IMG/VR virus record: IMGVR_UViG_2778261121_000001
Coordinates: 1 to 55,913 of that record
DNA length: 55,913 bases
Source of the DNA: a virus
Taxonomy: Duplodnaviria > Heunggongvirae > Uroviricota > Caudoviricetes
Direction: 5' to 3' (one strand)
The position numbers were made by a program, and so were the translations under genes. The notes under the pieces are model-generated. The model worked only from the letters and a program-made list of their open reading frames with translations. It made no database searches and was not told where the DNA came from. Position 1 is the stretch's first letter, and each line of letters begins with the position of its first letter. Shown here one piece after another: positions 1 to 55,913 of the stretch.

Positions 1-110
1 CCATAACCTATTGATATTTAAGGGTATGATTGCAGGTATGGAAGGGGAGTAGTGGCGATCAACGGATTCTTATAGAAAAGAATCAAATTGTGACCGCCAT
101 TATCAATGTT

Positions 111-845
111 TTACATAGTTTTGTTTAGCAGAGAGAGAATTTCATCACTAATTTCACTCGCCTGTTTGATAGCCAATGCAGTTACCTCTTCTATGGTTGG
201 TGACTGTTGATGCTCATGTTTGGTTTCAGTTATGACAATGTGTTCTTCACCTGAATTTGCGCATAGTGCCGCATTGACGATAAGGTTTGAGTAAGAATTT
301 AGCAGAGCACTGTTGATGAACGCTTTCACGGTATTACTGTCTGCACCAAATACATCTTTTCTGACCGCTTCAGCCTCACAGCGAACCCCTGCAGCAACAT
401 CGTGAAGAACATGTATGGCCTTGGGGCTTGTTTGTTCACAGTACTCAATCATTATTGTCGAATTGTTCTGTTCAACAAACGATCTGATGCCTGACGATTC
501 ACCCATAGCATCGAAGGCAGCGTGACCCGCACTGGTAGAGATATCTTCATAGAGTTCTTCATCGCTATCTTTTTCTTCAGGTGTCGAGGTGTCTTCATCG
601 TCGTAATAGATATTGCCTTTAATCAGTGTTTTGGACACTTGATATAAACAATAAGAAACGAGATTTAAGCATTGGATTTTAGCTGTATTGTCCTTTGTCG
701 CCTCGCTCTTCAGTTCTTTCGCTTCTTCAGTAAGGCTGTTGATAAGACTTTGTATTTTTTCCAACGCGTTAGGCGCACACTCCGCGTTGTCCATAAAGAA
801 TTTATAACCAGTCCCAGGGATTTCTAAACTTTTCAACTTTTTCAT
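111..845 (-). CDS. hypothetical protein (244 aa), last gene of a three-gene operon
   Basis: ORF in track; no recognisable motifs; co-oriented with the two upstream ORFs. Confidence 0.45.
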   Translation of the reverse strand: MKKLKSLEIPGTGYKFFMDNAECAPNALEKIQSLINSLTEEAKELKSEATKDNTAKIQCLNLVSYCLYQVSKTLIKGNIYYDDEDTSTPEEKDSDEELYEDISTSAGHAAFDAMGESSGIRSFVEQNNSTIMIEYCEQTSPKAIHVLHDVAAGVRCEAEAVRKDVFGADSNTVKAFINSALLNSYSNLIVNAALCANSGEEHIVITETKHEHQQSPTIEEVTALAIKQASEISDEILSLLNKTM

Positions 846-890
846 TTCTTTGATAATCCTAAAAACAAACTACCAATGCTTTAATATCTG

Positions 891-1190
891 TTACCAGTTC
901 CAGCACTCAAGCCCTTCAACGACCGGTGCGCCACAATCGAAATGTACAGAGTCAAAACCTACATCAAGTACTTTCTGAATGTTAGCAATTGCGCCTTCGG
1001 ATATACCATATCGACGCAAGTTGTCTTTCCAGACATCATCCTGTAACCCGGCGTGGACAATACAACCGCCGTCAATTTGCGAAACCCAATCCAGCTCATT
1101 GCTTGCGATCATGAATCGGCGAGCATCTTCCTCTGATGTATGAGATGAACTGATCAATGCCACCTGGTAGGATTGAGTAATATTTAACAT
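891..1190 (-). CDS. hypothetical protein (99 aa)
   Basis: ORF in track; 7-nt overlap with the upstream ORF suggests translational coupling. Confidence 0.4.
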   Translation of the reverse strand: MLNITQSYQVALISSSHTSEEDARRFMIASNELDWVSQIDGGCIVHAGLQDDVWKDNLRRYGISEGAIANIQKVLDVGFDSVHFDCGAPVVEGLECWNW

Positions 1191-1432
1191 CCTCTCTCCC
1201 CGTTTGGAAACAACTCATTCGCCGTAGTGGATATAACCTCCCAATTAACGCCGACATCAGCGTTATGGCATTGTCTGATTTTTTGCATCACCTGTACGCA
1301 TTGTTCATCAGTGAGATCTGTCCTTACTTCAGCAATATCTTCTTTGTGCCACATAACCATGAGTAATGGTTCGTCTTCTGGATAGTTTTTCAGTTTCTCG
1401 ATGATTTCTTTTGCTGTTCCAAACATCTTCAT
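1184..1432 (-). CDS. hypothetical protein (82 aa)
   Basis: ORF with AGGA Shine-Dalgarno; preceded at 1437-1456 by the element-specific AAACAACTTGTTTTCTTAT motif. Confidence 0.45.
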   Translation of the reverse strand: MKMFGTAKEIIEKLKNYPEDEPLLMVMWHKEDIAEVRTDLTDEQCVQVMQKIRQCHNADVGVNWEVISTTANELFPNGERGC

Positions 1433-1436
1433 ATCC

Positions 1437-1456
1437 TAAACAACTTGTTTTCTTAT
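1437..1456 (-). promoter_or_regulatory. conserved 5'-leader motif TAAACAA-S-TTGTTTTCTTAT (instance 1)
   Basis: Near-identical copies at 15756-15775, 16484-16503, 26710-26729 and 38441-38460, each 5-45 nt upstream of a start codon. Confidence 0.5.
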
Positions 1457-1585
1457 GTGCTTTATTATCTCAAACAACAAAACACAGAAAACAAATTGTT
1501 TTAGGGTTTGTGCAAATCAGAAGGTATTGCGTCTATATGAAAATGCCCAGCGTATTGCTGGGCATTGTGAAGAATGGTTGTTTAG

Positions 1586-3619
1586 TTACTTAACTTGGTG
1601 GCCTGGTTTAGCACCAGCATCCGGGCTTAACAGGAAGATATCTTTCCCACCGGGGCCAGCAGCCATCACCATACCTTCGGAGATACCGAAGCGCATTTTA
1701 CGCGGAGCCAGGTTAGCCACCATAATGGTGTGACGACCAATCAGTGCCTGTGGGTCTGGATAAGCAGAACGGATGCCTGAGAAGACATTGCGTTTTTCAC
1801 CACCTAGATCCAGCGTCAGACGCAGCAGTTTGTCAGAACCTTCAACAAACTCTGCGTTTTCAATCAGCGCCACGCGCAGGTCAACTTTGGCGAAGTCGTC
1901 AAAGGTGATAGTTTCCTGAATCGGGTCGTCAGCCAGTGGGCCAGTTACCGGTGCGGCTGTGGCTTTCACTTCTTCTTTGGATGCTTCCACCAGTGCTTCA
2001 ACCTGCTTCATATCGATGCGGTTATACAGTGCCTTGAACGGATTCACTTTATGGCCCAGCAACGGTTGCTGGATGCCATCCCAGGTCAGTTCTGTATTCA
2101 GGAATGCTTCTGCACGTTCAGTCAGTTTCGGCAGTACCGGCTTCAGGTACGTCATCAGCACGCGGAACAGGTTAATGCCCATAGAGCAAATCGCCTGCAG
2201 ATCGGCATCGCGTCCTTCCTGCTTCGCCACCACCCACGGAGCCTGTTCATCGACATAGCGGTTAGCCAGGTCAGCCAATGCCATGATTTCACGGATAGCT
2301 TTACCAAATTCACGGCTTTCCCATGCTTCGCCAATCACTTCAGCGGCATCAGTAAAGGTTTTGTACAGTTGCGGGTCAGCCAGTTCGCTTGCCAGCACGC
2401 CGTCAAAACGCTTGTTGATAAAGCCTGCATTACGGGAGGCCAGGTTAACCACTTTGTTCACGATATCGGCATTCACGCGCTGAACGAAATCCTCCAGGTT
2501 GAGATCGATATCATCAATGCGCGAAGAGAGTTTCGCAGTGTAGTAGTAACGCAGGCTGTCAGCGTCAAAATGATTCAGCCAGGTGCTGGCTTTAATAAAG
2601 GTGCCGCGAGACTTGGACATCTTCGCGCCGTTCACCGTCACATAGCCGTGAACAAACAGGTTGGTCGGCTTGCGGAAGTTGCTGCCTTCCAGCATGGCAG
2701 GCCAGAACAGGCTGTGGAAGTAAACAATATCTTTACCGATGAAGTGGTACAGCTCGGCGGTGGAGTCTTTCTTCCAGTATTCATCGAAGCTGGTGGTATC
2801 GCCGCGCTTGTCGCACAGATTCTTGAAGGAACCCATGTAGCCAATCGGCGCGTCCAGCCAGACGTAGAAATATTTGCCCGGCGCGTTCGGAATTTCAAAA
2901 CCGAAGTAAGGCGCATCGCGGGAGATATCCCACTGTTGCAGGCCGGATTCAAACCACTCCTGCATTTTATTTGCCACCTGCTCCTGCAACGCACCGCTGC
3001 GGGTCCATGCCTGCAACATTTCGCTGAAAGAAGGCAGATCAAAGAAGAAGTGTTCGGAATCACGCATTACCGGGGTAGCGCCAGAAACCACCGATTTCGG
3101 CTCGATCAATTCAGTCGGGCTATATGTTGCGCCGCAGACTTCACAGTTATCGCCGTATTGATCTGGCGCTTTACATTTCGGGCAGGTGCCTTTTACAAAA
3201 CGATCCGGCAGGAACATGCCTTTTTCCGGGTCGTACAACTGAGAGATAGTGCGGTTTTTAATAAAACCGTTCTCTTTCAGGCGAGTATAGATAAGCTCAG
3301 ACAACTGACGGTTCTCTTCGCTGTGCGTCGAGTGATAGTTGTCATAGCTGATGTTAAAGCCTGCGAAATCAGTCTGGTGTTCCTGACTCATTTCGCCAAT
3401 CATCTGCTCCGGTGTGATACCAAGCTGCTGTGCTTTCAGCATGATCGGCGTACCGTGGGCATCGTCGGCACAGATGAAATTAACCTCGTGGCCGCGCATT
3501 CGCTGGTAACGAACCCAGACATCAGCCTGGATGTGCTCCAGCATATGGCCGAGGTGGATTGAGCCGTTAGCGTACGGCAGCGCGCACGTCACCAGAATTT
3601 TCTTCGCGACTTGGGTCAT
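1586..3619 (-). CDS. metG: methionine--tRNA ligase
   Basis: Translation from [29 protein letters not shown] to the C-terminus matches E. coli MetG almost residue for residue; start set at the MTQ methionine rather than the longer track ORF. Confidence 0.95.
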
Positions 3620-3776
3620 AGTAGGCATTACTTCTTTGTAGTGAAAAGGGGCTTGATAGTAACAAAATGGCCTTATGTCTGCCATGTGATAACAGCATTT
3701 CTCATAAATGATTAAATGTCGTAGCTGGAGTACACTACAAGGCGACAATTGCGCAAATTAAAATAAAGGAGACGGG

Positions 3777-4877
3777 ATGAGCGAGTCCAAATCGCCGGAT
3801 GCCCTGAGAGCAATGGTAGCCGGTACGCTGGCTAATTTTCAGCACCCAACCCTGAAACACAACCTGACTACGCTTAAAGCGTTACACCATGTTGCGTTGA
3901 TGGATGACACACTGCATGTCGAACTAATCATGCCTTTCGTGTGGAATAAGCCTTTTGAAGACCTGAAAGAGCAATGTAGTGGTGATCTGCTCCGTATCAC
4001 TGGCGCAAAGGCTATTGACTGGAAGCTGTCGTACAACATTGCCACGCTTAAGCGCGTCAAAAACCAACCAGGCATTAATGGCGTTAAGAATATTATCGCC
4101 GTAAGCTCAGGCAAGGGCGGTGTAGGCAAATCGTCCACAGCAGTAAACTTGGCACTGGCGTTGGCTGCTGAAGGTGCGAAAGTTGGTATTTTGGATGCCG
4201 ATATCTACGGGCCATCAATTCCAACCATGCTGGGCGCGGAAAACCAACGTCCAACCTCACCAGACGGTACTCACATGGCACCTATTATGTCTCATGGCCT
4301 GGCAACCAATTCTATTGGTTATCTGGTCACCGACGACAATGCGATGGTGTGGCGTGGACCGATGGCTAGCAAGGCGCTGATGCAGATGTTGCAGGAAACA
4401 CTGTGGCCTGATCTGGACTATCTCGTTCTCGATATGCCGCCGGGCACTGGTGATATTCAATTGACGCTGGCGCAGAACATTCCTGTAACGGGTGCTGTGG
4501 TGGTAACTACGCCGCAAGATATCGCGCTGATCGATGCGAAGAAAGGCATTGTGATGTTCGAAAAAGTCGAAGTGCCGGTACTGGGTATCGTCGAAAACAT
4601 GAGTGTGCATATTTGCAGTAACTGCGGTCATCACGAGCCAATTTTCGGCACCGGTGGCGCAGAGAAACTGGCCGAGAAATACAACACGCAGTTGTTAGGC
4701 CAAATGCCACTTCATATCTCACTTCGTGAAGATCTGGATAACGGAACACCAACCGTTATTAGTCGTCCAGATAGCGAATTTACGGCTATTTATCGTGACC
4801 TCGCAGATCGCGTTGCTGCCCAAATGTATTGGCAAGGTGAAGTAATACCTGGCGAAATCGCATTCCGCGCAGTGTGA
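3777..4877 (+). CDS. apbC: iron-sulfur cluster carrier ATPase ApbC/Mrp
   Basis: Walker A SSGKGGVGKSS plus CxxC near the C-terminus; strong similarity to E. coli Mrp; divergent from metG as in enterobacterial chromosomes. Confidence 0.93.
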   Translation: MSESKSPDALRAMVAGTLANFQHPTLKHNLTTLKALHHVALMDDTLHVELIMPFVWNKPFEDLKEQCSGDLLRITGAKAIDWKLSYNIATLKRVKNQPGINGVKNIIAVSSGKGGVGKSSTAVNLALALAAEGAKVGILDADIYGPSIPTMLGAENQRPTSPDGTHMAPIMSHGLATNSIGYLVTDDNAMVWRGPMASKALMQMLQETLWPDLDYLVLDMPPGTGDIQLTLAQNIPVTGAVVVTTPQDIALIDAKKGIVMFEKVEVPVLGIVENMSVHICSNCGHHEPIFGTGGAEKLAEKYNTQLLGQMPLHISLREDLDNGTPTVISRPDSEFTAIYRDLADRVAAQMYWQGEVIPGEIAFRAV

Positions 4878-4914
4878 TAAAAAGGCGGTGCATTGCACCG
4901 CCTAATCAGTTCTC

Positions 4915-5304
4915 CTACATCACGGGACAATCATCAAACTCGCCACTTCTTGCGTCGTTGATAATGTGAGTGATCACACCAAACACGGCATTGCTGCCCG
5001 TGCATCCATCGTCATCCTTTGGCAATGCTTCCTTCTTACCGGTTCTTAAATCCTCCAGATGCTGACGTGGGTACTTCCGGTATCTTTTTACGCGATATTC
5101 CCCATCCAGAGCGCATACAAGCAGAGAACCATCAACCGGGGTAAGTGAGGAATCGACCACCAGCAATGCACCCTGTAATATTCCCTCACGATGATGACTA
5201 TCAGCTGCCCTCATGAAGTAGGTCGCTGAAGGATGTCTAATTATCTGCTGATCAAGAGAAATACGGCTCTCAGCATAATCCGCCGCAGGAGAAGGGAAGC
5301 CCAT
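4915..5304 (-). CDS. UmuD'-like protein (pre-processed UmuD homolog, HumD-like)
   Basis: Begins GFPSPAADY, the position of the UmuD autocleavage product, and aligns with the UmuD C-terminal domain; LexA box immediately upstream. Confidence 0.7.
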   Translation of the reverse strand: MGFPSPAADYAESRISLDQQIIRHPSATYFMRAADSHHREGILQGALLVVDSSLTPVDGSLLVCALDGEYRVKRYRKYPRQHLEDLRTGKKEALPKDDDGCTGSNAVFGVITHIINDARSGEFDDCPVM

Positions 5305-5320
5305 AATACTCGCCTCTTAG

Positions 5321-5340
5321 TACTGTATACACATACAGTG
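5321..5340. promoter_or_regulatory. LexA (SOS) box
   Basis: TACTGTATACACATACAGTG fits CTGT-N8-ACAG, 17 nt upstream of the 4915..5304 start codon. Confidence 0.65.
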
Positions 5341-5528
5341 TATATTGAAGCTATATATTTTTGAACTCTATCTCTTAAAAAAGATGTTAATAAGATGCTA
5401 ACTATTGAAAGGCATAAATATATACAATTCAAACAAACGTTATTTTTAACAAATTTTTTCTTCCCATTGACTTTTTCGAACGCCTTGTCAGGTCTAAAGT
5501 GCGCAGAAGTCACTTTTTCCTTCCTGAG

Positions 5529-5537
5529 TTATCCACA
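5529..5537. promoter_or_regulatory. DnaA box (TTATCCACA)
   Basis: Perfect consensus 9-mer in an AT-rich ORF-free region; the same TTATCCACAGGC 12-mer recurs at 35078. Confidence 0.4.
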
Positions 5538-5635
5538 GGCTTATGCACTTGCATGAAAAATCTATTCACACTATCTTAATTCGCAAGACACTGATGTTGC
5601 AGTATTGAGGGTATGTTGGGTTAAAAATAGACATT

Positions 5636-5666
5636 AAAAAGCCCAGTTGACTAGGCTGGGCTTTTT
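5636..5666. terminator. bidirectional intrinsic terminator-like hairpin
   Basis: AAAAA-GCCCAG-loop-CTGGGC-TTTTT. Confidence 0.5.
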
Positions 5667-5966
5667 AAAAGGAAACAGAGTTTGCGGCTCTGTTCCTGAG
5701 CCATAAGTATCTGGCGACTGAATTAAGATTAACCGAATGTACTGGATTCATCAAGAAACGTTGAGTGGTCATACTAGGTAATAATGACCATTTACTAAAC
5801 ATCGTTGTTCTCAAAGAAGATTTAAGTCCAGGTTTTTGGTGACTCTAAAACCTTACCTTAACTCGAAATCGTGCCGTAAGTATCTGGCGACTACAGATAT
5901 TGCAACTGCAAAGGCAAGCCCAAAGGTATTTGCAGCTAGGCGCGATAAAACTAAGTGAGGCCTGTT

Positions 5967-6050
5967 ATGGTTAACTTACTGTTCAAAATCGTGCCGCCGA
6001 TGTTCGCGATTATCAAAGCGATCATTGAGTACGTAAACCAGCGTCCATAA
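5967..6050 (+). CDS. candidate small hydrophobic peptide (27 aa, MVNLLFKIVPPMFAIIKAIIEYVNQRP)
   Basis: ATG with GAGG 8 nt upstream; followed directly by a strong plus-strand terminator; below the ORF-track size cutoff. Confidence 0.25.
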   Translation: MVNLLFKIVPPMFAIIKAIIEYVNQRP

Positions 6051-6064
6051 CGCTAGTTGCTACA

Positions 6065-6096
6065 GGCCCCATCAAGAGCATGGGGCCTCTTTATCG
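6065..6096 (+). terminator. intrinsic terminator
   Basis: GGCCCCAT-loop-ATGGGGCC followed by a T-rich run. Confidence 0.55.
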
Positions 6097-6105
6097 TACT
6101 ATTGC

Positions 6106-6771
6106 TTATTTTTTACGGACTGAGTTGTTCACTGCTCTGGCAATTTTCTCCCGCAATTGCTGCGCTCCGTGGTACTGAACCGCAATATCCCGCAACTCGT
6201 TCACCAGTTCTCTAATCTGGTGATCTTTAAGCTCATTATTTGGGTGATGGGTAACAACTCTGGTTAATTCACCCTTGTCTTTTGCTCTTACGTATGCAGC
6301 TCTTGTGCATTCGACCCATGTATTACCGCCTACATTAACTTCGTAGATTAGGCTGGACTTATCTATCAATTCGGAACAAATACGGGCCGTGGTCTGGCAA
6401 CTAGAGCATTCGCAGTTATCGCGGAAACCGTGGTCTACTGGCTTCGGTTTCACATCATCAACTTTTTCTACCCTATTGGAATTTAAATACTTCGAAGCCT
6501 TGCTATGCCAATCGCTGGTTTTAGGATCTTGTCCATCCATCAAACGCCAGGCTTCAGCGATTAACTCATAACTAGTGACTGTAGCTTCCTGCGCATCACC
6601 AATAAGTCGTGTAATCTCTCTTTCAAGCCGACCGCCTAGCTCTGTTTTAGTGCAATGTTCTGACCAATCGCCAGCCTCAAGCAGCGCGAGAATGCTTAAA
6701 ATATCGTCCAATAGATCAGTGGTATTATCGACTTCCTTCTGAAACTCACCGGCTACTGATTTATGCATCAT
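6106..6771 (-). CDS. hypothetical protein (221 aa)
   Basis: ORF in track; first of a tightly packed run of minus-strand genes with overlapping stop/start codons. Confidence 0.5.
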   Translation of the reverse strand: MMHKSVAGEFQKEVDNTTDLLDDILSILALLEAGDWSEHCTKTELGGRLEREITRLIGDAQEATVTSYELIAEAWRLMDGQDPKTSDWHSKASKYLNSNRVEKVDDVKPKPVDHGFRDNCECSSCQTTARICSELIDKSSLIYEVNVGGNTWVECTRAAYVRAKDKGELTRVVTHHPNNELKDHQIRELVNELRDIAVQYHGAQQLREKIARAVNNSVRKK

Positions 6772-7421
6772 TCGTCATCCTCATCCGAGTCATCCTCATC
6801 ACAGGATGAGAGTAGTGGGTTAGTCATTCGCCCTACTTGAGTGGCGTAGCCACGCCGACAGAGATTGCGCAGCACACTGTATATTTCGAACATCTCGGTT
6901 CGTTCATCGCCAACATCAAGCTCAGATGCTATAGCGTGGCATTCAGTCGCGAGAGCCGATATTTTCTGAAATAACTCTGCATTATTCACTGTTCGACTCC
7001 TGCGGCGTTCTGGTAGTGGCATCCAGTGTGTGACATTGCTAATCAGACCATATTCATTAGTTTGAGGATGGTTGCCGTTATCGTCTCCGTATTTAAGACT
7101 CTCCATAAAGCCATAATGCCTATCACCATTAACGCTCACAAAGCCGTAATAAGCAGGTATAACGCCGATCTCACACGTAACCAGTAAAGGAAAACTAGTT
7201 CTCCAATTTAGCTCGCCAATTACAGGCATTCGCTCACTACAGCTTATCCAACCATCCTTAGATGCGGCTGTATTGGCATAGGCCTTACGGTGCTTCTGTA
7301 GCTCTGCTGCAATCGCTCTCACGACTTCAACTGGTGCCCTTGCAGCAAACTCAATGTTGGTGATCAGCTCATTAAGATATTTCTCGCTTGGGTAACATTT
7401 CTTATTGTTAACGGTGGTCAT
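6768..7421 (-). CDS. phage protein with a DUF551-like THWMPLPE motif and acidic C-tail
   Basis: ORF in track; motif recalled from phage DUF551 proteins, recognised by eye only. Confidence 0.45.
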   Translation of the reverse strand: MTTVNNKKCYPSEKYLNELITNIEFAARAPVEVVRAIAAELQKHRKAYANTAASKDGWISCSERMPVIGELNWRTSFPLLVTCEIGVIPAYYGFVSVNGDRHYGFMESLKYGDDNGNHPQTNEYGLISNVTHWMPLPERRRSRTVNNAELFQKISALATECHAIASELDVGDERTEMFEIYSVLRNLCRRGYATQVGRMTNPLLSSCDEDDSDEDDE

Positions 7422-7606
7422 TAGGCAGCTCTCTCAACAACAAGCAATTCGTCGTAGTCATAATCAGTTTCGGAACCATCCGTACCGAACAGAGTCACTT
7501 TGTCATCTTCCATCCAAAAAGATTTAACCGCACATTGTTGACCTTTAGATGTTATGAGCACATCACCAGGGATTACGTCTTCAGCGCGAACTTCTAGTGT
7601 TCTCAT
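7421..7606 (-). CDS. hypothetical protein (61 aa)
   Basis: ORF in track, stop/start overlap with neighbours. Confidence 0.4.
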   Translation of the reverse strand: MRTLEVRAEDVIPGDVLITSKGQQCAVKSFWMEDDKVTLFGTDGSETDYDYDELLVVERAA

Positions 7607-8133
7607 CGTGCTGACCCCTCTTTGGTTAAAATGCCTGCTGCAATGCTGTTTATGATGCTGTCAGTGCATGGAGTAGAAAGCTGGGCATCTCCAGCAATTT
7701 TCATGACCTCAACATCCGCATATCGAATACCGAGGTGTATCAGACCGGCTATACCTGACTTAAGTCGAACATTTTCCATAAACAGATCTTTTTCCCGCTG
7801 TTTAGCGGCTTCCAACTCCATCGACAATTTTTCCAACTGCTCTTTATGCTTCTTGTATTCCTGATACGCGTGCCAAGACTGACCTTTGCGCACACTATCA
7901 GTGATATCAGCAACCTGCTCTGGTGTTAGCGTGGTCAGTGGCTGTGCTGGAAAAATCATCACTTGCCCGGCATCCCAATCAAAACCAGCCTGAATTGACT
8001 GAACCTCAACTGATGGTGTTGAACCGATGCGACCAGGCGAATGAACAACGATCGTTACATCCATATCTCGACGATGGCTGTGGTTGTTGGACAAAATACG
8101 ATTCACCAACTCAGAAAATTTGGAAAATTTCAT
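7603..8133 (-). CDS. hypothetical protein (176 aa from the MKFSKF start)
   Basis: ATG at 8131-8133 with GAGGG Shine-Dalgarno and ATGA overlap with the upstream stop; the longer track ORF to 8262 would overlap the upstream gene. Confidence 0.45.
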
Positions 8134-8453
8134 GTTGATCCCTCTTTCTCTCCCCGGATAATTCTGTTGCACACATCCACACACTCGTCGCAGATGAAAA
8201 CGGCGTCCCCAGCAATTAACTTTTTGACGGCGTACTGGGATTTGTTGCAGAAGCTGCAACAAAGTGTTCGCCTGACTGATAAGGATGGAGCGCCAGATGT
8301 CAGCCGCTCCATATCGTTCTTGCGACGCAATATCACACGGCTGAACTCAACCAGTTTCTCCGGGGATATCTCCTCCTCCGTAGCGAGCGTCTCTAGTCGT
8401 TCGAGTATGTTGAAGGCTTTTTCCTGGGTAATAGCAGAATGCGATGTGGTCAT
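8130..8453 (-). CDS. small protein with a ClpX-type C4 zinc-binding domain
   Basis: [34 protein letters not shown] closely resembles the ClpX N-terminal zinc-binding domain; start set at the MTTSHS ATG with AAGGAG Shine-Dalgarno. Confidence 0.55.
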
Positions 8454-8454
8454 C

Positions 8455-9177
8455 TCACTCTCCTTTGATGCGAATGCCAGCGGCGCGGGAATCATTCCAT
8501 CGCTTTACTTCTTCACGAATTACGTCAATGCATTCTTTCGAATCCATTAGGTAATCTTCATCAAAAAGACGTTCCTGTTCGTTTTCTATCGCAACAATGA
8601 TTGCTTCAACTAACTTTTGTGCCTGAGAACCACTTTCTAACTCTGCTATGCGCTTACTTCCATCCGCGATTACTCCCTCGTAATATTCACGCTGCTCGTT
8701 GAGTTTTGATTTTGCGGCTTCCAACGCCGCAACCAATTCGTCTACAGTTCCGGCAGCTTGCAGTGCGTAATCGGTAATAGACATCTCATGATCAATTTCA
8801 GTACCGTTCTCATTAGTTGAGGTGATAGCAAAATAATCAGAGTCGATTTCGTTATCAGCTAAGTGGCGTAGCGTATCGGCAACAAGCTGACCGTTTTCGA
8901 TTAACAGCTTCCCTACCGTTAGCGCAATATCCTCGTTCTCCTGGTCGCGAGATTTGATGTATTGCTGGTTTCTTTCCCGTTCATCCAGTAGCGCCAGCAC
9001 GGTTTCTGGTCCGGCCAGAATTTTGAAGGCGTTGAGCGCATCAATATCAACACCGCTATCTTTAAGTTCCTGCTCGCTTATCAGATCATCATCAACTGGC
9101 AACATTAACAGGCGTTCCATTGCCGGAATTGCACGCTCTGCCGCCTCACGCAGTGCCTGATAGTTAATTTTGGTCAT
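8455..9177 (-). CDS. hypothetical acidic protein (240 aa)
   Basis: ORF in track. Confidence 0.5.
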
Positions 9178-9178
9178 A

Positions 9179-9478
9179 TCACATCACCCTGAATCCGTTG
9201 CATTTACGTAAAAAATCGCAGATATAGCCCTTCATTTTTTCGTGCCAATCTCGATCATTCCCATTGCACCAACCATCAGGTGGAGTCCAGTTTTCTATCA
9301 GAGCAGCCATTTTCTTTGCTTTTGCAGGAGTAGCTGTTGCGGTATCGCAGTAATGACGAGTGTCGATCAACGTATCCATACCATCGATATCAAGTACGCA
9401 AAACCATGTGTGATTCGGCATTTCAACAGATGGTATTTGTTGCCCACGTCGACGTTTATCAATAAGACATACAGTCAC
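9179..9478 (-). CDS. hypothetical protein (99 aa)
   Basis: ORF in track. Confidence 0.45.
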   Translation of the reverse strand: MTVCLIDKRRRGQQIPSVEMPNHTWFCVLDIDGMDTLIDTRHYCDTATATPAKAKKMAALIENWTPPDGWCNGNDRDWHEKMKGYICDFLRKCNGFRVM

Positions 9479-9981
9479 TGGTTGCCTCCTTCACGTAGCT
9501 CGGCGGCAAAAGCTACTGCGTGATCATGATGTTCAAGTGTGTATGCACACTCCGCAAACATCTCCACGCCCTGCGCACGTACTTCAGCCAGAAAAGCGTC
9601 GGTGGCTGGAGTTTCTATGCACTGCATTTCATGCAATGTCTGCATGTCCATAAAATCCCCGTCAGGCTCTGTGATAGTGGCGTTATATGCCGAGTAAATT
9701 TTTGACGCTTCATGTGCCAGTTCCGCAGCCTTAGATCGCAATGCCACATTCTCCGCCGCTAATGCGTCTCTCTGCGCCCGCAACTTCTCAATTTCGGCAG
9801 CCATGTAGTAACCAACCATAGCGAAAGTGGCGAAAGGGTAGTCAGAATCATCAGGAGATACGGAGGCCATTAGCAGACCATCGTGCATGTTCTGGCTTCC
9901 ATCAGTGATGGATACCGCATAAGAATCGCTGGTTTCCCGTTTATACAATACGACGACCGGGTTCTTGATTTTCTCTCTCAT
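9475..9981 (-). CDS. hypothetical protein (168 aa)
   Basis: ORF in track; overlapping stop/start. Confidence 0.45.
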   Translation of the reverse strand: MREKIKNPVVVLYKRETSDSYAVSITDGSQNMHDGLLMASVSPDDSDYPFATFAMVGYYMAAEIEKLRAQRDALAAENVALRSKAAELAHEASKIYSAYNATITEPDGDFMDMQTLHEMQCIETPATDAFLAEVRAQGVEMFAECAYTLEHHDHAVAFAAELREGGNQ

Positions 9982-10523
9982 TACGATGCCTCTAACTTAT
10001 CTAACTCTTTCAGCCCTTCACGTACCGCGTTCACAATGCGTTCCAGATACTGGTATTTCGGGTTTGGTACCGTTGGCCAGTCGGCATACCACGGATCATC
10101 ACCAAAGAGATTCAGCAGTTTGTTACCGACGCCGAAACAACAGCAGCTTTCTTTTACGTCATCGGCGTTTTCCGCCTCGTCCCACATTTCACGAGCCAGT
10201 ACGGCGTCGATTTCTCTCTCTCTTCGTAACTTTATGATTTCTGACTTCACGAAAAGCAGATTTGCATCGTTGTCATCGTCGACCGTGCTTCGCAGTTGAG
10301 AGTCGAAATAGCCGATTAGATACTCGTTGCTGACCCGCTTAATGAACGTCTGCACATCATCACCGCCCATAGCAAACCAAGCCGCAGTCCACGCTTTTCC
10401 GTAGCAGATGATGGTGATTCTTCCCTTACCAGGTTCGTAGTTTTCAATCATCACTCGAACCGGATCGAGGCGTTCCAGATCCGTCAGCACAAAGGAAAGA
10501 ACATCTATTTTTTCGACCTTCAT
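9981..10523 (-). CDS. hypothetical protein (180 aa from the MKVEK start)
   Basis: ATG at 10521-10523 with GGAGG Shine-Dalgarno and ATGA overlap with the upstream stop. Confidence 0.45.
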   Translation of the reverse strand: MKVEKIDVLSFVLTDLERLDPVRVMIENYEPGKGRITIICYGKAWTAAWFAMGGDDVQTFIKRVSNEYLIGYFDSQLRSTVDDDNDANLLFVKSEIIKLRREREIDAVLAREMWDEAENADDVKESCCCFGVGNKLLNLFGDDPWYADWPTVPNPKYQYLERIVNAVREGLKELDKLEAS

Positions 10524-11161
10524 GCAGCCTCCCACGCGCTCCAGATCAGCGATTTGTGTTTTTCATAACGTTTGATGTGTACCGGTTTCAGAAGCGCAAT
10601 ACCTTCAGTGACTTTCGCCATTGCGCTTAATAGCAACGGGTGTTCTATACCTATCCTCTCCATGTACTCGACAACATCAGCGTTGGCACCAATCTCTTTG
10701 CCGTGAAAGAGTACGTCCAGCATCAGTTCTTTCTCTGCGAGGTAGACAGCTGAAAACTCGGGATCGCGACTCACGATAGAAGAGGTATTGTCGAGCAGGT
10801 CAGCCAGCTTGATCATGCGCGTCTGCATGTCGAGATTTTGCTCCAGCTCCCGGACATTGATGATGAAACGCTGTATTCGATTGCCGTCTTCTGGCCTTGC
10901 AATGTTGGTCAGAGCCTGAACCATTTCAGCTACGCGCTCACCGAAGTGATCACGAACCATCTCTATGGTTACATGGGTGTCTTCGACCACATCATGCAGA
11001 AGCGCCGCGATTTGCATCTCCACGGTTCCGTCATGCAATGCAACAATCTCTCGGACAGCAACCGGGTGGTTGATGTAGTCTTCGCCGGTATATTTTCTTT
11101 TCTGACCAACGCCACCATGAGCGCCAGCGGCGAACATATGAGCTTCGGAAATACTAGACAT
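10520..11161 (-). CDS. HD-domain small alarmone hydrolase (SpoT/Mesh1-like)
   Basis: RelA/SpoT-type HD motifs (HDVVEDT and the N-terminal H...HP region); 213 aa with no synthetase domain. Confidence 0.6.
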   Translation of the reverse strand: MSSISEAHMFAAGAHGGVGQKRKYTGEDYINHPVAVREIVALHDGTVEMQIAALLHDVVEDTHVTIEMVRDHFGERVAEMVQALTNIARPEDGNRIQRFIINVRELEQNLDMQTRMIKLADLLDNTSSIVSRDPEFSAVYLAEKELMLDVLFHGKEIGANADVVEYMERIGIEHPLLLSAMAKVTEGIALLKPVHIKRYEKHKSLIWSAWEAA

Positions 11162-11280
11162 TCTTAACTCCGTTGTTTTCTAGTTGTGGTTATTTTCACA
11201 AATAAGAAAAGGTAGAAAACAATTTATTTAAGGCCACAACTTATGGCCTTTATTTATTCATGCCGAAGGATTTGTAGCGT

Positions 11281-11661
11281 CTAATTGCCGGATAAAATGG
11301 GGTGAGGTGCTTGCCAGTAGGCTCCACCGGTCCATGTGAACCCCATGCGAATAAGAGTGTTTATTGCGGCTTTGGTAGACTCCGATTCGACACTGGCTTT
11401 TCGAAACTCTTGAACCTCTTTCGCCAACTTGTATGTAATTGTGCAGGGGACGATTGCAGCCCAGCCTTTCTCATGACTGTTAATGACCATCTGGATGTGG
11501 CCATCCAGAATAGGTTGATTAGGCATGTTATTGAAAATGTCTGCCTGTTTTTGAATGTGAAGAAAAAGCCTTGCCAGCTCCATTTGCTCACTACGAGACA
11601 AGGGATTATCAAGAGGGCTTTTTGCAAAAGCGGCTATACGCTGTGCGTCAATGCCAAACAT
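11281..11661 (-). CDS. hypothetical protein (126 aa)
   Basis: ORF in track. Confidence 0.45.
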   Translation of the reverse strand: MFGIDAQRIAAFAKSPLDNPLSRSEQMELARLFLHIQKQADIFNNMPNQPILDGHIQMVINSHEKGWAAIVPCTITYKLAKEVQEFRKASVESESTKAAINTLIRMGFTWTGGAYWQAPHPILSGN

Positions 11662-12365
11662 CAGCGCACCTCACCATCTTTATGGCTGGACTTAACTTCC
11701 GCCATTAAATGTCTGACGTAATCGACAAGAGAGCCGCCTGGTGGAATCTGGCATTCCTCGACTAACTGGAAGTAGATATCCGCTGCATTACGTGTATTGC
11801 TACCTGTGCATATTTTTTCTTCACGAAGAGCATTACGTTCGTTGATCAAACGAACGCACTCGCCGTTACGCTGCTCCACAACGGCCTCAAGTTCTGCGAC
11901 GCGTTCACCTGGCGTCTTACCTTCTTTGCGTTGGATGGTAACGACGAAATCGCCAATTGCAGGGACGTTGTAATCCAGCTCAAGGTAGTTTTTGGCACCG
12001 CTGCGGACGAACTCACCCGCGAACATGGTAGCGAACATCGCAGAGGCCACTTCGCCGTTGAAAAGTGACTCCAGATCTAACGGAGTCCCAGCAGCAATAG
12101 CCTCTTTTGCTGTATCCATTGCATCCATGAACCGATCAAACTCACTAGCGCGCTTTTCCAGGTCTTTCCATTGCTCGCTCCAACGTTTGGCAACGAAGTC
12201 TATGAATGTTTTCGCGGATTCATCAAAATTCCCCTCAAACTTAACGATGCCTTTATCAATAATGATCTGGCCTACCGCATCCTCTGCATAACCTTTCAAT
12301 GTAAACTTGAAAGGAAAATCGGAATGGCCTGTGACGTTAAAATGCTCTAACTGGAGGTTGCTCAT
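11661..12365 (-). CDS. hypothetical protein (234 aa)
   Basis: ORF in track; start in the conserved GAAAAACACATG context. Confidence 0.5.
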   Translation of the reverse strand: MSNLQLEHFNVTGHSDFPFKFTLKGYAEDAVGQIIIDKGIVKFEGNFDESAKTFIDFVAKRWSEQWKDLEKRASEFDRFMDAMDTAKEAIAAGTPLDLESLFNGEVASAMFATMFAGEFVRSGAKNYLELDYNVPAIGDFVVTIQRKEGKTPGERVAELEAVVEQRNGECVRLINERNALREEKICTGSNTRNAADIYFQLVEECQIPPGGSLVDYVRHLMAEVKSSHKDGEVR

Positions 12366-12426
12366 GTGTTTTTCTCTTATCGTTTAGTTACTACATTCTT
12401 ACACAAATTAAGTAAGCATTTACCTA

Positions 12427-14112
12427 TCATTTAACGCGTTTGAAAACGTATACGCTGACTGTGATCCCGGTATCTTCAAACTCGTTGGTAAACGACTTCC
12501 CTTTGGCATAAACGTAATTATCCATCGTCATCCAGCTCAGGATTGGCGCAGTGCCCGGCAATACTGCTACAAGACGACCGCCGAGTTTCAGATGCCCCAG
12601 CGCAGCCAGCGTGTGCTCTCTATGACGACCAAGCGAGTACGGCGGGTTCATAACGATTTTGTCGAACTGATAACCTGCGTTGTCCTCAGACCACTTTATG
12701 AAGTCGCAGCAAATCGTGTTCGTATACCCTTTTCCACGCAGGATATCAGCGAAGAGAGGTGCGATTTCTATGCAGGTAACATCTTCCAGATCGGCGTTAA
12801 TATAGGCCAGAAGATCCCCACGTCCGGCTTGAGGCTCCAACAGCTTCTCACCAGGCTTCAATTCAGTGGCTCTTGCAACGTACTCAGCAATCAAGCGTGG
12901 GGTAGGGTAGAACTGGTGTGATTTTGTATCCGGTATTAAACCGGTAGCCACAATCGTATTTAGCGTATGGCCGATGTCATACGGGAACTGCCAGTGCTTT
13001 TTCTCCTGCACGCCGCCAATGAAGCTCAGTGTGCGCTCAAGCTCTTCCACCTGCGACTTCTGGAGAGCTGAATCAGAGAAGTACCATACGCCTTTGTCTT
13101 TGCTCAATCGCCCGTCACGAAGCGCAGTGCGAACCGGCACGGAGATCGTCTTCTGGATTAACCCGAACTGCTTTGGTGCCCGTGTTTTTGGCGCAGTTCG
13201 GCATGGCGCGGGAATTGCAGCAGGCATACTGTAAGCCAGCACCTCATTCAACTTCCAGGCCACGTCAGGATGTATTTCAAAGTGAACGTTGCCGTTCTTG
13301 AACATCTTCACGCGCATCAGATTTCCATCGACGTTCATCCAGTCACCGGTCTGGCAGTCGTTTGCCCGATACGCAGCTGATAGCACCTCAGCAGTGCGGT
13401 TGATGGTAATAAATTCTTTGTGCGCGAAGAAATGAAGCAAGACACGCAGATCGTCGATGTAGTCCTCTTTGCGATAGTTCACGCTAACGCTGTCCCGCCA
13501 GAAATCAGAAATGCAGTCAGCGATTATCAGACGCTCGCTGAAACCGTTTGTCTTATTTGTCTTGTGCGCAGGACTCAGCGCCTTAAACAAGCCATACACG
13601 CGCTCAGAGAGATATTTGTGCCTGTCATTCAGCAAATTAAGCATCGTGGGTATGACCGTTTCTGCTTTGAACTCCGGTACACCAACGAACTCTTTAACCT
13701 TCATCTGGTAGCCGGTTCTGTCAGTTTTGATGACTTCCTGTTTGCCCTCTATAAACTGCTCGCGCCACTCATCTCGACGGGAAGCTGGCATGATCAGCAA
13801 AACGTTAGTCATGTCCGTGACCTTCCTCCAGTACTCGGCCCAAATATTCTGTTTCACCCATTCCAGATCGACTTTATCCAACCAACCTCGATTTAAACGC
13901 GAGCGATCTTCATCTGGTCGATGGTTTAGTCTCAGCAGGCGATTAATCATGTTGTGGCGTTCGTCGCCATAAACGAAGTCGTGAACCTGATACATGAAGG
14001 CGATCTCTTTCTCGCACTCGGCCACAATTTCGTGGATGACGTTCATTTCCTGCCGATAGTCGATAGCAGTGTTTGAGTTGGCATCGTCGATGATGGAAAG
14101 GGCTGTATTCAT
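12427..14112 (-). CDS. DNA amino-methyltransferase (C-terminal NPPY domain) fused to a ~380-aa N-terminal domain of unknown function
   Basis: C-terminal FYPTP, LEPQAGRGDL (motif I) and NPPY (motif IV); N-terminal domain has no recognisable motif. Confidence 0.7.
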   Translation of the reverse strand: MNTALSIIDDANSNTAIDYRQEMNVIHEIVAECEKEIAFMYQVHDFVYGDERHNMINRLLRLNHRPDEDRSRLNRGWLDKVDLEWVKQNIWAEYWRKVTDMTNVLLIMPASRRDEWREQFIEGKQEVIKTDRTGYQMKVKEFVGVPEFKAETVIPTMLNLLNDRHKYLSERVYGLFKALSPAHKTNKTNGFSERLIIADCISDFWRDSVSVNYRKEDYIDDLRVLLHFFAHKEFITINRTAEVLSAAYRANDCQTGDWMNVDGNLMRVKMFKNGNVHFEIHPDVAWKLNEVLAYSMPAAIPAPCRTAPKTRAPKQFGLIQKTISVPVRTALRDGRLSKDKGVWYFSDSALQKSQVEELERTLSFIGGVQEKKHWQFPYDIGHTLNTIVATGLIPDTKSHQFYPTPRLIAEYVARATELKPGEKLLEPQAGRGDLLAYINADLEDVTCIEIAPLFADILRGKGYTNTICCDFIKWSEDNAGYQFDKIVMNPPYSLGRHREHTLAALGHLKLGGRLVAVLPGTAPILSWMTMDNYVYAKGKSFTNEFEDTGITVSVYVFKRVK

Positions 14113-14154
14113 AATTGCACCATTAAGAAGTGATTTGTTTAATGGTGCAATTAT
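14111..14154 (-). promoter_or_regulatory. perfect 16-bp inverted repeat sequestering the methyltransferase start codon
   Basis: ATAATTGCACCATTAA-N12-TTAATGGTGCAATTAT; the ATG at 14110-14112 lies at the base of the stem; no U-tract follows. Confidence 0.5.
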
Positions 14155-14215
14155 TTCAAAAATGAAAAGGTACTAAATAGAAATAAACAGGCAATCCTTC
14201 AAATAAAGGCATTGG

Positions 14216-14830
14216 CTAATCATACTTGGAGGTATTTATCACCAGAATTTTGTTTGTATAAATCTTCTTAATATCCCATGTGACATTACCGGAATACCAT
14301 TGACCGTTATATACTTGGTTTCCAGTTGCACCTGTCATTGTTACATAGACAGGTCTGTCGTAATCGGTTCGTCTATAGTTATATACTCCAACCATAGCAG
14401 GCATTACCGCACATGGATACCCCATATCTATTGTAAATTGAGGGTCAGAAATAGTGATAAGTTTCGCATCAAGGGGCATCATCTCACCGTGATACACCAT
14501 TGCGCCTGCGCTGTTATACATGGCAATGCCATAGCCAGAATGTGGTAACACCATATCAGAAAAAGCATAAACTGTTATTGTTCCGGGGCTACCATTTACC
14601 TGATGCAATCTGAGAGCATTGTATCCGTTACTATGCTCATGAATAAACATCATGTTCGCCTTATTACTGCTTTTTATGAAAAAAAAACATGATTTGTTTG
14701 ATGGGATTGATGTTTGAAAAACAGAACCTTTAGATGTAGACATTGTCCCTTTATTAATCAGATTTTGCGGAGTAAATTCTGGACTCATCCACAAACTTCC
14801 ATCTGATTGAGTAATTGACATCCCGAACAT
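14216..14830 (-). CDS. hypothetical protein (204 aa), AT-rich cassette gene 2
   Basis: ATG at 14828-14830 with GGGGA Shine-Dalgarno 2 nt after the upstream stop; visibly lower GC than its surroundings; contains a T9 tract. Confidence 0.4.
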   Translation of the reverse strand: MFGMSITQSDGSLWMSPEFTPQNLINKGTMSTSKGSVFQTSIPSNKSCFFFIKSSNKANMMFIHEHSNGYNALRLHQVNGSPGTITVYAFSDMVLPHSGYGIAMYNSAGAMVYHGEMMPLDAKLITISDPQFTIDMGYPCAVMPAMVGVYNYRRTDYDRPVYVTMTGATGNQVYNGQWYSGNVTWDIKKIYTNKILVINTSKYD

Positions 14831-14832
14831 AA

Positions 14833-15114
14833 TTATCCCCAGTATGTGTATATGTAAGAACCAAGCCCCGTATATAAATTTGACCAACTAACCGTATTTC
14901 CATTAATAGTAACATTTGGAACAGGTAAATTGATGTAGTTGTCGTTGTTAAGAGGCATTAATGACCACACGGCATGTAGTGATTTACCCGGTGGCGGATT
15001 AGAGTACGTCTTAGAGCCTGATGACGCCGTAAATCGATCAAGAAAAAAAATAGGTGTAAGGAAGCCAGTAACGTTAATTCCTTTATTGTTGTAAATCCCT
15101 GTACCGTATGCCAT
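14833..15114 (-). CDS. hypothetical protein (93 aa), AT-rich cassette gene 1
   Basis: ORF with AAGGATGA Shine-Dalgarno; AT-rich; contains a T8 tract. Confidence 0.4.
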   Translation of the reverse strand: MAYGTGIYNNKGINVTGFLTPIFFLDRFTASSGSKTYSNPPPGKSLHAVWSLMPLNNDNYINLPVPNVTINGNTVSWSNLYTGLGSYIYTYWG

Positions 15115-15168
15115 TTTTCATCCTTGTTTTTATCAACATAATATGGCCGATCATGCGGCCATATCAGA

Positions 15169-15738
15169 TCAATTAGAGCTTTGAAAGGCTTTGTGTGGTT
15201 GTGTTGCGAGGTTATGTCGATGGCTTAACTCACGCATCATGTCTTCAAGGCGACTCTTTGTGTCGTCGAGTTGGTCGGCCATTGCTCCCAAAAGCTGACG
15301 AACGGCCATCGGATCATCGCTGTTTAGTGATGGCATTTTATAACCCGCCTGAGAAGACATAAGATTGAACGCAGACATCAACATCGTTAGAGAGGATTTA
15401 AGCCCAGCAATTTCACGATCTTTGCTGGCAATAATCGCCTCACTCTTGTTAGTGTCATCAGTTCGTTGAGTCTCGCTCACCATATCCAAAGTCGCCTGCA
15501 ACTTATCAGCGCGCTCTTTTTCAGCAAGATAATGAACACCGAAATGATGTGCTAAAGCTACAACCTGAGTTGGCTCTTCAAAGGTGGACTCAAAATTAAG
15601 TGCTGTAACCACTCTCTCAAATATGGAAACGTCTTCTATTCCTCGAAGAATGGCTAACATTTTGACCAGTTCATTAGCATCCATTTCTTCGAATAAGGCG
15701 TTTTGTTCATCAGCTATCGCTTTGCATTTCTTGCACAT
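15169..15738 (-). CDS. hypothetical protein (189 aa)
   Basis: ORF in conserved start context; 5'-leader motif at 15756-15775. Confidence 0.5.
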   Translation of the reverse strand: MCKKCKAIADEQNALFEEMDANELVKMLAILRGIEDVSIFERVVTALNFESTFEEPTQVVALAHHFGVHYLAEKERADKLQATLDMVSETQRTDDTNKSEAIIASKDREIAGLKSSLTMLMSAFNLMSSQAGYKMPSLNSDDPMAVRQLLGAMADQLDDTKSRLEDMMRELSHRHNLATQPHKAFQSSN

Positions 15739-15877
15739 GTGTTTTTCCTAATGCTTAAACAAGTTGTTTTCTTATTGGCTTTATTGTGATGTGGCATAAA
15801 AGGGGAGCAAGCTAAACGTAAAGGTGCAAACTCTCTATTTCGGTCAACGAAACACAAGGGCCATTTGGCCCTTGTCA

Positions 15878-16036
15878 TTAACACGTTGCTTTACGGACTA
15901 GCGGATAAGCGAAGTAGATCGCCAGACCAATGAGGACGCCATCAGAAATGACAGACATCATCTTTCCCGTAAAATCCACCAACACCGCCATCACCAGAAG
16001 AGCAATGACGGTCACAAGCCGGAATCTCTCAAGCAT
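15878..16036 (-). CDS. candidate small membrane protein (52 aa)
   Basis: Translated by hand: MLERFRLVTVIALLVMAVLVDFTGKMMSVISDGVLIGLAIYFAYPLVRKATC; TAATG stop/start overlap with the TerB-like gene; below track cutoff. Confidence 0.35.
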   Translation of the reverse strand: MLERFRLVTVIALLVMAVLVDFTGKMMSVISDGVLIGLAIYFAYPLVRKATC

Positions 16037-16461
16037 TAGAGATAAGCATCCAGTGACAACTGAAGCGCCTGTGCGATCTTTTTCAGTGCCAGCTCTTCTT
16101 GTTCGCCAATACCGTCTTGGTCGGCAATATCAAGGCACAGACACAGTACATCTACTGCATCATTAGTCCCGGCCACATCAGCCAGCTCACGTAAAGCCTG
16201 GGCATTAGCGCGGCGCGGTGAGGCTTCGTATTGAGCACGGATATTGGCGCTCATTTGGGCAATCTCACCAGCAAACGGAGAAAACGCAGGCAGAGCTGCA
16301 ATTGTTTTCTCAAGAATGGAAATTTCCTTTGCGTCGCATGTGCCATCGGCATAGGAGATCATGTACGCGCCCCACACGGTGGCTTCAACCGCATCTCGGT
16401 TCTCCATTTTTTTGACCTCGATAACAGCTTTACGAGTTTTCTTTTTGAATAAACCTAACAT
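16036..16461 (-). CDS. TerB-like (tellurite-resistance TerB domain) protein
   Basis: 141 aa; resemblance to TerB judged by eye over the helical core and acidic C-terminal region; 5'-leader motif at 16484-16503. Confidence 0.5.
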   Translation of the reverse strand: MLGLFKKKTRKAVIEVKKMENRDAVEATVWGAYMISYADGTCDAKEISILEKTIAALPAFSPFAGEIAQMSANIRAQYEASPRRANAQALRELADVAGTNDAVDVLCLCLDIADQDGIGEQEELALKKIAQALQLSLDAYL

Positions 16462-16554
16462 GTGCTTTCCTTTTGTTATTTGTTAAAACAAGTTGTTTTC
16501 TAGTTACATGAATTGCTTACGAAAAGACGGTCAATGCATATGCACTAACAACCG

Positions 16555-16752
16555 TCAGAAATAACCAAGTACCGAACCGACTGGAAAAACAAAAATCCCA
16601 ACAACACGAGCCAAGGTCATACCAGCCTGAAACTGGAGATCACCAGAGCAAACGAGTTTTACAATGTTCGATACCCAACCGGCGGCCATGAGAGCTATGA
16701 AAGCCAGAATCGCCAGCCAAGTTTTTCCAAAGTGATTTGAAAACCAGTTCAT
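16555..16752 (-). CDS. small membrane protein (65 aa, two hydrophobic helices)
   Basis: ORF in track; stop/start overlap with the upstream ORF. Confidence 0.4.
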   Translation of the reverse strand: MNWFSNHFGKTWLAILAFIALMAAGWVSNIVKLVCSGDLQFQAGMTLARVVGIFVFPVGSVLGYF

Positions 16753-17000
16753 ACAACCGCCTTAGTCACAGCATGATCCTGAGTAACTGGATGAACTTGA
16801 GGTATCGCATCCACCGTCATCCCATCCAGAGTGACAGGACGCTCTACTGGAGTGGTGGTAATTGTCGTCGACGGAGGTGTGGTGATGGATGAACCCGGCA
16901 TCAAAAGGCTCTGGCCGGCTGGAACGGCTATCGTCGCCAGTGAAACTATAATGAGAACGTAGGCCATTGGTTTCAGCCTCTTTCTTTGAAAATTTTCCAT
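16749..17000 (-). CDS. membrane/secreted protein (83 aa, N-terminal hydrophobic segment, Pro/Thr-rich)
   Basis: ORF in track; embedded in a different frame within 16762..17256. Confidence 0.35.
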   Translation of the reverse strand: MENFQRKRLKPMAYVLIIVSLATIAVPAGQSLLMPGSSITTPPSTTITTTPVERPVTLDGMTVDAIPQVHPVTQDHAVTKAVV

Positions 17001-17256
17001 TCGAACTGTCCTTGTTGTTTTTCTCCTTCACTAAAGGCCGTGTACTTTTCGCTTCGCGTGAAGAACCAGAGGTAACAATCGCCCCCACGTTCGCAACAAC
17101 TGACGCTTGCTTATCTAAACGTTCATTCAGCAACCGAACGGCAGTCTCTAGTTCATCAAGACGTGACAGAACACGACCGCTAAATAATTCGGCCAAAATT
17201 TGACGTAGTGAACGAGGACGTTTAGTTGCAGAAGTGAAATAGGTTTGACGTGCCAT
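16762..17256 (-). CDS. hypothetical protein (164 aa; C-terminal half low-complexity and overlapping the 83-aa ORF)
   Basis: ORF in track; the N-terminal ~85 aa look genuine, the remainder may be overlap artefact. Confidence 0.35.
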   Translation of the reverse strand: MARQTYFTSATKRPRSLRQILAELFSGRVLSRLDELETAVRLLNERLDKQASVVANVGAIVTSGSSREAKSTRPLVKEKNNKDSSNGKFSKKEAETNGLRSHYSFTGDDSRSSRPEPFDAGFIHHHTSVDDNYHHSSRASCHSGWDDGGCDTSSSSSYSGSCCD

Positions 17257-17401
17257 GTGGACTCCATCCAGTGTCAGAAAGAGTTGCGGCTGGCGATTGC
17301 CAGCCGCCTTTCTCGTTCCATCCTGGAACTGTGTCTTACCGACACATTGTCATCCTGACGCCGATAAGATACATGATTTAAAATGATAGGTAAACACTTA
17401 C

Positions 17402-17995
17402 TTACTGCTTGTTGTAAACAAAACCAATATCTTTCTTGTGAGGCATATCTGCTGCGGAAAAAGCTGCGATCTTCGCGAGTCGATCACATATTTCATTTTC
17501 ACGATGCCCGGCGTGACCTTTAACCCACTTCCAGCGAATATTATGTCGACTTGCAGCCTCATCCAGACGCTTCCACAGATCAACATTCTTTACCGGTTTT
17601 TTGTCAGAAGTCACCCATCCATTGCGTTTCCACCATTTCATCCACTGTGTCATGCCGTTTTTCAGATACTGGCTATCAGAGTGCAAAATAACGTTGCATG
17701 GATATTTCAAACGCTCCAGCCCGATAAGTGCCCCCATCATCTCCATGCGGTTATTGGTGGTGCTATGAAAACCATCTGAGAACTCGCGTTCCTCACCACG
17801 ATACTGGAGAACTATACCGTAACCGCCCGGGCCACCCGGATTTTTAAGGCAAGAGCCATCACTGAAGATTTTCACGGTTTTAAGCTGGGGATTGAACTCT
17901 ACGACAGGCGTTGTGGAATTGGTGCGGGGAGAATTTTTGTTTTTGGCTTTTTTGCGAGTTTTTGCTTGCGATCGGGCTGGTGTCTTCGTCGTCAT
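17402..17995 (-). CDS. rnhA: ribonuclease HI
   Basis: High similarity to E. coli RnhA ([30 protein letters not shown]); start set at MTTKTP with AGGAG Shine-Dalgarno. Confidence 0.85.
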
Positions 17996-18580
17996 ATAAA
18001 CTCCTGAATCAAGCGCCGCGCCGATTTTTTTCCTCGCGCGTGCGCACACGCGTGCGTGTTAATAATTATTAAAATAAACAAATTACTTCCCAGAACAGGT
18101 TTTTATAAACCTGAACTGAACGAACGAAGTGAGTGAAGTTCACCTCGAACGAAGTGAGAGGTTGTCTTTTCAGGTAATACTCTCCCAGGGAGGTGAGTAT
18201 AAAAATCCCTCACCAACCTGGTCGTTTCATAACCTGAAAAGTCATGGTCTAAGTCTACTGCCAGCTTAGACTTGGGAAGTTATGGATGACAGCACCCCAG
18301 AACCGAGATCTTCCCACACTTTATGAAGGGGAGTACTGGATTCAACCTCTCGAAACACCCCAGACTCGACAATCATAAAGTGACCCTTGTCTCTGCTCAC
18401 TTTGGTTCCCCCTTCCCCGACACCTAAACGGCACCAGTTCTACGCTGGTAGTGAGCTTTTTTTAAACCTGACGCCAGTGACGCTTACCCCCACCCATCAG
18501 GTCGAGTCTCCAGTCTACGACTGGAAACTATCAGATCTTAGCACTTACAAATCATCTTATGAATAGTTTGTACTTATCTA

Positions 18581-18811
18581 TCATTGCGATTGATTATTTT
18601 CTCGACCATGTAGTTGAACATTCAAGGCAAACACCTCGTTGATCAACTCACCTAAAAGCTGTTCAACAAGTTCGCGATGCTCCCCAAGATGCAAGCACTT
18701 AATTGCCCATTCGTACAAGTTGAAAGCCTGCTCGCGATCTTTCATCATTTCACGGGCCTGGGCCAGAAAATCGCTCTCTACGAGCGCAACGACATTAGTC
18801 GGGTATGACAT
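18581..18811 (-). CDS. hypothetical protein (76 aa)
   Basis: ORF; start set at the ATG with AAGGA Shine-Dalgarno. Confidence 0.4.
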   Translation of the reverse strand: MSYPTNVVALVESDFLAQAREMMKDREQAFNLYEWAIKCLHLGEHRELVEQLLGELINEVFALNVQLHGRENNQSQ

Positions 18812-18996
18812 GTTAGTTTCCTTAAAGTGATTCATAAAATCGATTTTAAAGCGTCTGGGAAGGGGTTCTAGTGGATTCTGTAGTGATGTTCAGGTCTGGA
18901 GTCTCTGATACAAAACAGCCTGCTTCCGTATATTAATAATTAATATGTAGTTATTTATATATACAGAAGCAGGCTAATTACAGACGCCAGAACAAA

Positions 18997-19590
18997 CTAA
19001 GCAGCCTTCTTTGATGGTCTTTTTTTTCTGACCACATTCGCAGGATCATACCCTCCCAGACTTTTCATGACGTCCAAAGGGATCTTGCTTATAGAGTGCC
19101 CAGCGTCCTGACAGAATCCTCGAAAAACAACGAGCATACTGCCACCGGGGTTGATGTTTACTTCTACCTGACCAAAATTGACGTCAGGCTCGACAAACGC
19201 TACGCGGCCACCAGACAGAATAATCGTCTCATTCGCATACTCTGTTGCACGCTCATACCACTTTGTATCGAGGGATTGAGGAATTAGCATCACTGTTGTA
19301 ACTCCGCGAGCCTGCTCACGAATAGCCGCATCAATCCAGGGGGAGATTTTGGAGTAGGGTGGATTGAGGAAGGCAATTGTACCTGGCTGTCCCCATTCAG
19401 ATTTCAAAGCATCACGCTCAATGCCTATGAAATTAGGCAGCTTTGCGTTGTCCTTGTTGCAGGCAACGTCAACATCAAATGTCACTCCAAGATAACGTTG
19501 AATGGCAGAAAACAGCCAATCAGGTGTTCTCCAGAGGTCACGAAGAGAGTTGTCGCGCTTTCGCTGTTTGATTTTTTCGGCTGCAATCAT
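18997..19590 (-). CDS. phage Dam-type DNA N6-adenine methyltransferase
   Basis: 197 aa with NPPY motif; palindromic operator-like motif 10 nt upstream of the start. Confidence 0.75.
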   Translation of the reverse strand: MIAAEKIKQRKRDNSLRDLWRTPDWLFSAIQRYLGVTFDVDVACNKDNAKLPNFIGIERDALKSEWGQPGTIAFLNPPYSKISPWIDAAIREQARGVTTVMLIPQSLDTKWYERATEYANETIILSGGRVAFVEPDVNFGQVEVNINPGGSMLVVFRGFCQDAGHSISKIPLDVMKSLGGYDPANVVRKKRPSKKAA

Positions 19591-19654
19591 CTTCTTTCTC
19601 GATAGGTAAGTGATTACCTATTTTTGCATTTGATTTTATGTCTGGCAATCAAAT

Positions 19655-19733
19655 AAAACGCGCCAGAAATGCAAACGAGAAGCTCTCTGGCGCGTTTTTG
19701 TGGTGCTGGGTATGTGATTGGCTTACCCAGCAC
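19655..19733 (-). terminator. tandem terminator hairpins
   Basis: AACGCGCCAGA/TCTGGCGCGTT stem with U-tract, then a 10-bp GTGCTGGGTA/TACCCAGCAC stem, downstream of the 19774 stop. Confidence 0.5.
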
Positions 19734-19773
19734 TATAAAGCTCTCTATGGGCTTTATTTTCAGTAGGGGAACG

Positions 19774-20583
19774 TCATCCAATAGTGTACTCCGCGACAAA
19801 CTTCTTAACGATCGGTGATTCTTCGTTCAATGTTAGATTTCCACCGTCTCTAACGGCAATTCCTGTCGCTGGAAATACAGCCATCATTTGACCAGCCTGA
19901 GTTGACGCAGTGTTAAGCGGATACGGTTTTTCTGGATTGCTCATTAAAGCAATCTTAATACTATTACTTGTAGCCTTCTTTTCTGTGAGAAGGTGTCTCA
20001 TGGAAATTACCGTGTAAACACTAATATCTGGACCTCCGCTAAACCAATTAAGAAGGTTTAATATCTTATCCTTTGCTTTGACAGGCGCGTTCTCATAAGC
20101 ATCTAAAAAAATATCTTTCTCTAAACCCGCTTTATTGAAAAACGCATCATCTTTATCACTTAGAGTAAAACGAGGACCTCTTGCAGTACGCGCTTTTTTA
20201 TTTGTGTTGCTATCATTTGACTGTTGAACTTTTAATTCATCATTAATCTCAACACACCCTTCAACCTCGATGATCCCCAACTGTTCTGGTTCGTTTTCGG
20301 CAGCTTCACCACTTTCAGCGTTAATTACGTTTATAGGCTCATGCGCTAACTCCAACTCATTTAAAGCTGAGCTGAAATCACCTGCTTTTTCTTCATTGAA
20401 CAGTTCTTCGGCAACATCATCAGAACTCATGGCTACGCCAGCATCGAGGCCTAGAAGCAGATCGTCAATATCATCAGTATTTTCAACCTGTGCAGCTTTT
20501 TTTACCGGTTCATCAAGTGATTGCAACATAGCTGTCAGTTCGTCCAGATCATCATTTGTCATTACATTTTCAACCGAACTCAT
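19774..20583 (-). CDS. hypothetical acidic protein (269 aa)
   Basis: ORF in track. Confidence 0.5.
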   Translation of the reverse strand: MSSVENVMTNDDLDELTAMLQSLDEPVKKAAQVENTDDIDDLLLGLDAGVAMSSDDVAEELFNEEKAGDFSSALNELELAHEPINVINAESGEAAENEPEQLGIIEVEGCVEINDELKVQQSNDSNTNKKARTARGPRFTLSDKDDAFFNKAGLEKDIFLDAYENAPVKAKDKILNLLNWFSGGPDISVYTVISMRHLLTEKKATSNSIKIALMSNPEKPYPLNTASTQAGQMMAVFPATGIAVRDGGNLTLNEESPIVKKFVAEYTIG

Positions 20584-20741
20584 GTAAGTCTCCTTCTGTT
20601 TGGTTACATTTGCGTTTCGATGGCTACATTTTGACTAAACCTATCAGGCGGAAAAGTATTAAATACAGGCAGGAAATGATTGAAAGGCGACTGTTCTTTA
20701 AAAGAAAGCCTACTTTAAACTTTTTAAAGTAGGCTTTTGTT

Positions 20742-21299
20742 TTACACAATTTCAGAGGGTAATTTAAAAAATCCGTACTTATTACGTGCCTTAAAGAAGC
20801 ATTGCATCATTAAGTTTGTGTCATATAAGGCACTATGTGCTTTGGCATGATCGTATATAAAGCCAAGAGAGAAGGCCAACTCTTCAAGGCGGGGACGTTT
20901 ACCGTCTTCTGTGGCCCACAATCCAGATAACATAGTATCTATAACAGGAACGTCTGGCAGTCTTACTCCATACCCTGAAAACTCGTGTCGAATAAATGGT
21001 ATATCAAACGCTTCGCCGTTATGAGCAATCCACGCACTACATGCCACCATATAAGCGCCAATTTCGCTGGCATGATTTGACAACAAAGGTTCAGCTGCGA
21101 GCTGTTCCAATGAAATGCCATGAACGGCTTGAGCTTTCGGATCTATGTTTCTGCGAGGGTTAAAACGCATCTCCAGACTATCAATATGTCTCTGTGTCTC
21201 CAGTTCATAGCGGGTAATTGCGATTTCAATAATTTTATGACCAGCAAGGAAATCCAGTCCCGTAGACTCGATATCGATGCCTGCAACAATCGTTGTCAT
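20742..21299 (-). CDS. DnaQ-like 3'-5' exonuclease (DEDDh family)
   Basis: N-terminal GIDIESTG (Exo I) and C-terminal H-x4-D motifs. Confidence 0.7.
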   Translation of the reverse strand: MTTIVAGIDIESTGLDFLAGHKIIEIAITRYELETQRHIDSLEMRFNPRRNIDPKAQAVHGISLEQLAAEPLLSNHASEIGAYMVACSAWIAHNGEAFDIPFIRHEFSGYGVRLPDVPVIDTMLSGLWATEDGKRPRLEELAFSLGFIYDHAKAHSALYDTNLMMQCFFKARNKYGFFKLPSEIV

Positions 21300-21308
21300 C
21301 AGAACTCC

Positions 21309-21728
21309 TTACAACTTCTTAGCGCCCTTAAGTAGTGCGCTACGTACAAATTGAGCCGCTTTTTTCAAAGTTTCTTCACTGGTTTCACAGACAATCGGAT
21401 CTTTCCACTTACCTGACGCAGTGTTGAGAATATTGATTTGGTTGCTATCCAGACAAACAGAGATATAAAGCACCGTGCCACCAGCCAGCATCAAATGCAT
21501 AGGAAACAGAGGCTTTTTACTGTCTTCACTGAACTGAGACATGGCGATGTTAATGGCTTCACCTACTTGTGCGCCAACAAGCCCCTGCGCAGTTTCGAAT
21601 ATGGCACGAATAGCCAGACGAGCCTCTCGATCGGTCATAAGCGACCGGGAATGTTCGTCCGCTACACGAATCAAAGCCTCTGTTGTTTTCCGATCCAGTT
21701 CATCTTCAAGCAACATTTCACTAAACAT
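21309..21728 (-). CDS. hypothetical protein (139 aa)
   Basis: ORF in track. Confidence 0.45.
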   Translation of the reverse strand: MFSEMLLEDELDRKTTEALIRVADEHSRSLMTDREARLAIRAIFETAQGLVGAQVGEAINIAMSQFSEDSKKPLFPMHLMLAGGTVLYISVCLDSNQINILNTASGKWKDPIVCETSEETLKKAAQFVRSALLKGAKKL

Positions 21729-21789
21729 TTTTTATCCTTAACCCATTTTGAGAGTTTTATTGTCGCAATGTCGAAGAGGCGAACAATTT

Positions 21790-22434
21790 CTAATGAACGG
21801 TTACTCGGCCACAGAACCGGTTTTCTATCTTTTCTACCGCGTTATCGAGCATTCTCATTACTGATCTGGCTCTTGCTTCAACTGTGCGATACCGGTTGGA
21901 AACGACGAAGGTTTGCAGATCTCCCCTTTGCGGATGCAGGTGAATTTTTGTCAGTTCCCCGCACATCAACGCATCAATACGAGCGACATACAGACGGTCT
22001 AATGATGCTCGTTGTGACCGCAAGTAATCTCGCTCTGAGAGAGCGACCCCTGGGCGTAGGCCAGCAATGGCGTTAAAGTTTGAAATAGCAGTTTTGTGGC
22101 AAAACTTTTCGATATCGAGGGCTAACTCAATACATCGATCTTCATTGGTATGGCCGACCAAATCCAACGTGTAGGCCATAACATCAGCAGGTGTGCGATC
22201 GATAACAAAGCCTTCAACACCACGCGTAAGTAGCTCTATATGCTTTGCTATTTCCATTTGAATCTGAAGCCGCTCATATAGAGGCATAGACTCACCTACT
22301 CGAACACCGAGTCGGCTCATCAAACTTCCGACACCAGCATCCACGTAAGGGATTCCGTAATGTTTGTCGATATATTTTGCCAGGGTTGTTTTCCCACTGC
22401 CCTGAGCACCAGTGATCCCAATCCGGTAATCCAT
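21790..22434 (-). CDS. P-loop NTPase, probable nucleotide kinase
   Basis: Walker A GAQGSGKTT at the N-terminus; sits in the nucleotide-metabolism cluster. Confidence 0.55.
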   Translation of the reverse strand: MDYRIGITGAQGSGKTTLAKYIDKHYGIPYVDAGVGSLMSRLGVRVGESMPLYERLQIQMEIAKHIELLTRGVEGFVIDRTPADVMAYTLDLVGHTNEDRCIELALDIEKFCHKTAISNFNAIAGLRPGVALSERDYLRSQRASLDRLYVARIDALMCGELTKIHLHPQRGDLQTFVVSNRYRTVEARARSVMRMLDNAVEKIENRFCGRVTVH

Positions 22435-22910
22435 TACGACCTTCTGTATACGATCTGCGAAAAGCCAGGCTCTTCCTCGCTGGCTCGTTGGGTAAAAACT
22501 GTTTCAACAGGCACAAAGCCTAAATTACGCATCATGCTTGCCGGGAAGAATGCATCGGCGTTTGGCACATCAACGCCGATGTGGGAGAGCCAAATCTCTT
22601 CAACATGCGGCATGAATAGCGAGTAAATTTGTTCCCCGCCAATAACCCACACAGGCTCTGGTAATCGCAACACATCATCCACACCAGCAGGGTAGAATCC
22701 ATTTGGTACAAAGCCATGAGAGCGCGTCAAAACGAGGTTATGACGCTCTGGAAGAGGGCGTTTGAGACTTTCCATCGTTTTACGCCCCATAACGACAGTG
22801 GCGTTTTTGGTGAGTCTCTTAAATAGCTTCAGATCGGTAGAACAACGCCAGGGGAGTTCATTCGCTATGCCGATCTCATAGTTACGGCCAACAGCAGCGA
22901 TCATCTTCAT
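22434..22910 (-). CDS. dihydrofolate reductase
   Basis: Aligns with FolA across its length (IG..N.LPW, VMGR.T.ES, VIGG..IY). Confidence 0.8.
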   Translation of the reverse strand: MKMIAAVGRNYEIGIANELPWRCSTDLKLFKRLTKNATVVMGRKTMESLKRPLPERHNLVLTRSHGFVPNGFYPAGVDDVLRLPEPVWVIGGEQIYSLFMPHVEEIWLSHIGVDVPNADAFFPASMMRNLGFVPVETVFTQRASEEEPGFSQIVYRRS

Positions 22911-23368
22911 TTGCTCACCTCATAGATGACCGGTCGATGGTGAGAGTCAGCTAAAGCGGCACGGAGTCGAGGATCGTGCACCAGCGCAGCGATAAGCAGA
23001 TCGCCTTTATGCTCCGCTAATGTGCGCTTAATATGCTTCTCATAACTGGTGCCATTCGGTACAAGATGAAGCCAGTCATAATCAACGCCAAAATCTTTCA
23101 GCCATCGTTTAGTTGGCGCTTCAAGAGTTTCAGAGCGGCTACTGATAAGCACCACTTCAGCCCCTGAGCGAGCAAAACCACGCAACATACGGCTGGTGGG
23201 GAAAATGAGTTCATCACCGGCAATGAGCTGGCCTGCATCCGCGTCAGATACTGATTTACGATGGCTGGCATTTGCCAGCACACCTTCAATTTCGCATAAG
23301 ACATACATACCTCTTGCCATATCACACCGCCACTGGAACCTTGATCCACGGTAGAGGGTCATAGCCAA
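22907..23368 (-). CDS. hypothetical protein (153 aa)
   Basis: ORF in track between the DHFR and thymidylate synthase genes. Confidence 0.4.
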   Translation of the reverse strand: MAMTLYRGSRFQWRCDMARGMYVLCEIEGVLANASHRKSVSDADAGQLIAGDELIFPTSRMLRGFARSGAEVVLISSRSETLEAPTKRWLKDFGVDYDWLHLVPNGTSYEKHIKRTLAEHKGDLLIAALVHDPRLRAALADSHHRPVIYEVSK

Positions 23369-24425
23369 GAATTAAAACCTCGTCCCATTTGAAATCATCC
23401 AACTCTGACCATTCATGAGGGAAAATAACGACCGGATCTGAATGCTCTGGAGCCTGTCGTTTCATTAGCTCACACACACCTTCCATGTGGTTGTTGTACA
23501 AATGCACGTCAAAGCCAAAATGCACAAATGCACCGGCCATGTGACCCGTAATCTTCGCGAGAAAATGAGTGAGAATGCCATAGCCAGCAATATTGAATGG
23601 CATACCAACAAAAGTGTCTACGCTACGCTGTACGAGGCAGGAGTTGAGGATGCGTTTGGGGATTCCAAGTTCATCCAGTTCAGCTTCAGTAACACTGCCG
23701 TCCATATCCAGATCGTATAGCATCTTGGTGTAGATAGACTCGTAACCGAGGCGACTGTGTTGAAGACCAATGTCAGTTGCCATCGTTAAACGGGTTTCAA
23801 AATCCAGCTCACGACTCCACAAAGAGAAGACAAAGTGGCAAGGTGGCAGTTTCATATCCTCAAGCTCGCCTACGTTCCATGCGTTAAGCATGATGCGACG
23901 ATCGGTAGGGTTCGTGCGCAGTGTATCGACAATACGCTGTAGCTGATCGATTTCACGGGACAGCACTACGCGATCTTCACTGATACCCAGGTATCCCTCG
24001 ACTTTGTACCCGCGTTCACGGAAAGTATCGATCTTGCTCAGATATTCACTATGGCTCACGATTCGGGTATCTTCCCATCGACGCCACTGCTTACCGTAAA
24101 CCGGCCCCAAATCGCCATTCTCATCGGCCCATGCATCCCAAATCTTAACGCCGTTATCCTTGAGAAATTGGATGTTTCCCGTGCCTTTCAGATACCACTC
24201 AAGTTCGACAAGTAGTGGCTTAAGATTTACCGCCTTTCCAGAAATAAGCGGCACAGTCCCACCAGTAAGCATGTAGTAAGAGGGAACGTAGCAGGTGCTT
24301 AAAGTACCAGTGCCTGTGCGATCATCAGCCTGCACGCCGCTTTTAAGCACCGTCTCAATAACTTTTGCATACGATGCGTTTGTTACCTGACCGTTCGTAT
24401 GCTCTCGATTCAAAAGGAGTGACAC
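23322..24425 (-). CDS. thymidylate synthase family protein with two large insertions
   Basis: DRTGTGT, WADENGDLGPVYGKQWR and catalytic PPCH motifs conserved; 367 aa versus ~264 for ThyA; GTG start with GAGG Shine-Dalgarno. Confidence 0.85.
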   Translation of the reverse strand: MSLLLNREHTNGQVTNASYAKVIETVLKSGVQADDRTGTGTLSTCYVPSYYMLTGGTVPLISGKAVNLKPLLVELEWYLKGTGNIQFLKDNGVKIWDAWADENGDLGPVYGKQWRRWEDTRIVSHSEYLSKIDTFRERGYKVEGYLGISEDRVVLSREIDQLQRIVDTLRTNPTDRRIMLNAWNVGELEDMKLPPCHFVFSLWSRELDFETRLTMATDIGLQHSRLGYESIYTKMLYDLDMDGSVTEAELDELGIPKRILNSCLVQRSVDTFVGMPFNIAGYGILTHFLAKITGHMAGAFVHFGFDVHLYNNHMEGVCELMKRQAPEHSDPVVIFPHEWSELDDFKWDEVLILGYDPLPWIKVPVAV

Positions 24426-24595
24426 AAAAACCTCACAAAGATAAGTAATTACTTATTCATCGTGTGAGTTTACATTCATTGAGAGAACAAGACCAGACAG
24501 ATAAAAAAATGGTGGCCATAGGCCACCAAAACGAATAGTCATTCCAGAGTTTTATTACGCATGTTAAATATACACAGATAGATAACTACCTACAA

Positions 24596-25465
24596 TTATT
24601 TTTTGATCATTCCGTACATTGCTGAGGCTTTAGCTTGCTCAACAAAGGAGGATAAATCGACATCACTATAGGTTGGAGACTTCAGAATCTTTCCATCGGA
24701 AATTCGAAAACCGATCATCTTATCGGTACCATCAGCATGGCGAAATCCCAGGTCTGAAGAGTCGTATTTGCAGTTGGCCACAGCCTGGCGACGTTCCTCT
24801 ACATCAGCAGGCCATAATTTTGTCATGTTAGACCGATGAATTTCGCCAACCAGCTCGACTACATTGATACCGAGGAAATCAGCCAGTCGATAGGTCATCA
24901 TGCACGCCACATAGATTTTGTTCATGACACGGCGCAGTTCCTGAATCAGCTCAGAATCCTTAACAGTCTTGTTCTCAAGTTTATCTGCCAGCTCTTCGAG
25001 CATACATGACGCCTCACGAGCTTCCTGAAATGGCATTGCCATATCATCGAAAACAGTGTTACCGGGCACAAAAATTGTCTGCATAAAGCGATCAATGCTC
25101 TGTTCCTGCGTGTAATAGGTCATGCCGGTAGAAATACCACCTTTGATGGCGACCATCGTACCAACACCAACGTATAAAAAGTCGGCCATTGCATCCAGCA
25201 GTTGCTCAATATCCCCATTCATTGCGGCTGGAATACCTTCCACTACAGCTTCTTCATGAATCAGGCTTGCACGGAGACGAAGCAGCTCTGGTGTCGGCAT
25301 AACGCGTCTCGGATGCTGGAAGAGTTCATGAAACTGATCGACCATCTTGTAAATACTTTCAGTAGCTACACCATGACCTTCATGCAACTCATATGGTTCT
25401 GGCTTAAATCCAATGAGACGATCGGTGGCAAGTTTCAGGTGGTCAGTCAGTTTGGTAAAGTTCAT
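24596..25465 (-). CDS. hypothetical protein, possibly a tandem MazG-like NTP pyrophosphohydrolase
   Basis: Weak by-eye resemblance to EExxE/D-containing all-alpha NTP-PPase repeats. Confidence 0.35.
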   Translation of the reverse strand: MNFTKLTDHLKLATDRLIGFKPEPYELHEGHGVATESIYKMVDQFHELFQHPRRVMPTPELLRLRASLIHEEAVVEGIPAAMNGDIEQLLDAMADFLYVGVGTMVAIKGGISTGMTYYTQEQSIDRFMQTIFVPGNTVFDDMAMPFQEAREASCMLEELADKLENKTVKDSELIQELRRVMNKIYVACMMTYRLADFLGINVVELVGEIHRSNMTKLWPADVEERRQAVANCKYDSSDLGFRHADGTDKMIGFRISDGKILKSPTYSDVDLSSFVEQAKASAMYGMIKK

Positions 25466-25542
25466 GCTAGTTTTGTTCCTTCTTAATTCTTGTGATCCAT
25501 TGTGGCCCAGCGTTGCCAGGCCACATAATGCTTTGTATCGGT

Positions 25543-26685
25543 TTACAGGTCTGCAAACTGGCTTAGAGAAGCCTTATCCACGGTAGAATCGATCTGACCT
25601 ACCAGATATGTGCTTTGCTCTGCCTCTTGTGGTGCAATTTGCAGTGTGTCGGTTAACAACCACTTGTTCATCCAGACCAGCGGATCTGTGGTAACTTCTG
25701 GAAATAAAGCCTTCAGGCCAAGACGATTCATAGCCAGATTGGTGCGGTATTTTACATAGGTCTTCAGAATATCCGCGTTTAAACCAATCATCGAACCGTC
25801 TTTGAAGAGATAGTCTGCCCAGTTCATTTCTTGTTCGGCGACTGATTTCATGGTGTCGTAAATGACGTTTTCTTCATCAGCAGCAATCTCTTTCCACAAT
25901 AAGCCTTCGCGACCGGTACGCATGAAGCGGATCATGCGTTCAGTTCCTTCGCAATGCAGAGCTTCATCACGGGCAATAAAGCGCATAATTTTGGTGTTAC
26001 CCTCAAGCAACTTCCGTTCGCCAAAGGCAAACGTACATGCAAAACTTACATAGAAACGGATCGCCTCAAGCGCATTAATGGACACCAACGTGCGGAAAAG
26101 CTGACGGTGCAAAGGGTATGGCTCCCAGCCATATTCATTTACGTACAGACGTTCAAACTCTTTCTCACCTAACGACTGGCGCTCGCAGGTCATCCCATAA
26201 AGCCTGTCATATTCAGCAGAGATACTGATCGCTCGGTTGATGATTTCTTCATCCGTAACAATACCGTCAAAAACAATACTCGGATCGTCCACCATGCCAC
26301 GAATAATGTGGGTGTAGCTGCGGCTATGGATAGTCTCAGAGAAAGACCATGTTTCAACCCACGTTTCCAGTTCAGGAATAGAGATAAGCGGCAGAAGCGT
26401 TGCATTTGGGCTACGTCCCTGAACTGAATCGAGTAACGTTTGATAACGGAGATTGCTCAGAAAAATGTGACGTTCGTGGTCCCGCAGCTTCGTGTTGAAG
26501 TCGATACGATCACTCGAAATATCAACTTCTTCCGGCCGCCAGAAGAAAGACAATTGACGTTCAATCAACTTTTCAAAATCACGGTATTTTTGCTGATCGT
26601 AACGTGCCACGTTGACAGATTGTCCGAGGAACATAGGCTCTTTGGTTGCATCATTAGCACCCAAACGGAACGTTGAATATGACAT
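25543..26685 (-). CDS. nrdB: ribonucleotide reductase class Ia beta subunit
   Basis: 380 aa; resemblance to NrdB recognised by eye; conserved start context and 5'-leader motif. Confidence 0.85.
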
Positions 26686-26785
26686 GTGTTTTTCCTTTTT
26701 TGATGTGTTTAAACAAGTTGTTATCTTATGTGTTTAAACAAGGCTTACAAATCAAAGATAAGGTGGGGATATACCCCACCATATG

Positions 26786-29101
26786 TCAGATTTTGCAGGC
26801 TCCGTCGCACTCATCTTCTGGCTCGACGGCTACAGCTTGCGTAAGTGGATTCTGCGCTTCGTCGTCATCACGCTTTCCTGCACCATCTCTGGTGTTGTGG
26901 TAGTAAAGCGTTTTAACTCCCATCTTGTAGGCGAGAAGCAAATCTGACAGTAGCGTCATCATTGGGACTTTATCGCCTTCAAAGCGAGAAGGGTCATAGT
27001 TGGTATTGGCTGAAATAGCCTGGTCAAAGAACTTCTGGATGATCGCCACCTTTGTCAGATAGCCGCGGTTGTCCGGCATATCCCACAGGTATTCATACTG
27101 TTCCTTCAGTTTTTCAAACTCAGGCACGACCATCTTAACGATGCCGTCCTTAGAAGATTTCACCGACACCGGTCCACGAGGCGGTTCGATGCCGTTGGTG
27201 GAATTAGTGATCTGGCTGGAAGTCTCGCATGGCATTTGTGCCGTCAGTGTGGAGTTGCGAAGGCCGTATTTTGCAATACGTTCACGCAGTTCTTCCCACG
27301 GCATCTTTAACTCAAAGTTGGTTTCGCCACTTTCGTCTAATGAAGAACGGTAATGGTCGATCGGCAACTGACCAATTGCGTACTTGGTCTGCTCAAACCA
27401 GTCACACTCACCTTTTGCTTCAGCAAGTCGGCAGCTGGCATCAAGAAGGTAATACTGGATAGCTTCGAACGTTTCATGCACCAGTTTATTGCCAGCGGTA
27501 TCAGAATAATGAACGCCATTCTTTGCCAGGTAATAAGCAAAGTTGGTTACACCAATTCCCAAGCTACGACGAGCTTTGGCAGGCACTTCGGCTGCCTCCA
27601 TCGGATAGTCTTGATAATCCAGTAACGAATCCAGTGCAGCAACGGCATAGAACGCCACCTCTTTAAGAGACTCCAGTGAACGGATGGCTCCGAGGTTAAA
27701 AGCGGATAAAGTGCATAGCGCGATCTCACCGTTCGGGTCGTCGGTAAATGCCAGTGGACGAGTGGGTAGAGTGATCTCCATGCACAGGTTTGACTGGCGA
27801 ACAGGTGCAAGAGCAGGAATGAAAGCGCCATGCTCGTTAATATGATCGACGTTCGCAATATAAATTCGGCCCGTGGACGCTCGTTCCTGCATCAGAGATG
27901 AGAACAGCTCAATGGCAGGTACTGACTTCTTGCGAATTGAATCATCGGCTTCGTATTTATGGTACAGCTTTTCAAACAGCTCCTGGTCTGTGAAGAAGGC
28001 TTCGTACATATCAGGCACATCATGCGGGCTGAACAGAGTGATGTTCTCGCTTCTGACGAGTCGACGGTACATTAGACGGTTACTCATGACGCCGTAATCA
28101 AGATGGCGAACGCGGTTTTCATCAATACCACGGTTATTTTTCACCACCAGCAGACTTTCAACTTCAAGATGCCAGATCGGGTAAAACGCTGTTGCTGCGC
28201 CACCACGAACACCACCTTGCGAACAAGATTTAACAGCCGTCTGGAAATGCTTCAGGAATGGAATAACTCCAGTATGGGTGGCTTCACCATTGCGGATCTC
28301 GCTGCCCAGCGCACGGATACGGCCAAAACCAATACCAATTCCAGCACGACGTGAAACGTAGTCGATAATTGCGGCTGAAGCTGCACTAATCCCTTTCAGA
28401 CTATCGCCAGACTCAATCAGCACACAACTGGAGAACTGACGGGTTGGAGTACGGACGCCGGCCATGATTGGTGTGGGCAGAGACAGTTTGAACGTACTTG
28501 TAACGTCATAGAAACCTTTGACCATCTCCATACGTGTTTTGCCAGCGCAGTCGTCTTCCCAATTCTGGAACAGACACATGCCTACCAGCATATAGATATG
28601 TTGCGGCCCCTCATGAATCTCACCAGTAACACGGTTTTGAACGAGGTATTTGCTTTGCAACTGCACCGTAGCTGCATAGCCAAAAAGATCGTCACGTTTC
28701 GGCTTAATGTAATTGCCGAGTTCTTCGATCTCTTCAAACGAATAATGTGTCAGCAAATCCTTGTCATAAACGCCCTTGTTAACGTTCTTGACAATATGTT
28801 GGTAGAAGTTCGGATAGTCGTAACGACCGAAGGCATCTTTGCGGATTTTAAAAATGTTCAGGCGGGCAGCCACCTGTGAGTAATTTGGTGCTTCTGGTGA
28901 GATCAAATCAGCGGCAGATTTAACCAAAGCCTCATGCAACTGGCTGGTGGTAATCCCATCAAAAATGCTGGCCGCAGCTCCCATTGCTACAGCGGATGCG
29001 CTTACACCACGAATGCCTTCTACGCCATACATTACGACGCGGTTGTATTTTTCTTCGGATAACGGCTCTGTTTGGCCGTTACGTTTTACGATGCTTATCA
29101 T
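26786..29101 (-). CDS. nrdA: ribonucleotide reductase class Ia alpha subunit
   Basis: 771 aa aligning with E. coli NrdA through the active site and C-terminal CxxC tail. Confidence 0.9.
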   Translation of the reverse strand: MISIVKRNGQTEPLSEEKYNRVVMYGVEGIRGVSASAVAMGAAASIFDGITTSQLHEALVKSAADLISPEAPNYSQVAARLNIFKIRKDAFGRYDYPNFYQHIVKNVNKGVYDKDLLTHYSFEEIEELGNYIKPKRDDLFGYAATVQLQSKYLVQNRVTGEIHEGPQHIYMLVGMCLFQNWEDDCAGKTRMEMVKGFYDVTSTFKLSLPTPIMAGVRTPTRQFSSCVLIESGDSLKGISAASAAIIDYVSRRAGIGIGFGRIRALGSEIRNGEATHTGVIPFLKHFQTAVKSCSQGGVRGGAATAFYPIWHLEVESLLVVKNNRGIDENRVRHLDYGVMSNRLMYRRLVRSENITLFSPHDVPDMYEAFFTDQELFEKLYHKYEADDSIRKKSVPAIELFSSLMQERASTGRIYIANVDHINEHGAFIPALAPVRQSNLCMEITLPTRPLAFTDDPNGEIALCTLSAFNLGAIRSLESLKEVAFYAVAALDSLLDYQDYPMEAAEVPAKARRSLGIGVTNFAYYLAKNGVHYSDTAGNKLVHETFEAIQYYLLDASCRLAEAKGECDWFEQTKYAIGQLPIDHYRSSLDESGETNFELKMPWEELRERIAKYGLRNSTLTAQMPCETSSQITNSTNGIEPPRGPVSVKSSKDGIVKMVVPEFEKLKEQYEYLWDMPDNRGYLTKVAIIQKFFDQAISANTNYDPSRFEGDKVPMMTLLSDLLLAYKMGVKTLYYHNTRDGAGKRDDDEAQNPLTQAVAVEPEDECDGACKI

Positions 29102-29118
29102 GTATCACCAAATAAAGA

Positions 29119-29140
29119 GGGCCACTAAATATAGTGGCCC
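29119..29140 (-). promoter_or_regulatory. hairpin in the nrdA 5' leader
   Basis: GGGCCACT-loop-AGTGGCCC followed on the minus strand by UCUUUAUUU; lies between the operator-like motif and the nrdA start. Confidence 0.4.
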
Positions 29141-29174
29141 ATGTTAATAGATAAGCACTTACCTATCAATGAAA

Positions 29175-29744
29175 TCAAATGAGAGACTTAAGAACATCGC
29201 GCACCTGGCGGAACTGATCTGTTTGCATACCGGTATGGATGGCAGCCACCGCATCAGCCAAATGTTCGTTTTTGTTCACGAGAACATCCTGTCCAGATTG
29301 CTTACGACGCAGCCACGGTGCTTTAGGGTGTTTTTTCGTAGCCCACTGGATAATCTCTTCTTTCGATGTAGTAAGTTTATTGCCGACAAAATGCTTGATT
29401 TCGTTTGGAGTAACCTGGATCAATGGCTTATCCACACACGCAAGTACACCGATACAAATACCGTAAGACGTCTGCGAACGAGAGTTTTGGCTCCCAACCG
29501 GTAGCTCACAAAAAACCATATTTGCCTTATCAATGATTGGCTTCGCAACACGCCATATTTCACTGGCGCGGCGCAGATCGTCACTGTTCACACGAACGGT
29601 CTTTTTGTTACTCCCCGCTTTAGTCTCAACAAGAGTAAGGCCGTGAATCTCAAGTTCGTCCGTCTCAAGGTCTAAAGTGCCCACAGCAAGCCCAAAGTTG
29701 CTCATTGAGGGATCAACACCAACTACGCTGATTTTTTTACTCAT
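29175..29744 (-). CDS. RuvC-like Holliday junction resolvase (putative)
   Basis: 189 aa; N-terminal VVGVDPS resembles the RNase H-fold resolvase start; placed in the recombination cluster. Confidence 0.5.
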   Translation of the reverse strand: MSKKISVVGVDPSMSNFGLAVGTLDLETDELEIHGLTLVETKAGSNKKTVRVNSDDLRRASEIWRVAKPIIDKANMVFCELPVGSQNSRSQTSYGICIGVLACVDKPLIQVTPNEIKHFVGNKLTTSKEEIIQWATKKHPKAPWLRRKQSGQDVLVNKNEHLADAVAAIHTGMQTDQFRQVRDVLKSLI

Positions 29745-29753
29745 ATAGTCTCC

Positions 29754-30497
29754 TTACCATGTTCCCCATATAGGGTTTTCCAATAATCTCGCCTCCAACG
29801 AATTGGCTACTATTGCCGTTTGCAACGTTGGTTGGGGATAGTTTGCAAAGTCTGAATACTCATTTTCCTGCGTGACACGTTTATCTGCGGCATGTTTAAC
29901 ACCACTTGCTATGAAATGACGCATGATGCCCAATAGCCTCCGACTGTCTGCACTATCGTTTGCTAAAACATGAGGGAGCTGAAGTTCGATTTCTACCATT
30001 TCTCCATACTTACCAACAAACTGTAGTTTGTCCGCACTGTACTTTTTATCCCTCCTTTGGATAAGGAAACCAGTAAAAGCATCACCTGGCGATGCCAAAC
30101 TATCCACCCGCTTATTGGCAAGTCGAATAAGGTTCGTGAAAGCCATACAGTGATGCGCACCCATTCCCCCAAAGAACCCTTCGCTATTAATGTTAAGATC
30201 TTCAGTTTCATGGGATGCAATAAACCCAGGCCCGACGTTGGGAAGATATCCCCCCTCAACAAAAGGATTAATCAGGATCGGCGCAATACATCCAGGTGGT
30301 AGTGATTTCAAACTTTGCATCAATGGCGTCTCGGATATTAGACCAAGCAACGCGGCGAATTGTACTCCGTCAATATTGTTGCTTCCCCACAGAATACGTG
30401 GAGCCGCACCATTGGAAGTATGCCCATTGATCAGTTTTATCGACTGCATCACTGCAAATACCTGCAAAAACTGCGAGCGGCTTAATTTAAACGACAT
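29754..30497 (-). CDS. hypothetical protein (247 aa)
   Basis: ORF in track between the resolvase-like and SbcC-like genes. Confidence 0.45.
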   Translation of the reverse strand: MSFKLSRSQFLQVFAVMQSIKLINGHTSNGAAPRILWGSNNIDGVQFAALLGLISETPLMQSLKSLPPGCIAPILINPFVEGGYLPNVGPGFIASHETEDLNINSEGFFGGMGAHHCMAFTNLIRLANKRVDSLASPGDAFTGFLIQRRDKKYSADKLQFVGKYGEMVEIELQLPHVLANDSADSRRLLGIMRHFIASGVKHAADKRVTQENEYSDFANYPQPTLQTAIVANSLEARLLENPIWGTW

Positions 30498-32403
30498 AGC
30501 TGCGCCCCTCTTTAACTTCCAGCGTAATAGTTTCCCGGAACCATGACTTCATCTCTTTATGGGAGATAATCAGCACAGTACCTCGCTCGCGAGCTTTGGA
30601 CTCCAGAATACCCATGAGGCGTTCAAGACCGGCTGTATCGAGTGCATCGTCAATTTCGTCGCCGATAAACAAATCGATGTTTTTACTCGCCCGGTTACTA
30701 ACCAGATCCTGCAATGCCAAAGAACACGCAATGCGAACCTTCCGCTTCTCACCACCAGAGAGGGTCTGGAACGACTTACTTGAACCTTTCTTCTGCACAC
30801 TAATGTTGAATTTGTCGCGATACTCACCTTTTTTAGTGACATCCATCGTCGACCACTCAGCAGTAATATTCCCGTCAGACAACGTATTGAGATACTCGGC
30901 AGTGCGTGTATTCAGGAAAGGCGTAACAGACGTCAAAATATGAGAACGCACCCCGGCAGGAGAGTAGACCTGACGAGCTTTTTCCAATAGCAACGTTTGT
31001 TCCTGAATAGCCTTCAACTCATCTTTTAAGGACTTGAAGGTAGACTTACTGGATACCAAGTTATCTTCGTGTCTGGCGATAAGAGCAATAAACGGATTAA
31101 TCTCTTTTGATATACGATCGACCTCAGTACGAGCACGAGTCACAAGAGACTCAATAGCAACAACCTCCTTCTCACGATGACGCAAAGATGAGAGTTGTTT
31201 CGTAAGCTCTTCAATCCGGGCAATGATAGCCGTTACATCAGGTGTCGTTTTAACAAGGGCAGACTCAATGCTTAACGCTTTCTCAAGATTCGTTTTGTGT
31301 TTAGCCATTGCCTCTGCAAGTGTCTTCGCCTGACCAATTTCCTGACGTGCTTGTTCAATGAAACTCTCCTTCACCGTTGATAGATCTTCTTCGCAGTAGG
31401 CTTTGCCACAAGTAGGGCATGGTGATCCCACTTTAGTACCAACCTCTTCTGCTTTGGTCTTAAAATTACGCGCGCGGTTCATTGCATCAGCCTGACTATT
31501 TTCTGTAGCTTTGATGCTTGCCCGAATATCAGTTATCGCACCACGAACTTTGAGCAACTTGGCGTCATGTTCTTCTTTTGAGGCTAACTTTTTGCGCTCA
31601 CTTTCGATTGCCTTCTCGGTATCACGTATCTGTTCGGGAAGAGTGCGGATCTCAAGTTCAACTTCCGTTAACTCAACTTCGGCACTGGCCAGCCCAGCCA
31701 GGGCATCGTCATAACGTTTAGAACGCTCTTGCTCCCATGATTCAGAGGAGGCTTTCGCTGACTCAATTTCTGACTGTGTTGCCTCAATGGTCGAGATTGT
31801 CGACTCCAATTTGGTTTTAACCACATCCATACGTGCGGCAGCTGCATTAGCTCGCTCACGAGCAATAGCGTAGGCGCGTGTCAGTCTGTCAACGCCAGCG
31901 GCTTCTTCTACGATGGTTTTGAGGTTTTTGTCGGACATTCCAGGTAAATCTGGCATAGCTTCTTGGCTCGCATAGATGGAAGCCATGAAAACCTCTTTAG
32001 ATGCACCGATCAGACGCTCGACGAACTCCTGCGTCAGCGCATCTTTGCCTTTCGTCATATCGCCATCTTCACCACGAACGATAAGACGATTTTTGAACTC
32101 TTTGTGTTTACGGTGACGAATGATTGCGTATCTCTTGCCTTCATCCTCGATGGTTACTGCAACACGACAGTTCTTTTCATGGTCGGTAGACAACACATCG
32201 TCACCCTTCACACCATGAGCTGTTTCGCCATAAAGACACCACATCAGGCTATTCATTAGCGTTGACTTTCCAGAGCCATTACTTGATGCGGAACTATCAT
32301 CACTATTAACACCCTGAATAAGCACTAAACCACGCTGATCTAACTCGACCTCCGCGCTGGCGATAGCCATAAAATTCTCAACCTGGAGCTTTAAAAACTT
32401 CAT
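30487..32403 (-). CDS. SbcC/Rad50-like ATPase (phage gp46-like)
   Basis: N-terminal P-loop GSGKST, central CPTC zinc hook, C-terminal LSGGEKRK signature and DE Walker B. Confidence 0.8.
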   Translation of the reverse strand: MKFLKLQVENFMAIASAEVELDQRGLVLIQGVNSDDSSASSNGSGKSTLMNSLMWCLYGETAHGVKGDDVLSTDHEKNCRVAVTIEDEGKRYAIIRHRKHKEFKNRLIVRGEDGDMTKGKDALTQEFVERLIGASKEVFMASIYASQEAMPDLPGMSDKNLKTIVEEAAGVDRLTRAYAIARERANAAAARMDVVKTKLESTISTIEATQSEIESAKASSESWEQERSKRYDDALAGLASAEVELTEVELEIRTLPEQIRDTEKAIESERKKLASKEEHDAKLLKVRGAITDIRASIKATENSQADAMNRARNFKTKAEEVGTKVGSPCPTCGKAYCEEDLSTVKESFIEQARQEIGQAKTLAEAMAKHKTNLEKALSIESALVKTTPDVTAIIARIEELTKQLSSLRHREKEVVAIESLVTRARTEVDRISKEINPFIALIARHEDNLVSSKSTFKSLKDELKAIQEQTLLLEKARQVYSPAGVRSHILTSVTPFLNTRTAEYLNTLSDGNITAEWSTMDVTKKGEYRDKFNISVQKKGSSKSFQTLSGGEKRKVRIACSLALQDLVSNRASKNIDLFIGDEIDDALDTAGLERLMGILESKARERGTVLIISHKEMKSWFRETITLEVKEGRSYVV

Positions 32404-32678
32404 ATAACACCTCTGATACCGTGTGTTAGCTTTTGGCCTTCTTTCAATCTGAACTCCGTATGCGCCGGGAAGGATCTGCGCCTCAATACGCCTTTTCTTG
32501 TTAACCTTCCAAGATAAAACGCTACGGGATTTCCTTGTGGCGGGTAGGGCTTGTGAAACATCACCGTCTGGCCTCGTTCAAGTCTTTTCATCGTGATGGC
32601 AAAGTCTCGAAAGCTCCCATAACGACTTTGCTTCACACAGCCTCCGAACTCTCCGCTTCGGTGAGGATTTCCTGACAC
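32400..32678 (-). CDS. possible small basic protein (92 aa, GTG start)
   Basis: ORF fills the 229-bp gap between the sbcD- and sbcC-like genes with stop/start overlap; start uncertain. Confidence 0.25.
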   Translation of the reverse strand: MSGNPHRSGEFGGCVKQSRYGSFRDFAITMKRLERGQTVMFHKPYPPQGNPVAFYLGRLTRKGVLRRRSFPAHTEFRLKEGQKLTHGIRGVI

Positions 32679-33718
32679 AAAATATCCAATTTGCTCAGAT
32701 CAAATCCGCCGTCAGTATCGTGGACAATCTTGCAATAAGCAGATACCGACTCTCCCAGGCTATCGATTTTGCTGGTTTCAGTTGTGCTGGCTGTCCCTTC
32801 CATCATTGATGACTTACGGATGAAGTTGCACACGACACCTTTTGCACCCATTGTTTTGAGGATGTTCTGGTACTTAATGCCTTCTTCATCGTTCTCAATT
32901 ACGGCGCGGAAACGCACGTAGTTGCCGCGAATTTGGTCATCAGCAACATCATCTTCCAGGTTAATGAATTTAGGCGCACTGGTTTCGTAGTGACTGAAAC
33001 TGCCGTCCGGGTTTACGATCATGTAGCCAGCCAGAGATCCAACATCTCCCCAATTTTGATGAGTCAGTGCACCGACACTGATAACTCCAGGAATGACCTC
33101 TTTGTGGTTGTGGTAATGCCCACTAAGCACGAGACGAAAGCCGATATCCTTTAACTCCTGCGCATCGATACCGACGTCAGGCATTGTTGGAATGGCTTTG
33201 TTAATGGATGTATGGATAACAACGTCATGATTATCACCTTCTACGCTCTTACGTAATGCTTTCAGATCGCTGATAAGCTCCGCATGATTGTTACGCCAGC
33301 TAATCAGGTGGACAGTCACATCACCAATTTTTATTGAGTGTGGGCGATTGCCACATACGATTACCACGCCGATAGAACTCAGCGATGCTGCTGCGTTGGC
33401 GCTATATACTGAATCGTTGGTTTCAAGATCGTGATTACCGGCCAGCATTACTACTGTCAGATCAAGCTCGTTGATAATCCACTTGTACGTTTCAGTTACG
33501 TAATGCAAAACAGAAGGGGACACAGTTCCTCGGACGTGAAATGTATCACCGGCAACCAACATGTACTTACAACCGGCCTTCTTCATGGCGATGGCTGCTT
33601 CTTTCGTTGCTTCCAACTGTATTTCAAGTCTGGAGTTAAGCCCCTCAGCGTTCGTCGTGGAGAACGCATCCCATTTGTGGTAGTGGCAGTCAGAAATGAC
33701 GCCGTATGGCAAAGTCAT
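32633..33718 (-). CDS. SbcD/Mre11-like nuclease (phage gp47-like)
   Basis: Calcineurin-like phosphoesterase motifs (DCHYH, GDTFH, GNHD). Confidence 0.8.
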   Translation of the reverse strand: MTLPYGVISDCHYHKWDAFSTTNAEGLNSRLEIQLEATKEAAIAMKKAGCKYMLVAGDTFHVRGTVSPSVLHYVTETYKWIINELDLTVVMLAGNHDLETNDSVYSANAAASLSSIGVVIVCGNRPHSIKIGDVTVHLISWRNNHAELISDLKALRKSVEGDNHDVVIHTSINKAIPTMPDVGIDAQELKDIGFRLVLSGHYHNHKEVIPGVISVGALTHQNWGDVGSLAGYMIVNPDGSFSHYETSAPKFINLEDDVADDQIRGNYVRFRAVIENDEEGIKYQNILKTMGAKGVVCNFIRKSSMMEGTASTTETSKIDSLGESVSAYCKIVHDTDGGFDLSKLDILCQEILTEAESSEAV

Positions 33719-33972
33719 GTGTTTTTCCTTTGTGGTTATTTTGATACAAATTCTAAGAGCAATGAGGAGGTAAACAACTATGCATAACGGTATGTTAGGA
33801 ATGAAACGAGCGCCTTAATATACAAAATTTATAAGTAAGTATATACCTATTTATCGTGGCGCAACTTTGCTTGTCTGTATGACTAAAAATAAGACTGGAT
33901 CACTGTAGAACGCTATGAGAGCTATTTTGAGGGGGCGTAGATTCTATCTACGCCAATATACGATCTGGAGGG

Positions 33973-34617
33973 TTACAGCGCGTCAGTGGGCTTTTTACGC
34001 GCTGCATTTATGCTTATGACGCCAGCTTTAGGACGTGGATCGACAAGGTTCAGTTCTTCTTCGCTATGGTATTCAAGGTCGAACTCACGTTTTACATGTC
34101 TGATGTAGATTGCAGTGAGCAGGCTATCTTTGGTCAGGAAGTGTCCGTAGGATTTGCGGATCACTTCTTCAACCTTCTCGATTTTCTCACCACCCATGCA
34201 GAGGTGATTAAACCGGCTGTGTTTCCGCAACATCTCGTCAACTGGGCCTGAGTAAACCTTGTCTACTTTCCCAAAACGAATGATTTTTCCTGTATCTGCG
34301 GATACAAGGCAAATCAGTTTGTCTGGTGATAAACGATCTCGCCACGTTACTCCTGAACGGAGTGTGTTGAAGTAGGGCGCATCCAATCCGATGATCGGTT
34401 TACGAAATGCGAGCAATGGAACGTACCTGATACAACTATTCAAATGAAAGTTCACACCAGCCTTATCAAGTTTAATTCTGGTTTCGTAGATCGGGCACTT
34501 CGCCGCTATACCGCAGATATCACAAAGTAACTTCTGCTTATTCAGGTTGGAATTTGATTCGATAGTGTAGGAGCCGTCCTCAAGACGACGAACCCAGCGC
34601 GTGCGTTTTAGATCCAT
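33973..34617 (-). CDS. hypothetical protein (214 aa) adjacent to the origin
   Basis: ORF in track. Confidence 0.45.
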   Translation of the reverse strand: MDLKRTRWVRRLEDGSYTIESNSNLNKQKLLCDICGIAAKCPIYETRIKLDKAGVNFHLNSCIRYVPLLAFRKPIIGLDAPYFNTLRSGVTWRDRLSPDKLICLVSADTGKIIRFGKVDKVYSGPVDEMLRKHSRFNHLCMGGEKIEKVEEVIRKSYGHFLTKDSLLTAIYIRHVKREFDLEYHSEEELNLVDPRPKAGVISINAARKKPTDAL

Positions 34618-34718
34618 AATCGTTTTTTCAGTAGTTATTGGCCGATGCTACGATAACTCATTAGGCATACCTTAATCTGCATTTGCCTGTTTTACTTATC
34701 CCAGTTATCCACTGGATA

Positions 34719-34776
34719 GATCCAAATAAGAGATCCCAAGTAAGATCAAATAGAAGATCCAAAGAGATCCCCGATC
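34719..34776. promoter_or_regulatory. cluster of six GATC sites
   Basis: GATC at 34719, 34732, 34744, 34756, 34766 and 34773 within 58 bp. Confidence 0.5.
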
Positions 34777-34817
34777 GCCTCTAGCCGTTGCGGTTACTGG
34801 TCTGAAAGGGTGTTGCC

Positions 34818-34920
34818 ATCCACTATGGAGAGCAAAGAAACCTCTGTAGAGAGCTGAATAACCGCTATGAAGAGTAAAACAACCACTCTGGAGAGCTGTA
34901 TATATCCACTGTAGAGAGTA
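34818..34920. repeat. iteron array A (5 copies, ~21-bp period)
   Basis: Repeats of (A/T)NCCACTRTRGAGAGC at 34818, 34839, 34860, 34881 and 34905. Confidence 0.7.
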
Positions 34921-35077
34921 GAGCACATTGTCTTTTATGGATAACTTAATGACTTAATTCTTCATTAACATACTGATATACATAGATATATTTTAAACTC
35001 TACTCTTAGTCATGATTCTTATGTCCTTAAATATCCACAGAAGAGTAGAGTTACCTGTTCTTGAAATCCTCTGATTT

Positions 35078-35086
35078 TTATCCACA
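35078..35086. promoter_or_regulatory. DnaA box (TTATCCACA) in the AT-rich spacer between iteron arrays
   Basis: Perfect consensus 9-mer with AT-rich DNA and GATC sites on either side. Confidence 0.5.
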
Positions 35087-35198
35087 GGCCCGATCCAGTA
35101 ATTCAGATCACAAAGAGAACCAAAGAGACCCATAAAGACCCAATAAGATCCCCGCCCACCTCAAACCGTTGCGCCATCTGCCTTCAGACATGATCGAT

Positions 35199-35320
35199 AT
35201 CCACTATAGAGAGCGAATAATCCACTATAGGGAGCAAAGCAACCACTATAGAGAGGAGAAAAACCACTATAGACGGTAGGATAACCGCTGTGATGAGTGC
35301 TACTATCCACTGTAATCAGC
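35199..35320. repeat. iteron array B (6 copies, ~21-bp period)
   Basis: ATCCACTATAGAGAGC-type repeats at 35199, 35220, 35241, 35263, 35284 and 35305, directly upstream of repA. Confidence 0.7.
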
Positions 35321-35360
35321 AAAGGCCACCAAAGCCGTCGAATAACAAGAGACATTTGGA

Positions 35361-36416
35361 ATGAGCGAAAACGGCAATAAAAACATAGCGATCGTTGAAG
35401 CATTTTCAGAAACAGATAAAAAGACAGGCGAAGTTGTTACGTTGGTTCCTAACACTAATAACACTGTTCAGCCTGTTGCTTTGATGCGTCTGGGCCTCTT
35501 CGTTCCGACGCTGAAATCGACATCCAGAGGAAGAAAGGGGCAAATGGTCTCTATGGATGCCTCTGCTGAACTCAAACAGCTGTCTCTGGCAAAAGCCGAA
35601 GGGTACGAAGACATAAGGATCTCTGGCCTTCGGCTTGATATGGATAACGACTTTAAAACGTGGGTGGGAATAATCCACGCGTTTGCCAAACACAAGGTCG
35701 TTGGCGATACTGTCACGTTGCCGTTCGTTGAGTTTGTAAGGCTGTGTGGCATTCCGACCGCCAGGTCATCAGCGAAGTTACGCAAACGCCTGGACAGTTC
35801 GCTAAGCCGTATTGCCACAAATACCATCTCGTTCCGTAGCAAAGGCTCTGATGAGTTTTACGTAACGCATCTTGTGCAAACGGCAAAATATAGTGTCAAG
35901 CACGATACGGTCGAACTGAAAGCAGATCCCAAGATTTTCGAACTCTACCAGTTCGACAAAAAGGTTCTTCTGCAACTCCGGGCTATAAACGAACTCTCAA
36001 GAAAAGAATCCGCTCAGGCGCTTTATACTTTTATTGAAAGTTTGCCGCCTGATCCGGCACCAATATCACTAGCCCGTTTACGCGCCAGACTTAATCTGAC
36101 AAGTCGCACTATTACTCAGAATGCGACGGTAAGAAAGGCTATGGAACAGCTGCGAGAGATAGGATATCTCGATTACACGGAAGTTAAGCGCGGAAACTCG
36201 GTCTACTTCGTCATCCACTATAGGCGGCCAAAGTTACGCCAGGCACAAATATCAACAAAAATCGATAATGATGAGACGGAATATAGCCTCCCAGATGAGA
36301 ATCAAGATGACATTATCGACGTTGTGCCTGACGAAAAAGAAGGCAAAATGGTCATGTTGAGTAAAGAAGAACTGGCGCTTCTCGAAGAGTTGCGCAAGGC
36401 AAAGACTCGCAAATAG
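35361..36416 (+). CDS. repA: plasmid replication initiator (RepA-like, iteron-binding)
   Basis: 351-aa plus-strand ORF flanked by iteron arrays on both sides; family assigned from this P1-type arrangement, not from a sequence motif. Confidence 0.7.
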
Positions 36417-36417
36417 C

Positions 36418-36900
36418 CCAACCACTGTAGTTAGTAGTAAGGCTCACTATCCACTGTAGTGAGCCTTACTTATATCTGTAATTCGCTATCCACTATAGTG
36501 AGTATCGTTATCTGTTGATAACCACTGTAGGCAGTAGAATGCAAATACTGAATCAAATGTTAGTGATCACTAACACTGATGAAACAAGGGCTGCGAGGTT
36601 AGTGGTCACTGGGTATCTTGGAAAATTTACTGTCTATAGTGGTTGTTGTCGCCCTCATCTTTGAGCGTATCCACTGTGGCGAGTGGATATCCACTGAAAA
36701 CAGCAAAGGCTTACTCACCATAGTGGATACCCGCTGGACATCTCACTCCAATACTCACCATAGTGGTTGTTTGATGCGAATGAAAGGCTGTCTACTCGCT
36801 ACAGTGGTTAGCAGATATGTAGGAAGAGAGGACTGCAGACCACAGTGGATAATGAGCTGATACGAATGCGGTGAGCTGGCTACTCACCGCAGTGGTTGGT
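36418..36900. repeat. downstream iteron array (about 11 copies, both orientations)
   Basis: CCACTGTAG/CCACTATAG cores and their reverse complements between the repA stop and the next gene. Confidence 0.7.
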
Positions 36901-36904
36901 GCTA

Positions 36905-37117
36905 TTAGTGTATTTTCTTTAACAGACCCCAAAGTGTTCCGGCTTTTGTAGTCAGTTTTCCTGTTTCTGGATCGTACATACGCCATTCACGCCGCTGGTG
37001 GACGATATACCCATCTTCACGCTCCAGACGCTCAAGAACGCCAGGCTGCTTGAAACCCTTAGCACGCCAGTATCCGCTTGTTTTCTCGATTTCCAGACCT
37101 GCTAGTGTTAATGCCAT
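36905..37117 (-). CDS. hypothetical protein (70 aa)
   Basis: ORF; TAATG overlap with the upstream gene. Confidence 0.4.
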   Translation of the reverse strand: MALTLAGLEIEKTSGYWRAKGFKQPGVLERLEREDGYIVHQRREWRMYDPETGKLTTKAGTLWGLLKKIH

Positions 37118-37452
37118 TATCCAACCTCCTTGCAGTCATCGAAAAGGTAGCTTTGCTGAGAAGCGTGAACGCCATAGAAGCCCTTGTATTTGTTGTATAC
37201 GAAGTGGTCTTCTCCGACGCCGGTTAATTTGCCATTACGGTTTGTGAGATATGGGGATGACAATACTCGATCGTCACGCACAACATAGAACTGGTCGCCG
37301 CTGTCTACGACCATCGCTCCATATGGTGCTTTTATGACGTCGGTAAGAGCGCCATTCTTAACGTCGGCTACAGACATTTCACACTGATAAACAGTGGTGT
37401 CGGCCACAACGATCGAAGAAAGGAACAACAGCGCGAATGGGATGGCCTTCAT
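37117..37452 (-). CDS. secreted protein (111 aa, cleavable signal peptide, two Cys)
   Basis: N-terminal MKAIPFALLFLSSIVVA signal-like segment. Confidence 0.5.
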   Translation of the reverse strand: MKAIPFALLFLSSIVVADTTVYQCEMSVADVKNGALTDVIKAPYGAMVVDSGDQFYVVRDDRVLSSPYLTNRNGKLTGVGEDHFVYNKYKGFYGVHASQQSYLFDDCKEVG

Positions 37453-37628
37453 GCTGCCACCTCTTTGATTACATCAAATGCTGAATTAAATACGAGCACG
37501 ATAGCCAAAGCGTTTATGACTACGTCGTTCACCGGGGAAAAGACTTTACGAATGACACCAGTGAAAATGCAGTCGATGACAAAAGCTATTGACACGATGA
37601 GCAACAAGTATTCAATAAAAATCTTCAT
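37449..37628 (-). CDS. candidate small membrane protein (59 aa)
   Basis: Hand-translated hydrophobic ORF with ATGA overlap to the downstream gene; no clear Shine-Dalgarno. Confidence 0.3.
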   Translation of the reverse strand: MKIFIEYLLLIVSIAFVIDCIFTGVIRKVFSPVNDVVINALAIVLVFNSAFDVIKEVAA

Positions 37629-37667
37629 GATAGGTAGATACTAACTTATATAAATTTTACTGTAAAC

Positions 37668-37943
37668 TCACTCAAAAGTGCTGATGCTTAGAATACGCTC
37701 AAGATGTGCGGCATCTTCATCACTGATTTGTTGAGTCTCTTCTACATACCAACAGTTGCCGTTATGCCAACAAACACCATCATCATCAACCATCACTGAA
37801 TCAGCGTCATGACCTGTATATTCAACGAGAATACGCTGGATCAGCGCGTCAATTTCTTCGTCGTTAAGGCCATCGGCTTTGACGATAAAAAGCGGAAATG
37901 CGTCATAGACAGTGCTGGTAACGATTCGAACTAAAACTCTCAT
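37668..37943 (-). CDS. hypothetical acidic protein (91 aa)
   Basis: ORF in conserved start context. Confidence 0.45.
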   Translation of the reverse strand: MRVLVRIVTSTVYDAFPLFIVKADGLNDEEIDALIQRILVEYTGHDADSVMVDDDGVCWHNGNCWYVEETQQISDEDAAHLERILSISTFE

Positions 37944-37998
37944 GTGTTTTTCCTTTTGTGGTTAGTGTTTACTTATTTTGTTAGTTATGAATAGGCGA

Positions 37999-38424
37999 TC
38001 AATCGTCTTGTTTAGGGAAAAACTGTTCAATAACTCTGTCAACGGCTGTGTCTATATGGAGTAGATGCCACACAACCATATCTTTGCTCCCCATGCCTTG
38101 TGTGAATATCACGTCATACTTACGCCATGCGCAGTGGAACCAATATGCTGAGTTATCAATTGGTAAATCCTCTCCCGCCTCTTTGAAGTATTTCAGCAGC
38201 ATTGCTTGCTCTGCCGTTGGCGTTGGACCTATTTCCTGAGCGTACATACGGATGAATCGCTGCCAGTCTGTCTCGTCGGGGGTTGGATCTGGTGGGGTCA
38301 TTTCTGCGATAGCGTTTCGTAGCTGATGCGCCCAATCAGGTTCAGGAAAGCCTTTTGCTACTTCATCATCAATAACATCCAGAGCCACGTTTGCGGCATC
38401 GTAGAGTTTCTTAATAGCTGTCAT
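37999..38424 (-). CDS. hypothetical protein (141 aa)
   Basis: ORF; 5'-leader motif at 38441-38460. Confidence 0.45.
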   Translation of the reverse strand: MTAIKKLYDAANVALDVIDDEVAKGFPEPDWAHQLRNAIAEMTPPDPTPDETDWQRFIRMYAQEIGPTPTAEQAMLLKYFKEAGEDLPIDNSAYWFHCAWRKYDVIFTQGMGSKDMVVWHLLHIDTAVDRVIEQFFPKQDD

Positions 38425-38474
38425 GTTTTCTTATCCTTTTAAACAAATTGTTTTCTTAATAAGATAATTGCGAT

Positions 38475-38498
38475 AAAAAAGGCGTCCAACTGGACGCC
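38475..38498 (-). terminator. intrinsic terminator downstream of the SPFH gene
   Basis: GGCGTCCA-GT-TGGACGCC followed by UUUUUU on the minus strand. Confidence 0.6.
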
Positions 38499-38516
38499 TG
38501 ATCTTCTTAAGTAGAG

Positions 38517-39347
38517 TTATTTCACTGTAATGAAAGGAGTGTTAGCGCCTTGAGTCATGTACTGCGGTAACTGACCATTCCATTTATTGATGGCTTCCAG
38601 TTCCATAACGTTCGGGTTTTGACGCAGAGCTTCACCGCGCAGACGAATGGCATCTGCTTCTGCCTGCGCACGAGCACGGATAGCATCAGCTTCACCATTA
38701 GCCTGTTCACGCAGCATATTCGCCTCAGCTTTACGTTGTTCTACTTCCTGCTGACGTTGCAGAGTACGCTGGTTAGCCGTTACTTTGGCGTTGATAGATT
38801 CTATGACGGTTTTTGGGTAATCAGGCTTTCCAACCCATGACAGGCTCAGTACCTCAATACCAACCGGAGACATCTCTTTCTGAATATCTTTCAGTGCGTT
38901 GTCCAGCAATTGTGCCTTACCACCGTCGATAAATGAGTCAGTGGTCATACGGCTGGCCAAACGGTTTAGAGAGTCGGCAATTTTCTGACGCAGATCTGAT
39001 TCGGTGATATCGTCTACGCCTTTGCGATAGGTCTGGAACACCGTCGTTACCTTGTCACGATTAACCAGATACGCAACGCCAATTTTGTGACCAATAGCAG
39101 TACCGTCACTCATCTGGAATGTGAACGGCTCGTCGTAGGTCTTCATTTGTTTGAAGGTCGGGAATACGTAAAGTTCGGTGTTAAGACCTGTCCATTGGCG
39201 ACCAACGCCAACCACTTCACCAATCCCTTTGTCTTCACCTAATTTGTTTACTTTGATGCCAACGTATCCAGGCTCCACGCGATCGCAGCCAGTAAGACCC
39301 ATTGTGCAAATAGCCGCCAGAGCAACTGCAAGTAAACCTTTCTTCAT
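38517..39347 (-). CDS. SPFH/band-7 (prohibitin/HflKC-like) lipoprotein
   Basis: Lipobox LTGC after a signal peptide; Ala/Glu/Arg/Gln-rich coiled-coil C-terminus; SPFH assignment by eye from the overall lipoprotein/coiled-coil layout. Confidence 0.6.
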   Translation of the reverse strand: MKKGLLAVALAAICTMGLTGCDRVEPGYVGIKVNKLGEDKGIGEVVGVGRQWTGLNTELYVFPTFKQMKTYDEPFTFQMSDGTAIGHKIGVAYLVNRDKVTTVFQTYRKGVDDITESDLRQKIADSLNRLASRMTTDSFIDGGKAQLLDNALKDIQKEMSPVGIEVLSLSWVGKPDYPKTVIESINAKVTANQRTLQRQQEVEQRKAEANMLREQANGEADAIRARAQAEADAIRLRGEALRQNPNVMELEAINKWNGQLPQYMTQGANTPFITVK

Positions 39348-39350
39348 TAC

Positions 39351-39551
39351 TTATTTCCCCTTTGCTTTGATTAATGAGTTAATAAACTTACGACCAGCAA
39401 TAAGACCGATTACAGGAGCACCAAAACCAACGATAACTCCAAACATGACTGCTAAATCACTCTTGGTAGAAATCAGCGACGGAACCAGTAAACCGTAGAT
39501 GAGAGCCACTGAAAGGCCTGTGGTTACTGCCAATAGATAGATTTTGATCAT
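39351..39551 (-). CDS. small two-helix membrane protein (66 aa), partner of the SPFH protein
   Basis: ORF in conserved start context, 3 nt upstream of the SPFH gene. Confidence 0.5.
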   Translation of the reverse strand: MIKIYLLAVTTGLSVALIYGLLVPSLISTKSDLAVMFGVIVGFGAPVIGLIAGRKFINSLIKAKGK

Positions 39552-39581
39552 GTGTTTTCCTATGTGGTTGTTATGTGAAAA

Positions 39582-39609
39582 TGATAAGTAAGCACTTATA
39601 TATTTTCAA
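39582..39609 (-). promoter_or_regulatory. sigma70-like promoter TTGAAA-N17-TATCAT overlapped by the palindromic operator-like motif
   Basis: -35 at 39604-39609 and -10 at 39582-39587 on the minus strand; TAAGTGCTTACTTA lies in the spacer. Confidence 0.45.
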
Positions 39610-39614
39610 GAGAT

Positions 39615-39637
39615 AAAAAAGGCGTCCTGTGGACGCC
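39615..39637 (-). terminator. intrinsic terminator downstream of the recA-like gene
   Basis: GGCGTCC-ACA-GGACGCC followed by UUUUUU on the minus strand. Confidence 0.6.
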
Positions 39638-39643
39638 TTGTGT

Positions 39644-41983
39644 TTACTCTTCTACTGACTCGGTGGGATTGTCTTTTGATCTCCGGTCGTCGATTGCCTG
39701 TAAAGCCGCAATGATTTCAGCTAGTGGCTTCTCCCGATACATCTCGACGATCTGTGATTTGGTGTATTTCTTGTCACCAATTTCTACTCGACCGCTGGCG
39801 TTCTTTGGCAGGTATCCTTCTTCCAGCATGTACTCGACGAGCGATTCGATAACGTCGAGGCCACGAGTAGGATCGAAGTAGAATTTCCAGGTGCATTTGC
39901 CATACGGTGGTGCAACTTTGTTTTTGATGCATTCTGCGCCTACGTCCTGGCCGATCTTCTCTTTACCATCCTTCATCACCGATGCACCAAGACGGATACG
40001 TACAGAAGCGTAGAACTTCGGTGAATCTCCACCTGGCGACGTAGTAGGGTCGCCAAACATTACACCGATTTTTGTGCGAACCTGATTCAAGAAGATGATG
40101 CAGGCGTTGTATTTGCGTGCCCACAAAGCCAGAGTAGGGAAGTTCGCACTCGTCGCACGAGCCAGTGCCGTATTGTCGTTCATGTTTAGCTGATCTTTGT
40201 CTTTGGCTGTGCCTTCAGCCATCTTTTCGAACTTCTCGGCTTTGGAGTTCGGAACCATAGACGCAAGAGAGTCAGCCACGATACAGATAGGTGCTGATTC
40301 GGGGATAAGCTCTTCATCACGAACCAATTTAAGTATTGTGCCGATCAACTCTACAGAGTCTTCGAAGGTATCTGGCTGCTTGTACACCCACTGACCGTCA
40401 TCCTCATCTGCGTTCAGGCCATTGGCTACAGCCAGGCCAACGTCAAAACTGTTTTCATGATCGAGGAATACCGCCAGACCATCTTGTTTTTGAGCGGAGA
40501 TCATCGCTGCTGTTGCAAGGAATGTGTTGTGGCTGATAATCCCGTTAGACCAGAAAGAGTGTGTTTCCGGCATCGCTACGTCGAACGTTGGTGCTTCACC
40601 TTCCTCAATAGCCACGACTTCGTCGTAGAACAAGTTAGAGCCAATTACCGCTGCCAGTTGTGCAAACAGATGCTCGTTAAAACGATTCTTTCTGCCAATG
40701 AAGGAGACATAGATTTCTCGCAGTTTGTCTATTCCGACACGATCGCCGCGGCCAATAACGTGGTCTACCAGAGCGTAGTCTTCACGGGTGGTCTTGGTGA
40801 GCGACTCGTAGAGTGATTTCACTAAGCCGCTGATGTGCGGAACATAGCCTGAGTAAGTGCGGTCAAAACCAATGTCCCGTTTGGTTGCCACTGATAAACG
40901 TGCCGGAGATTCGAAACCAATCGTTGACAGAAAAAGGTCGTAATTAGAGCCACTGAATGACAGCCGGTAATATGTATTTTCATAACCCGCGACGTGTTTT
41001 TCAGAGATAGTTGACGTAATCCCCAGATTCAGGAGCATGAGGCGAATTTGCTGTAGCAGCAGCCCACTCGCGCTCACAACCTCAATGCAGCGACCATCAT
41101 TGACGTGGCATTCCAGCTCAAAGTAGCCGCGAAGGAATGCAATTTGAGCCTCGCTATTGGCGCGACGCACACTCAACGGAACCTGCTTGCCAGCAGCTTT
41201 CTCATACTCCAGACCATATTCTTTAAAAAGCAGCGAACGCACCTCTTTGCTAAACAGCACATGGTCTTCCGAGCCGTTATGTTTTCTCGTAACTGGCATC
41301 TTGTCTGATACCAGCGAAATGAGGCGGTAGTACTCATCCTTGATGAAAGGATCTGTGTTAGAAAAATTCACTGAATTTTCAGAGGCCACGTATCCGTCAG
41401 CAATTAAATAGCCCATCAGTTTTGCGATATTGGCATCCAGGTGCTGATCGCCGAATTGATGTGTGCCAACCATTGAAGGAATCGTGTCGCCTACACTGAT
41501 TTTTTCAGCATGTCGCCAGACGACATTACCTAAGTCGTCAACCACACGGATTGGGTGACGGAACGTAGCCTCGATATAACCGCCTGATGCCAGCTTAATA
41601 CGCTTGAATTTGCGATGGTTGTTCCATGTCAGGTGTGAGGTCTTCTCTATCACGCCATTTTCATTGATGAGTCCAACGTTATGCTCTACATCGCGAGTAG
41701 TGCATGTCGCTTTGTACCCTTCAATCTCAAACAACTCTTTCACTGTTACCATTCCACGCTCCGTCAGCAGCATGGTGTCTGCGGTAACACATTTCCCCGC
41801 ACTTGGAGGACCGAATACTTCGACGATACGACCACATGGGAAGCCGCCATCGTAACGACCGGAAATAGCTTTGTTTAACGGAGGAAAGCCTGTGTCAATC
41901 CAATGAGTTACTTTCTGAATTTCGTCGTTGCTACCGATTTTCTTTTTCAGAGCAAGTGCCAGTGCGGATTTTCCTTTTGCCAT
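39644..41983 (-). CDS. RecA-like recombinase interrupted by an intein
   Basis: Exteins (64 + 293 aa) give a RecA-sized protein with Walker A GPPSAGK|TFLAT split by the intein. Confidence 0.8.
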   Translation of the reverse strand: MAKGKSALALALKKKIGSNDEIQKVTHWIDTGFPPLNKAISGRYDGGFPCGRIVEVFGPPSAGKCVTADTMLLTERGMVTVKELFEIEGYKATCTTRDVEHNVGLINENGVIEKTSHLTWNNHRKFKRIKLASGGYIEATFRHPIRVVDDLGNVVWRHAEKISVGDTIPSMVGTHQFGDQHLDANIAKLMGYLIADGYVASENSVNFSNTDPFIKDEYYRLISLVSDKMPVTRKHNGSEDHVLFSKEVRSLLFKEYGLEYEKAAGKQVPLSVRRANSEAQIAFLRGYFELECHVNDGRCIEVVSASGLLLQQIRLMLLNLGITSTISEKHVAGYENTYYRLSFSGSNYDLFLSTIGFESPARLSVATKRDIGFDRTYSGYVPHISGLVKSLYESLTKTTREDYALVDHVIGRGDRVGIDKLREIYVSFIGRKNRFNEHLFAQLAAVIGSNLFYDEVVAIEEGEAPTFDVAMPETHSFWSNGIISHNTFLATAAMISAQKQDGLAVFLDHENSFDVGLAVANGLNADEDDGQWVYKQPDTFEDSVELIGTILKLVRDEELIPESAPICIVADSLASMVPNSKAEKFEKMAEGTAKDKDQLNMNDNTALARATSANFPTLALWARKYNACIIFLNQVRTKIGVMFGDPTTSPGGDSPKFYASVRIRLGASVMKDGKEKIGQDVGAECIKNKVAPPYGKCTWKFYFDPTRGLDVIESLVEYMLEEGYLPKNASGRVEIGDKKYTKSQIVEMYREKPLAEIIAALQAIDDRRSKDNPTESVEE
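40526..41791 (-). mobile_element. intein with LAGLIDADG homing-endonuclease domain (422 aa)
   Basis: Starts with Cys after GPPSAGK, ends with HN before Thr; LAGLIDADG-like blocks (LMGYLIADGYV, FLRGYFELECHV). Confidence 0.7.
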
Positions 41984-41985
41984 GA

Positions 41986-42258
41986 TCAGGCTCCTTTTGT
42001 TTCGTTGATTCGTTTTAAAGCGGCGGATTCATCGAATACAATCGCATCGTGGTTAAGGAGTCTGGATACACGAGCGAGGATTTTTACGACCTGCTCGCTG
42101 ACTAATCCAAACTCGCGATCTGTCGCTTTCATTCCGGCAGTGCCTAGAATTGACGGCAGTGCGATGACAGCGTACTCACCGTGATAAAAGACAATCTCTT
42201 TTGCCAGTTGGGTAGGGGTGGTGGTAGCGCCATTAATAATCGATTTAAGCATTAGCAA
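41986..42258 (-). CDS. hypothetical protein (90 aa)
   Basis: ORF in track between the FEN and recA-like genes. Confidence 0.4.
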   Translation of the reverse strand: MLMLKSIINGATTTPTQLAKEIVFYHGEYAVIALPSILGTAGMKATDREFGLVSEQVVKILARVSRLLNHDAIVFDESAALKRINETKGA

Positions 42259-43247
42259 TACCTTTCGAATGGAAGAACAAACACTTCAAGGTCTTCAAGG
42301 AACGAACGGAAATTCAGCTCGTAGCACAGTTGCTCGAATGCTTTCACGTCACGATTGCCTTTGATTGTTTCGATTTCGGTAGGCGGAAACTTCGTCTCAA
42401 TCAGGTTCATTAGCGTGATGTTTCTCTTGAACGCTTCGAGCATTCGACAGCCTGTTTTCTCGTTGAAGGCATTCTTCGCTAGTTTGTTGAAGGCGGTCTT
42501 ATGACGCCCTTTATTAACCACGATTGAGCCGTCGTTGATGCCGCGTACCATCGTTGCGACACTTCCCCATTCATGCAGCAGCTCTTTCGCACCGCCAGCA
42601 CCAATGCCTCCAACACCGCTAATGTTGTCCGAGTTATCGCCTTGTAATGCTTTTGCTTCCAAAAATGCGCGAGGCGTGGCGAATCCTGTCAGCTCCGCAA
42701 ATTGCTCAAAATTAACCTGCTTGTTTTTGGCGTCTTCACGCAGGCTTACCCAGCTTACGTTTTCGCGAACTAACTGAAGCCAGTCGCTATCGCCTGTTAA
42801 CAGATAGATGTGTTCAACGATTGGCTGCGGTGCAATACTGGATACCAGCAGCCCGGCCAGATCATCCGCTTCTGCATCTTTTGCAATGAGTTGGGTAACT
42901 CCAAGCGCGGTCATCATTTTGAGGATGTATGGCTTCTGGATAGCAAAGCCTTCCTTCATCTTTTTTATATCAGGGTCGTTGTCGCGATTTGCCTTGTAAT
43001 CCGGGTAAAAGTCGCGACGCTTGTCACTAAATCCATCCCAAAGAATCATAGGTCGGGCATGGAGGATGGAGGCATAACGACGAACGTTCTTAACGAAGCC
43101 GAAAGCAGCCTGTACTTCCATTTCGCCGTTATACAATTTGTCAGATTTTTGGTGGTAATAACCCAGGCTATTGCCATCTACGAAGAGATAATTCACCGGT
43201 ACATTCCTTCCAAAAAGTAAGGCGTCCGTAGACGCCTTACTGGTCAC
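42252..43247 (-). CDS. 5'-3' exonuclease / flap endonuclease
   Basis: N-terminal YLFVDGNSLGYY start typical of the Pol I 5'-exo/FEN family; helix-hairpin-helix GIGAGGAKEL; GTG start lies inside the upstream hairpin. Confidence 0.7.
   Translation of the reverse strand: MTSKASTDALLFGRNVPVNYLFVDGNSLGYYHQKSDKLYNGEMEVQAAFGFVKNVRRYASILHARPMILWDGFSDKRRDFYPDYKANRDNDPDIKKMKEGFAIQKPYILKMMTALGVTQLIAKDAEADDLAGLLVSSIAPQPIVEHIYLLTGDSDWLQLVRENVSWVSLREDAKNKQVNFEQFAELTGFATPRAFLEAKALQGDNSDNISGVGGIGAGGAKELLHEWGSVATMVRGINDGSIVVNKGRHKTAFNKLAKNAFNEKTGCRMLEAFKRNITLMNLIETKFPPTEIETIKGNRDVKAFEQLCYELNFRSFLEDLEVFVLPFERYC
43212..43240 (-). terminator. terminator-like hairpin downstream of the SSB gene
   Basis: GTAAGGCGTC-TACG-GACGCCTTAC followed by UUUUU on the minus strand. 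Confidence 0.5.
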
Positions 43248-43256
43248 GTAATGGGA

Positions 43257-44285
43257 TTACAGAGAGTCCAGTTCTCTCAGCAGGTCATCAATACCTTCAT
43301 CTTCCGTCGCAGATGCGGTTGCTACAGATGTCGCTGCGACTGCTTCAGACTCTTTGACTGATACGGTAACGGCAGCGGAACTTGCCTCTGGTTTAAATTC
43401 AGTTTCAACGGCACGGAGGATTTCTTCATCAACCAGACTGGTTGGTTCAGAAGCCGGTGTGTGTGCGGTTGCTACAGCCGTCGCTCCTTCTGTATGACCA
43501 GTGACAGAGCCAAATCCAGGCAGTGCCGCGGCCGATGTTTTCGCGGTAGAGGAAATTGCTGGTGCCGATGCAGAGGCAGTTGGTGCTGCGATGCCAATCA
43601 GACGACCCATAGTGCGAACTGTCGAGAGAAGACGAGTTTCATCAGCCTGATTTGCGTATGCGATCAGATCATGCTGGGTATTCCAGAATTTATCTTCGAT
43701 ATCGCCTTTGTAGACTTTACGCTTAGGCGAGACGTCATATTTGGTATCGCGACCAGAGCCAGTACGTTTAATCAGGAAAGCGTAGCCTTCCTCTTTGCTC
43801 AGTGGATTACCGATATCATCAGCGATGTCTTCGGTGATTGCTTTGCAGATATCATCGAATACAGTGGAAGGCAGTTCGATTAACTGGCATTTCTCTGCAT
43901 CGGCGAAATCCTCACGAGCTGAAAGAATGCCGTTGACCAGGTAGCGAGGAGTGGCACGCATTTGACCGATGCGTTCTTCCATTGCTTTGTTACCCTTGTG
44001 ACGAGCGCGACCTTCCATCACCATTTCGCATAGCTGACAAGCGCGACCGTGAGTATGTTGCTCACAAATATAAGCGTTGGTTGCTTCTTTACCTTCCTCG
44101 TTCTGATACTTAACGTAGTGCATACCGAAAGTCTGGAAGAACTTACCGTTTGGGTCGTCTTTATTCGGGAAGATGCGGATATAGTTGACGCCGTCTTTTA
44201 AGCGAGTCAGATCAACGTTGTTACCACGTTTGGCAGCAATGTCTTCACGAGTTTTGTTAAGCAAATCAAGTAATGTCTTAGACAT
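43257..44285 (-). CDS. single-stranded DNA-binding protein (T4 gp32-like, putative)
   Basis: Cys/His cluster CEQHTHGRACQLC and acidic C-terminal tail ending DDLLRELDSL. Confidence 0.5.
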   Translation of the reverse strand: MSKTLLDLLNKTREDIAAKRGNNVDLTRLKDGVNYIRIFPNKDDPNGKFFQTFGMHYVKYQNEEGKEATNAYICEQHTHGRACQLCEMVMEGRARHKGNKAMEERIGQMRATPRYLVNGILSAREDFADAEKCQLIELPSTVFDDICKAITEDIADDIGNPLSKEEGYAFLIKRTGSGRDTKYDVSPKRKVYKGDIEDKFWNTQHDLIAYANQADETRLLSTVRTMGRLIGIAAPTASASAPAISSTAKTSAAALPGFGSVTGHTEGATAVATAHTPASEPTSLVDEEILRAVETEFKPEASSAAVTVSVKESEAVAATSVATASATEDEGIDDLLRELDSL

Positions 44286-44402
44286 GTGTTTCTCCTTGTT
44301 GTGATTTGGCCGATGGCGCTATGCGCGTTGGGCTTTCGTTCATTCGTGGCTCTTTCGAACTGTTAAATAATAGATCAGTACTTACTTATTATCTATCAAA
44401 AA

Positions 44403-44834
44403 TCAACGGGGAGTAATAAAGCGTTCAGAGCCTAATCGCTCTAATTCAACGATGGCCATCTTTGACGCCTGAACGATCATGTCTCGGCGATGCGAAAAGG
44501 CGGCGACAGCATGTTTGTATATGTCTGCGATGTGCCGTGCTTCATCCAACTTCTGCCGTTTAGACAGATACTGTGGGTTTGTTTTAACCTTAGCGTCCAG
44601 TACAGACTCGTTGAACTTAATGCCGTTCATACTCAAGTTCTTACGCTCTGTGTCGTATAGCTTTGCTTCAACAGCTTCAAGGTTAAGTTTTGCCTCTGCG
44701 ACACTTCTTTCTGCATGAGCGAGTTTTGAGCCATACTCCATTAAAAGGCGGGGTTGTCTACGCCAGACTTCCTCCAGATTGTCTCGGTCAAACTCGAGAT
44801 CAGACATTATTTTCTCGTAAATATCGGTGATCAT
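44403..44834 (-). CDS. hypothetical protein (143 aa)
   Basis: ORF in track. Confidence 0.45.
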   Translation of the reverse strand: MITDIYEKIMSDLEFDRDNLEEVWRRQPRLLMEYGSKLAHAERSVAEAKLNLEAVEAKLYDTERKNLSMNGIKFNESVLDAKVKTNPQYLSKRQKLDEARHIADIYKHAVAAFSHRRDMIVQASKMAIVELERLGSERFITPR

Positions 44835-44959
44835 GTGCTTTCCCTTTTACTTATCATTTTATATTGATTATATCATTGTGATGATAAGGCAAGGAGTTCG
44901 AGGATAGGGGATATGAGGGGATAAGGGAAAACATGGCCATAGAGGCCATGTTTATTGGA

Positions 44960-46129
44960 TCACGTCTTAATAGTTTCTGCTACGTCGGCTAATATAGCTT
45001 CTAGTCGTTCTCCCTCTTCAGGTCTGAAGTAAAGAATGTTGGGGTTAAACCCGTAAAAGACAGTAACGTCAAGGTCTGGAAGATACTCCTTCCTGCCGAC
45101 CAAATCGGATGGCTTGTTTTTGTTGTTAAACAATGAAGTTGCCCGGCTGCCACACGTCAGCACATAGGTCGGACGCACCAGATTGATCTCTTCACGCATA
45201 AAGTCGGTGAACTGGCCGATCTCGTCTTTGGTGTAGTCTTTTTCTTTGTCTTTAACCTTCTTGCAAACGCCTGTGACATAGAGATCGCCCATGCGTAAAT
45301 CTCCAGCCGTCAATAGCTTGGCCTTAAAATCGTCGTATCCGTTCTCCATAAAGTAACCGGTTCGAGCATCATTGCCGTTCGCATTGTCCAGAATGATCAT
45401 GATTTTCGGCTTAATACCAATGCTGGGGCGGATTAGTTCATCACCTAAGCCCATTTCAGCCGCCATCCGTGTCATGAGCACGTTAATCTCAGCCGAACGT
45501 TTGGGGTTCATCTCAAACGGACGTGAGGCTTTAACTGCGTCTATGACAAGATTTCCCATCAATTCAGCCTGGTCGCGTAGGCGCTCTGGATCAGTTGCTG
45601 GCAGACTACCTGGCTCGATGGATGCAAACGCCCCTACTTTTTGCAGCGATTCGCGCACTCGACTATTACAGGCACGTTTCTCGACAGCTTCTTCGAATTG
45701 CGCAAGTGACTCGAATTTGCCACCAACCTTTTCTCGCGCTCTCATGATGGCCTGGCAGCCATTCTCAGAACACCCCTTCACAGCAGAGAAGGGCGCATAC
45801 AGCACCTGGCTGCCATCTTCAAGCGTGCGGATCTCGATTCGGTTAGATGACACGTTAACGTCTGGTGGCAATACGCGAATACCATAGGTCAGCGCATCTT
45901 TAACCAGCCCCTGGTGTTTATCTTCGCCAAGAATAGTGAGAGCAGCAGCGAAAAACTCTGCGGGATAATGAGTTTTCAACCACATAGATTGATAACTGAT
46001 CAAGGAGTAAGCAACAGAGTGTGATTTGTTAAAGGCGTATCCACCGAACTTTTCAAAGGCGTCCCATATTTCCTGGGCTTTCTCAGGGCTAAGACCTTCC
46101 TGCTCGGAAATAACTTTTGCAATTTTCAT
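44960..46129 (-). CDS. DNA polymerase III alpha (DnaE) C-terminal fragment
   Basis: Begins MKIAKVI...FEKFGGYAFNKSHS, aligning with the DnaE fingers region; own ATG in the conserved GGGAAAACACATG context. Confidence 0.75.
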   Translation of the reverse strand: MKIAKVISEQEGLSPEKAQEIWDAFEKFGGYAFNKSHSVAYSLISYQSMWLKTHYPAEFFAAALTILGEDKHQGLVKDALTYGIRVLPPDVNVSSNRIEIRTLEDGSQVLYAPFSAVKGCSENGCQAIMRAREKVGGKFESLAQFEEAVEKRACNSRVRESLQKVGAFASIEPGSLPATDPERLRDQAELMGNLVIDAVKASRPFEMNPKRSAEINVLMTRMAAEMGLGDELIRPSIGIKPKIMIILDNANGNDARTGYFMENGYDDFKAKLLTAGDLRMGDLYVTGVCKKVKDKEKDYTKDEIGQFTDFMREEINLVRPTYVLTCGSRATSLFNNKNKPSDLVGRKEYLPDLDVTVFYGFNPNILYFRPEEGERLEAILADVAETIKT

Positions 46130-46149
46130 GTGTTTTCCCGTTGCTAGCT

Positions 46150-46851
46150 TCAAATGCTTGCTTTTTTTAAGATATTTGCGATTTGAGTGTTAGATATGCC
46201 GAATTTTTCTCGCAACTTTTCGTAGGTTGCGCCAGCTTTGCGCAAGGCGACCACTTCAGCTCTTGCTTCGTCATCCAGCTTTTTGGATGCCCTTGAGGCA
46301 ACGATCGGCCCACCAATACGTGCCCATTTCTTCCCGGTGACGATATGGTGAATATAAAGCTCAGTTAAACCATATTCGGCCGCGAGGTCTTTGTTCAGAG
46401 CACCCTCTGACTTTTTAATGCGAATAGCAATGACGACTTCGTTGGTTAGCTTGGCGTTGTAGCGCCTCTCACCAAACTCAACGGTATCGTGTGCAATGGC
46501 GTCAGCCATGTTGTCGACTTGAGTGCCATACGCGAGATTGAAGGGCGCATTGTTTGATGGTTTACCGTCAAGATGACGAATAAGTAAGCCTTCTGGTCGT
46601 TCTCCGTGGAATGCAGTTGCTACCAGATAATGAACTGTGCGGTCGTATTTGACGCCGTTGACGCTTAGTTTCACGCCAAGATGTCCAAAATCATTGATTA
46701 CGCGAGGTTTTAGGATTTGCCCCTTCTTCACCCATTCGCCCCCTTTGGGGGCTGTTTGTATAACATCTAATGAGCGAATGCGTCCTAAACTGGATGCTTC
46801 GTAATAACCTTCAAATTCAGGAATAGATTTCCAAACTTCTTCCACCGTCAA
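46150..46851 (-). CDS. HNH homing endonuclease inserted within dnaE
   Basis: 233-aa ORF in a different frame from both dnaE halves, overlapping the upstream stop and ending 18 nt before the downstream ATG; family assigned from the split-gene context, no HNH or NUMOD motif checked. Confidence 0.6.
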   Translation of the reverse strand: MTVEEVWKSIPEFEGYYEASSLGRIRSLDVIQTAPKGGEWVKKGQILKPRVINDFGHLGVKLSVNGVKYDRTVHYLVATAFHGERPEGLLIRHLDGKPSNNAPFNLAYGTQVDNMADAIAHDTVEFGERRYNAKLTNEVVIAIRIKKSEGALNKDLAAEYGLTELYIHHIVTGKKWARIGGPIVASRASKKLDDEARAEVVALRKAGATYEKLREKFGISNTQIANILKKASI

Positions 46852-49211
46852 ACTCCAAAATCAACAATATCAGCGTTGTCACTCATCGCTTCGTCATAGG
46901 TCCTGCGTTTGCCGTCAGAGCACAGCAGCATGGCCTTTTTGTGGACTTCTACTGTGCTTCCGTCTTCAAGTGACAGTGTCACCCAGCCTGCTTGTGCTCG
47001 TTCTACAAAATCGCTGCCGATCGCTTTCATCTTTTCCATGTTCTTCTTACCGATGGCGGAACGCAGAGCATCAGCCTCCGCCATAGAGAATCCAGCGAGC
47101 ACACGAGAGCTTTTCATAATTTGCTCTTGATAGAGCAAAACGCCGTTAGTTTCTTTGGTTGTTTCCTCAAGACGAGGATGAATTGAATGTGGAGCCATAA
47201 AACCTTTGGCGACAGAAACATAGTCATCCAACATGCCTGACTGAATTGGCCCCGGCCGGAAGAGCGCAGTTGTAGCAACAACCGTTTTAAAGCTCATTGG
47301 CTCAATTCCACCACCTAAATCTTTAAGCAGCTTGCGCATTGGGCCTGATTCAAGCTGGAAAACACCTTGAGTGTACCCAGCAGCAAAACCATCCAGCACC
47401 TTGCGATCCTCAAGAGAAATGGCATCAAGATTGATATCTTCACCTGTGTTCTCTTTTATGTAGCGTTTTGCACTATCGAGCAAATCGAGAGTTGCCAGGC
47501 CAAGCACGTCTAGCTTAATTAGGCCCATAGCCTCGCAGTAACGCTTGTCAAATGCGATACAACGCGCGTCACCACGGCGTTCAACCGGTGTACGTTCTGT
47601 CAGAGGAACACCTGCTACGATCATCCCTGCCGCATGTCTACCAAAGCCACGCATAAGGCTTTGTAACTTGCAGGCTGCATTGAATGCATCAGGATATTTT
47701 GTTGCGTATTTGTCGAGACTTGCCAGTTGTTCGCGCAGCTCTTCCAATGGAAGGCTATCATCCTCGACGTTCTTCAGTTCTTTTGATACCGCCATATCTG
47801 CGGACTCCACACCATAAATACGAGCGGTGTCACGTAGTGCAGAGGCTGCGCCCAGGTAGGTGAAGTTCGGAATGCCTGCAACGTAATCTTCGCCGTAGCG
47901 TTCATTCAGATACTCGATCACCTCATGGCGACGTGCCTGGCTGAAGTCCAAGTCCGCATCTGGCAAGTCGAGACGCTCAGGGTTGATGAAACGCTCAAAC
48001 AGAAGACCGTGACGGATTGGGTCGACGTTGGTTATGCCTATGCACCACGCCACCAGAGAACCGGCAGAGGAACCACGACCAGGCCCGACAGGAATGCCAG
48101 TTTCACGGCTGTGATTCATCAGATCGCGTACCATCAGGAAGTAACCACAAAATCCCAGGCGAGTCAGCGTGTCCATTTCGTACTTAAGCCGTTCAACATA
48201 AATCCTGTTCTCAGAAGCCGGTGGTGTGTAGCCAAACTCTTTTGTGGTAAGACGTTTACGCAGCCCAGCAACGGCCAGTTTCATCAGCGTTGCAGGCTCG
48301 TCGTCTGCCATCTTTGGCAGTGCTGGTGGCAATTCATGCCAGCGCCATGTGCAGGCATCGATAATGGTATCCTGCGTTGTTGAGGCCATTGCAGCTGTTA
48401 CCGGCACATCCATGCGAACGGAGAAGGCTTTAAGAGCCTCAAGGAGATGGCGGCGACCATTGACGGCGTTATCTCGCTGGTGGGGGATACGCAGACGATG
48501 CGGCTGGTCGATTTTGATGTTGTTCGTAACCATGTGCGCAATGTCTTTAATGTCTGCATCGTCGATCGATTCGTAATAAGCGGGATAGAACGCTACTGGC
48601 TCTATTTTCAGTGCTCTGGCGACTTTCATCGCCCGGACGTTAATCTGGTCGTAGAATGGTGTAGGGTGCGGATAAACCACACTATAGAAGTTGTCTTTTC
48701 CACCTGCTGTAATCAGTGAGCTTATGATTTTTGCAAAATCGTTGCGTTGGAACACGCTACCGATGTCGGAAGTGAGCAGGATGATGTTGCCTTTGGCATA
48801 TGTAGAAACCAACTGTTCGAGCGAGAGACGCGGTACAAAGTAGAACTGTTCTCGTGTGTTGGCCACCGTCATTAGTTCGCAGATGTCGCGATATCCTTGC
48901 TCATTTTTAATTAGAGCGGTAAACGAGTAGTTACGTCCTCGCTCTAATGATTCCATACATCCCTTAGACTCTTTAGCAAGTTTAGCCCGGTACTCGTATG
49001 TGGGATCATCAACGATATTTAGTTTCACACCACAAATAACCGCCATGTCGTCACCAGCGGCACGTTGTAGTGGAATAACACTCGCAATATTCATGCTATC
49101 TGCTGAAATTACAGCGGTGTAGCCAGCTTCTCTGGCAATCTTCACCGCGTTTTCCGCTTTTAAAGCCGACTCCCCAAGTGAGAAGTCAGTTCGAACCATC
49201 AGTGCCTTCAT
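46848..49211 (-). CDS. DNA polymerase III alpha (DnaE) N-terminal fragment (PHP and polymerase core)
   Basis: 787 aa aligning with the DnaE N-terminal two thirds; conserved start context. Confidence 0.85.
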   Translation of the reverse strand: MKALMVRTDFSLGESALKAENAVKIAREAGYTAVISADSMNIASVIPLQRAAGDDMAVICGVKLNIVDDPTYEYRAKLAKESKGCMESLERGRNYSFTALIKNEQGYRDICELMTVANTREQFYFVPRLSLEQLVSTYAKGNIILLTSDIGSVFQRNDFAKIISSLITAGGKDNFYSVVYPHPTPFYDQINVRAMKVARALKIEPVAFYPAYYESIDDADIKDIAHMVTNNIKIDQPHRLRIPHQRDNAVNGRRHLLEALKAFSVRMDVPVTAAMASTTQDTIIDACTWRWHELPPALPKMADDEPATLMKLAVAGLRKRLTTKEFGYTPPASENRIYVERLKYEMDTLTRLGFCGYFLMVRDLMNHSRETGIPVGPGRGSSAGSLVAWCIGITNVDPIRHGLLFERFINPERLDLPDADLDFSQARRHEVIEYLNERYGEDYVAGIPNFTYLGAASALRDTARIYGVESADMAVSKELKNVEDDSLPLEELREQLASLDKYATKYPDAFNAACKLQSLMRGFGRHAAGMIVAGVPLTERTPVERRGDARCIAFDKRYCEAMGLIKLDVLGLATLDLLDSAKRYIKENTGEDINLDAISLEDRKVLDGFAAGYTQGVFQLESGPMRKLLKDLGGGIEPMSFKTVVATTALFRPGPIQSGMLDDYVSVAKGFMAPHSIHPRLEETTKETNGVLLYQEQIMKSSRVLAGFSMAEADALRSAIGKKNMEKMKAIGSDFVERAQAGWVTLSLEDGSTVEVHKKAMLLCSDGKRRTYDEAMSDNADIVDFGV

Positions 49212-49389
49212 GTGTTTTTACCTTTCTGGTTTTTTTGATTTTGTCATTGGGGAAGCCTACGAACTTCCCATGCATCGAAATCGCAACTTCTTTTGCTGAT
49301 TGGTGACAATCGGGCTTGTCTGGACACACCAGACAAGCCTTACCAGTTTCAGAAGCAGCGATAAGAGAGCCGAAACATCCTTTACGCAC
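49186..49389 (-). CDS. possible small Cys-rich protein (67 aa)
   Basis: ORF in track overlapping the dnaE start by 26 nt; contains C-x-x-C-x5-C-H. Confidence 0.25.
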   Translation of the reverse strand: MRKGCFGSLIAASETGKACLVCPDKPDCHQSAKEVAISMHGKFVGFPNDKIKKTRKVKTHEGTDGSN

Positions 49390-49391
49390 GA

Positions 49392-50627
49392 TTAACCAAA
49401 TATTTTTTGAACAACTTCACGAGCTGCTTGTGCAGAAGCTGAAGGGAGTTTGTTAATGAAAGAACGCTCAATACCTGTCACAAAGTCGCCTCTCATCATT
49501 CCAATCTTGGCCGACAACAAAAGCTCACGAGGCCCAATCGGTTGGCTGATGTTGTGTTCTTCGTATCCATCGCGAACGATACCGGCAAACTTAACCATCT
49601 TTTCAGCGTATTCATCCACGATGCCAGCATTTATCAACATGTTGATCTCTGCCTCTTTGCTCATGTATTTCACATTCGAAACGATGCCAAAACGCGAAAA
49701 GTTCGCGGCGTTCTGGATGTTTGTACCCTGGTACAAGCCGGTTTCATCACCAGATCCGTTCGTGTTGCCAGTGCCAATGAAAGCAAACCGTTCATGCGGA
49801 GTAATGCGACGCCATTCTGGAGTCGCCTCTTTGATGACCAACGCTTCACCTTCCAGCACTGGCTGATACACGCCAAGAATTTGTGGAAACGCAAAGTCGT
49901 ATTCATCCGCGAGGTAAACCCAGCCATGCTTCATTGCGAGCGCAAGCAAGCCAGGTTCGAAATACGTAGAGCCATCACGCGCCAGAATTTGCCCCGTAAC
50001 ATGTGCCTCTTCCATTGATGCTGTATGTTGGGCACGGATCAACGGACGATTGAGCAAAGCACATAGCTGTGTAGGCAATGACGATTTGCCTGTTCCTGCA
50101 TGACCCCACAAATAGCCAGGTATGCCAAGTTCAAGCATCATGAAAATATCTTTGATCAGTTCGAAGTTGCCATATACGTAGCCTTTCTTCACTTCGGGAA
50201 CGAACTCTGGATACGGCGTATTGACGTTGACGCTAACCATGAGCGGCGTCCCACGTTTTGTTCCGAGTTCTTCCACCGTTACGTTTAGCAGTTCGTGAGC
50301 TGCGACCAGATCTGTCTTGTACTCAACTGTGCCTGTGTAGCCAGGGCTACTGGTCAAGCCAGAAGATTTGGCCATTTCGCTTTTTTGCTCGGCACGTTTA
50401 GCTTGAATTGCATCAAGTGCCTTTTTCGATAGCGTTGGCTCATCTGGAAACTGCGTTGTGTACATTTTCAGTACGGTGTCAGGATCGGCATCTTTTACTG
50501 ACTCAGGAATGCCCTCGCAATTACCATTGGCTACATGGGACTTAAAATAGTGAAATGATTTGCCGCACCACTTGCAAACAAGGTAATCAGAATGATTTTT
50601 TTCATTTTGCAGTGCAGTAGTCGTCAT
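49392..50627 (-). CDS. AAA+ ATPase (MoxR/CobS-like) with N-terminal zinc ribbon
   Basis: Walker A GHAGTGKS, Walker B YLADEYD, N-terminal CKWCGK...C. Confidence 0.7.
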   Translation of the reverse strand: MTTTALQNEKNHSDYLVCKWCGKSFHYFKSHVANGNCEGIPESVKDADPDTVLKMYTTQFPDEPTLSKKALDAIQAKRAEQKSEMAKSSGLTSSPGYTGTVEYKTDLVAAHELLNVTVEELGTKRGTPLMVSVNVNTPYPEFVPEVKKGYVYGNFELIKDIFMMLELGIPGYLWGHAGTGKSSLPTQLCALLNRPLIRAQHTASMEEAHVTGQILARDGSTYFEPGLLALAMKHGWVYLADEYDFAFPQILGVYQPVLEGEALVIKEATPEWRRITPHERFAFIGTGNTNGSGDETGLYQGTNIQNAANFSRFGIVSNVKYMSKEAEINMLINAGIVDEYAEKMVKFAGIVRDGYEEHNISQPIGPRELLLSAKIGMMRGDFVTGIERSFINKLPSASAQAAREVVQKIFG

Positions 50628-50722
50628 GCGTTTTTCCTTTGTTCTCTAATGAGCGTTCAACTTCTTATATAAATATACCATTAACTATCGTAAGTGGTTA
50701 CTTATCATTAAGGCTGTTTTAT

Positions 50723-52831
50723 TCAATTCAAAATGATACGAGATAGTTCAGTAACTACAGATGAACCAAGACTATCAACGCTCGTTACCAGGGCATGATT
50801 TGAGTAAAATCTCTCCGGTGCGTCAGTCATGATGCCAATTGCCATCAAATCAATGTCAGTCTGCGTTTCAATTTGCTTCGCAACCGAACGCAAATGAGCG
50901 TCAAAACCTCTCCCAACAGCCCACGGCGCGCCATCGCTCAGAACAAGCATGATCTTCCTGTCCTCCAAGCGACCGGAAAATAACGATGCAAGGCTGGCTA
51001 TGCTTTCACCATCCACGTTATTAAGAAGTGGGAATGTGTAGCCTACGCACCCCATACGTGAGCGAACTTCGCGAGAATTTACCTTTTCATTCCAATTTTT
51101 GATGATAGGTAGCATTAAAGATTCAAAGCGAGAGAACTCATACTTGACAGCCTTAAGTTCTCCTGCCGCCATATGACTACCAAATGTAGTGAAGCCGGTG
51201 ATAATGTTGGGAACATTTATTCGATCAAGGGCATCGGCGATGGTATATGCACTTGCAAGAGCCAATTGTATCGTTATACCACTCATTGAACCTGATAAAT
51301 CAATCACTTGTTGAACACAGGCGTTAACGGCTTTAGATTCTTCTTTTTTACGAAACACGCGATCATCATTCATTGCTAATCTGTAGATACTAGAACCATG
51401 AATGCGCCCCCGACGCTGGCCCGGTATAAACTGAACTCTGTTTCTGCTTGCTATTGCACGTTCCAGGTCTTTTGCTAGCGTCGACGAAACACCTGACGAA
51501 AGATGCTTTTCAATATATTTGTCGAAGAGCTGGTTGCCTTCAGGAACGATGCGATAGCGGCTGATTGGATATCCTCCTAAATCAATATCGGAGAATGTTT
51601 TAATAAGCCGTTTGATATGGGCTTCTGCCTGATCAATCGAGCCGATGAAGTCGTATGAGCGATTGTATGGCCTGTATTCGCTTTTCGAGCTTTCTGTTAA
51701 CTCGCTTTTAATCGTTTCGGATAGAGCATCTTCTGTCATGCCTCCGACTTCATCTTCTATGCTATCCAGCTCCTCTAAAGCCTCTTCCAGACTCATTTTT
51801 GACGGAGTTGGAATATCTGAAGAGCCGTCTTCTGTCGTTTTTCTTTTTTCGTGGTCAGCGGTTAATGATTCTGACGCCGCGTTATCAGAAGCACCAGAAT
51901 CTGATACCTCTTTATCATTTTCTGTATCATCGAATATTGTTTCTGATGATTCAGAATTATCTGAATCATCACTGTCGTTATTATCATGTTTGTGCTTACT
52001 ATGTGATTCTGATTTGATAGATTTGTGATTATCTAACGCTGAGGGTGTCTCATGATCTTCGTTATCTTCATTATTTTCTCCAGAGGCATCCGTCTGGTCA
52101 GCGTCTGAAGGATCGGAAGTTTTTCCCGGAGCTGACTCCTTACCTTTGCTTTCACTTTCAGTGTCTTTGAGGATCTTAGCTATGGTCGCAGCCACCTTTA
52201 CACAATCCTCGGTGCAAGACATGTTACGCACGGCCACATCGATACCATGTTCTTTTAATAATGAAATTGGTTTCTCAATGACAGGCCAATATTCATCCAT
52301 GAAATCTACGAACGGTGCTTGGCCATCCCAGGCTCTTACAACCGGACAGAGAAAGAAGTTTAGAAAAAGCGCGCGCTGATCTTTGCCACAATAAGCAATA
52401 GCCTCTGAAGCCTTTGGTTTAAAGACTTTTTCGATTATAAGGCGCTGAGTTGCCATCAGATTACGTCTTGTTCCGTTAAAGACCTGACCCATTTTTCGCT
52501 CGATGAACACGTCTTCTAAGGCATTCCATAGCGACCAGGAAGGAACGCGTCCTTTTTCTCTCATTTTGTTGGACACACGAATATCGGTAAACAAAATGTG
52601 AGCAACCTCATGATCGAGAAATCCGCGCACAGCATTCATCAATGCCGGTGTTGCGTTATCCGGGATTGATGGGATGTTTACGAGAATTGGCTCTCCATCA
52701 TCGTTATAGCGTACATAAGCGTCGTCCCCTCGTTCTGCAACAGGGATGTTTTTACCTGAAAGGAGAGCGACTACTCGTTTTACACTGTCACGGAAGTCCT
52801 GAACCTCTTTGATGGAACGTTTTTTAGACAT
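50723..52831 (-). CDS. von Willebrand factor A protein with long acidic Ser/Asp-rich linker (CobT-like)
   Basis: C-terminal MIDAS motif DLSGSMSG; central acidic low-complexity region. Confidence 0.65.
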   Translation of the reverse strand: MSKKRSIKEVQDFRDSVKRVVALLSGKNIPVAERGDDAYVRYNDDGEPILVNIPSIPDNATPALMNAVRGFLDHEVAHILFTDIRVSNKMREKGRVPSWSLWNALEDVFIERKMGQVFNGTRRNLMATQRLIIEKVFKPKASEAIAYCGKDQRALFLNFFLCPVVRAWDGQAPFVDFMDEYWPVIEKPISLLKEHGIDVAVRNMSCTEDCVKVAATIAKILKDTESESKGKESAPGKTSDPSDADQTDASGENNEDNEDHETPSALDNHKSIKSESHSKHKHDNNDSDDSDNSESSETIFDDTENDKEVSDSGASDNAASESLTADHEKRKTTEDGSSDIPTPSKMSLEEALEELDSIEDEVGGMTEDALSETIKSELTESSKSEYRPYNRSYDFIGSIDQAEAHIKRLIKTFSDIDLGGYPISRYRIVPEGNQLFDKYIEKHLSSGVSSTLAKDLERAIASRNRVQFIPGQRRGRIHGSSIYRLAMNDDRVFRKKEESKAVNACVQQVIDLSGSMSGITIQLALASAYTIADALDRINVPNIITGFTTFGSHMAAGELKAVKYEFSRFESLMLPIIKNWNEKVNSREVRSRMGCVGYTFPLLNNVDGESIASLASLFSGRLEDRKIMLVLSDGAPWAVGRGFDAHLRSVAKQIETQTDIDLMAIGIMTDAPERFYSNHALVTSVDSLGSSVVTELSRIILN

Positions 52832-52929
52832 GGCTAATCCTTTGTTATGAAAACAAATTATTTACTAGTGTGTTTAATGTAGCACTGCGCGAACAGGGAA
52901 CTAAGCCATTCGCGCAGGGAGAAGAGGGG

Positions 52930-53142
52930 TTAACAGATTCTGACGGCTAAAGACCCGGAGCCGGTATTGAGAAGCGTGAAGCGTTTGTTGTTAAGTTCGA
53001 ATATAAAGCCAGTTGTGTCATTCACACCAACCTGAATCTGCTCATTCGGTAGATCGGTGAGGATGTCAGCTACACACTCATCAGCTAATTTCTGTACGTG
53101 TCCGATCTCAAGAGCGATTAGGCTGGAAATAGTGGTTTTCAT
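52930..53142 (-). CDS. hypothetical small protein (70 aa), divergent from the HTH regulator
   Basis: ORF in track; position suggests a Cro/Coi-like role. Confidence 0.4.
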   Translation of the reverse strand: MKTTISSLIALEIGHVQKLADECVADILTDLPNEQIQVGVNDTTGFIFELNNKRFTLLNTGSGSLAVRIC

Positions 53143-53393
53143 TCAATCAATCCATTCTAACTTATACTATGGTAAGGAATACTACTAAAATTTGTATCAA
53201 TACTGAATACATCTATATCAGATGCAAGTTAATTTTCTTACCTATTTGGGGCTAGTTTTTCTCCATGCATGGACCTTTGCTCGGTCTTACAAGTGCCTGC
53301 CGAAAAAAATGATAATAGCTTTACAACCCTAACCTTTGATGTAATATCGGTAAGCACTTACCAGAGAGAATTAAACGCGCAAAGGTTGTAACA

Positions 53394-53780
53394 ATGTCTG
53401 ACAACAAGATTGAATTTATAGAAAGTCGCTATGCTGCTTTTATCGCAGGGCTGATTGAATCCTCACCTATGAGTCAGGCACAAATAGCCCGACTTATTGG
53501 TTATAAAAATGCCAACAACCTTTCTTTAATTAAAAGTGGCAAAATTCCTTTGCCTATCGATAAGGTTCGTCCGTTGGCGCTGGCGCTGGGTATTGAGCCA
53601 AGTCGTCTTATGATGATGGTGCTGGAAGAACGCCAACCTGAACTCGCAGCATTTTTATACAAAGAAGGCACCGCTCCTCTTAACGAGGACGAAAAACAGG
53701 TTCTTGCTGCATATAACGAGCGATTCGGTAAAGAGAAAGGCGCATCACAAAAGGTTGTTGAGGCCATAAAGTCTCTATGA
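53394..53780 (+). CDS. helix-turn-helix (XRE-family) transcriptional regulator, candidate repressor
   Basis: HTH MSQAQIARLIGYKNANNLSLIKSG; GGTAAGCACTTACC palindrome at 53349-53362 upstream. Confidence 0.65.
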   Translation: MSDNKIEFIESRYAAFIAGLIESSPMSQAQIARLIGYKNANNLSLIKSGKIPLPIDKVRPLALALGIEPSRLMMMVLEERQPELAAFLYKEGTAPLNEDEKQVLAAYNERFGKEKGASQKVVEAIKSL

Positions 53781-54878
53781 AAAATTTACACGAATAAGCT
53801 CTGTTGATAGACGATCTCCCTTGAATTTGTGGTCAATTTCGTCTAAATCCGGTTGCTCTACGATTGATGCGATGTACGTCGAGAAACTTTCTAAGGCGTC
53901 TCGCATCTCGTCCATATAATCGTGTCGGTCGTAGACCCGATCTATCCCCTCAAGACTGTGGTTCATGATTTTGCGTGATACCTCCTGGCTTATGCCTAAT
54001 GCTGGGAAGTAACTACGCGCAGTACGGCGCAAATCTCGGGGTGTAAATGGCTCAAGCTCCATCAGTTCTGGTCGTTCCAGAATACGACGTAATGCCTGGG
54101 CTATTGCCACTTTAGACATAGGAAGGTCTTTCCCGATTTTTTTATTCGAAGGCACGAGCCACTGGCTGCCTTTACCGTATTCGAACAACTCTTCAATACA
54201 TGTGCGCATTAATGTGCTTAAAGGCAGCGAATGCTCACGGGCAGATTTGTTCCTCTTGCCTTGATTCCAAACCCCACGCTTAAGATTGAACTCACTTTTT
54301 TTAGCCCGCAGTACTTCGTCAGGTCGTCTTGCGGATACAAGACACAGCCTGGCCGCCCATTTTGTACCAGCGCACACATTGAAGTAGTCCCATATATTCC
54401 AGAACACCCATACCTCTGCGTCGGTCAGCTTCCGCTCGCGAGGTGTTGGCTTTGCGCCACCGGCAACTTTGTTTAGTGACATATCATTTAACGGTGACAC
54501 ATCGATCATCCCCTGGAAGGCACACCAGCTAAGGAACTGCTTCATCAGAGAGAAAACGCGGCGGCCCATAACAATTTTGCCATCCAGTATTAGAGGGTTG
54601 ACCAGTTGGTTCACCATGAACCTATTAATGTCACTTACTTTTACATCGGCAATGTGCGGCAAAACATGTATCAAAATACAATGAACAGCGATCTCTGGCC
54701 GACGTCTTGTTATCAGCAAAGATAAGCGAGTGAATAACATGAATGCGTCCGAGAATCTCATGTCATTGCTGACCTGGGAGATCATAACGGCCTGCATTTG
54801 AGATGCTCTTTCGAGATACTCAATCGCCTCTTTTGAGGTGTTCTCCGCAGCGCGTGCTCTGTCAAAGCTATTTTTCAT
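53775..54878 (-). CDS. tyrosine site-specific recombinase (integrase/Cre-like)
   Basis: C-terminal catalytic signature R...HSLR...Y (PRDLRRT, NHSLEG, YDRHDY). Confidence 0.8.
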   Translation of the reverse strand: MKNSFDRARAAENTSKEAIEYLERASQMQAVMISQVSNDMRFSDAFMLFTRLSLLITRRRPEIAVHCILIHVLPHIADVKVSDINRFMVNQLVNPLILDGKIVMGRRVFSLMKQFLSWCAFQGMIDVSPLNDMSLNKVAGGAKPTPRERKLTDAEVWVFWNIWDYFNVCAGTKWAARLCLVSARRPDEVLRAKKSEFNLKRGVWNQGKRNKSAREHSLPLSTLMRTCIEELFEYGKGSQWLVPSNKKIGKDLPMSKVAIAQALRRILERPELMELEPFTPRDLRRTARSYFPALGISQEVSRKIMNHSLEGIDRVYDRHDYMDEMRDALESFSTYIASIVEQPDLDEIDHKFKGDRLSTELIRVNFS

Positions 54879-54976
54879 ATGACAATCACCGAGTTACGCC
54901 GATGCACTGTATAAGTAAACAGTATATTAGGCATAGATTCTTATAGGATCAAGAGTCAAAGTAACTCATTTTTAGT

Positions 54977-55009
54977 AATGATTCCATACATAGTAGGTAT
55001 GGAATCATT
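54977..55009. other. candidate recombinase target site: 13-bp perfect inverted repeats around a 7-bp spacer
   Basis: AATGATTCCATAC-ATAGTAG-GTATGGAATCATT, 99 bp upstream of the recombinase start. Confidence 0.5.
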
Positions 55010-55061
55010 TAGACGTTGTTTTTTGAATTTTAAGGGAAACAGGAGTGAGTGTTTGGTGGGA

Positions 55062-55087
55062 ATAAAAAACGGCTCCTGTGAGCCGTT
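55062..55087 (-). terminator. intrinsic terminator downstream of the glutaredoxin gene
   Basis: AACGGCTC-ACAGG-AGCCGTT followed by UUUUUAUU on the minus strand. Confidence 0.45.
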
Positions 55088-55091
55088 AAAA

Positions 55092-55337
55092 TCAGAGGGT
55101 GCTGACATGTGCGGCCAGCTCTGTGTATCCGCCAATCGGTTGACCATCGATCAGCACTTGGGGGATAGTCTCTACCGGTTTACCAACAATTTCACTTAGT
55201 TTTTCCTTGTCGATACCGGCAGTGGTGATGTCGATGTACTCATAATCACCGTAGCCATGTCCCTTTAGTTGCTTCGCCAGCTCGACCGCACGTTTGCAGT
55301 ATGAGCAGTTATCTCGTCCGTAGATAGTGATCGTCAT
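55092..55337 (-). CDS. glutaredoxin (Grx1/NrdC-like)
   Basis: CSYC active site; C-terminus GKPVETIPQVLIDGQPIGGYTELAAHV closely matches E. coli GrxA; start set at MTITIYG with GAGGT Shine-Dalgarno. Confidence 0.75.
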   Translation of the reverse strand: MTITIYGRDNCSYCKRAVELAKQLKGHGYGDYEYIDITTAGIDKEKLSEIVGKPVETIPQVLIDGQPIGGYTELAAHVSTL

Positions 55338-55511
55338 TGTTACCTCGTAGAATTGATATGTAACTTTACTTACAAAGAAGATAGGTATGTGCATACCTAT
55401 CTTTGCAGTCTGCATTATAAAGCTATTAAAGCCTCGATCAATCTATTAATTAAGGCATTGTTTGGTTAACATTAGCCTAATATTTTATAGTTAGTAGAGT
55501 GAAATACATAC

Positions 55512-55913
55512 ATGCCTTTTTTAATTTTCATTATTATACTACTGCTCACCGTCATTTTTTGGGATTGGGTTGTTTTAAATGGTCAAACTGTTGGAACATT
55601 GGCTACAGCATTTGCTTTTATAGCAACAGCATGGAATGCCTACGAAGCGAGAAAAAGTGCAAAAGCAGCTTTTTCAGCCCTTCAATTAACAACAGAATCA
55701 TTGTTCGAAATGCGAAAGAGTGCATTTAAACAATGGTTTGATTCCTTATTAAATCAACATGATGAGTTATGTCTTCTTGCAAAACAAATTATCGATAAAC
55801 ACAAAATTAATTTAAACAGCGATGAGTTACATAGACTATATTACCCATTGGTAAAACAGCATGAGGTAATACAGTATGTTAAGCATATTATTAATATATT
55901 TGAGTATGTGGAT
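55512..55913 (+). CDS. partial gene for a two-helix membrane protein (5' end only, runs off the window)
   Basis: Open frame of 134 codons with no stop, checked codon by codon; N-terminal MPFLIFIIILLLTVIFWDWVVL and TVGTLATAFAFIATAW hydrophobic segments; strongly AT-rich. Confidence 0.4.
   Translation, partial: MPFLIFIIILLLTVIFWDWVVLNGQTVGTLATAFAFIATAWNAYEARKSAKAAFSALQLTTESLFEMRKSAFKQWFDSLLNQHDELCLLAKQIIDKHKINLNSDELHRLYYPLVKQHEVIQYVKHIINIFEYVD

Follow-up and report, generated by a model that had tools for sequence, protein, structure and literature searches.

A two-piece replicative polymerase gene with a predicted vestigial split intein at its break in an SSU5-like phage-plasmid

Introduction

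Inteins and homing endonucleases are usually viewed as cycling through invasion, decay and precise loss. The described systems closest to the locus analysed here include the fractured genes, whose survey takes in three metagenomic DnaE loci (Dassa 2009), and the split DnaE inteins of cyanobacteria, which directly precede Cys-Phe-Asn (PMC3585056). In Aeh1 NrdA, short unique tails at the new termini are essential for assembly (PMC3045599), and a degenerate intein was raised as a speculation about these tails (Crona 2011, PMC3045599). Split gp43 of the T4-like Aeromonas phages 25 and 44RR is, as reported in PMC2988022 after Petrov 2010, an active replicative polymerase of two subunits that co-purify, and the same source discusses a seg endonuclease that possibly invaded an already split gene.

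Here, we describe a dnaE locus in a viral DNA of 55,913 nt (the window; IMG/VR record IMGVR_UViG_2778261121_000001, positions 1 to 55,913). The element is an SSU5-like phage-plasmid, and its dnaE locus consists of three cistrons that encode DnaE-N, an HNH homing endonuclease and DnaE-C. We consider it likely that the locus encodes a two-subunit polymerase whose predicted clamp is a vestigial split intein, dead for splicing.

Results

The minus-strand open reading frames and the Pfam matches on both halves bore out the original prediction that the polymerase gene is in two pieces (Table 1). From their coordinates, dnaE-N, the HNH gene and dnaE-C lie on one strand (minus) in three different frames. 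Taq and E. coli Pol III alpha matched the polymerase with E-values of 1e-127 to 1e-116, and the PHP, palm (NTPase), fingers and HhH beta-binding domains of Pol III alpha (DnaE) were all present by Pfam. A UDG-like domain stands where bacterial DnaE has the OB and tau-binding domains; Pfam UDG, weak in the window, was recorded for most distant relatives, and the structure model contains an alpha/beta domain at residues about 1020-1168.

Table 1. Features of the dnaE locus (window positions)
Feature	Position	Strand	Details and basis
dnaE-N	46848..49211	minus	787 aa; Pfam PHP, DNA_pol3_alpha, DNA_pol3_finger; contains PHP, palm, thumb and most of fingers, with the intein remnant at the C-terminal end
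Vestigial IntN, last 45 dnaE-N codons (WVTLSLEDGSTVEVHKKAMLLCSDGKRRTYDEAMSDNADIVDFGV)	46851..46985	minus	PDB profile searches, predicted fold
HNH homing endonuclease gene	46150..46845	minus	231 aa from GTG; NUMOD4, HNH_3
Spacer, HNH stop to dnaE-C start	46130..46149	minus	20 nt; alignment
dnaE-C	44960..46129	minus	389 aa from ATG; Pfam HHH_6, weak UDG match; contains the fingers end, HhH beta-binding domain and UDG-like domain
Vestigial IntC, first 11 dnaE-C codons (MKIAKVISEQE)	46097..46129	minus	HMM alignment
UDG-superfamily domain	44963..45412 (approximate limits)	minus	C-terminus of dnaE-C; weak Pfam UDG match
Imported recombination (co-conversion) tract	46031..47250	.	Sliding window and informative sites

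The HNH gene had been described as lying in another frame with its start overlapping the dnaE-N stop. The different frame was confirmed, and the overlap depends on the start codon. Read from TTG, the HNH ORF spans 46150-46851 and the TTG overlaps the dnaE-N stop. The GTG at 46845 is the likelier start because GGAG (46853-46856) lies 7 nt upstream and because relatives agree with it: the PGAP start in relatives is the GTG equivalent to 46845, and the homologue in L122 opens with MENWK at the same point. With the GTG start, the dnaE-N/HNH junction is a 2-nt gap. The C-terminal piece has a start of its own, as anticipated. An upstream TTG (397 aa) was rejected, and dnaE-C begins at the ATG because the frame upstream is broken in Klebsiella alleles, by a 1-nt indel located after the TTG and before the ATG. 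A Shine-Dalgarno-like GGGA is found at 46136-46139 in the HNH/dnaE-C spacer, and the context GG(G)AAA(A)CACATG is also present in split alleles without an endonuclease gene (L017, L097). The original prediction also saw no room for a group I intron, and we likewise find no intron: an Rfam scan of 45600-47400 with E-values relaxed up to 10 returned two chance-level matches only, and the non-coding DNA beside the HNH ORF amounts to 2 nt and 20 nt. A group I or II intron-encoded endonuclease was ruled out on these two grounds.

The break point is fixed within the fingers domain (...FVERAQAG / GLSPEKAQ...), with all extein residues kept, and falls between residues 788 and 789 of Taq Pol III alpha. 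Relative to canonical DnaE, the break carries 45 extra residues on DnaE-N (tail) and 11 on DnaE-C (head), which we refer to together as the module. The module is present in split genes and in SSU5-type fused genes and not in canonical ones: the distance from GKK to FNKSH was 40-41 aa in 50/50 contiguous distant relatives with canonical DnaE, and the module was missing in 48/49 intact clusters (50% identity). At distant split loci, the head was found in 12/12 and the full tail in 11/12, the tail of L134 being frameshifted, and the head is kept as MK[IV]..[IV]..L.DG in 28 clusters (50% identity).

The identity of the module rests on family profiles and on the predicted structure of fused-type modules. 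With the family profile A4, the top 13 PDB matches consisted of DnaE split inteins only (E 7.9e-7 to 1.2e-4), with alignments at their residues about 56-109, across the split site. A profile built from lineages outside the SSU5 group only (A6) again gave DnaE inteins as its top 10 (best E 3.5e-6). The module model had a pLDDT of 89.3, and a Foldseek search with it returned inteins as its top 10, Npu DnaE first, at a probability of 1.0; the E-values (0.09) are weak owing to the small size of the domain. The full-length model places the module between two helices of the fingers, as a beta mini-domain modelled with confidence. At the level of sequence or fold, the similarity to the Hint/intein superfamily is significant. 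By these profiles and models, the module is homologous to the middle part of a DnaE-type split intein, running from the C-terminal half of IntN through the split site into the first IntC strand. The vestigial IntN aligns with residues ~55-102 of the cyanobacterial DnaE inteins and the vestigial IntC with the first strand of DnaE IntC (IKIA...), in an HMM alignment that crosses the natural split site; the gap at the break lies where inteins classically carry their endonuclease. The dnaE-N tail had been noted as unrelated sequence. It is indeed foreign to DnaE, but rather than mere junk it appears to be a vestigial split intein together with the first 11 residues of dnaE-C. The window's own module alone gave no significant match in PDB (a DnaE intein was second, E 0.22), and Pfam found no Hint family in individual modules. 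Such insignificant single-sequence similarity, and a module that is small and beta-rich, would also suit an old lineage-specific insertion domain of DnaE, convergent in its likeness to Hint and later split in a permissive loop, an explanation that we regard as very unlikely.

Although derived in this reading from an intein, the module by its sequence would be unable to splice because Cys1, TxxH, blocks F and G, the terminal Asn and the +1 nucleophile are missing. On the IntN side in the window, the module opens with W, lacks block A with its Cys1 and reads VHKK, a degenerate form, in place of TxxH; the IntC side has neither block F nor block G, no Asn at its end and no Cys/Ser/Thr at +1, and is followed by the extein Gly. 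Across lineages, the first residue of the module is W, Q, M, F or V and never Cys/Ser, and TxxH has become VH(K/R)x. A functional, atypically small split intein that trans-splices the halves, as in cyanobacterial DnaE and the fractured genes, would agree with the homology to DnaE split inteins, with the break at the natural split site and with the true split inteins of the relatives L018 and L019, in which IntN opens with C[FL]L and has T.DH.F and the IntC side reads ...VVHN|S. We give this possibility almost no credence, as the module has ~56 residues against 120-140 in the matched solved mini-inteins and split inteins, lacks each of the residues and blocks named above with Gly at +1, and is held in-frame by fused alleles as a permanent insert.

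The capacity for association may have fared differently from the chemistry. In split inteins, an anionic IntN meets a cationic IntC (PMC11766414); here, the net charge is negative over the final 20 tail residues in 9/9 lineages and positive over the initial 6 head residues in 8/9. The module evolves faster than the polymerase core (mean identity 36% and 35% vs 47-50%), which fits a scaffold and also weak constraint.

The HNH protein scored above the Pfam cut-offs for HNH_3 (39.7 bits) and NUMOD4 (39.9 bits), with a weak HTH_23 match under the cut-off at its C-terminus, and its sole PDB sequence match was I-HmuI (1U3E; E 1.2e-9, residues 5-171). The gene was found in 243/746 plasmid records, in one place each and with identity of at least 95% in 236, and was not found in 5,426 E. 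coli genomes. Its occurrence at the same place in these 243 independent records, with invariant lengths, excludes the assembly artefact or sequencing error that had been left as a possibility. The HNH gene shows presence/absence polymorphism at one site and signs of lateral spread with co-conversion: dS is 0.02-0.14 in the gene against 0.7-2.0 in its flanks, a reduction of about ten-fold, although much of the deep dS between alleles may be older than the arrival of the gene. In the window, a mosaic tract is centred on the HNH gene and consists of the HNH cassette with dnaE sequence on both sides, ~375 bp upstream and ~100 bp downstream of it. About 1.2 kb around HNH is 98-100% identical to a Klebsiella allele, and 81 donor-type sites (K. 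quasipneumoniae L009) form an unbroken run from 47199 to 46031; the flanks are of recipient type, 97-100% identical to the uninterrupted E. coli CMS/R41 plasmids. This pattern indicates that the HNH cassette and ~475 bp of flanking dnaE came by recombination from a Klebsiella-type allele into an Escherichia-type backbone.

The HNH gene had been put forward as what splits dnaE. A plain gene-in-pieces origin, in which a free-standing HNH gene split an intact dnaE and the tail and head are incidental and without intein ancestry (as for Aeh1 nrdA::mobE), has known precedents (PMC2988022), places the HNH gene exactly between the halves as observed, and agrees with the conversion of a fused Escherichia-type allele into a split one by the mobile cassette. 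We nevertheless consider it unlikely. The identical break with the MK[IV] head occurs in loci that are just 35-45% identical, and in relatives the gap holds either of two HNH families, unrelated in architecture, or nothing. Of the split alleles resolved in 80 SSU5-like loci, 11/30 have only an empty spacer (65-84 nt); L063, which is empty, has the same spacer as the occupied L064, and one HNH family sits within a pre-existing 65-nt intercistronic spacer. Furthermore, the tail and head are kept at 35-45% identity and match DnaE inteins specifically, in sequence and in fold. As the break is also found where the spacer is empty and where the other HNH family occupies it, the HNH gene is probably a lodger and did not cause the split. 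A comparison with intact dnaE of related phage-plasmids had been proposed; such genes (SSU5, PhiR41_1, Cyrano) do not represent the ancestral form: they carry the intein remnant in-frame and look like secondary re-fusions. The order of these events is inferred, with an NJ tree of low resolution (22 Fitch steps vs 23.6 with shuffled states). The fused alleles also illustrate that the break is not needed for function.

Both halves are under purifying selection. Codon numbers (787, 231 and 389) were invariant in all eight interrupted alleles examined, among which dN/dS was 0.03-0.09 for dnaE-N and 0.01-0.05 for dnaE-C. For two pairs in which the interruption is plausibly common by descent, the values were 0.056 (N) and 0.048 (C) for Kgri-Ehor and 0.033 (N) and 0.031 (C) for the window and E. 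albertii. The original prediction had left open whether the replicase is made as two polypeptides or is inactive. The first is strongly favoured by this selection and by the split alleles lacking HNH, which keep both ORFs. A non-functional, decaying polymerase gene in an element that uses the host Pol III would account for the IS100-disrupted dnaE of some E. coli phage-plasmids, for the C piece without a listed product in several RefSeq records and for nearest relatives that are reduced 62-kb plasmids. It is quite unlikely given dN/dS of 0.01-0.09 with no frameshift or length change in 8 alleles from 5 genera, the retention of both ORFs and their ribosome-binding sites in split alleles without any endonuclease, and the full-length stand-alone C piece kept in 28 clusters (50% identity). 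The IS100 interruptions suggest separately that the polymerase may be dispensable for plasmid maintenance.

Discussion

In the two-subunit reading that we favour, dnaE-N, the HNH gene and dnaE-C would be transcribed jointly and translated separately, and DnaE-N and DnaE-C would assemble non-covalently into an active Pol III alpha. Tail and head would complement each other's strands in trans and build a half-Hint mini-domain that serves as the clamp, the acidic end of the tail pairing with the basic head. The HNH enzyme would be a selfish lodger spread by break repair with co-conversion; later, endonucleases would have been exchanged or lost and the halves occasionally fused again (SSU5, R41 and Cyrano types). 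More tentatively, and with the balance slightly against it, the half-Hint module may be an exapted intein, catalytically dead and minimised, for which selection acts only on its use as a high-affinity clamp that joins the two polymerase subunits; the unit of tail, stop, endonuclease, start and head may still be mobile as one cassette, with fused alleles or alleles free of the module as targets. If true, this would be the first case on record of a split intein living on in nature as a protein-assembly domain. The large fingers-domain interface might itself join the halves without the module.

The locus suggests another ending to the intein cycle, in which the splicing chemistry is lost, the gene is still broken and the association half is apparently kept as a clamp. 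This lends sequence- and fold-level support to an idea only speculated on by Crona et al. (2011). The idea is directly testable in a tractable Enterobacterales system, with split alleles with HNH, split alleles without HNH and re-fused alleles as natural controls, and a natural non-splicing IntN/IntC pair of 45 and 11 residues could make a small heterodimerisation tag. For annotation, the C-subunit should be neither called 'uracil-DNA glycosylase' nor left out of gene tables. In addition, HNH-linked gene conversion appears to move DNA between Klebsiella-type and Escherichia-type phage-plasmids.

Compared with known systems, the locus differs from split gp43 in its polymerase, which is DnaE here and family B there; the account of gp43 in PMC2988022 reports no vestigial intein at its break. 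I-HmuI, an HNH nicking endonuclease of the Bacillus phage SPO1 DNA polymerase gene and the only solved relative of the window's HNH protein (1U3E), shares with it the order of N-terminal beta region, HNH, helical linker and HTH and a DNA polymerase gene as target, but I-HmuI is encoded inside a group I intron, whereas the window's HNH gene is free-standing in an intercistronic gap with no intron. In Aeh1 nrdA/mobE (Friedrich 2007; Crona 2011, PMC3045599), an HNH gene likewise separates the halves of an enzyme that is essential and tied to replication. Intein homology, not shown in that system, can be detected at the present locus, and the arrangement spans a whole phage family. The cyanobacterial split DnaE inteins (Npu, Ssp; 2KEQ, 4KL5, 1ZD7) match the module best, both in sequence and in fold, and also have Pol III alpha as host and a break at the homologous intein point. 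Their site is 20 residues downstream of the window's site, and they are complete and trans-splice, from two unlinked genes with no endonuclease gene between. The fractured genes (Dassa 2009) retain all six Hint motifs and five catalytic residues and have GIY-YIG or Vsr-like endonucleases, whereas the present locus has lost ~60% of the intein with all of its catalytic residues and carries an HNH endonuclease. They nevertheless share with this locus the arrangement at one locus in the same orientation with an endonuclease gene in the gap, the intein-derived peptides at both new termini and a phage-type DnaE host, and their model predicts an endonuclease-loss stage, which is seen here in L017, L063 and L082.

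Layout of the split dnaE locus

The replicase gene of the window is laid out as three successive minus-strand ORFs, DnaE-N, HNH and DnaE-C, which by their coordinates occupy three different reading frames. This confirms the original prediction of a dnaE in pieces with an HNH gene in between. The HNH gene likely starts at the GTG at 46845, which has a GGAG 7 nt upstream; PGAP uses the equivalent start in relatives, and a homologue with 42% identity starts at the equivalent residue. For DnaE-C, a 1-nt indel between an upstream TTG and the ATG in Klebsiella alleles indicates that the true start is the ATG at 46129 (389 aa). The non-coding DNA around the HNH ORF amounts to only 2 nt and 20 nt, and an Rfam scan returned no intron at E-values up to 10. 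A group I or group II intron is therefore ruled out, in line with the earlier claim that a group I intron would have no room. In a consensus scan, we found neither a minus-strand promoter nor a terminator inside the locus, so a single transcript is likely.

Features of the window; dN/dS by the Nei-Gojobori method, where some of the deep divergence may be older than the arrival of the HNH gene
Feature	Position	Strand	Content (Pfam)	dN/dS
DnaE-N	46848-49211	minus	787 aa; PHP, DNA_pol3_alpha, DNA_pol3_finger	0.03-0.09
HNH ORF	46150-46851	minus	NUMOD4, HNH_3, weak HTH	0.09-0.20
DnaE-C ORF	44960-46153	minus	HHH_6, weak UDG match	0.01-0.05
UDG-superfamily domain	44963-45412 (approximate)	minus
RecA gene	39644-41983	minus	779 aa; Intein_splicing 73-486, LAGLIDADG_3 279-356, RecA 484-703 (aa)
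Thymidylate synthase ORF	23322-24425	minus	367 aa; match in two stretches

The UDG-superfamily domain replaces the OB and tau-binding domains of bacterial DnaE, and because of this C-terminus annotation pipelines label the whole of DnaE-C 'uracil-DNA glycosylase'. RefSeq gene tables of related loci (L005-L010) list dnaE-N and the HNH gene and skip one locus tag at dnaE-C (for example, RS00155 to RS00165); this piece may have been marked as a pseudogene or may lack a protein accession.

Distribution and selection

The element is an SSU5-like phage-plasmid, and the closest records to the window are 62-kb Escherichia albertii plasmids with 98% identity. Among 746 plasmid records carrying a homologous dnaE, 243 have the HNH gene, at a single place in every one; 236 of these copies show ≥95% identity. 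Such a number of independent records rules out a sequencing or assembly artefact. None of 5,426 complete E. coli genomes carries the HNH gene; 244 of them have a homologous dnaE. We examined eight interrupted alleles, from Escherichia, Klebsiella, Enterobacter and Salmonella and from one Klebsiella phage, setting aside a low-quality record with frameshifts (L011). All eight keep 787, 231 and 389 codons, and dN/dS is ~0.03-0.06 even for pairs in which the interruption was plausibly inherited from a common ancestor. Of the two earlier alternatives, a replicase made as two polypeptides or an inactive one, the constant lengths and low dN/dS of both dnaE ORFs strongly favour the first. As judged from sequence, the split is genuine and widespread, and selection acts on it.

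The nearest relatives (L005/L180; NZ_CP126909.1, E. albertii) differ from the window downstream of dnaE, where they carry hdeA and hdeB directly after dnaE-C. The annotation of their first 50 kb contains replication and recombination genes and nothing that is evidently a capsid, tail or terminase gene; these plasmids may be reduced, defective phage-plasmids. In two otherwise similar E. coli plasmids (NZ_CP070074.1 and NZ_CP035843.1; hits H159 and H166), dnaE is broken by IS100, so the polymerase may be dispensable for plasmid maintenance.

Added residues at the break

In canonical contiguous DnaE, the distance from GKK to FNKSH is 40-41 residues in 48 of 49 clusters and in all 50 distant loci, none of which has extra residues; the earlier view of the end of DnaE-N as unrelated to DnaE thus held up. 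The split genes add ~45 residues at the end of DnaE-N (the tail) and ~11 at the start of DnaE-C (the head). Together, these form a module inserted between FV.GA..G and G[ML]SE, a point bordered by residues 788 and 789 of Taq Pol III alpha, with all host residues kept. The exception is the split locus L134, whose tail is shortened by an apparent frameshift. Contiguous genes with the module occur only in the SSU5 supergroup (SSU5, R41, Cyrano and Xenorhabdus types), and they therefore look like re-fusions. That the tail is an ordinary part of intact DnaE is ruled out, since among intact genes only the SSU5-type fused ones have it and canonical genes do not.

The same break with other endonucleases or none

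A search with DnaE-C returned many stand-alone proteins of 380-400 aa that are only 33-45% identical, and whose loci have the same N/endonuclease/C order and an identical break point. The C pieces of distant split loci start MKIVSVTPLNNG, MKIKSITPLNDG or MKITKIISEKPG. At L013, L015, L153 and L031/L064, the endonuclease has another architecture, with an N-terminal HTH, mostly NUMOD3, and a C-terminal HNH_3 (from Pfam runs for L153 and L064, and from precomputed matches and mutual similarity for L013 and L015). The 52-aa HNH core is all that this second type has in common with the HNH protein of the window, a homologue of which (42% identity) is found at L122-type loci. In 80 SSU5-like viral contigs, the gene is contiguous in 42 and both fragments were resolved in 30: ten of the latter carry the window-type HNH, nine the second type, and eleven no endonuclease, the fragments being separated by a 65-84 nt spacer alone. 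Since the spacer ends are the same in L063 (empty) and in L064 or L031 (occupied), the second-type HNH gene lies inside a pre-existing intercistronic spacer.

At 50% identity, 28 clusters have a stand-alone C piece at the same site and 49 are contiguous, and the two states are scattered across a rough tree. Fitch mapping on a neighbor-joining tree was uninformative as to whether the split is ancestral (22 steps versus 23.6 with shuffled states). The claim that the HNH gene splits dnaE was not borne out, because the same break occurs with another HNH family or with an empty spacer. These comparisons indicate that the HNH gene is probably not the cause of the split, and the locus does not count as an endonuclease-caused one.

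Three L122-type split loci have gaps too short for a 191-aa HNH protein (L133 and L136, 229 nt; L134, 288 nt), possibly decayed endonuclease genes. The protein database also holds odd fusion products (P0017, P0009, P0020, P0368, P0376 and P0399), namely HNH-DnaE-C, PHP directly to HHH_6, gp32-HHH_6 and DnaE-N-RecA, which are probably deletions, frameshifts or mis-assemblies.

Probable intein ancestry of the module

We built a profile of 57 positions from 12 tail-plus-head modules and searched it against all PDB sequences. The top 13 matches were cyanobacterial DnaE split inteins (7QIL, E = 7.9e-7; Npu 2KEQ, 9.5e-6; Ssp 1ZD7, 1.9e-5), aligned from intein residue ~56 through ...LDLMRVDNLPN / IKIA..., the natural split site. 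A second profile, from six lineages all outside the SSU5 group, likewise put these DnaE inteins in its first ten places (best E = 3.5e-6). Single modules had no match to the Pfam Hint models, and the module of the window searched alone against PDB with phmmer had no significant match. The structure of the module was predicted on fused-type modules.

The module lacks the first ~54 intein residues, and hence block A and Cys1; the TxxH motif is gone, as are ~25 IntC residues (blocks F and G), the terminal Asn and the +1 nucleophile. Without these residues, splicing is excluded on established intein chemistry, and the locus is not a functional split intein. The module is most likely a vestigial split intein. 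Relative to its site, the classical DnaE-intein site before Cys-Phe-Asn lies 20 residues downstream (PMC3585056).

True split inteins in two distant relatives serve as complete versions for comparison. These loci (L018 1634-7650 and L019 1811-7623) have dnaE in three pieces, with two complete split inteins at sites other than the break of the window. Their IntN starts C[FL]L.G and their IntC ends VVHN/S or VHN/C; the first gap holds a 321-339 aa ORF of no known kind and the second an HNH_3 gene.

Mobility of the HNH cassette

Between genera, dS of the HNH gene is 0.02-0.14 versus 0.7-2.0 for the flanking dnaE. Sequence comparison and informative sites showed that dnaE of the window is a mosaic. 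From 49211 to ~47260 and from ~46030 to 44960, it is 97-100% identical to the uninterrupted E. coli phage-plasmids PhiR41_1 and CMS-2020a, while the central 47250-46031 matches an allele of K. quasipneumoniae at 98-100% identity, and the backbone of that allele has just 72-86% identity to the window. Within this tract, 81 donor-type informative sites form an unbroken run. On this pattern, the tract is the apparent signature of homing with co-conversion of ~375 bp upstream and ~100 bp downstream. The sole solved relative of the HNH protein is I-HmuI (1U3E, E = 1.2e-9).

The RecA gene carries an intein that is complete and includes a LAGLIDADG endonuclease domain, so the replication module has, a few kb from the dead intein, one that looks live; L019 has a RecA intein too. 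The thymidylate synthase ORF exceeds the 266-position Pfam model by ~100 aa and may carry an insertion. One distant relative has a GIY-YIG/NUMOD3 endonuclease gene (L013 / L014 572-1393) just upstream of dnaE, flanked by a CobS-like ATPase gene and a sigma-70-like gene, which is a further sign that the replication module attracts homing endonucleases.

Discussion

The split is most likely ancient and intein-derived, with a gap that endonuclease genes enter and leave. The residues kept are those flanking the point where the intein is split and where an endonuclease would be inserted. The end of the tail is acidic in all nine lineages and the start of the head basic in eight of them, which parallels the 'capture' step between anionic IntN and cationic IntC of split inteins (PMC11766414). 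We propose that tail and head would form a half-Hint mini-domain in trans, adjoining the fingers-domain interface, and that this would clamp DnaE-N to DnaE-C. The module is less conserved than the polymerase core (~35% and ~48%), which would fit a scaffold role without proving one.

Our searches of the open-access literature brought up neither this locus nor any vestigial split intein serving as an assembly domain. Some features of the locus are shared with 'fractured genes' (PMC2677866), and some with the intein-less Aeh1 nrdA::mobE split, for which Crona et al. showed the tails to be essential and speculated on a degenerate intein (PMC3045599).

Follow-up and report, generated by a model that had tools for sequence, protein, structure and literature searches.

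A CobS/CobT-like motor–adaptor gene pair of SSU5-type Escherichia coli phage-plasmids and its possible link to the evasion of host restriction

The window, i.e., the whole stretch of viral DNA analyzed here (55,913 nucleotides, positions 1 to 55,913 of the IMG/VR record IMGVR_UViG_2778261121_000001), harbors two ORFs lying side by side on the minus strand and spaced by 95 nt. The cobS-like gene (49392..50627) encodes a 411-aa AAA+ motor, and the cobT-like gene (50723..52831) a 702-aa adaptor, in which an N-domain is joined through an acidic linker to a shaft and a vWA/MIDAS domain. The window is 98–99% identical to SSU5-like E. coli phage-plasmids, hundreds of which have been sequenced (e.g., Cyrano and pHXH-2); Cyrano, a complete phage with 126 annotated genes, is its 98.5% identical relative. 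The cobT–cobS pair is kept in 464 plasmid records retrieved by DNA search, so it is not a chance pair of ORFs, and CobS-like genes are present in 494 phage records. These are the already-known “CobS/CobT” genes of SSU5-type E. coli phage-plasmids, placed by their profile matches (phrog_249 and phrog_1576) in the CobS/CobT-like family of phages, and their membership in the CobS/CobT structural family is virtually certain. No experimentally established function for a phage CobS/CobT pair emerged from the literature searched, in line with a sequence-only reading of this DNA, which had regarded the phage role of the pair as unsettled.

The 411-aa product matches Pfam AAA_5 (PF07728; E = 2e-15, 57.4 bits vs. 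a gathering threshold of 22), phrog_249, labeled “porphyrin biosynthesis” (E = 9e-106), and the CobS structure PDB 9ujv (E = 4e-26). Its ATPase residues are intact, including the Walker A motif G175-HAGTGK-S182 (50082..50105, minus strand) along with Walker B D241/E242, sensor-1 N288, the arginine finger R312, and sensor-2 R367. The AlphaFold model of CobS (pLDDT 92.5) found NorQ and CbbQ as its top Foldseek matches (E 3e-16 to 1e-13, target-normalized TM 0.85–0.89), and the “MoxR-like” label given to the protein earlier is therefore apt. With a MoxR/AAA_5-type fold in the motor and an adjoining VWA protein bearing an intact MIDAS, the pair falls into the MoxR–VWA class, which is exemplified by NorQD and CbbQO.

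The motor carries a phage-specific N-terminal extension (about aa 1–104; 50316..50627, minus strand), composed of a zinc finger, two helices, and a disordered spacer and modeled confidently by AlphaFold. The finger (aa 16–37; 50517–50582, minus strand), with the motif C18-x2-C21-x9-H31-x5-C37, is modeled as beta-beta-alpha. Among 89 CobS homologs, C21 and H31 never vary, and conservation of C18 and H26 is at least 90%; the fourth finger position is H in at least 90% of the homologs, and the motif is kept in 112 of 117. The finger is C2H2/C2HC-like and not a four-Cys ribbon; hence, of the “zinc-ribbon AAA+ ATPase” proposed from the sequence, the AAA+ part stands and the ribbon part has to be dropped. 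Comparison of the extension and its finger with PDB folds yielded no significant structural match.

The 702-aa product matches Pfam CobT (PF06213; E = 1.8e-27, 97.0 bits vs. a gathering threshold of 26.1) and CobT_C (PF11775; E = 6.5e-82, 274.9 bits vs. 21), phrog_1576 (E = 6e-300), and the CobT structure PDB 9uka (E = 1e-16). The ORFs lie exactly at the coordinates given in the earlier description, and its AAA+ ATPase adjoining a vWA/MIDAS protein and its CobS/CobT-like resemblance were borne out by the Pfam, PHROG, and PDB matches. The N-domain (aa 1–225; 52157..52831, minus strand) matches Pfam CobT as a fragment alone (E = 1.8e-21) and is homologous to the M48C-like CobT_N. It is followed by an Asp/Glu/Ser-rich and probably disordered linker (aa 226–380; 51692..52156, minus strand), whose 155 aa contain 30% D+E, 18% S, and 8% K+R, i.e., the extended acidic segment noticed at the outset. 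The counterpart of the CobT shaft (Brucella Q373–R413) would lie at about aa 463–503 (51323..51445, minus strand), judging by a phmmer alignment to 9uka_G. The vWA domain (50726..51322, minus strand; Pfam CobT_C over residues 492–701) possesses a MIDAS formed by D511, S513, S515, N605, and D633, aligning to Brucella D422/S424/S426/N518/D546. The M48C-like fold of CobT_N, the shaft, and the disordered linker of ~90 aa corresponding to that of the window were defined in Brucella CobT, where CobT_N contacts the small subdomain of CobS via R76 and D80 (bioRxiv 10.64898/2026.07.21.739949); this R/D pair is kept in the window adaptor as R69 and D73.

The N-domain displays three successive motifs: R69-G70-x-x-D73, H74-E-V-A-H78 (an HExxH motif, aa 74–78; 52598..52612, minus strand), and N103-x-L-E106-D107-x-x-I-E111. 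In a set of 131 adaptor representatives at most 50% identical to one another, no substitution occurs at G70, D73, H74, E106, or E111, while E75, H78, and D107 are each kept by 130 of the 131; in cellular CobT, “GAALR” replaces HExxH in 118 of 118 proteins. The zincin (M48-like) signature of HExxH with a downstream acidic third ligand is thus present and conserved. When the N-domain was compared with Pfam at an E-value limit of 10, CobT alone matched and no peptidase family model did. The syntenic relatives nickie, ANB28, and an A. baumannii phage-plasmid have lost HExxH; peptidase activity therefore cannot be essential to the shared function.

All elements of the CobNST motor–adaptor anatomy are found in the pair. 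In comparison with CobS–CobT of Brucella melitensis (PDB 9ujv/9uka; bioRxiv 10.64898/2026.07.21.739949), the AAA+ catalytic residues are the same and both proteins align collinearly; the two adaptors alike run from an M48C-like N-domain through a disordered acidic linker and a shaft to a vWA/MIDAS domain, but the window linker is longer (155 vs. about 90 aa). The aerobic cobaltochelatase further differs in lacking both the HExxH…E-D…E residues of the adaptor and the ~105-aa zinc-finger extension of the motor, and its partner CobN has no counterpart in the window element. NorQ–NorD and CbbQ–CbbO, the best structural matches of the CobS model, yet only 16–21% identical to it, follow the same scheme of a hexameric motor with one VWA/MIDAS adaptor on a client enzyme; the N-terminal part of NorD and CbbO differs from that of the window CobT, and their clients (nitric-oxide reductase and Rubisco, respectively) are absent from the window system. 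The same two-gene module occurs in T4-like cyanophages as “CobS” and an adjacent “peptidase” (phrog_249 and phrog_459), a core pair of marine cyanomyoviruses situated inside the replication module. The cyanophage CobS is ~30% identical to that of the window, and the S-PM2 “peptidase” shares with the window CobT the HEVGH…NVIEDARIEK and DWSGS MIDAS motifs, although the cyanophage adaptor is very divergent overall (BLASTP E 0.003, no Pfam match), the phage lineage and polymerase are different, and the cyanobacterial host has tetrapyrrole chelatases of its own.

In the window, the pair belongs to a leftward block, orf70–cobT–cobS–dnaE. Its first gene, directly upstream of cobT, is a 70-aa ORF (phrog_2627; 52930..53142, minus strand), whose position is likewise occupied in Cyrano and pHXH-2. 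Between cobS and dnaE lies a 67-aa Cys-rich ORF encoding a truncated phrog_3616 protein (49186..49389, minus strand), which starts 2 nt past the cobS stop codon, shares 26 nt with the beginning of dnaE, and is probably co-transcribed. A divergent intergenic region (53143..53393) separates the block from a rightward HTH repressor gene (53394–53780), as seen from the gene layout, and is presumed to be the early promoter/operator region; a consensus promoter scan of this region gave nothing above chance. The order cobT–cobS–(sigma-like)–(Cys4)–dnaE recurs in SSU5-like elements, nickie, ANB28, Rhizobium phages, and an Acinetobacter phage-plasmid. Elsewhere, the pair is located upstream of primase, helicase, and polymerase genes (ICP2) and, in T4-like phages, between gp46/47 and gp45/44/62 (S-PM2), upstream of the clamp loader (P-SSM2), or between primase/helicase and ThyX (DLP_6), and the homologs in the IncC plasmid flank ssb-bet-exo. 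Overall, replication/recombination modules house the pair in four unrelated genome architectures. Genes of early and replication regions can still be metabolic.

An experimental precedent comes from the IncC plasmid, where deletion of vcrx089-090 reduces transfer solely into hsdR+ recipients (PMC7498323) and increases restriction by EcoKI and EcoBI 400–900-fold (PMC11602122); in AntiDefenseFinder, vcrx089_090 is the two-gene anti-restriction system Hde. Vcrx089 of IncC and SXT/R391 elements is an AAA_5 + CbbQ_C ATPase of the CobS-like clade to which the window ATPase also belongs (30% identity over 285 aa, E = 5e-28). The window CobS scores 99.8 bits against Vcrx089 vs. 109 bits against cellular CobS, the three branches being about equidistant. 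Vcrx089 matches phrog_249 (E = 3e-47), and a downstream CobT_N-like VWA protein of these elements, which in IncC matches phrog_1576 (E = 2e-49), is collinear with the window CobT and shares with it the HExxH/LED..IER N-domain and the MIDAS. Both systems are carried by mobile elements, and SSB and recombination genes adjoin the IncC homologs. At the same time, the IncC ATPase and VWA genes are parted by ssb-bet-exo-DUF3150, whereas the window genes adjoin, and Vcrx089, as well as cellular CobS, lacks the N-terminal extension of the window protein, in which the CbbQ_C domain of Vcrx089 was undetected at E < 0.01. CobT_C matches the IncC protein only at E = 4e-4, the C-domain of the window adaptor (E = 6.5e-82) being much closer to that of cellular CobT. 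The window is without a Vcrx090 or DUF3150 homolog (Vcrx090 gave a best tblastn E of 0.28 against the window and nothing in BLASTP against CobT). The anti-restriction phenotype is mapped to vcrx089-090 only, and the five genes that the TnSeq screen picked out do not include that of the IncC VWA protein (PMC7498323).

We suggest the following mode of operation. The motor would be a ring of six CobS-like AAA+ subunits, with the CobT-like adaptor seated on it by the N-domain, the shaft threaded into the pore, and a client protein gripped at the vWA/MIDAS face, following the solved assemblies of the Brucella cobalt chelatase (bioRxiv 10.64898/2026.07.21.739949) and of NorQ–NorD. The pair, made from a repressor-controlled and presumably early-expressed block also encoding the phage DNA polymerase, would serve as an ATP-driven remodeler, probably a Zn-dependent cutter, of a protein other than CobN. 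As to the client, we would first suspect a DNA-targeting defense enzyme of the host, above all a type I restriction complex, because the IncC homolog Vcrx089, together with Vcrx090, shields incoming DNA against EcoKI-type restriction. This composite of a motor–adaptor remodeler, a non-CobN client, and anti-restriction as the leading guess is plausible but short of probable. Anti-restriction or defense evasion as the function may be put forward only tentatively, and its likelihood is roughly that of a serious but doubtful candidate. Compared with the making of vitamin B12, which is almost certainly not its task in this host, the pair more probably remodels or cuts a protein that has to do with the entry or replication of DNA.

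The remodeling of a non-CobN client has to be weighed against the expectation raised by the gene names. According to that expectation (stated in PMC8651126, with similar hypotheses in PMC3037004 and PMC11705849), this would be a true auxiliary metabolic pair, phage CobS/CobT working with a CobN-type subunit of the host so that more cobalt is inserted and more B12 supplied. Most annotations and Liu et al. 2021 follow the B12-boost reading. Both proteins are indeed genuine chelatase-subunit homologs, none of the motor, shaft, or MIDAS features being missing, and the hosts of related phages include aerobic B12 makers. Some hosts among Rhizobium, Pseudomonas, and Roseobacter synthesize B12 aerobically. 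A working CobNST holoenzyme would need both a CobN effector and the substrate hydrogenobyrinic acid a,c-diamide in its host. To our knowledge, however (work of Roth, Lawrence and co-workers), E. coli has neither CobN nor a pathway that makes the corrin substrate de novo, and the ATP-independent route through CbiK is the one taken by Salmonella and Klebsiella (the same authors). The sequence-only reading had taken other chelatase-pathway genes as the sign of a known chelatase pathway; cobN and other cob/cbi genes are absent both from the window, where the largest ORF is at most 790 aa, and from the 126 annotated genes of Cyrano, whose RNR carries an NrdAB annotation, a type that is B12-independent. 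The NCBIfam scores are 6- to 11-fold under the equivalog cut-offs, i.e., 86.5 bits vs. 558.55 for the window CobS on TIGR01650 (the cellular Cupriavidus CobS attains 518.4 bits) and 68.6 bits vs. 759.05 for CobT on TIGR01651. The identity of the window CobS to any cellular CobS is ~30%, unlike that of host-derived metabolic genes, the HExxH site and the zinc finger are missing from the cellular versions, and the table of Cyrano genes with above-background expression in lysogeny lists neither cobT nor cobS. Since the usual client CobN does not exist in the E. coli phage-plasmid, the pair is, in our approximate estimate, very probably not a cobalt chelatase in this host, and the metabolic explanation is highly improbable.

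The surroundings of the pair invite another explanation, namely a helper of replication or recombination that would act on a replication protein of the phage (a candidate being the adjoining DnaE, whose PHP domain binds metals), maturing, metallating, or remodeling it, or would clear proteins from DNA, letting the phage replisome or recombination machinery work. It draws on the tight packing of the cobT–cobS–(Cys4)–dnaE block and its conservation from Enterobacteria to Rhizobium at a mere 27–33% protein identity, on the retention of the pair among replication genes of T4-like phages, on the insertion of metals into enzymes by the related MoxR–VWA pairs NorQD and CoxDE, and on the zinc finger, which could bind nucleic acid but lacks a significant structural match. 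We consider this explanation unlikely: the adjoining polymerases differ (DnaE, family-A in ICP2, gp43 in cyanophages), leaving no common replisome client; IncC and SXT elements have the homologs but no polymerase; and the dnaE synteny may reflect common descent in a single deep phage lineage. A role in virion assembly with proteolytic processing was proposed by Iyer et al. 2021 for a jumbo-phage pair of MoxR ATPase and vWA protein, the latter bearing a metallopeptidase at its N terminus (PMC7824862), and such a chaperone-protease is reported for the tail development of the Acidianus two-tailed virus (ATV). The domain architecture, likened here by description only, is the same as in the window pair, and HExxH is conserved in the window family; yet the Cyrano pair belongs to the replication/early block, with some 20 kb or more between it and the structural module, its T4-like counterparts lie among replication rather than head/tail genes, and conjugative plasmids carry homologs while making no virions. 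Hence, an assembly function seems least credible of all.

The gene pair itself is known; what is new here are the sub-cut-off scores, the lack of cobN, the HExxH motif in the adaptor, the finger extension of CobS, the replication-module contexts, and the link to Vcrx089. These bear on a wider question, since few “metabolic” genes are reported from marine and gut phages as often as cobS, which serves as a basis for claims of virus-boosted host B12. In the case of the window, the host very probably cannot use the pair for cobalt insertion, and a plasmid homolog has a measured anti-restriction effect. If the pair proves to have no anti-defense or DNA-linked role, it will stay an ordinary, already catalogued phage gene pair. 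If it has such a role, many virome “B12 AMG” claims would need revision, and energy-dependent anti-restriction machines would be recognized as a new class. It is conceivable, if rather unlikely, that the “CobS/CobT” of phages and plasmids, including the core cobS of cyanophages, are not B12 genes but make up a single, widely distributed machine, driven by ATP and built of a motor, a vWA adaptor, and a zincin-like domain, which would disable a host DNA-targeting defense, e.g., type I restriction, at the entry of foreign DNA; should that be true, the SSU5-like E. coli phage-plasmid would be a tractable system for its proof.

The adjacent genes that the sequence-only reading had placed at 49392-52831, an AAA+ ATPase beside a 702-aa vWA protein, constitute a complete motor–adaptor machine of the CobS/CobT family. 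Both ORFs lie on the minus strand, separated by 95 nt: the cobS-like ORF (49392-50627, 411 aa) matches Pfam AAA_5 (E 2e-15) and, over its full length, PHROG 249, “porphyrin biosynthesis” (phrog_249; E 9e-106), and the cobT-like ORF (50723-52831, 702 aa) matches Pfam CobT (E 1.8e-27), CobT_C (E 6.5e-82) and PHROG 1576 (phrog_1576; E 6e-300). Among solved structures, the top matches are cobaltochelatase CobS (9ujv, E 4e-26) and cobaltochelatase CobT (9uka, E 1e-16), with midasin, CbbQ and NorQ next in line; the suspected CobS/CobT likeness is thus upheld by HMM and structure matches alike. In the window CobS, G175-S182 form an intact Walker A motif and D241/E242 Walker B; N288, R312 and R367 are in place as sensor 1, arginine finger and sensor 2. 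The window CobT retains the MIDAS residues D511, S513, S515, N605 and D633, and part of it aligns collinearly with the Brucella CobT “shaft”. The Asp/Ser/Glu-rich segment ascribed to it is indeed present as a linker (aa 226-380) with 30% Asp+Glu and 18% Ser; the argument that this linker is a DNA mimic was dropped, since cellular CobT has an acidic linker as well.

The ATPase does carry an N-terminal metal-binding motif, but the zinc ribbon initially read there is no four-Cys ribbon: the motif is C18-x2-C21-x9-H31-x5-C37, and most homologues have His in place of the final Cys. Of 117 homologues that the protein of the Pseudomonas phage nickie retrieved as the query, 112 have the motif; in an alignment of 89 sequences, C21 and H31 never vary. 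The AlphaFold model of the window CobS built from this alignment (overall pLDDT 92.5, pTM 0.77) features a confident beta-beta-alpha finger followed by two helices; its best Foldseek matches, in a library without CobS entries, were NorQ (complexed with the NorD VWA domain) and CbbQ (E 3e-16 to 1e-13, target-normalised TM 0.85-0.89). The part preceding Walker A is longer in all phage CobS proteins examined (125-366 residues) than in cellular CobS and in Vcrx089, an anti-restriction protein of IncC plasmids (62-67 residues). When this extension of the window CobS was modelled separately (pLDDT 82.5), a Foldseek search of the PDB returned no match with E < 3, only small zinc fingers at non-significant scores; hence, nucleic-acid binding by the finger is unsupported.

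The N-terminal domain of the window CobT (aa 1-225) was compared with 1.84 billion cluster representatives, yielding 1138 relatives. In the 131 full-length proteins among the best 150 of these, G70, D73, H74, E106, E111 and G120 are invariant (131/131), E75, H78 and D107 are each present in 130, and the DxSGS MIDAS motif in 125. These residues make up the pattern typical of zincins, an HExxH site followed by acidic ligands. The HExxH kept by the window CobT is absent from all 118 cellular Burkholderiales CobT-type proteins, where the corresponding helix reads RGAADGAALRLRHSD. The motif is shared by Vibrio phage ICP2, roseophage CRP-810, Gordonia phage Woes and two Rhizobium phages, and likewise by the “peptidase” of the T4-like phage S-PM2 and the IncC VWA protein; it was lost in nickie, Stenotrophomonas phage ANB28 and an A. 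baumannii phage-plasmid. The idea that HExxH tracks hosts lacking CobN was rejected: Rhizobium and Roseobacter phages have it, and the Pseudomonas, Stenotrophomonas and Acinetobacter relatives do not have it any more. R69 and D73 are the counterparts of the Brucella R and D which contact the small subdomain of CobS. CobT_N has been described as M48C-like (bioRxiv 10.64898/2026.07.21.739949). When the N-domains were searched against Pfam with a permissive threshold, no usable peptidase-family match emerged for the window protein; no curated peptidase model matches the domain, so a peptidase activity is putative.

The pair is already known, having been sequenced and annotated many times. The 4-kb stretch harboring it is 98-99% identical to the SSU5-group E. 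coli phage-plasmids Cyrano/pLF82, CMS-2020a and pHXH-2; its identity to Salmonella phage SSU5 is 74%, and a total of 464 plasmid records match it. Existing labels include “porphyrin biosynthesis protein”, “cobalamin biosynthesis protein CobT” and “AAA family ATPase”. In Cyrano (OV696614.1), CYRAN_47/48 are labelled “dimethylbenzimidazole phosphoribosyltransferase” and “cobalamin synthetase”, labels that confuse them with Salmonella CobT/CobS, unrelated proteins having the names alone in common.

The pair belongs to a leftward block that begins beside a divergent HTH repressor gene and runs through a 70-aa ORF (52930..53142, minus strand), cobT, cobS, a 67-aa Cys-rich ORF, dnaE, a uvsY-like gene, a gp32-like SSB gene, an exonuclease gene and recA, with sbcCD farther on. 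Since a consensus scan for promoters and terminators across 46-54 kb gave nothing above chance (fewer sites than in shuffles), reading the block as an early operon relies on gene layout only. A published transcriptome table of the LF82 lysogen has the repressor and toxin–antitoxin genes among those of Cyrano that rise above local background, but neither cobT nor cobS (PMC9928086). The small ORF upstream of cobT, aligned across five elements, is too weakly similar to call homology. The spacer between it and cobT (52885-52917, minus strand) can form a GC-rich hairpin, CUGCGCGAA…UUCGCGCAG, without a U-tract (fold energy z-score -2.9 vs shuffles), which might be a processing or attenuation signal. 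The 67-aa ORF (49186-49389, minus strand) is separated from the cobS stop codon by 2 nt, and at its other end it shares 26 nt with the start of dnaE. It is a shortened version of the Cys4 protein phrog_3616, corresponding to its N-terminal Cys-rich knuckle with invariant G4 C5 F6 G7 … C19 C22 C28; phrog_3616 proteins of 180-226 aa occupy the equivalent position in nickie and an A. baumannii phage-plasmid.

Several other peculiarities of the block were observed. The dnaE gene (44960-49211, minus strand) is split in two: relative to the pHXH-2 DnaE, which is intact with 1172 aa, a 787-aa ORF (46848-49211) covers residues 1-782 and a 397-aa ORF (44960-46153) covers residues 788-1170. A free-standing HNH_3/NUMOD4 homing-endonuclease ORF (46150-46851) lies between the two with 4-nt overlaps; downstream of this insertion, DNA identity to pHXH-2 falls from 96% to 84%. 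A hicAB cassette resides between uvsY and dnaE in pHXH-2 and Cyrano, together with cspG in pHXH-2. As these genes, carried by the relatives, are missing from the window at ~44835-44960 (vs 6800-8500 of pHXH-2), this interval is a variable spot. The recA-like ORF (39644-41983, minus strand) encodes 779 aa; its pHXH-2 equivalent is labelled a LAGLIDADG homing endonuclease, which hints at RecA containing an intein.

The pair recurs within the DNA replication/recombination modules of differently built genomes. In ~105-120 kb siphoviruses and phage-plasmids of Pseudomonas, Stenotrophomonas, Rhizobium and Acinetobacter, the order is a small ORF, cobT, cobS, a sigma70-region-2 protein, the Cys4 protein phrog_3616 and dnaE; the small sigma-70 region-2 protein (phrog_3741), located between cobS and the Cys4 protein, was seen in the Rhizobium, Stenotrophomonas and Acinetobacter relatives and not in the E. 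coli lineage. In the podovirus ICP2, genes for a primase, a helicase and a family-A polymerase lie directly downstream of cobT-cobS. In S-PM2, the 740-aa “peptidase” (phrog_459; motifs HEVGH and DWSGS) and CobS are flanked by gp47/gp46 and gp45/gp44/gp62, an arrangement similar in P-SSM2 and Stenotrophomonas phage DLP_6. Overall, CobS-like genes were found in 494 phage records, ~434 of them cyanophages. On IncC conjugative plasmids, the gene for a CobS-like ATPase is followed by one for a 302-aa protein, then by ssb, bet, exo, a DUF3150 gene and the gene for a VWA protein; in pNDM10469 (2804-10797), ssb-bet-exo and the DUF3150 gene separate the ATPase, which is Vcrx089, from the VWA protein with its CobT_N-like HExxH. 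The IncC VWA protein is collinear with the whole window CobT (N-domain 33% identical; tblastn, aa 1-187). In PLSDB, ~827 conjugative plasmids match the window CobT, and the sampled rows were mostly IncC-type N-domain matches.

In cobalt chelation, the CobS hexamer and the CobT adaptor act on CobN, which holds corrin and cobalt (bioRxiv 10.64898/2026.07.21.739949). That the window pair serves cobalt insertion, which the sequence-only reading had tied to other pathway genes being present, is very improbable: no such gene was found in the window, where no ORF exceeds 790 aa, or in the complete, near-identical Cyrano genome, whose 126 annotated genes include neither cobN nor a cob/cbi gene. The ribonucleotide reductase of Cyrano is annotated as NrdAB, a type independent of B12. 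The NCBI equivalog cut-offs are missed widely by the window CobS (86.5 vs 558.55 bits) and CobT (68.6 vs 759.05 bits), a chromosomal Cupriavidus CobS scoring 518 bits on the CobS model; furthermore, the window CobS is ~30% identical to cellular CobS, unlike host-derived metabolic genes. E. coli is not known to possess CobN or the aerobic corrin pathway. Considering element, scores, identity and host together, the published proposal that viral CobST hijacks host CobN (PMC8651126) is very unlikely to apply in this E. coli host. As to other readings, a helper role in replication or recombination is rather unlikely, and a role as a virion-assembly chaperone is the least credible. The pair is not a known defence system either, as PADLOC, run on CobS, CobT and both small flanking ORFs, gave a noise-level DrmE match (E 0.0014) alone.

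Beyond the chelatases, the only functional precedent comes from IncC. Deletion of vcrx089-090 lowered transfer 25-fold into type I restriction-positive V. cholerae, not into the hsdR mutant of this recipient, and expression in the recipient restored it (Roy et al., PMC7498323); in another study, the deletion raised restriction 424-fold (EcoBI) and 906-fold (EcoKI) (Dimitriu et al., PMC11602122). Vcrx089-Vcrx090 is now a two-gene family in AntiDefenseFinder, and “vcrx089” matches have been reported in Pseudomonas phages. Vcrx089 matches phrog_249 (3e-47) and the IncC VWA protein phrog_1576 (2e-49). At the same time, pairwise scores of 99.8, 109 and 117 bits put the window CobS about as far from Vcrx089 as either of them is from cellular CobS; Vcrx090 and DUF3150 homologues are absent from the window (tblastn), and Vcrx090 has no BLASTP match to the window CobT. 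The IncC VWA gene was outside the five genes flagged by the TnSeq screen and still on the plasmid during complementation (PMC7498323), and the vWA domain of the window CobT is far closer to cellular CobT_C than that of the IncC protein. For these reasons, an anti-restriction function of the window pair is put forward as a hypothesis, not as a classification. Counts of EcoKI (3 vs 7.6±2.9 expected) and EcoBI sites (15 vs 11.2±3.1 expected) in the window were uninformative. Our literature search found no functional test of phage CobS/CobT and no paper tying the “cobS/cobT” metabolic-gene annotation of phages to the Vcrx089 anti-restriction family.

The pair would act as an ATP-driven remodeller, and possibly as a protease as well, of a client other than CobN where DNA entry, replication and host defence meet; neutralization of type I restriction is the leading, though tentative, candidate for its role. 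Strong selection maintains it in this element and this host, neither of which is expected to support cobalt chelation. Although the pair itself is known, a testable alternative to its widespread annotation is hereby added.

Follow-up and report, generated by a model that had tools for sequence, protein, structure and literature searches.

Cre/loxP of phage P1 couples the tyrosine recombinase gene of a plasmid prophage to an adjoining simple site, in which two perfect 13-bp inverted arms enclose a short asymmetric spacer of 8 bp. Each genome carries a single copy of the site, which plays no part in chromosomal integration; it is expected to serve in resolving dimers and perhaps in circularising DNA. 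Conversion of multimers into monomers at one site per replicon is also known from XerCD acting at dif, cer, and psi, from TnpI/IRS of Tn4430, and from ResD/rfsF of F. Lambda Int and the P4-type integrases are built of core-binding and catalytic domains, and the crossover region of lambda is 7 bp. Integron integrases have a LexA box at their promoter, and in C1/Coi of P1 one repressor serves many operators dispersed over the plasmid-prophage genome.

We analysed a 55,913-nucleotide (nt) stretch of DNA (the window) from IMG/VR record IMGVR_UViG_2778261121_000001, which is part of an SSU5/pHCM2/pMT1-type phage-plasmid of about 110 kb. Between positions 52930 and 55009 a tyrosine recombinase gene lies beside a 33-bp palindrome, and an earlier note had likened this pair to cre/loxP and the neighboring genes to c1/coi. 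As in P1, the recombinase gene adjoins a simple site with two perfect 13-bp inverted arms and an asymmetric spacer, there is one copy per genome and very probably no use in chromosomal integration, and dimer resolution, possibly with circularisation, would be expected. The likeness to loxP holds for the arms but not for the spacer, which is 7 bp here. Unlike Cre/loxP, moreover, the locus has a LexA box on the recombinase promoter and conserved lone half-sites kilobases away. The proposed multimer-to-monomer role at one site per replicon is shared with the Xer, TnpI, and ResD systems; whereas XerCD work on 11-6(8)-11 sites with non-identical arms, a single element-encoded enzyme faces identical 13-bp arms and a 7-bp spacer here. 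As judged from sequence, we regard it as fairly likely, although well short of certain, that the neighboring recombinase uses the palindrome as its crossover site and that the two form a simple, self-contained module of an extrachromosomal element for multimer resolution and inter-plasmid exchange, working in the manner of Cre/loxP.

The recombinase and its promoter

The recombinase gene (53775..54878, minus strand) codes for 367 amino acids (aa) with lambda/P4-type core-binding and catalytic domains. In Pfam the product matched Phage_integrase (6.8e-10) and Phage_int_M, and in PHROGs it matched phrog_1 integrase (1e-46). Its catalytic set is intact: across 39 homologues R185, R284, and Y316 are invariant, and K211 and H307 are found in at least 90%. 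Arg281 occupies the His-I position, a point against the crossover reading. Thus, the earlier call of a tyrosine recombinase is borne out, but its placement in a Cre-like family is not. For an AF2 model of the protein (pLDDT 86), the best fold match was lambda Int (1z1b, E 2e-7), followed in Foldseek by Tn1549 Int (2e-6) and XerH (2e-5); structural matches to lambda Int, Tn1549 Int, and Xer fell at E values of about 1e-7 to 1e-4, far ahead of the Cre chains (0.05-0.09). The model gave a TM of 0.6 against core-site-bound lambda Int, and the sequence had no match in the PDB at E values up to 1. No arm-binding domain was detected with PF13356 or PF09003, and residues 1-70 were modelled as helices. 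The nearest outgroups in sequence are P4-type integrases of at most 34% identity, which carry PF13356. By sequence and predicted fold, therefore, the enzyme belongs with the lambda/P4-type integrases, although it has no arm-binding domain, and is not a relative of Cre. With this group, the closest in both fold and sequence, it shares the two domains and the Arg/Lys/Arg/His/Tyr set; it differs in its helical N terminus devoid of an arm-binding domain, in the lack of arm-type sites, in a symmetric core, and in having no chromosomal attB in 5426 Escherichia coli genomes.

A complete relative has no other gene annotated as a site-specific recombinase, and six-frame translations showed no motif of the serine recombinases. 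Since the element codes for its own RecA and the relative Cyrano is maintained at about 5.5 copies (PMC9928086), plasmid dimers should form. The "integrase" of SSU5-type elements has been described as an unexplained persistent gene (PMC7969092), and the searchable literature holds no description of the site or of the enzyme's activity.

A putative sigma-70 promoter of the gene lies at 54924..54952 (minus strand), with TTGATC as the -35 (54952-54947), a 17-nt spacer, and TAATAT as the -10 (54929-54924). It scored under the threshold of a consensus scanner (8/12 matches), and both hexamers are retained in 68 of 81 loci. [quoted passage not shown] We infer that LexA may bind the recombinase promoter, and as this promoter carries the box, the enzyme is probably SOS-induced. 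A resolution system with a housekeeping role would not normally be under SOS control, which speaks against the resolution reading.

The palindrome, its distribution, and the junction at its arms

The core site extends over 54977..55009 and consists of a left arm, AATGATTCCATAC (54977-54989), an asymmetric 7-bp spacer, ATAGTAG (54990-54996), and a right arm, GTATGGAATCATT (54997-55009). The perfect 13-7-13 inverted repeat that the earlier note had placed here was verified in coordinates and arms; it also lies upstream of the recombinase gene as claimed, at a distance of 98 nt rather than 99 from the ATG at 54878. In 60 Markov simulations of the window, no perfect inverted repeat with arms of at least 13 and a spacer of at most 12 was obtained, and the repeat is not a product of chance. 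As single-stranded DNA the site forms a hairpin (fold z = -7.7), and an Rfam search gave no matches. An intrinsic-terminator-like hairpin at 55068..55087 (minus strand) ends the upstream glutaredoxin gene, and the core site is thus situated between a terminator and the recombinase promoter. The palindrome itself was rejected as an intrinsic terminator, its stem being AT-rich with no adjoining T-run and a proper terminator lying 60 nt off. A protelomerase-type site was likewise rejected, since the spacers are non-palindromic and the site lies in the interior of circular plasmid records.

Neither arm varies in 79 of the 81 related loci, whose recombinases are 56-100% identical, and the spacer takes 10 variants over the same loci; among these, two variants are exact flips of another two. 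The orientation of the spacer relative to the gene is reversed between close relatives (L001 versus L039, and L007/L069 versus the Kluyvera type), which would be tolerable only if the site were free of obligatory asymmetric flanking accessory sites. Fixed arms and a varying spacer form the pattern expected for recombinase-binding arms around a crossover region. The flanks are replaceable, which argues against a conserved accessory block of the kind found in cer or psi; since a weak motif (a T-run, then AAATCTG) is common to many right flanks, accessory sequences may nevertheless take part.

In homologues at 44-50% identity, we found a palindrome of the form TGACTCCAGAC-7-GTCTGGAGTCA at 20-130 nt upstream of the gene, which differs at arm positions 5 and 10 in both arms. 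It is borne by phage-plasmids of Xenorhabdus and Providencia, by a 106-kb Erwinia plasmid, and by megaplasmids of Pantoea (507 kb) and Rahnella (722 kb); the Erwinia plasmid and the two megaplasmids have the gene and the palindrome but neither the HTH gene nor phage genes. There are two natural arm types, GATTCCATAC and GACTCCAGAC, and the spacer is asymmetric and 7 bp long in all members found in both clades. The palindrome is thus tied to the recombinase gene, with which it travels and co-varies even where the HTH and phage genes are missing.

Of 5426 complete E. coli genomes, 252 have gene and site, and all 255 places at which they lie are on plasmids; each of the 252 records has one copy of the site, and the chromosomes of the 5426 genomes have none. 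In PLSDB the site occurs about once per plasmid on 833 plasmids (1660 strand-places in 833 records) of Klebsiella, Escherichia, Enterobacter, Yersinia, and Salmonella. The chromosome survey covered complete E. coli genomes, and other hosts were covered through plasmid collections only. Among species-representative genomes, the matching contigs, which come from Yersinia, Kluyvera, and Buttiauxella, are 12-108 kb long, and none has the size of a chromosome. Further carriers are plasmids as large as pHCM2/pMT1 in Salmonella and Yersinia pestis and many isolates of Klebsiella and Enterobacter. Contigs of 308-897 kb with close homologues were also seen, for which the look-up returned plasmid-sized places only and was uninformative on integration. 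The second copy of the site that the earlier note had thought worth seeking was absent in full form from the window, the complete 109-kb relative, the 252 E. coli plasmids, and the 833 PLSDB plasmids; lone exact half-sites exist. No record with two sites, no dimer, and no site-joined cointegrate was present among the E. coli and PLSDB records.

The site divides 11 left-flank families from 24 right-flank families, one left family being joined to 8 right ones, and flank divergence begins at the first base outside an arm. When L057 was compared with L049/L060/L061, identity to the left of the site was 83% and identity to its right 100% over 1.5 kb. The site is a sharp mosaic junction, most likely the point at which gene modules are exchanged between related plasmids, although a sharp boundary at a constrained palindrome could arise without crossover, by turnover of neighboring DNA. 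The cargo that starts at the arm edge includes a YafO toxin, Phd/ParE with a colicin-type DNase and its immunity gene, and a GadW-like regulator. Its distal edge is fuzzy, in or near the glutaredoxin gene, and its genes have no consistent orientation. In Cyrano lysogens, a cargo ORF is expressed 723-fold over background (PMC9928086).

Lone half-sites and the neighboring HTH gene and small ORF

The window holds one exact half-site (48946-48958), in which AATGATTCCATAC is followed by AT (48946..48960, plus strand); it lies antisense within dnaE and points to the core site 6 kb off. Here, ATGATTCCATACATC (48947-48961) is unchanged in most loci that reach the region, with ACC for ATC in two of the listed loci, and the adjacent codons vary; in a frame read by eye, the half-site encodes C-M-E-S-L in a variable DnaE stretch. 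Three lone half-sites are conserved, one in dnaE, one upstream of a tRNA cluster, and one over the initiation codon of a gene for a small membrane protein. These three copies of (A)ATGATTCCATAC followed by ATC, one in dnaE and two on the cargo side, all face the palindrome, and by our own arithmetic about 0.003 such copies would be expected by chance in 109 kb. A degenerate half-site, TGATTCCAAAC (54262..54272, plus strand), lies in the recombinase gene, where the other strand reads V-W-N-Q; it is exact as GATTCCATACAT in the Klebsiella and L076 relatives and may be a by-product of coding.

Several roles for the lone half-sites were considered. Weak partner sites were rejected because they lack a second arm and the stretches that would act as spacers match the core spacer at only 3/7 positions, and relics of cassette insertion were rejected because the copies are conserved amid varying flanks and do not bound cargo. 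They are unlikely to be operators of the HTH protein, since its control region has no copy and bears a different palindrome. Read as a mini-ORF, the motif gives ATG ATT CCA TAC ATC (MIPYI), but a single copy opens a genuine conserved ORF; the remaining ones reach a stop within 6-7 codons or are variable, and in other clades the motif's first base is not fixed. As a plain lox-like model does not predict lone half-sites, the motif may also, or instead, be regulatory.

The XRE-type HTH regulator (53394..53780, plus strand; 128 aa) was recognised by a weak match to HTH_19 and by phrog_8, transcriptional regulator (6.6e-12). Its gene is convergent with the recombinase gene, with an overlap of 6 nt. 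An acidic 70-aa ORF (52930..53142, minus strand) matched phrog_2627, of unknown function (5.8e-41), and had no match in Pfam or NCBIfam; its AF2 model is poor (pLDDT 54) and too weak for a structure search. This ORF is the first gene of a leftward array of 70-aa ORF/cobT/cobS/dnaE, and syntenic ORFs of 70-76 aa are found in distant relatives. The three genes adjoin as the earlier note had it; the small ORF, though, is divergent from the HTH gene and not from the recombinase gene. HTH orthologues at 35-64% identity occupy the same position in phage-plasmids of Klebsiella, Citrobacter, Nissabacter, Xenorhabdus, and Providencia. The orthologue in Cyrano, CYRAN_45, is expressed in lysogens 10-fold over background (PMC9928086).

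The HTH gene promoter region (53320..53362, plus strand) comprises TTTACA, 16 nt, and TAATAT (53320-53347). A palindrome, GGTAAGCACTTACC (53349-53362), comes next, covers the expected transcription start, and is retained in Klebsiella, Citrobacter, and Yersinia relatives. A perfect palindrome, AAGATAGGTATG-TG-CATACCTATCTT (55378..55403), lies just downstream of a promoter-like site and upstream of the glutaredoxin gene, and belongs to a dispersed operator-like motif of which one copy is on the HTH promoter. The motif ATAGGTAAG-NN-CTTACCTAT, with at most 4 mismatches allowed, occurs 11 times in the window versus 0.13 expected, and the 20-bp palindrome has 18 copies in the whole relative. Six of the seven core-pattern matches that were located fall outside long ORFs or just upstream of an annotated gene start. 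The dispersed palindrome looks like a candidate operator of the HTH protein, which is probably the lysogeny repressor. The idea of an immunity repressor thus draws support from expression in Cyrano lysogens (PMC9928086) and from the operator-like palindrome on the HTH promoter, but not from homology to C1/Coi. As a family assignment, c1/coi-like does not hold, since the regulator is XRE-type (weak HTH matches, phrog_8) and the 70-aa ORF resembles nothing known. What would be shared with P1 is the logic of one repressor with many operators dispersed over a plasmid-prophage genome. The differences lie in the 128-aa XRE-type regulator, in candidate operators that are palindromic here as against asymmetric 17-mers for P1 C1, and, with respect to Coi, in a 70-aa ORF without similarity that heads the cobT/cobS/dnaE array.

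A proposed crossover site and its alternatives

If the palindrome is a crossover site, the enzyme would be expressed from the LexA-box promoter upon SOS induction, two monomers would occupy the two identical 13-bp arms, and two sites would synapse and exchange strands across the 7-bp spacer. Given the spacer asymmetry, the two copies in a head-to-tail dimer would recombine to yield monomers, and the same enzyme and site may aid circularisation of infecting DNA. Co-resident related phage-plasmids could be fused at the site, and homologous recombination elsewhere would then separate the chimeras; fusion at the site with separation elsewhere would explain why the cargo starts there.

The gene is labelled "integrase" in databases, its fold and nearest relatives are of lambda/P4 type, and the crossover region is 7 bp as in lambda, all of which would suit an integrase and attP pair that inserts the element into a chromosome or another replicon. 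We consider this highly improbable: neither gene nor site is chromosomal in the 5426 E. coli genomes, no chromosome-sized contig was matched, an arm-binding domain is missing, freely replaceable flanks imply that there are no arm-type sites, and the perfectly symmetric core is unlike attP. The earlier note had likewise argued against chromosomal integration, and no chromosomal att site was found in the E. coli genomes checked. With a palindrome tied to its gene and integration very unlikely, dimer resolution or plasmid exchange fits best; the dimer-resolution role put forward in the earlier note would thus stand, alongside exchange between plasmids, given a plasmid-only site and a sharp mosaic junction. 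There is as little probability that the palindrome is a mere RNA or DNA hairpin (a terminator or stability element) or a chance repeat. Its single strand does fold stably and it sits between a terminator and a promoter, but the AT-rich stem has no T-run, a proper terminator is 60 nt away, Rfam is blank, and in place of the compensatory changes expected of a hairpin the arms are near-invariant (79/81) across 56-100% identity, with such arm changes as exist following the recombinase clade.

Two further explanations are unlikely without being so improbable. The palindrome and the lone half-sites might be operators, for the recombinase or another phage-plasmid protein, that act on the recombinase and cargo promoters with little or no strand exchange. 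Three lone copies kept family-wide, all facing the palindrome, two of them intergenic or at a gene start, and a palindrome about 25 nt upstream of the recombinase -35 are in keeping with this. However, the HTH control region has no such motif, a different palindrome is the better candidate for an operator of the HTH protein, non-phage plasmids bear only gene and palindrome, and phage-plasmids of the other arm type have the palindrome and no lone sites; in addition, crossover would be expected to leave a junction right at the edges of the arms, and core sites of tyrosine recombinases typically have a 13-7-13 layout in which the spacer varies. Alternatively, the locus could be an SOS-controlled platform for cargo exchange, loosely integron-like and selected for swapping accessory genes rather than for resolving dimers. 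Like an integron (intI, attI, and cassettes), it has a conserved LexA box at the recombinase promoter, a site directly upstream of the gene, and variable genes that start from the site, here diverse cargo from the arm edge in 24 right-flank families. Unlike an integron, it has a symmetric double-stranded palindrome and no second site, attC-like repeat, or cassettes bounding the cargo; the distal cargo edge is fuzzy, gene orientation is not common, and the megaplasmids have the module without an obvious cassette array. A joint reading is possible but rather doubtful, namely that the recombinase, the palindrome, and the three half-sites make up one SOS system, in which, beyond the resolution of dimers, recombinase bound at the half-sites would couple cargo exchange between co-resident phage-plasmids to early-gene control. 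In parallel, transcription from the LexA-controlled recombinase promoter, antisense to the repressor gene, would bring about SOS induction of an element with a repressor devoid of a cleavable domain.

About 5% of the complete E. coli genomes have a phage-plasmid of the SSU5/pHCM2/pMT1 type, and such phage-plasmids are reported to carry resistance genes (PMC9600943). The LexA box, together with the convergent repressor gene, suggests a route of SOS induction. The two specificities, GATTCCATAC and GACTCCAGAC, both with 7-bp spacers, would offer genome engineering candidate recombinase/site pairs that have no relation to Cre. A defined site bears on the shuffling of accessory regions in these phage-plasmids, and a 33-bp site with a plausible role provides an experimental handle on how they are kept as monomers.

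The inverted repeat and its neighborhood on a phage-plasmid

The perfect 13-7-13 inverted repeat claimed by the earlier note is present at 54977-55009 exactly as described, with a left arm AATGATTCCATAC (54977-54989), a spacer ATAGTAG (54990-54996), and a right arm GTATGGAATCATT (54997-55009). In 60 Markov simulations of the window, inverted repeats that were perfect and had arms of at least 13 nt and a spacer of at most 12 nt never arose, so the repeat is not due to chance. On its left side, with the start codon 98 nt away, lies the recombinase ORF (53775-54878, minus strand, 367 aa), which matches Pfam Phage_integrase (6.8e-10) and, weakly, an integrase central domain. An XRE-type HTH gene (53394-53780, plus strand, 128 aa) is convergent with the recombinase gene and overlaps it by 6 nt (53775-53780), and a 70-aa ORF (52930-53142, minus strand), divergent from the HTH gene, is the first of an array that continues with cobT-like, cobS-like, and dnaE genes. 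To the right of the repeat, a hairpin resembling a terminator (55068-55087) is found, as is a glutaredoxin gene. The observation as a whole was confirmed.

A 73-aa ORF (54978-55199, plus strand) starts in the left arm, where the arm motif reads ATG ATT CCA TAC (MIPY); it has no family match and is probably spurious. Other long perfect inverted repeats in the window lie at 14111 (16-12-16), 20705 (15-3-15), 36436 (14-7-14), and 43216 (11-4-11), the last two having a common beginning, AGTAAGGC.

About 190 Escherichia plasmids of ~110 kb share 97 to 98% identity with the region, and several hundred plasmids of Klebsiella, Enterobacter, Citrobacter, Salmonella, and Cronobacter share 74%; among phages, Cyrano, PhiR41_1, and pJN2-26 match it. 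These are SSU5/pHCM2-type phage-plasmids, and the E. coli members belong to a group called pSLy3 in reviews (PMC7969092, PMC11652158). Exact 40-mer mapping onto the annotated plasmid pEA11_2, a complete relative, indicates that window positions ~1586-3619 (minus strand) correspond to metG (methionine-tRNA ligase) and 3777-4877 (plus strand) to apbC, both of them host-type housekeeping genes carried by the phage-plasmid.

Gene and site occur together in 252 of 5,426 complete E. coli genomes, at 255 places, exclusively on plasmids. The 33-bp site alone was found at exactly two places per record, i.e., both strands of one palindrome, and on none of the chromosomes of these genomes. PLSDB holds it in 833 plasmids, once per record, including 350 from Klebsiella, 230 from Escherichia, 92 from Enterobacter, 63 from Yersinia, and 49 from Salmonella. 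A second copy of the full site is therefore absent from the E. coli and PLSDB plasmids.

The recombinase and its co-variation with the arms

Among 39 homologues, R185, R284, and Y316 of the recombinase are invariant, and K211 and H307 nearly so. Arg281 takes the place of the first histidine. Its AlphaFold model is confident (pLDDT 86), and the best structural matches were lambda Int on a core site (E value, 2e-7), Tn1549 Int, XerH, XerA, and IntI, whereas Cre chains scored merely 0.05 to 0.09. The nearest sequence relatives outside the plasmid family (at most 34% identity) are P4-type integrases with an Arm-DNA-bind_3 domain, which this recombinase lacks. Thus, we reasoned that it is an enzyme of the integrase lineage reduced to its core-binding and catalytic domains, and such an arm-domain-less recombinase suits a simple site. 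The term "Cre-like" used for it earlier holds as an analogy and not beyond that, given these structural and sequence relatives. No further site-specific recombinase is annotated on pEA11_2 in the PLSDB table, which is incomplete, and a crude search of six-frame translations yielded no serine-recombinase motif. Within the recombinase gene, the arm core recurs at 54262-54272 with one mismatch, as TGATTCCAAAC, and there codes for V-W-N-Q; an exact GATTCCATACAT occupies the equivalent position in the Klebsiella relatives and in L076, a divergent related locus. This copy may be a by-product of coding.

Both arms are identical in 79 of the 81 loci of this arm type, in which the recombinases share 56 to 100% identity and the spacer has 10 variants. 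In L076, whose recombinase is 56% identical, outer positions are altered in both arms. Homologues at 44 to 50% identity were then retrieved together with their genomic context. Phage-plasmids of Xenorhabdus and Providencia keep the gene order (cargo, site, recombinase, HTH gene, 70-aa ORF, CobT, CobS, and DnaE), and their site is (A/G)TGACTCCAGAC, 7 nt, GTCTGGAGTCA. A site of the same type is present on a 106-kb Erwinia plasmid and on megaplasmids of Pantoea (507 kb) and Rahnella (722 kb), where it precedes a lone recombinase gene by 20 to 130 nt; the HTH neighbor and phage genes are both absent from these three plasmids. On a 34-kb Photorhabdus plasmid, the arms are intermediate between the types. 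Arm positions 5 and 10 are altered symmetrically, in step with the recombinase clade, while across both arm types the spacer stays 7 nt long and follows a loose consensus, TTAWTAG. This joint change ties the palindrome to the recombinase rather than to the HTH protein. The comparison further shows that recombinase and palindrome form a general plasmid module.

The spacer itself is exactly reverse-complemented between otherwise nearly identical sites. This was seen for L001 versus L039, L007/L069 versus the Kluyvera type (L004 to L006), and L085 versus L091, the flipped pairs being ATAGTAG/CTACTAT and TTAATAG/CTATTAA; the first two comparisons are between close relatives whose flanks are identical. 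The core has therefore changed its orientation relative to the recombinase gene several times, which shows that core polarity relative to the flanks is unconstrained. Template switching at the hairpin or recombination in the wrong orientation could be the source of these inversions.

Candidate operators and a putative SOS promoter

The HTH protein is conserved in position across all phage-plasmid relatives, and its orthologue is expressed in lysogens of Cyrano (PMC9928086). Its promoter (TTTACA, 16 nt, TAATAT) is directly followed by a palindrome, GGTAAGCACTTACC. When up to 2 mismatches are allowed, the window has 7 matches to this pattern; 0.92 were expected, and none of 100 shuffles reached 7. 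An extended 20-bp form, ATAGGTAAG-NN-CTTACCTAT, was found 11 times with up to 4 mismatches against 0.13 expected (12408, 17386, 19602, 24437, 29147, 33831, 37630, 39584, 44370, 53346, and 55381) and has 18 copies in the whole complete relative; one copy sits on the transcription start of the HTH gene itself. Of the 7 core-pattern matches that were located, 6 lie outside long ORFs or just upstream of an annotated gene start, and several precede minus-strand genes (nrdA and the glutaredoxin gene, for example) by 15 to 135 nt. The dispersed palindrome is probably the operator set of the putative repressor encoded by the HTH gene. The proposed c1/coi-like switch holds as an analogy and not beyond that: a repressor with many dispersed operators would work like P1 C1, but the HTH protein is no homologue of C1, and for the 70-aa ORF neither a relation to Coi nor one to anything else could be detected.

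A conserved promoter-like element (TTGATC, 17 nt, TAATAT; 54907-54952 with the LexA box) separates the site from the recombinase gene, with CTGTATAAGTAAACAG adjoining the -10 sequence. At this position, 72 of the 81 loci carry an exact CTGT-N8-ACAG, which is the LexA-box consensus, the box here being putative. The recombinase and repressor genes converge, so a recombinase transcript induced by SOS would run antisense to the repressor mRNA, and it could extend into the array of 70-aa ORF, cobT, cobS, and dnaE. This antisense reading across the repressor gene is a possible route of SOS induction. A second consensus LexA box, CTGTATACACATACAG, is found at 5323-5338, 19 nt upstream of a Peptidase_S24 (UmuD/LexA-like) ORF (4915-5304, minus strand, 129 aa). 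Cyrano is induced 39-fold by ciprofloxacin (PMC9928086).

A mosaic junction at the site

In 77 loci, the site has 1.5 kb or more of sequence on each side, and the flanks of these loci fell into 11 left and 24 right families. The E. coli-type left family is paired with 8 unrelated right families, and two right families each pair with two left families. For L057 versus L049/L060/L061, identity is ~83% across 400 nt on the recombinase side, and the opposite side is 100% identical across 1.5 kb. In 267 of 276 comparisons between different right families, the prefix shared past the arm is 0 to 3 nt, which is the chance level; divergence therefore starts at the first base outside the arm. A crossover inside the spacer between identical-armed sites would produce such a boundary. 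At its far end, the variable block has a blurred boundary in or near the glutaredoxin gene, in disagreement with the insertion of cassettes bounded by two sites. This boundary agrees with fusion at the site, which would be followed by homologous recombination elsewhere. Accessory genes concentrate right of 55009, in a hot spot that extends from the core site to the glutaredoxin/tRNA region (L002, L001, L003, L083, L086, and L089). The variable block has typical accessory genes, namely those for a YafO toxin, for Phd/ParE together with a colicin-type DNase and its immunity gene, and for a GadW-like regulator. Toxin-antitoxin pairs, an Ail/Lom-type outer-membrane protein, and PhoH are likewise encoded in the hot spot. 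One ORF of this block has an expression level 723-fold over background in Cyrano lysogens (PMC9928086).

Lone half-sites do not fit this picture. The exact 13-mer stands alone in the window at 48946-48958 (48946-48960 with the next bases), antisense inside dnaE, where it encodes C-M-E-S-L in a variable protein stretch (by our reading of the frame). Complete relatives carry two more lone copies beyond the window, ~1 kb apart and 1.2 to 5.8 kb past the site on the cargo side; in pEA11_2, (A)ATGATTCCATAC followed by ATC is located at 13784, 22459, and 23471. ATC follows each copy in nearly every locus, and ACC does so in a few E. coli-type loci. The three copies are oriented towards the palindrome, and their 12-mer is identical in all loci from E. 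coli to Nissabacter (recombinase 60% identical), except for single changes in two, while the neighboring bases vary. In phage-plasmids whose arms are of the GACTCCAGAC type, neither arm type occurs as a lone copy. The lone copies are unlikely to be recombination partners, as the second arm is missing and there is no spacer similarity to the core; most likely, they are bound by the same protein as the arms. One of the lone copies beyond the window provides the genuine start codon for a conserved hydrophobic ORF of ~50 aa (CYRAN_38; L002 9215-9367).

The earlier note had suggested dimer resolution or cyclisation over chromosomal integration, and a chromosomal att site, named there as the contrary observation, was sought in E. 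coli and none was found. The literature covered, which is incomplete, gave no description of the site or of the enzyme's activity. Resolution or exchange, rather than chromosomal integration, is the best-supported functional reading of this pair, one that we favor with moderate confidence.
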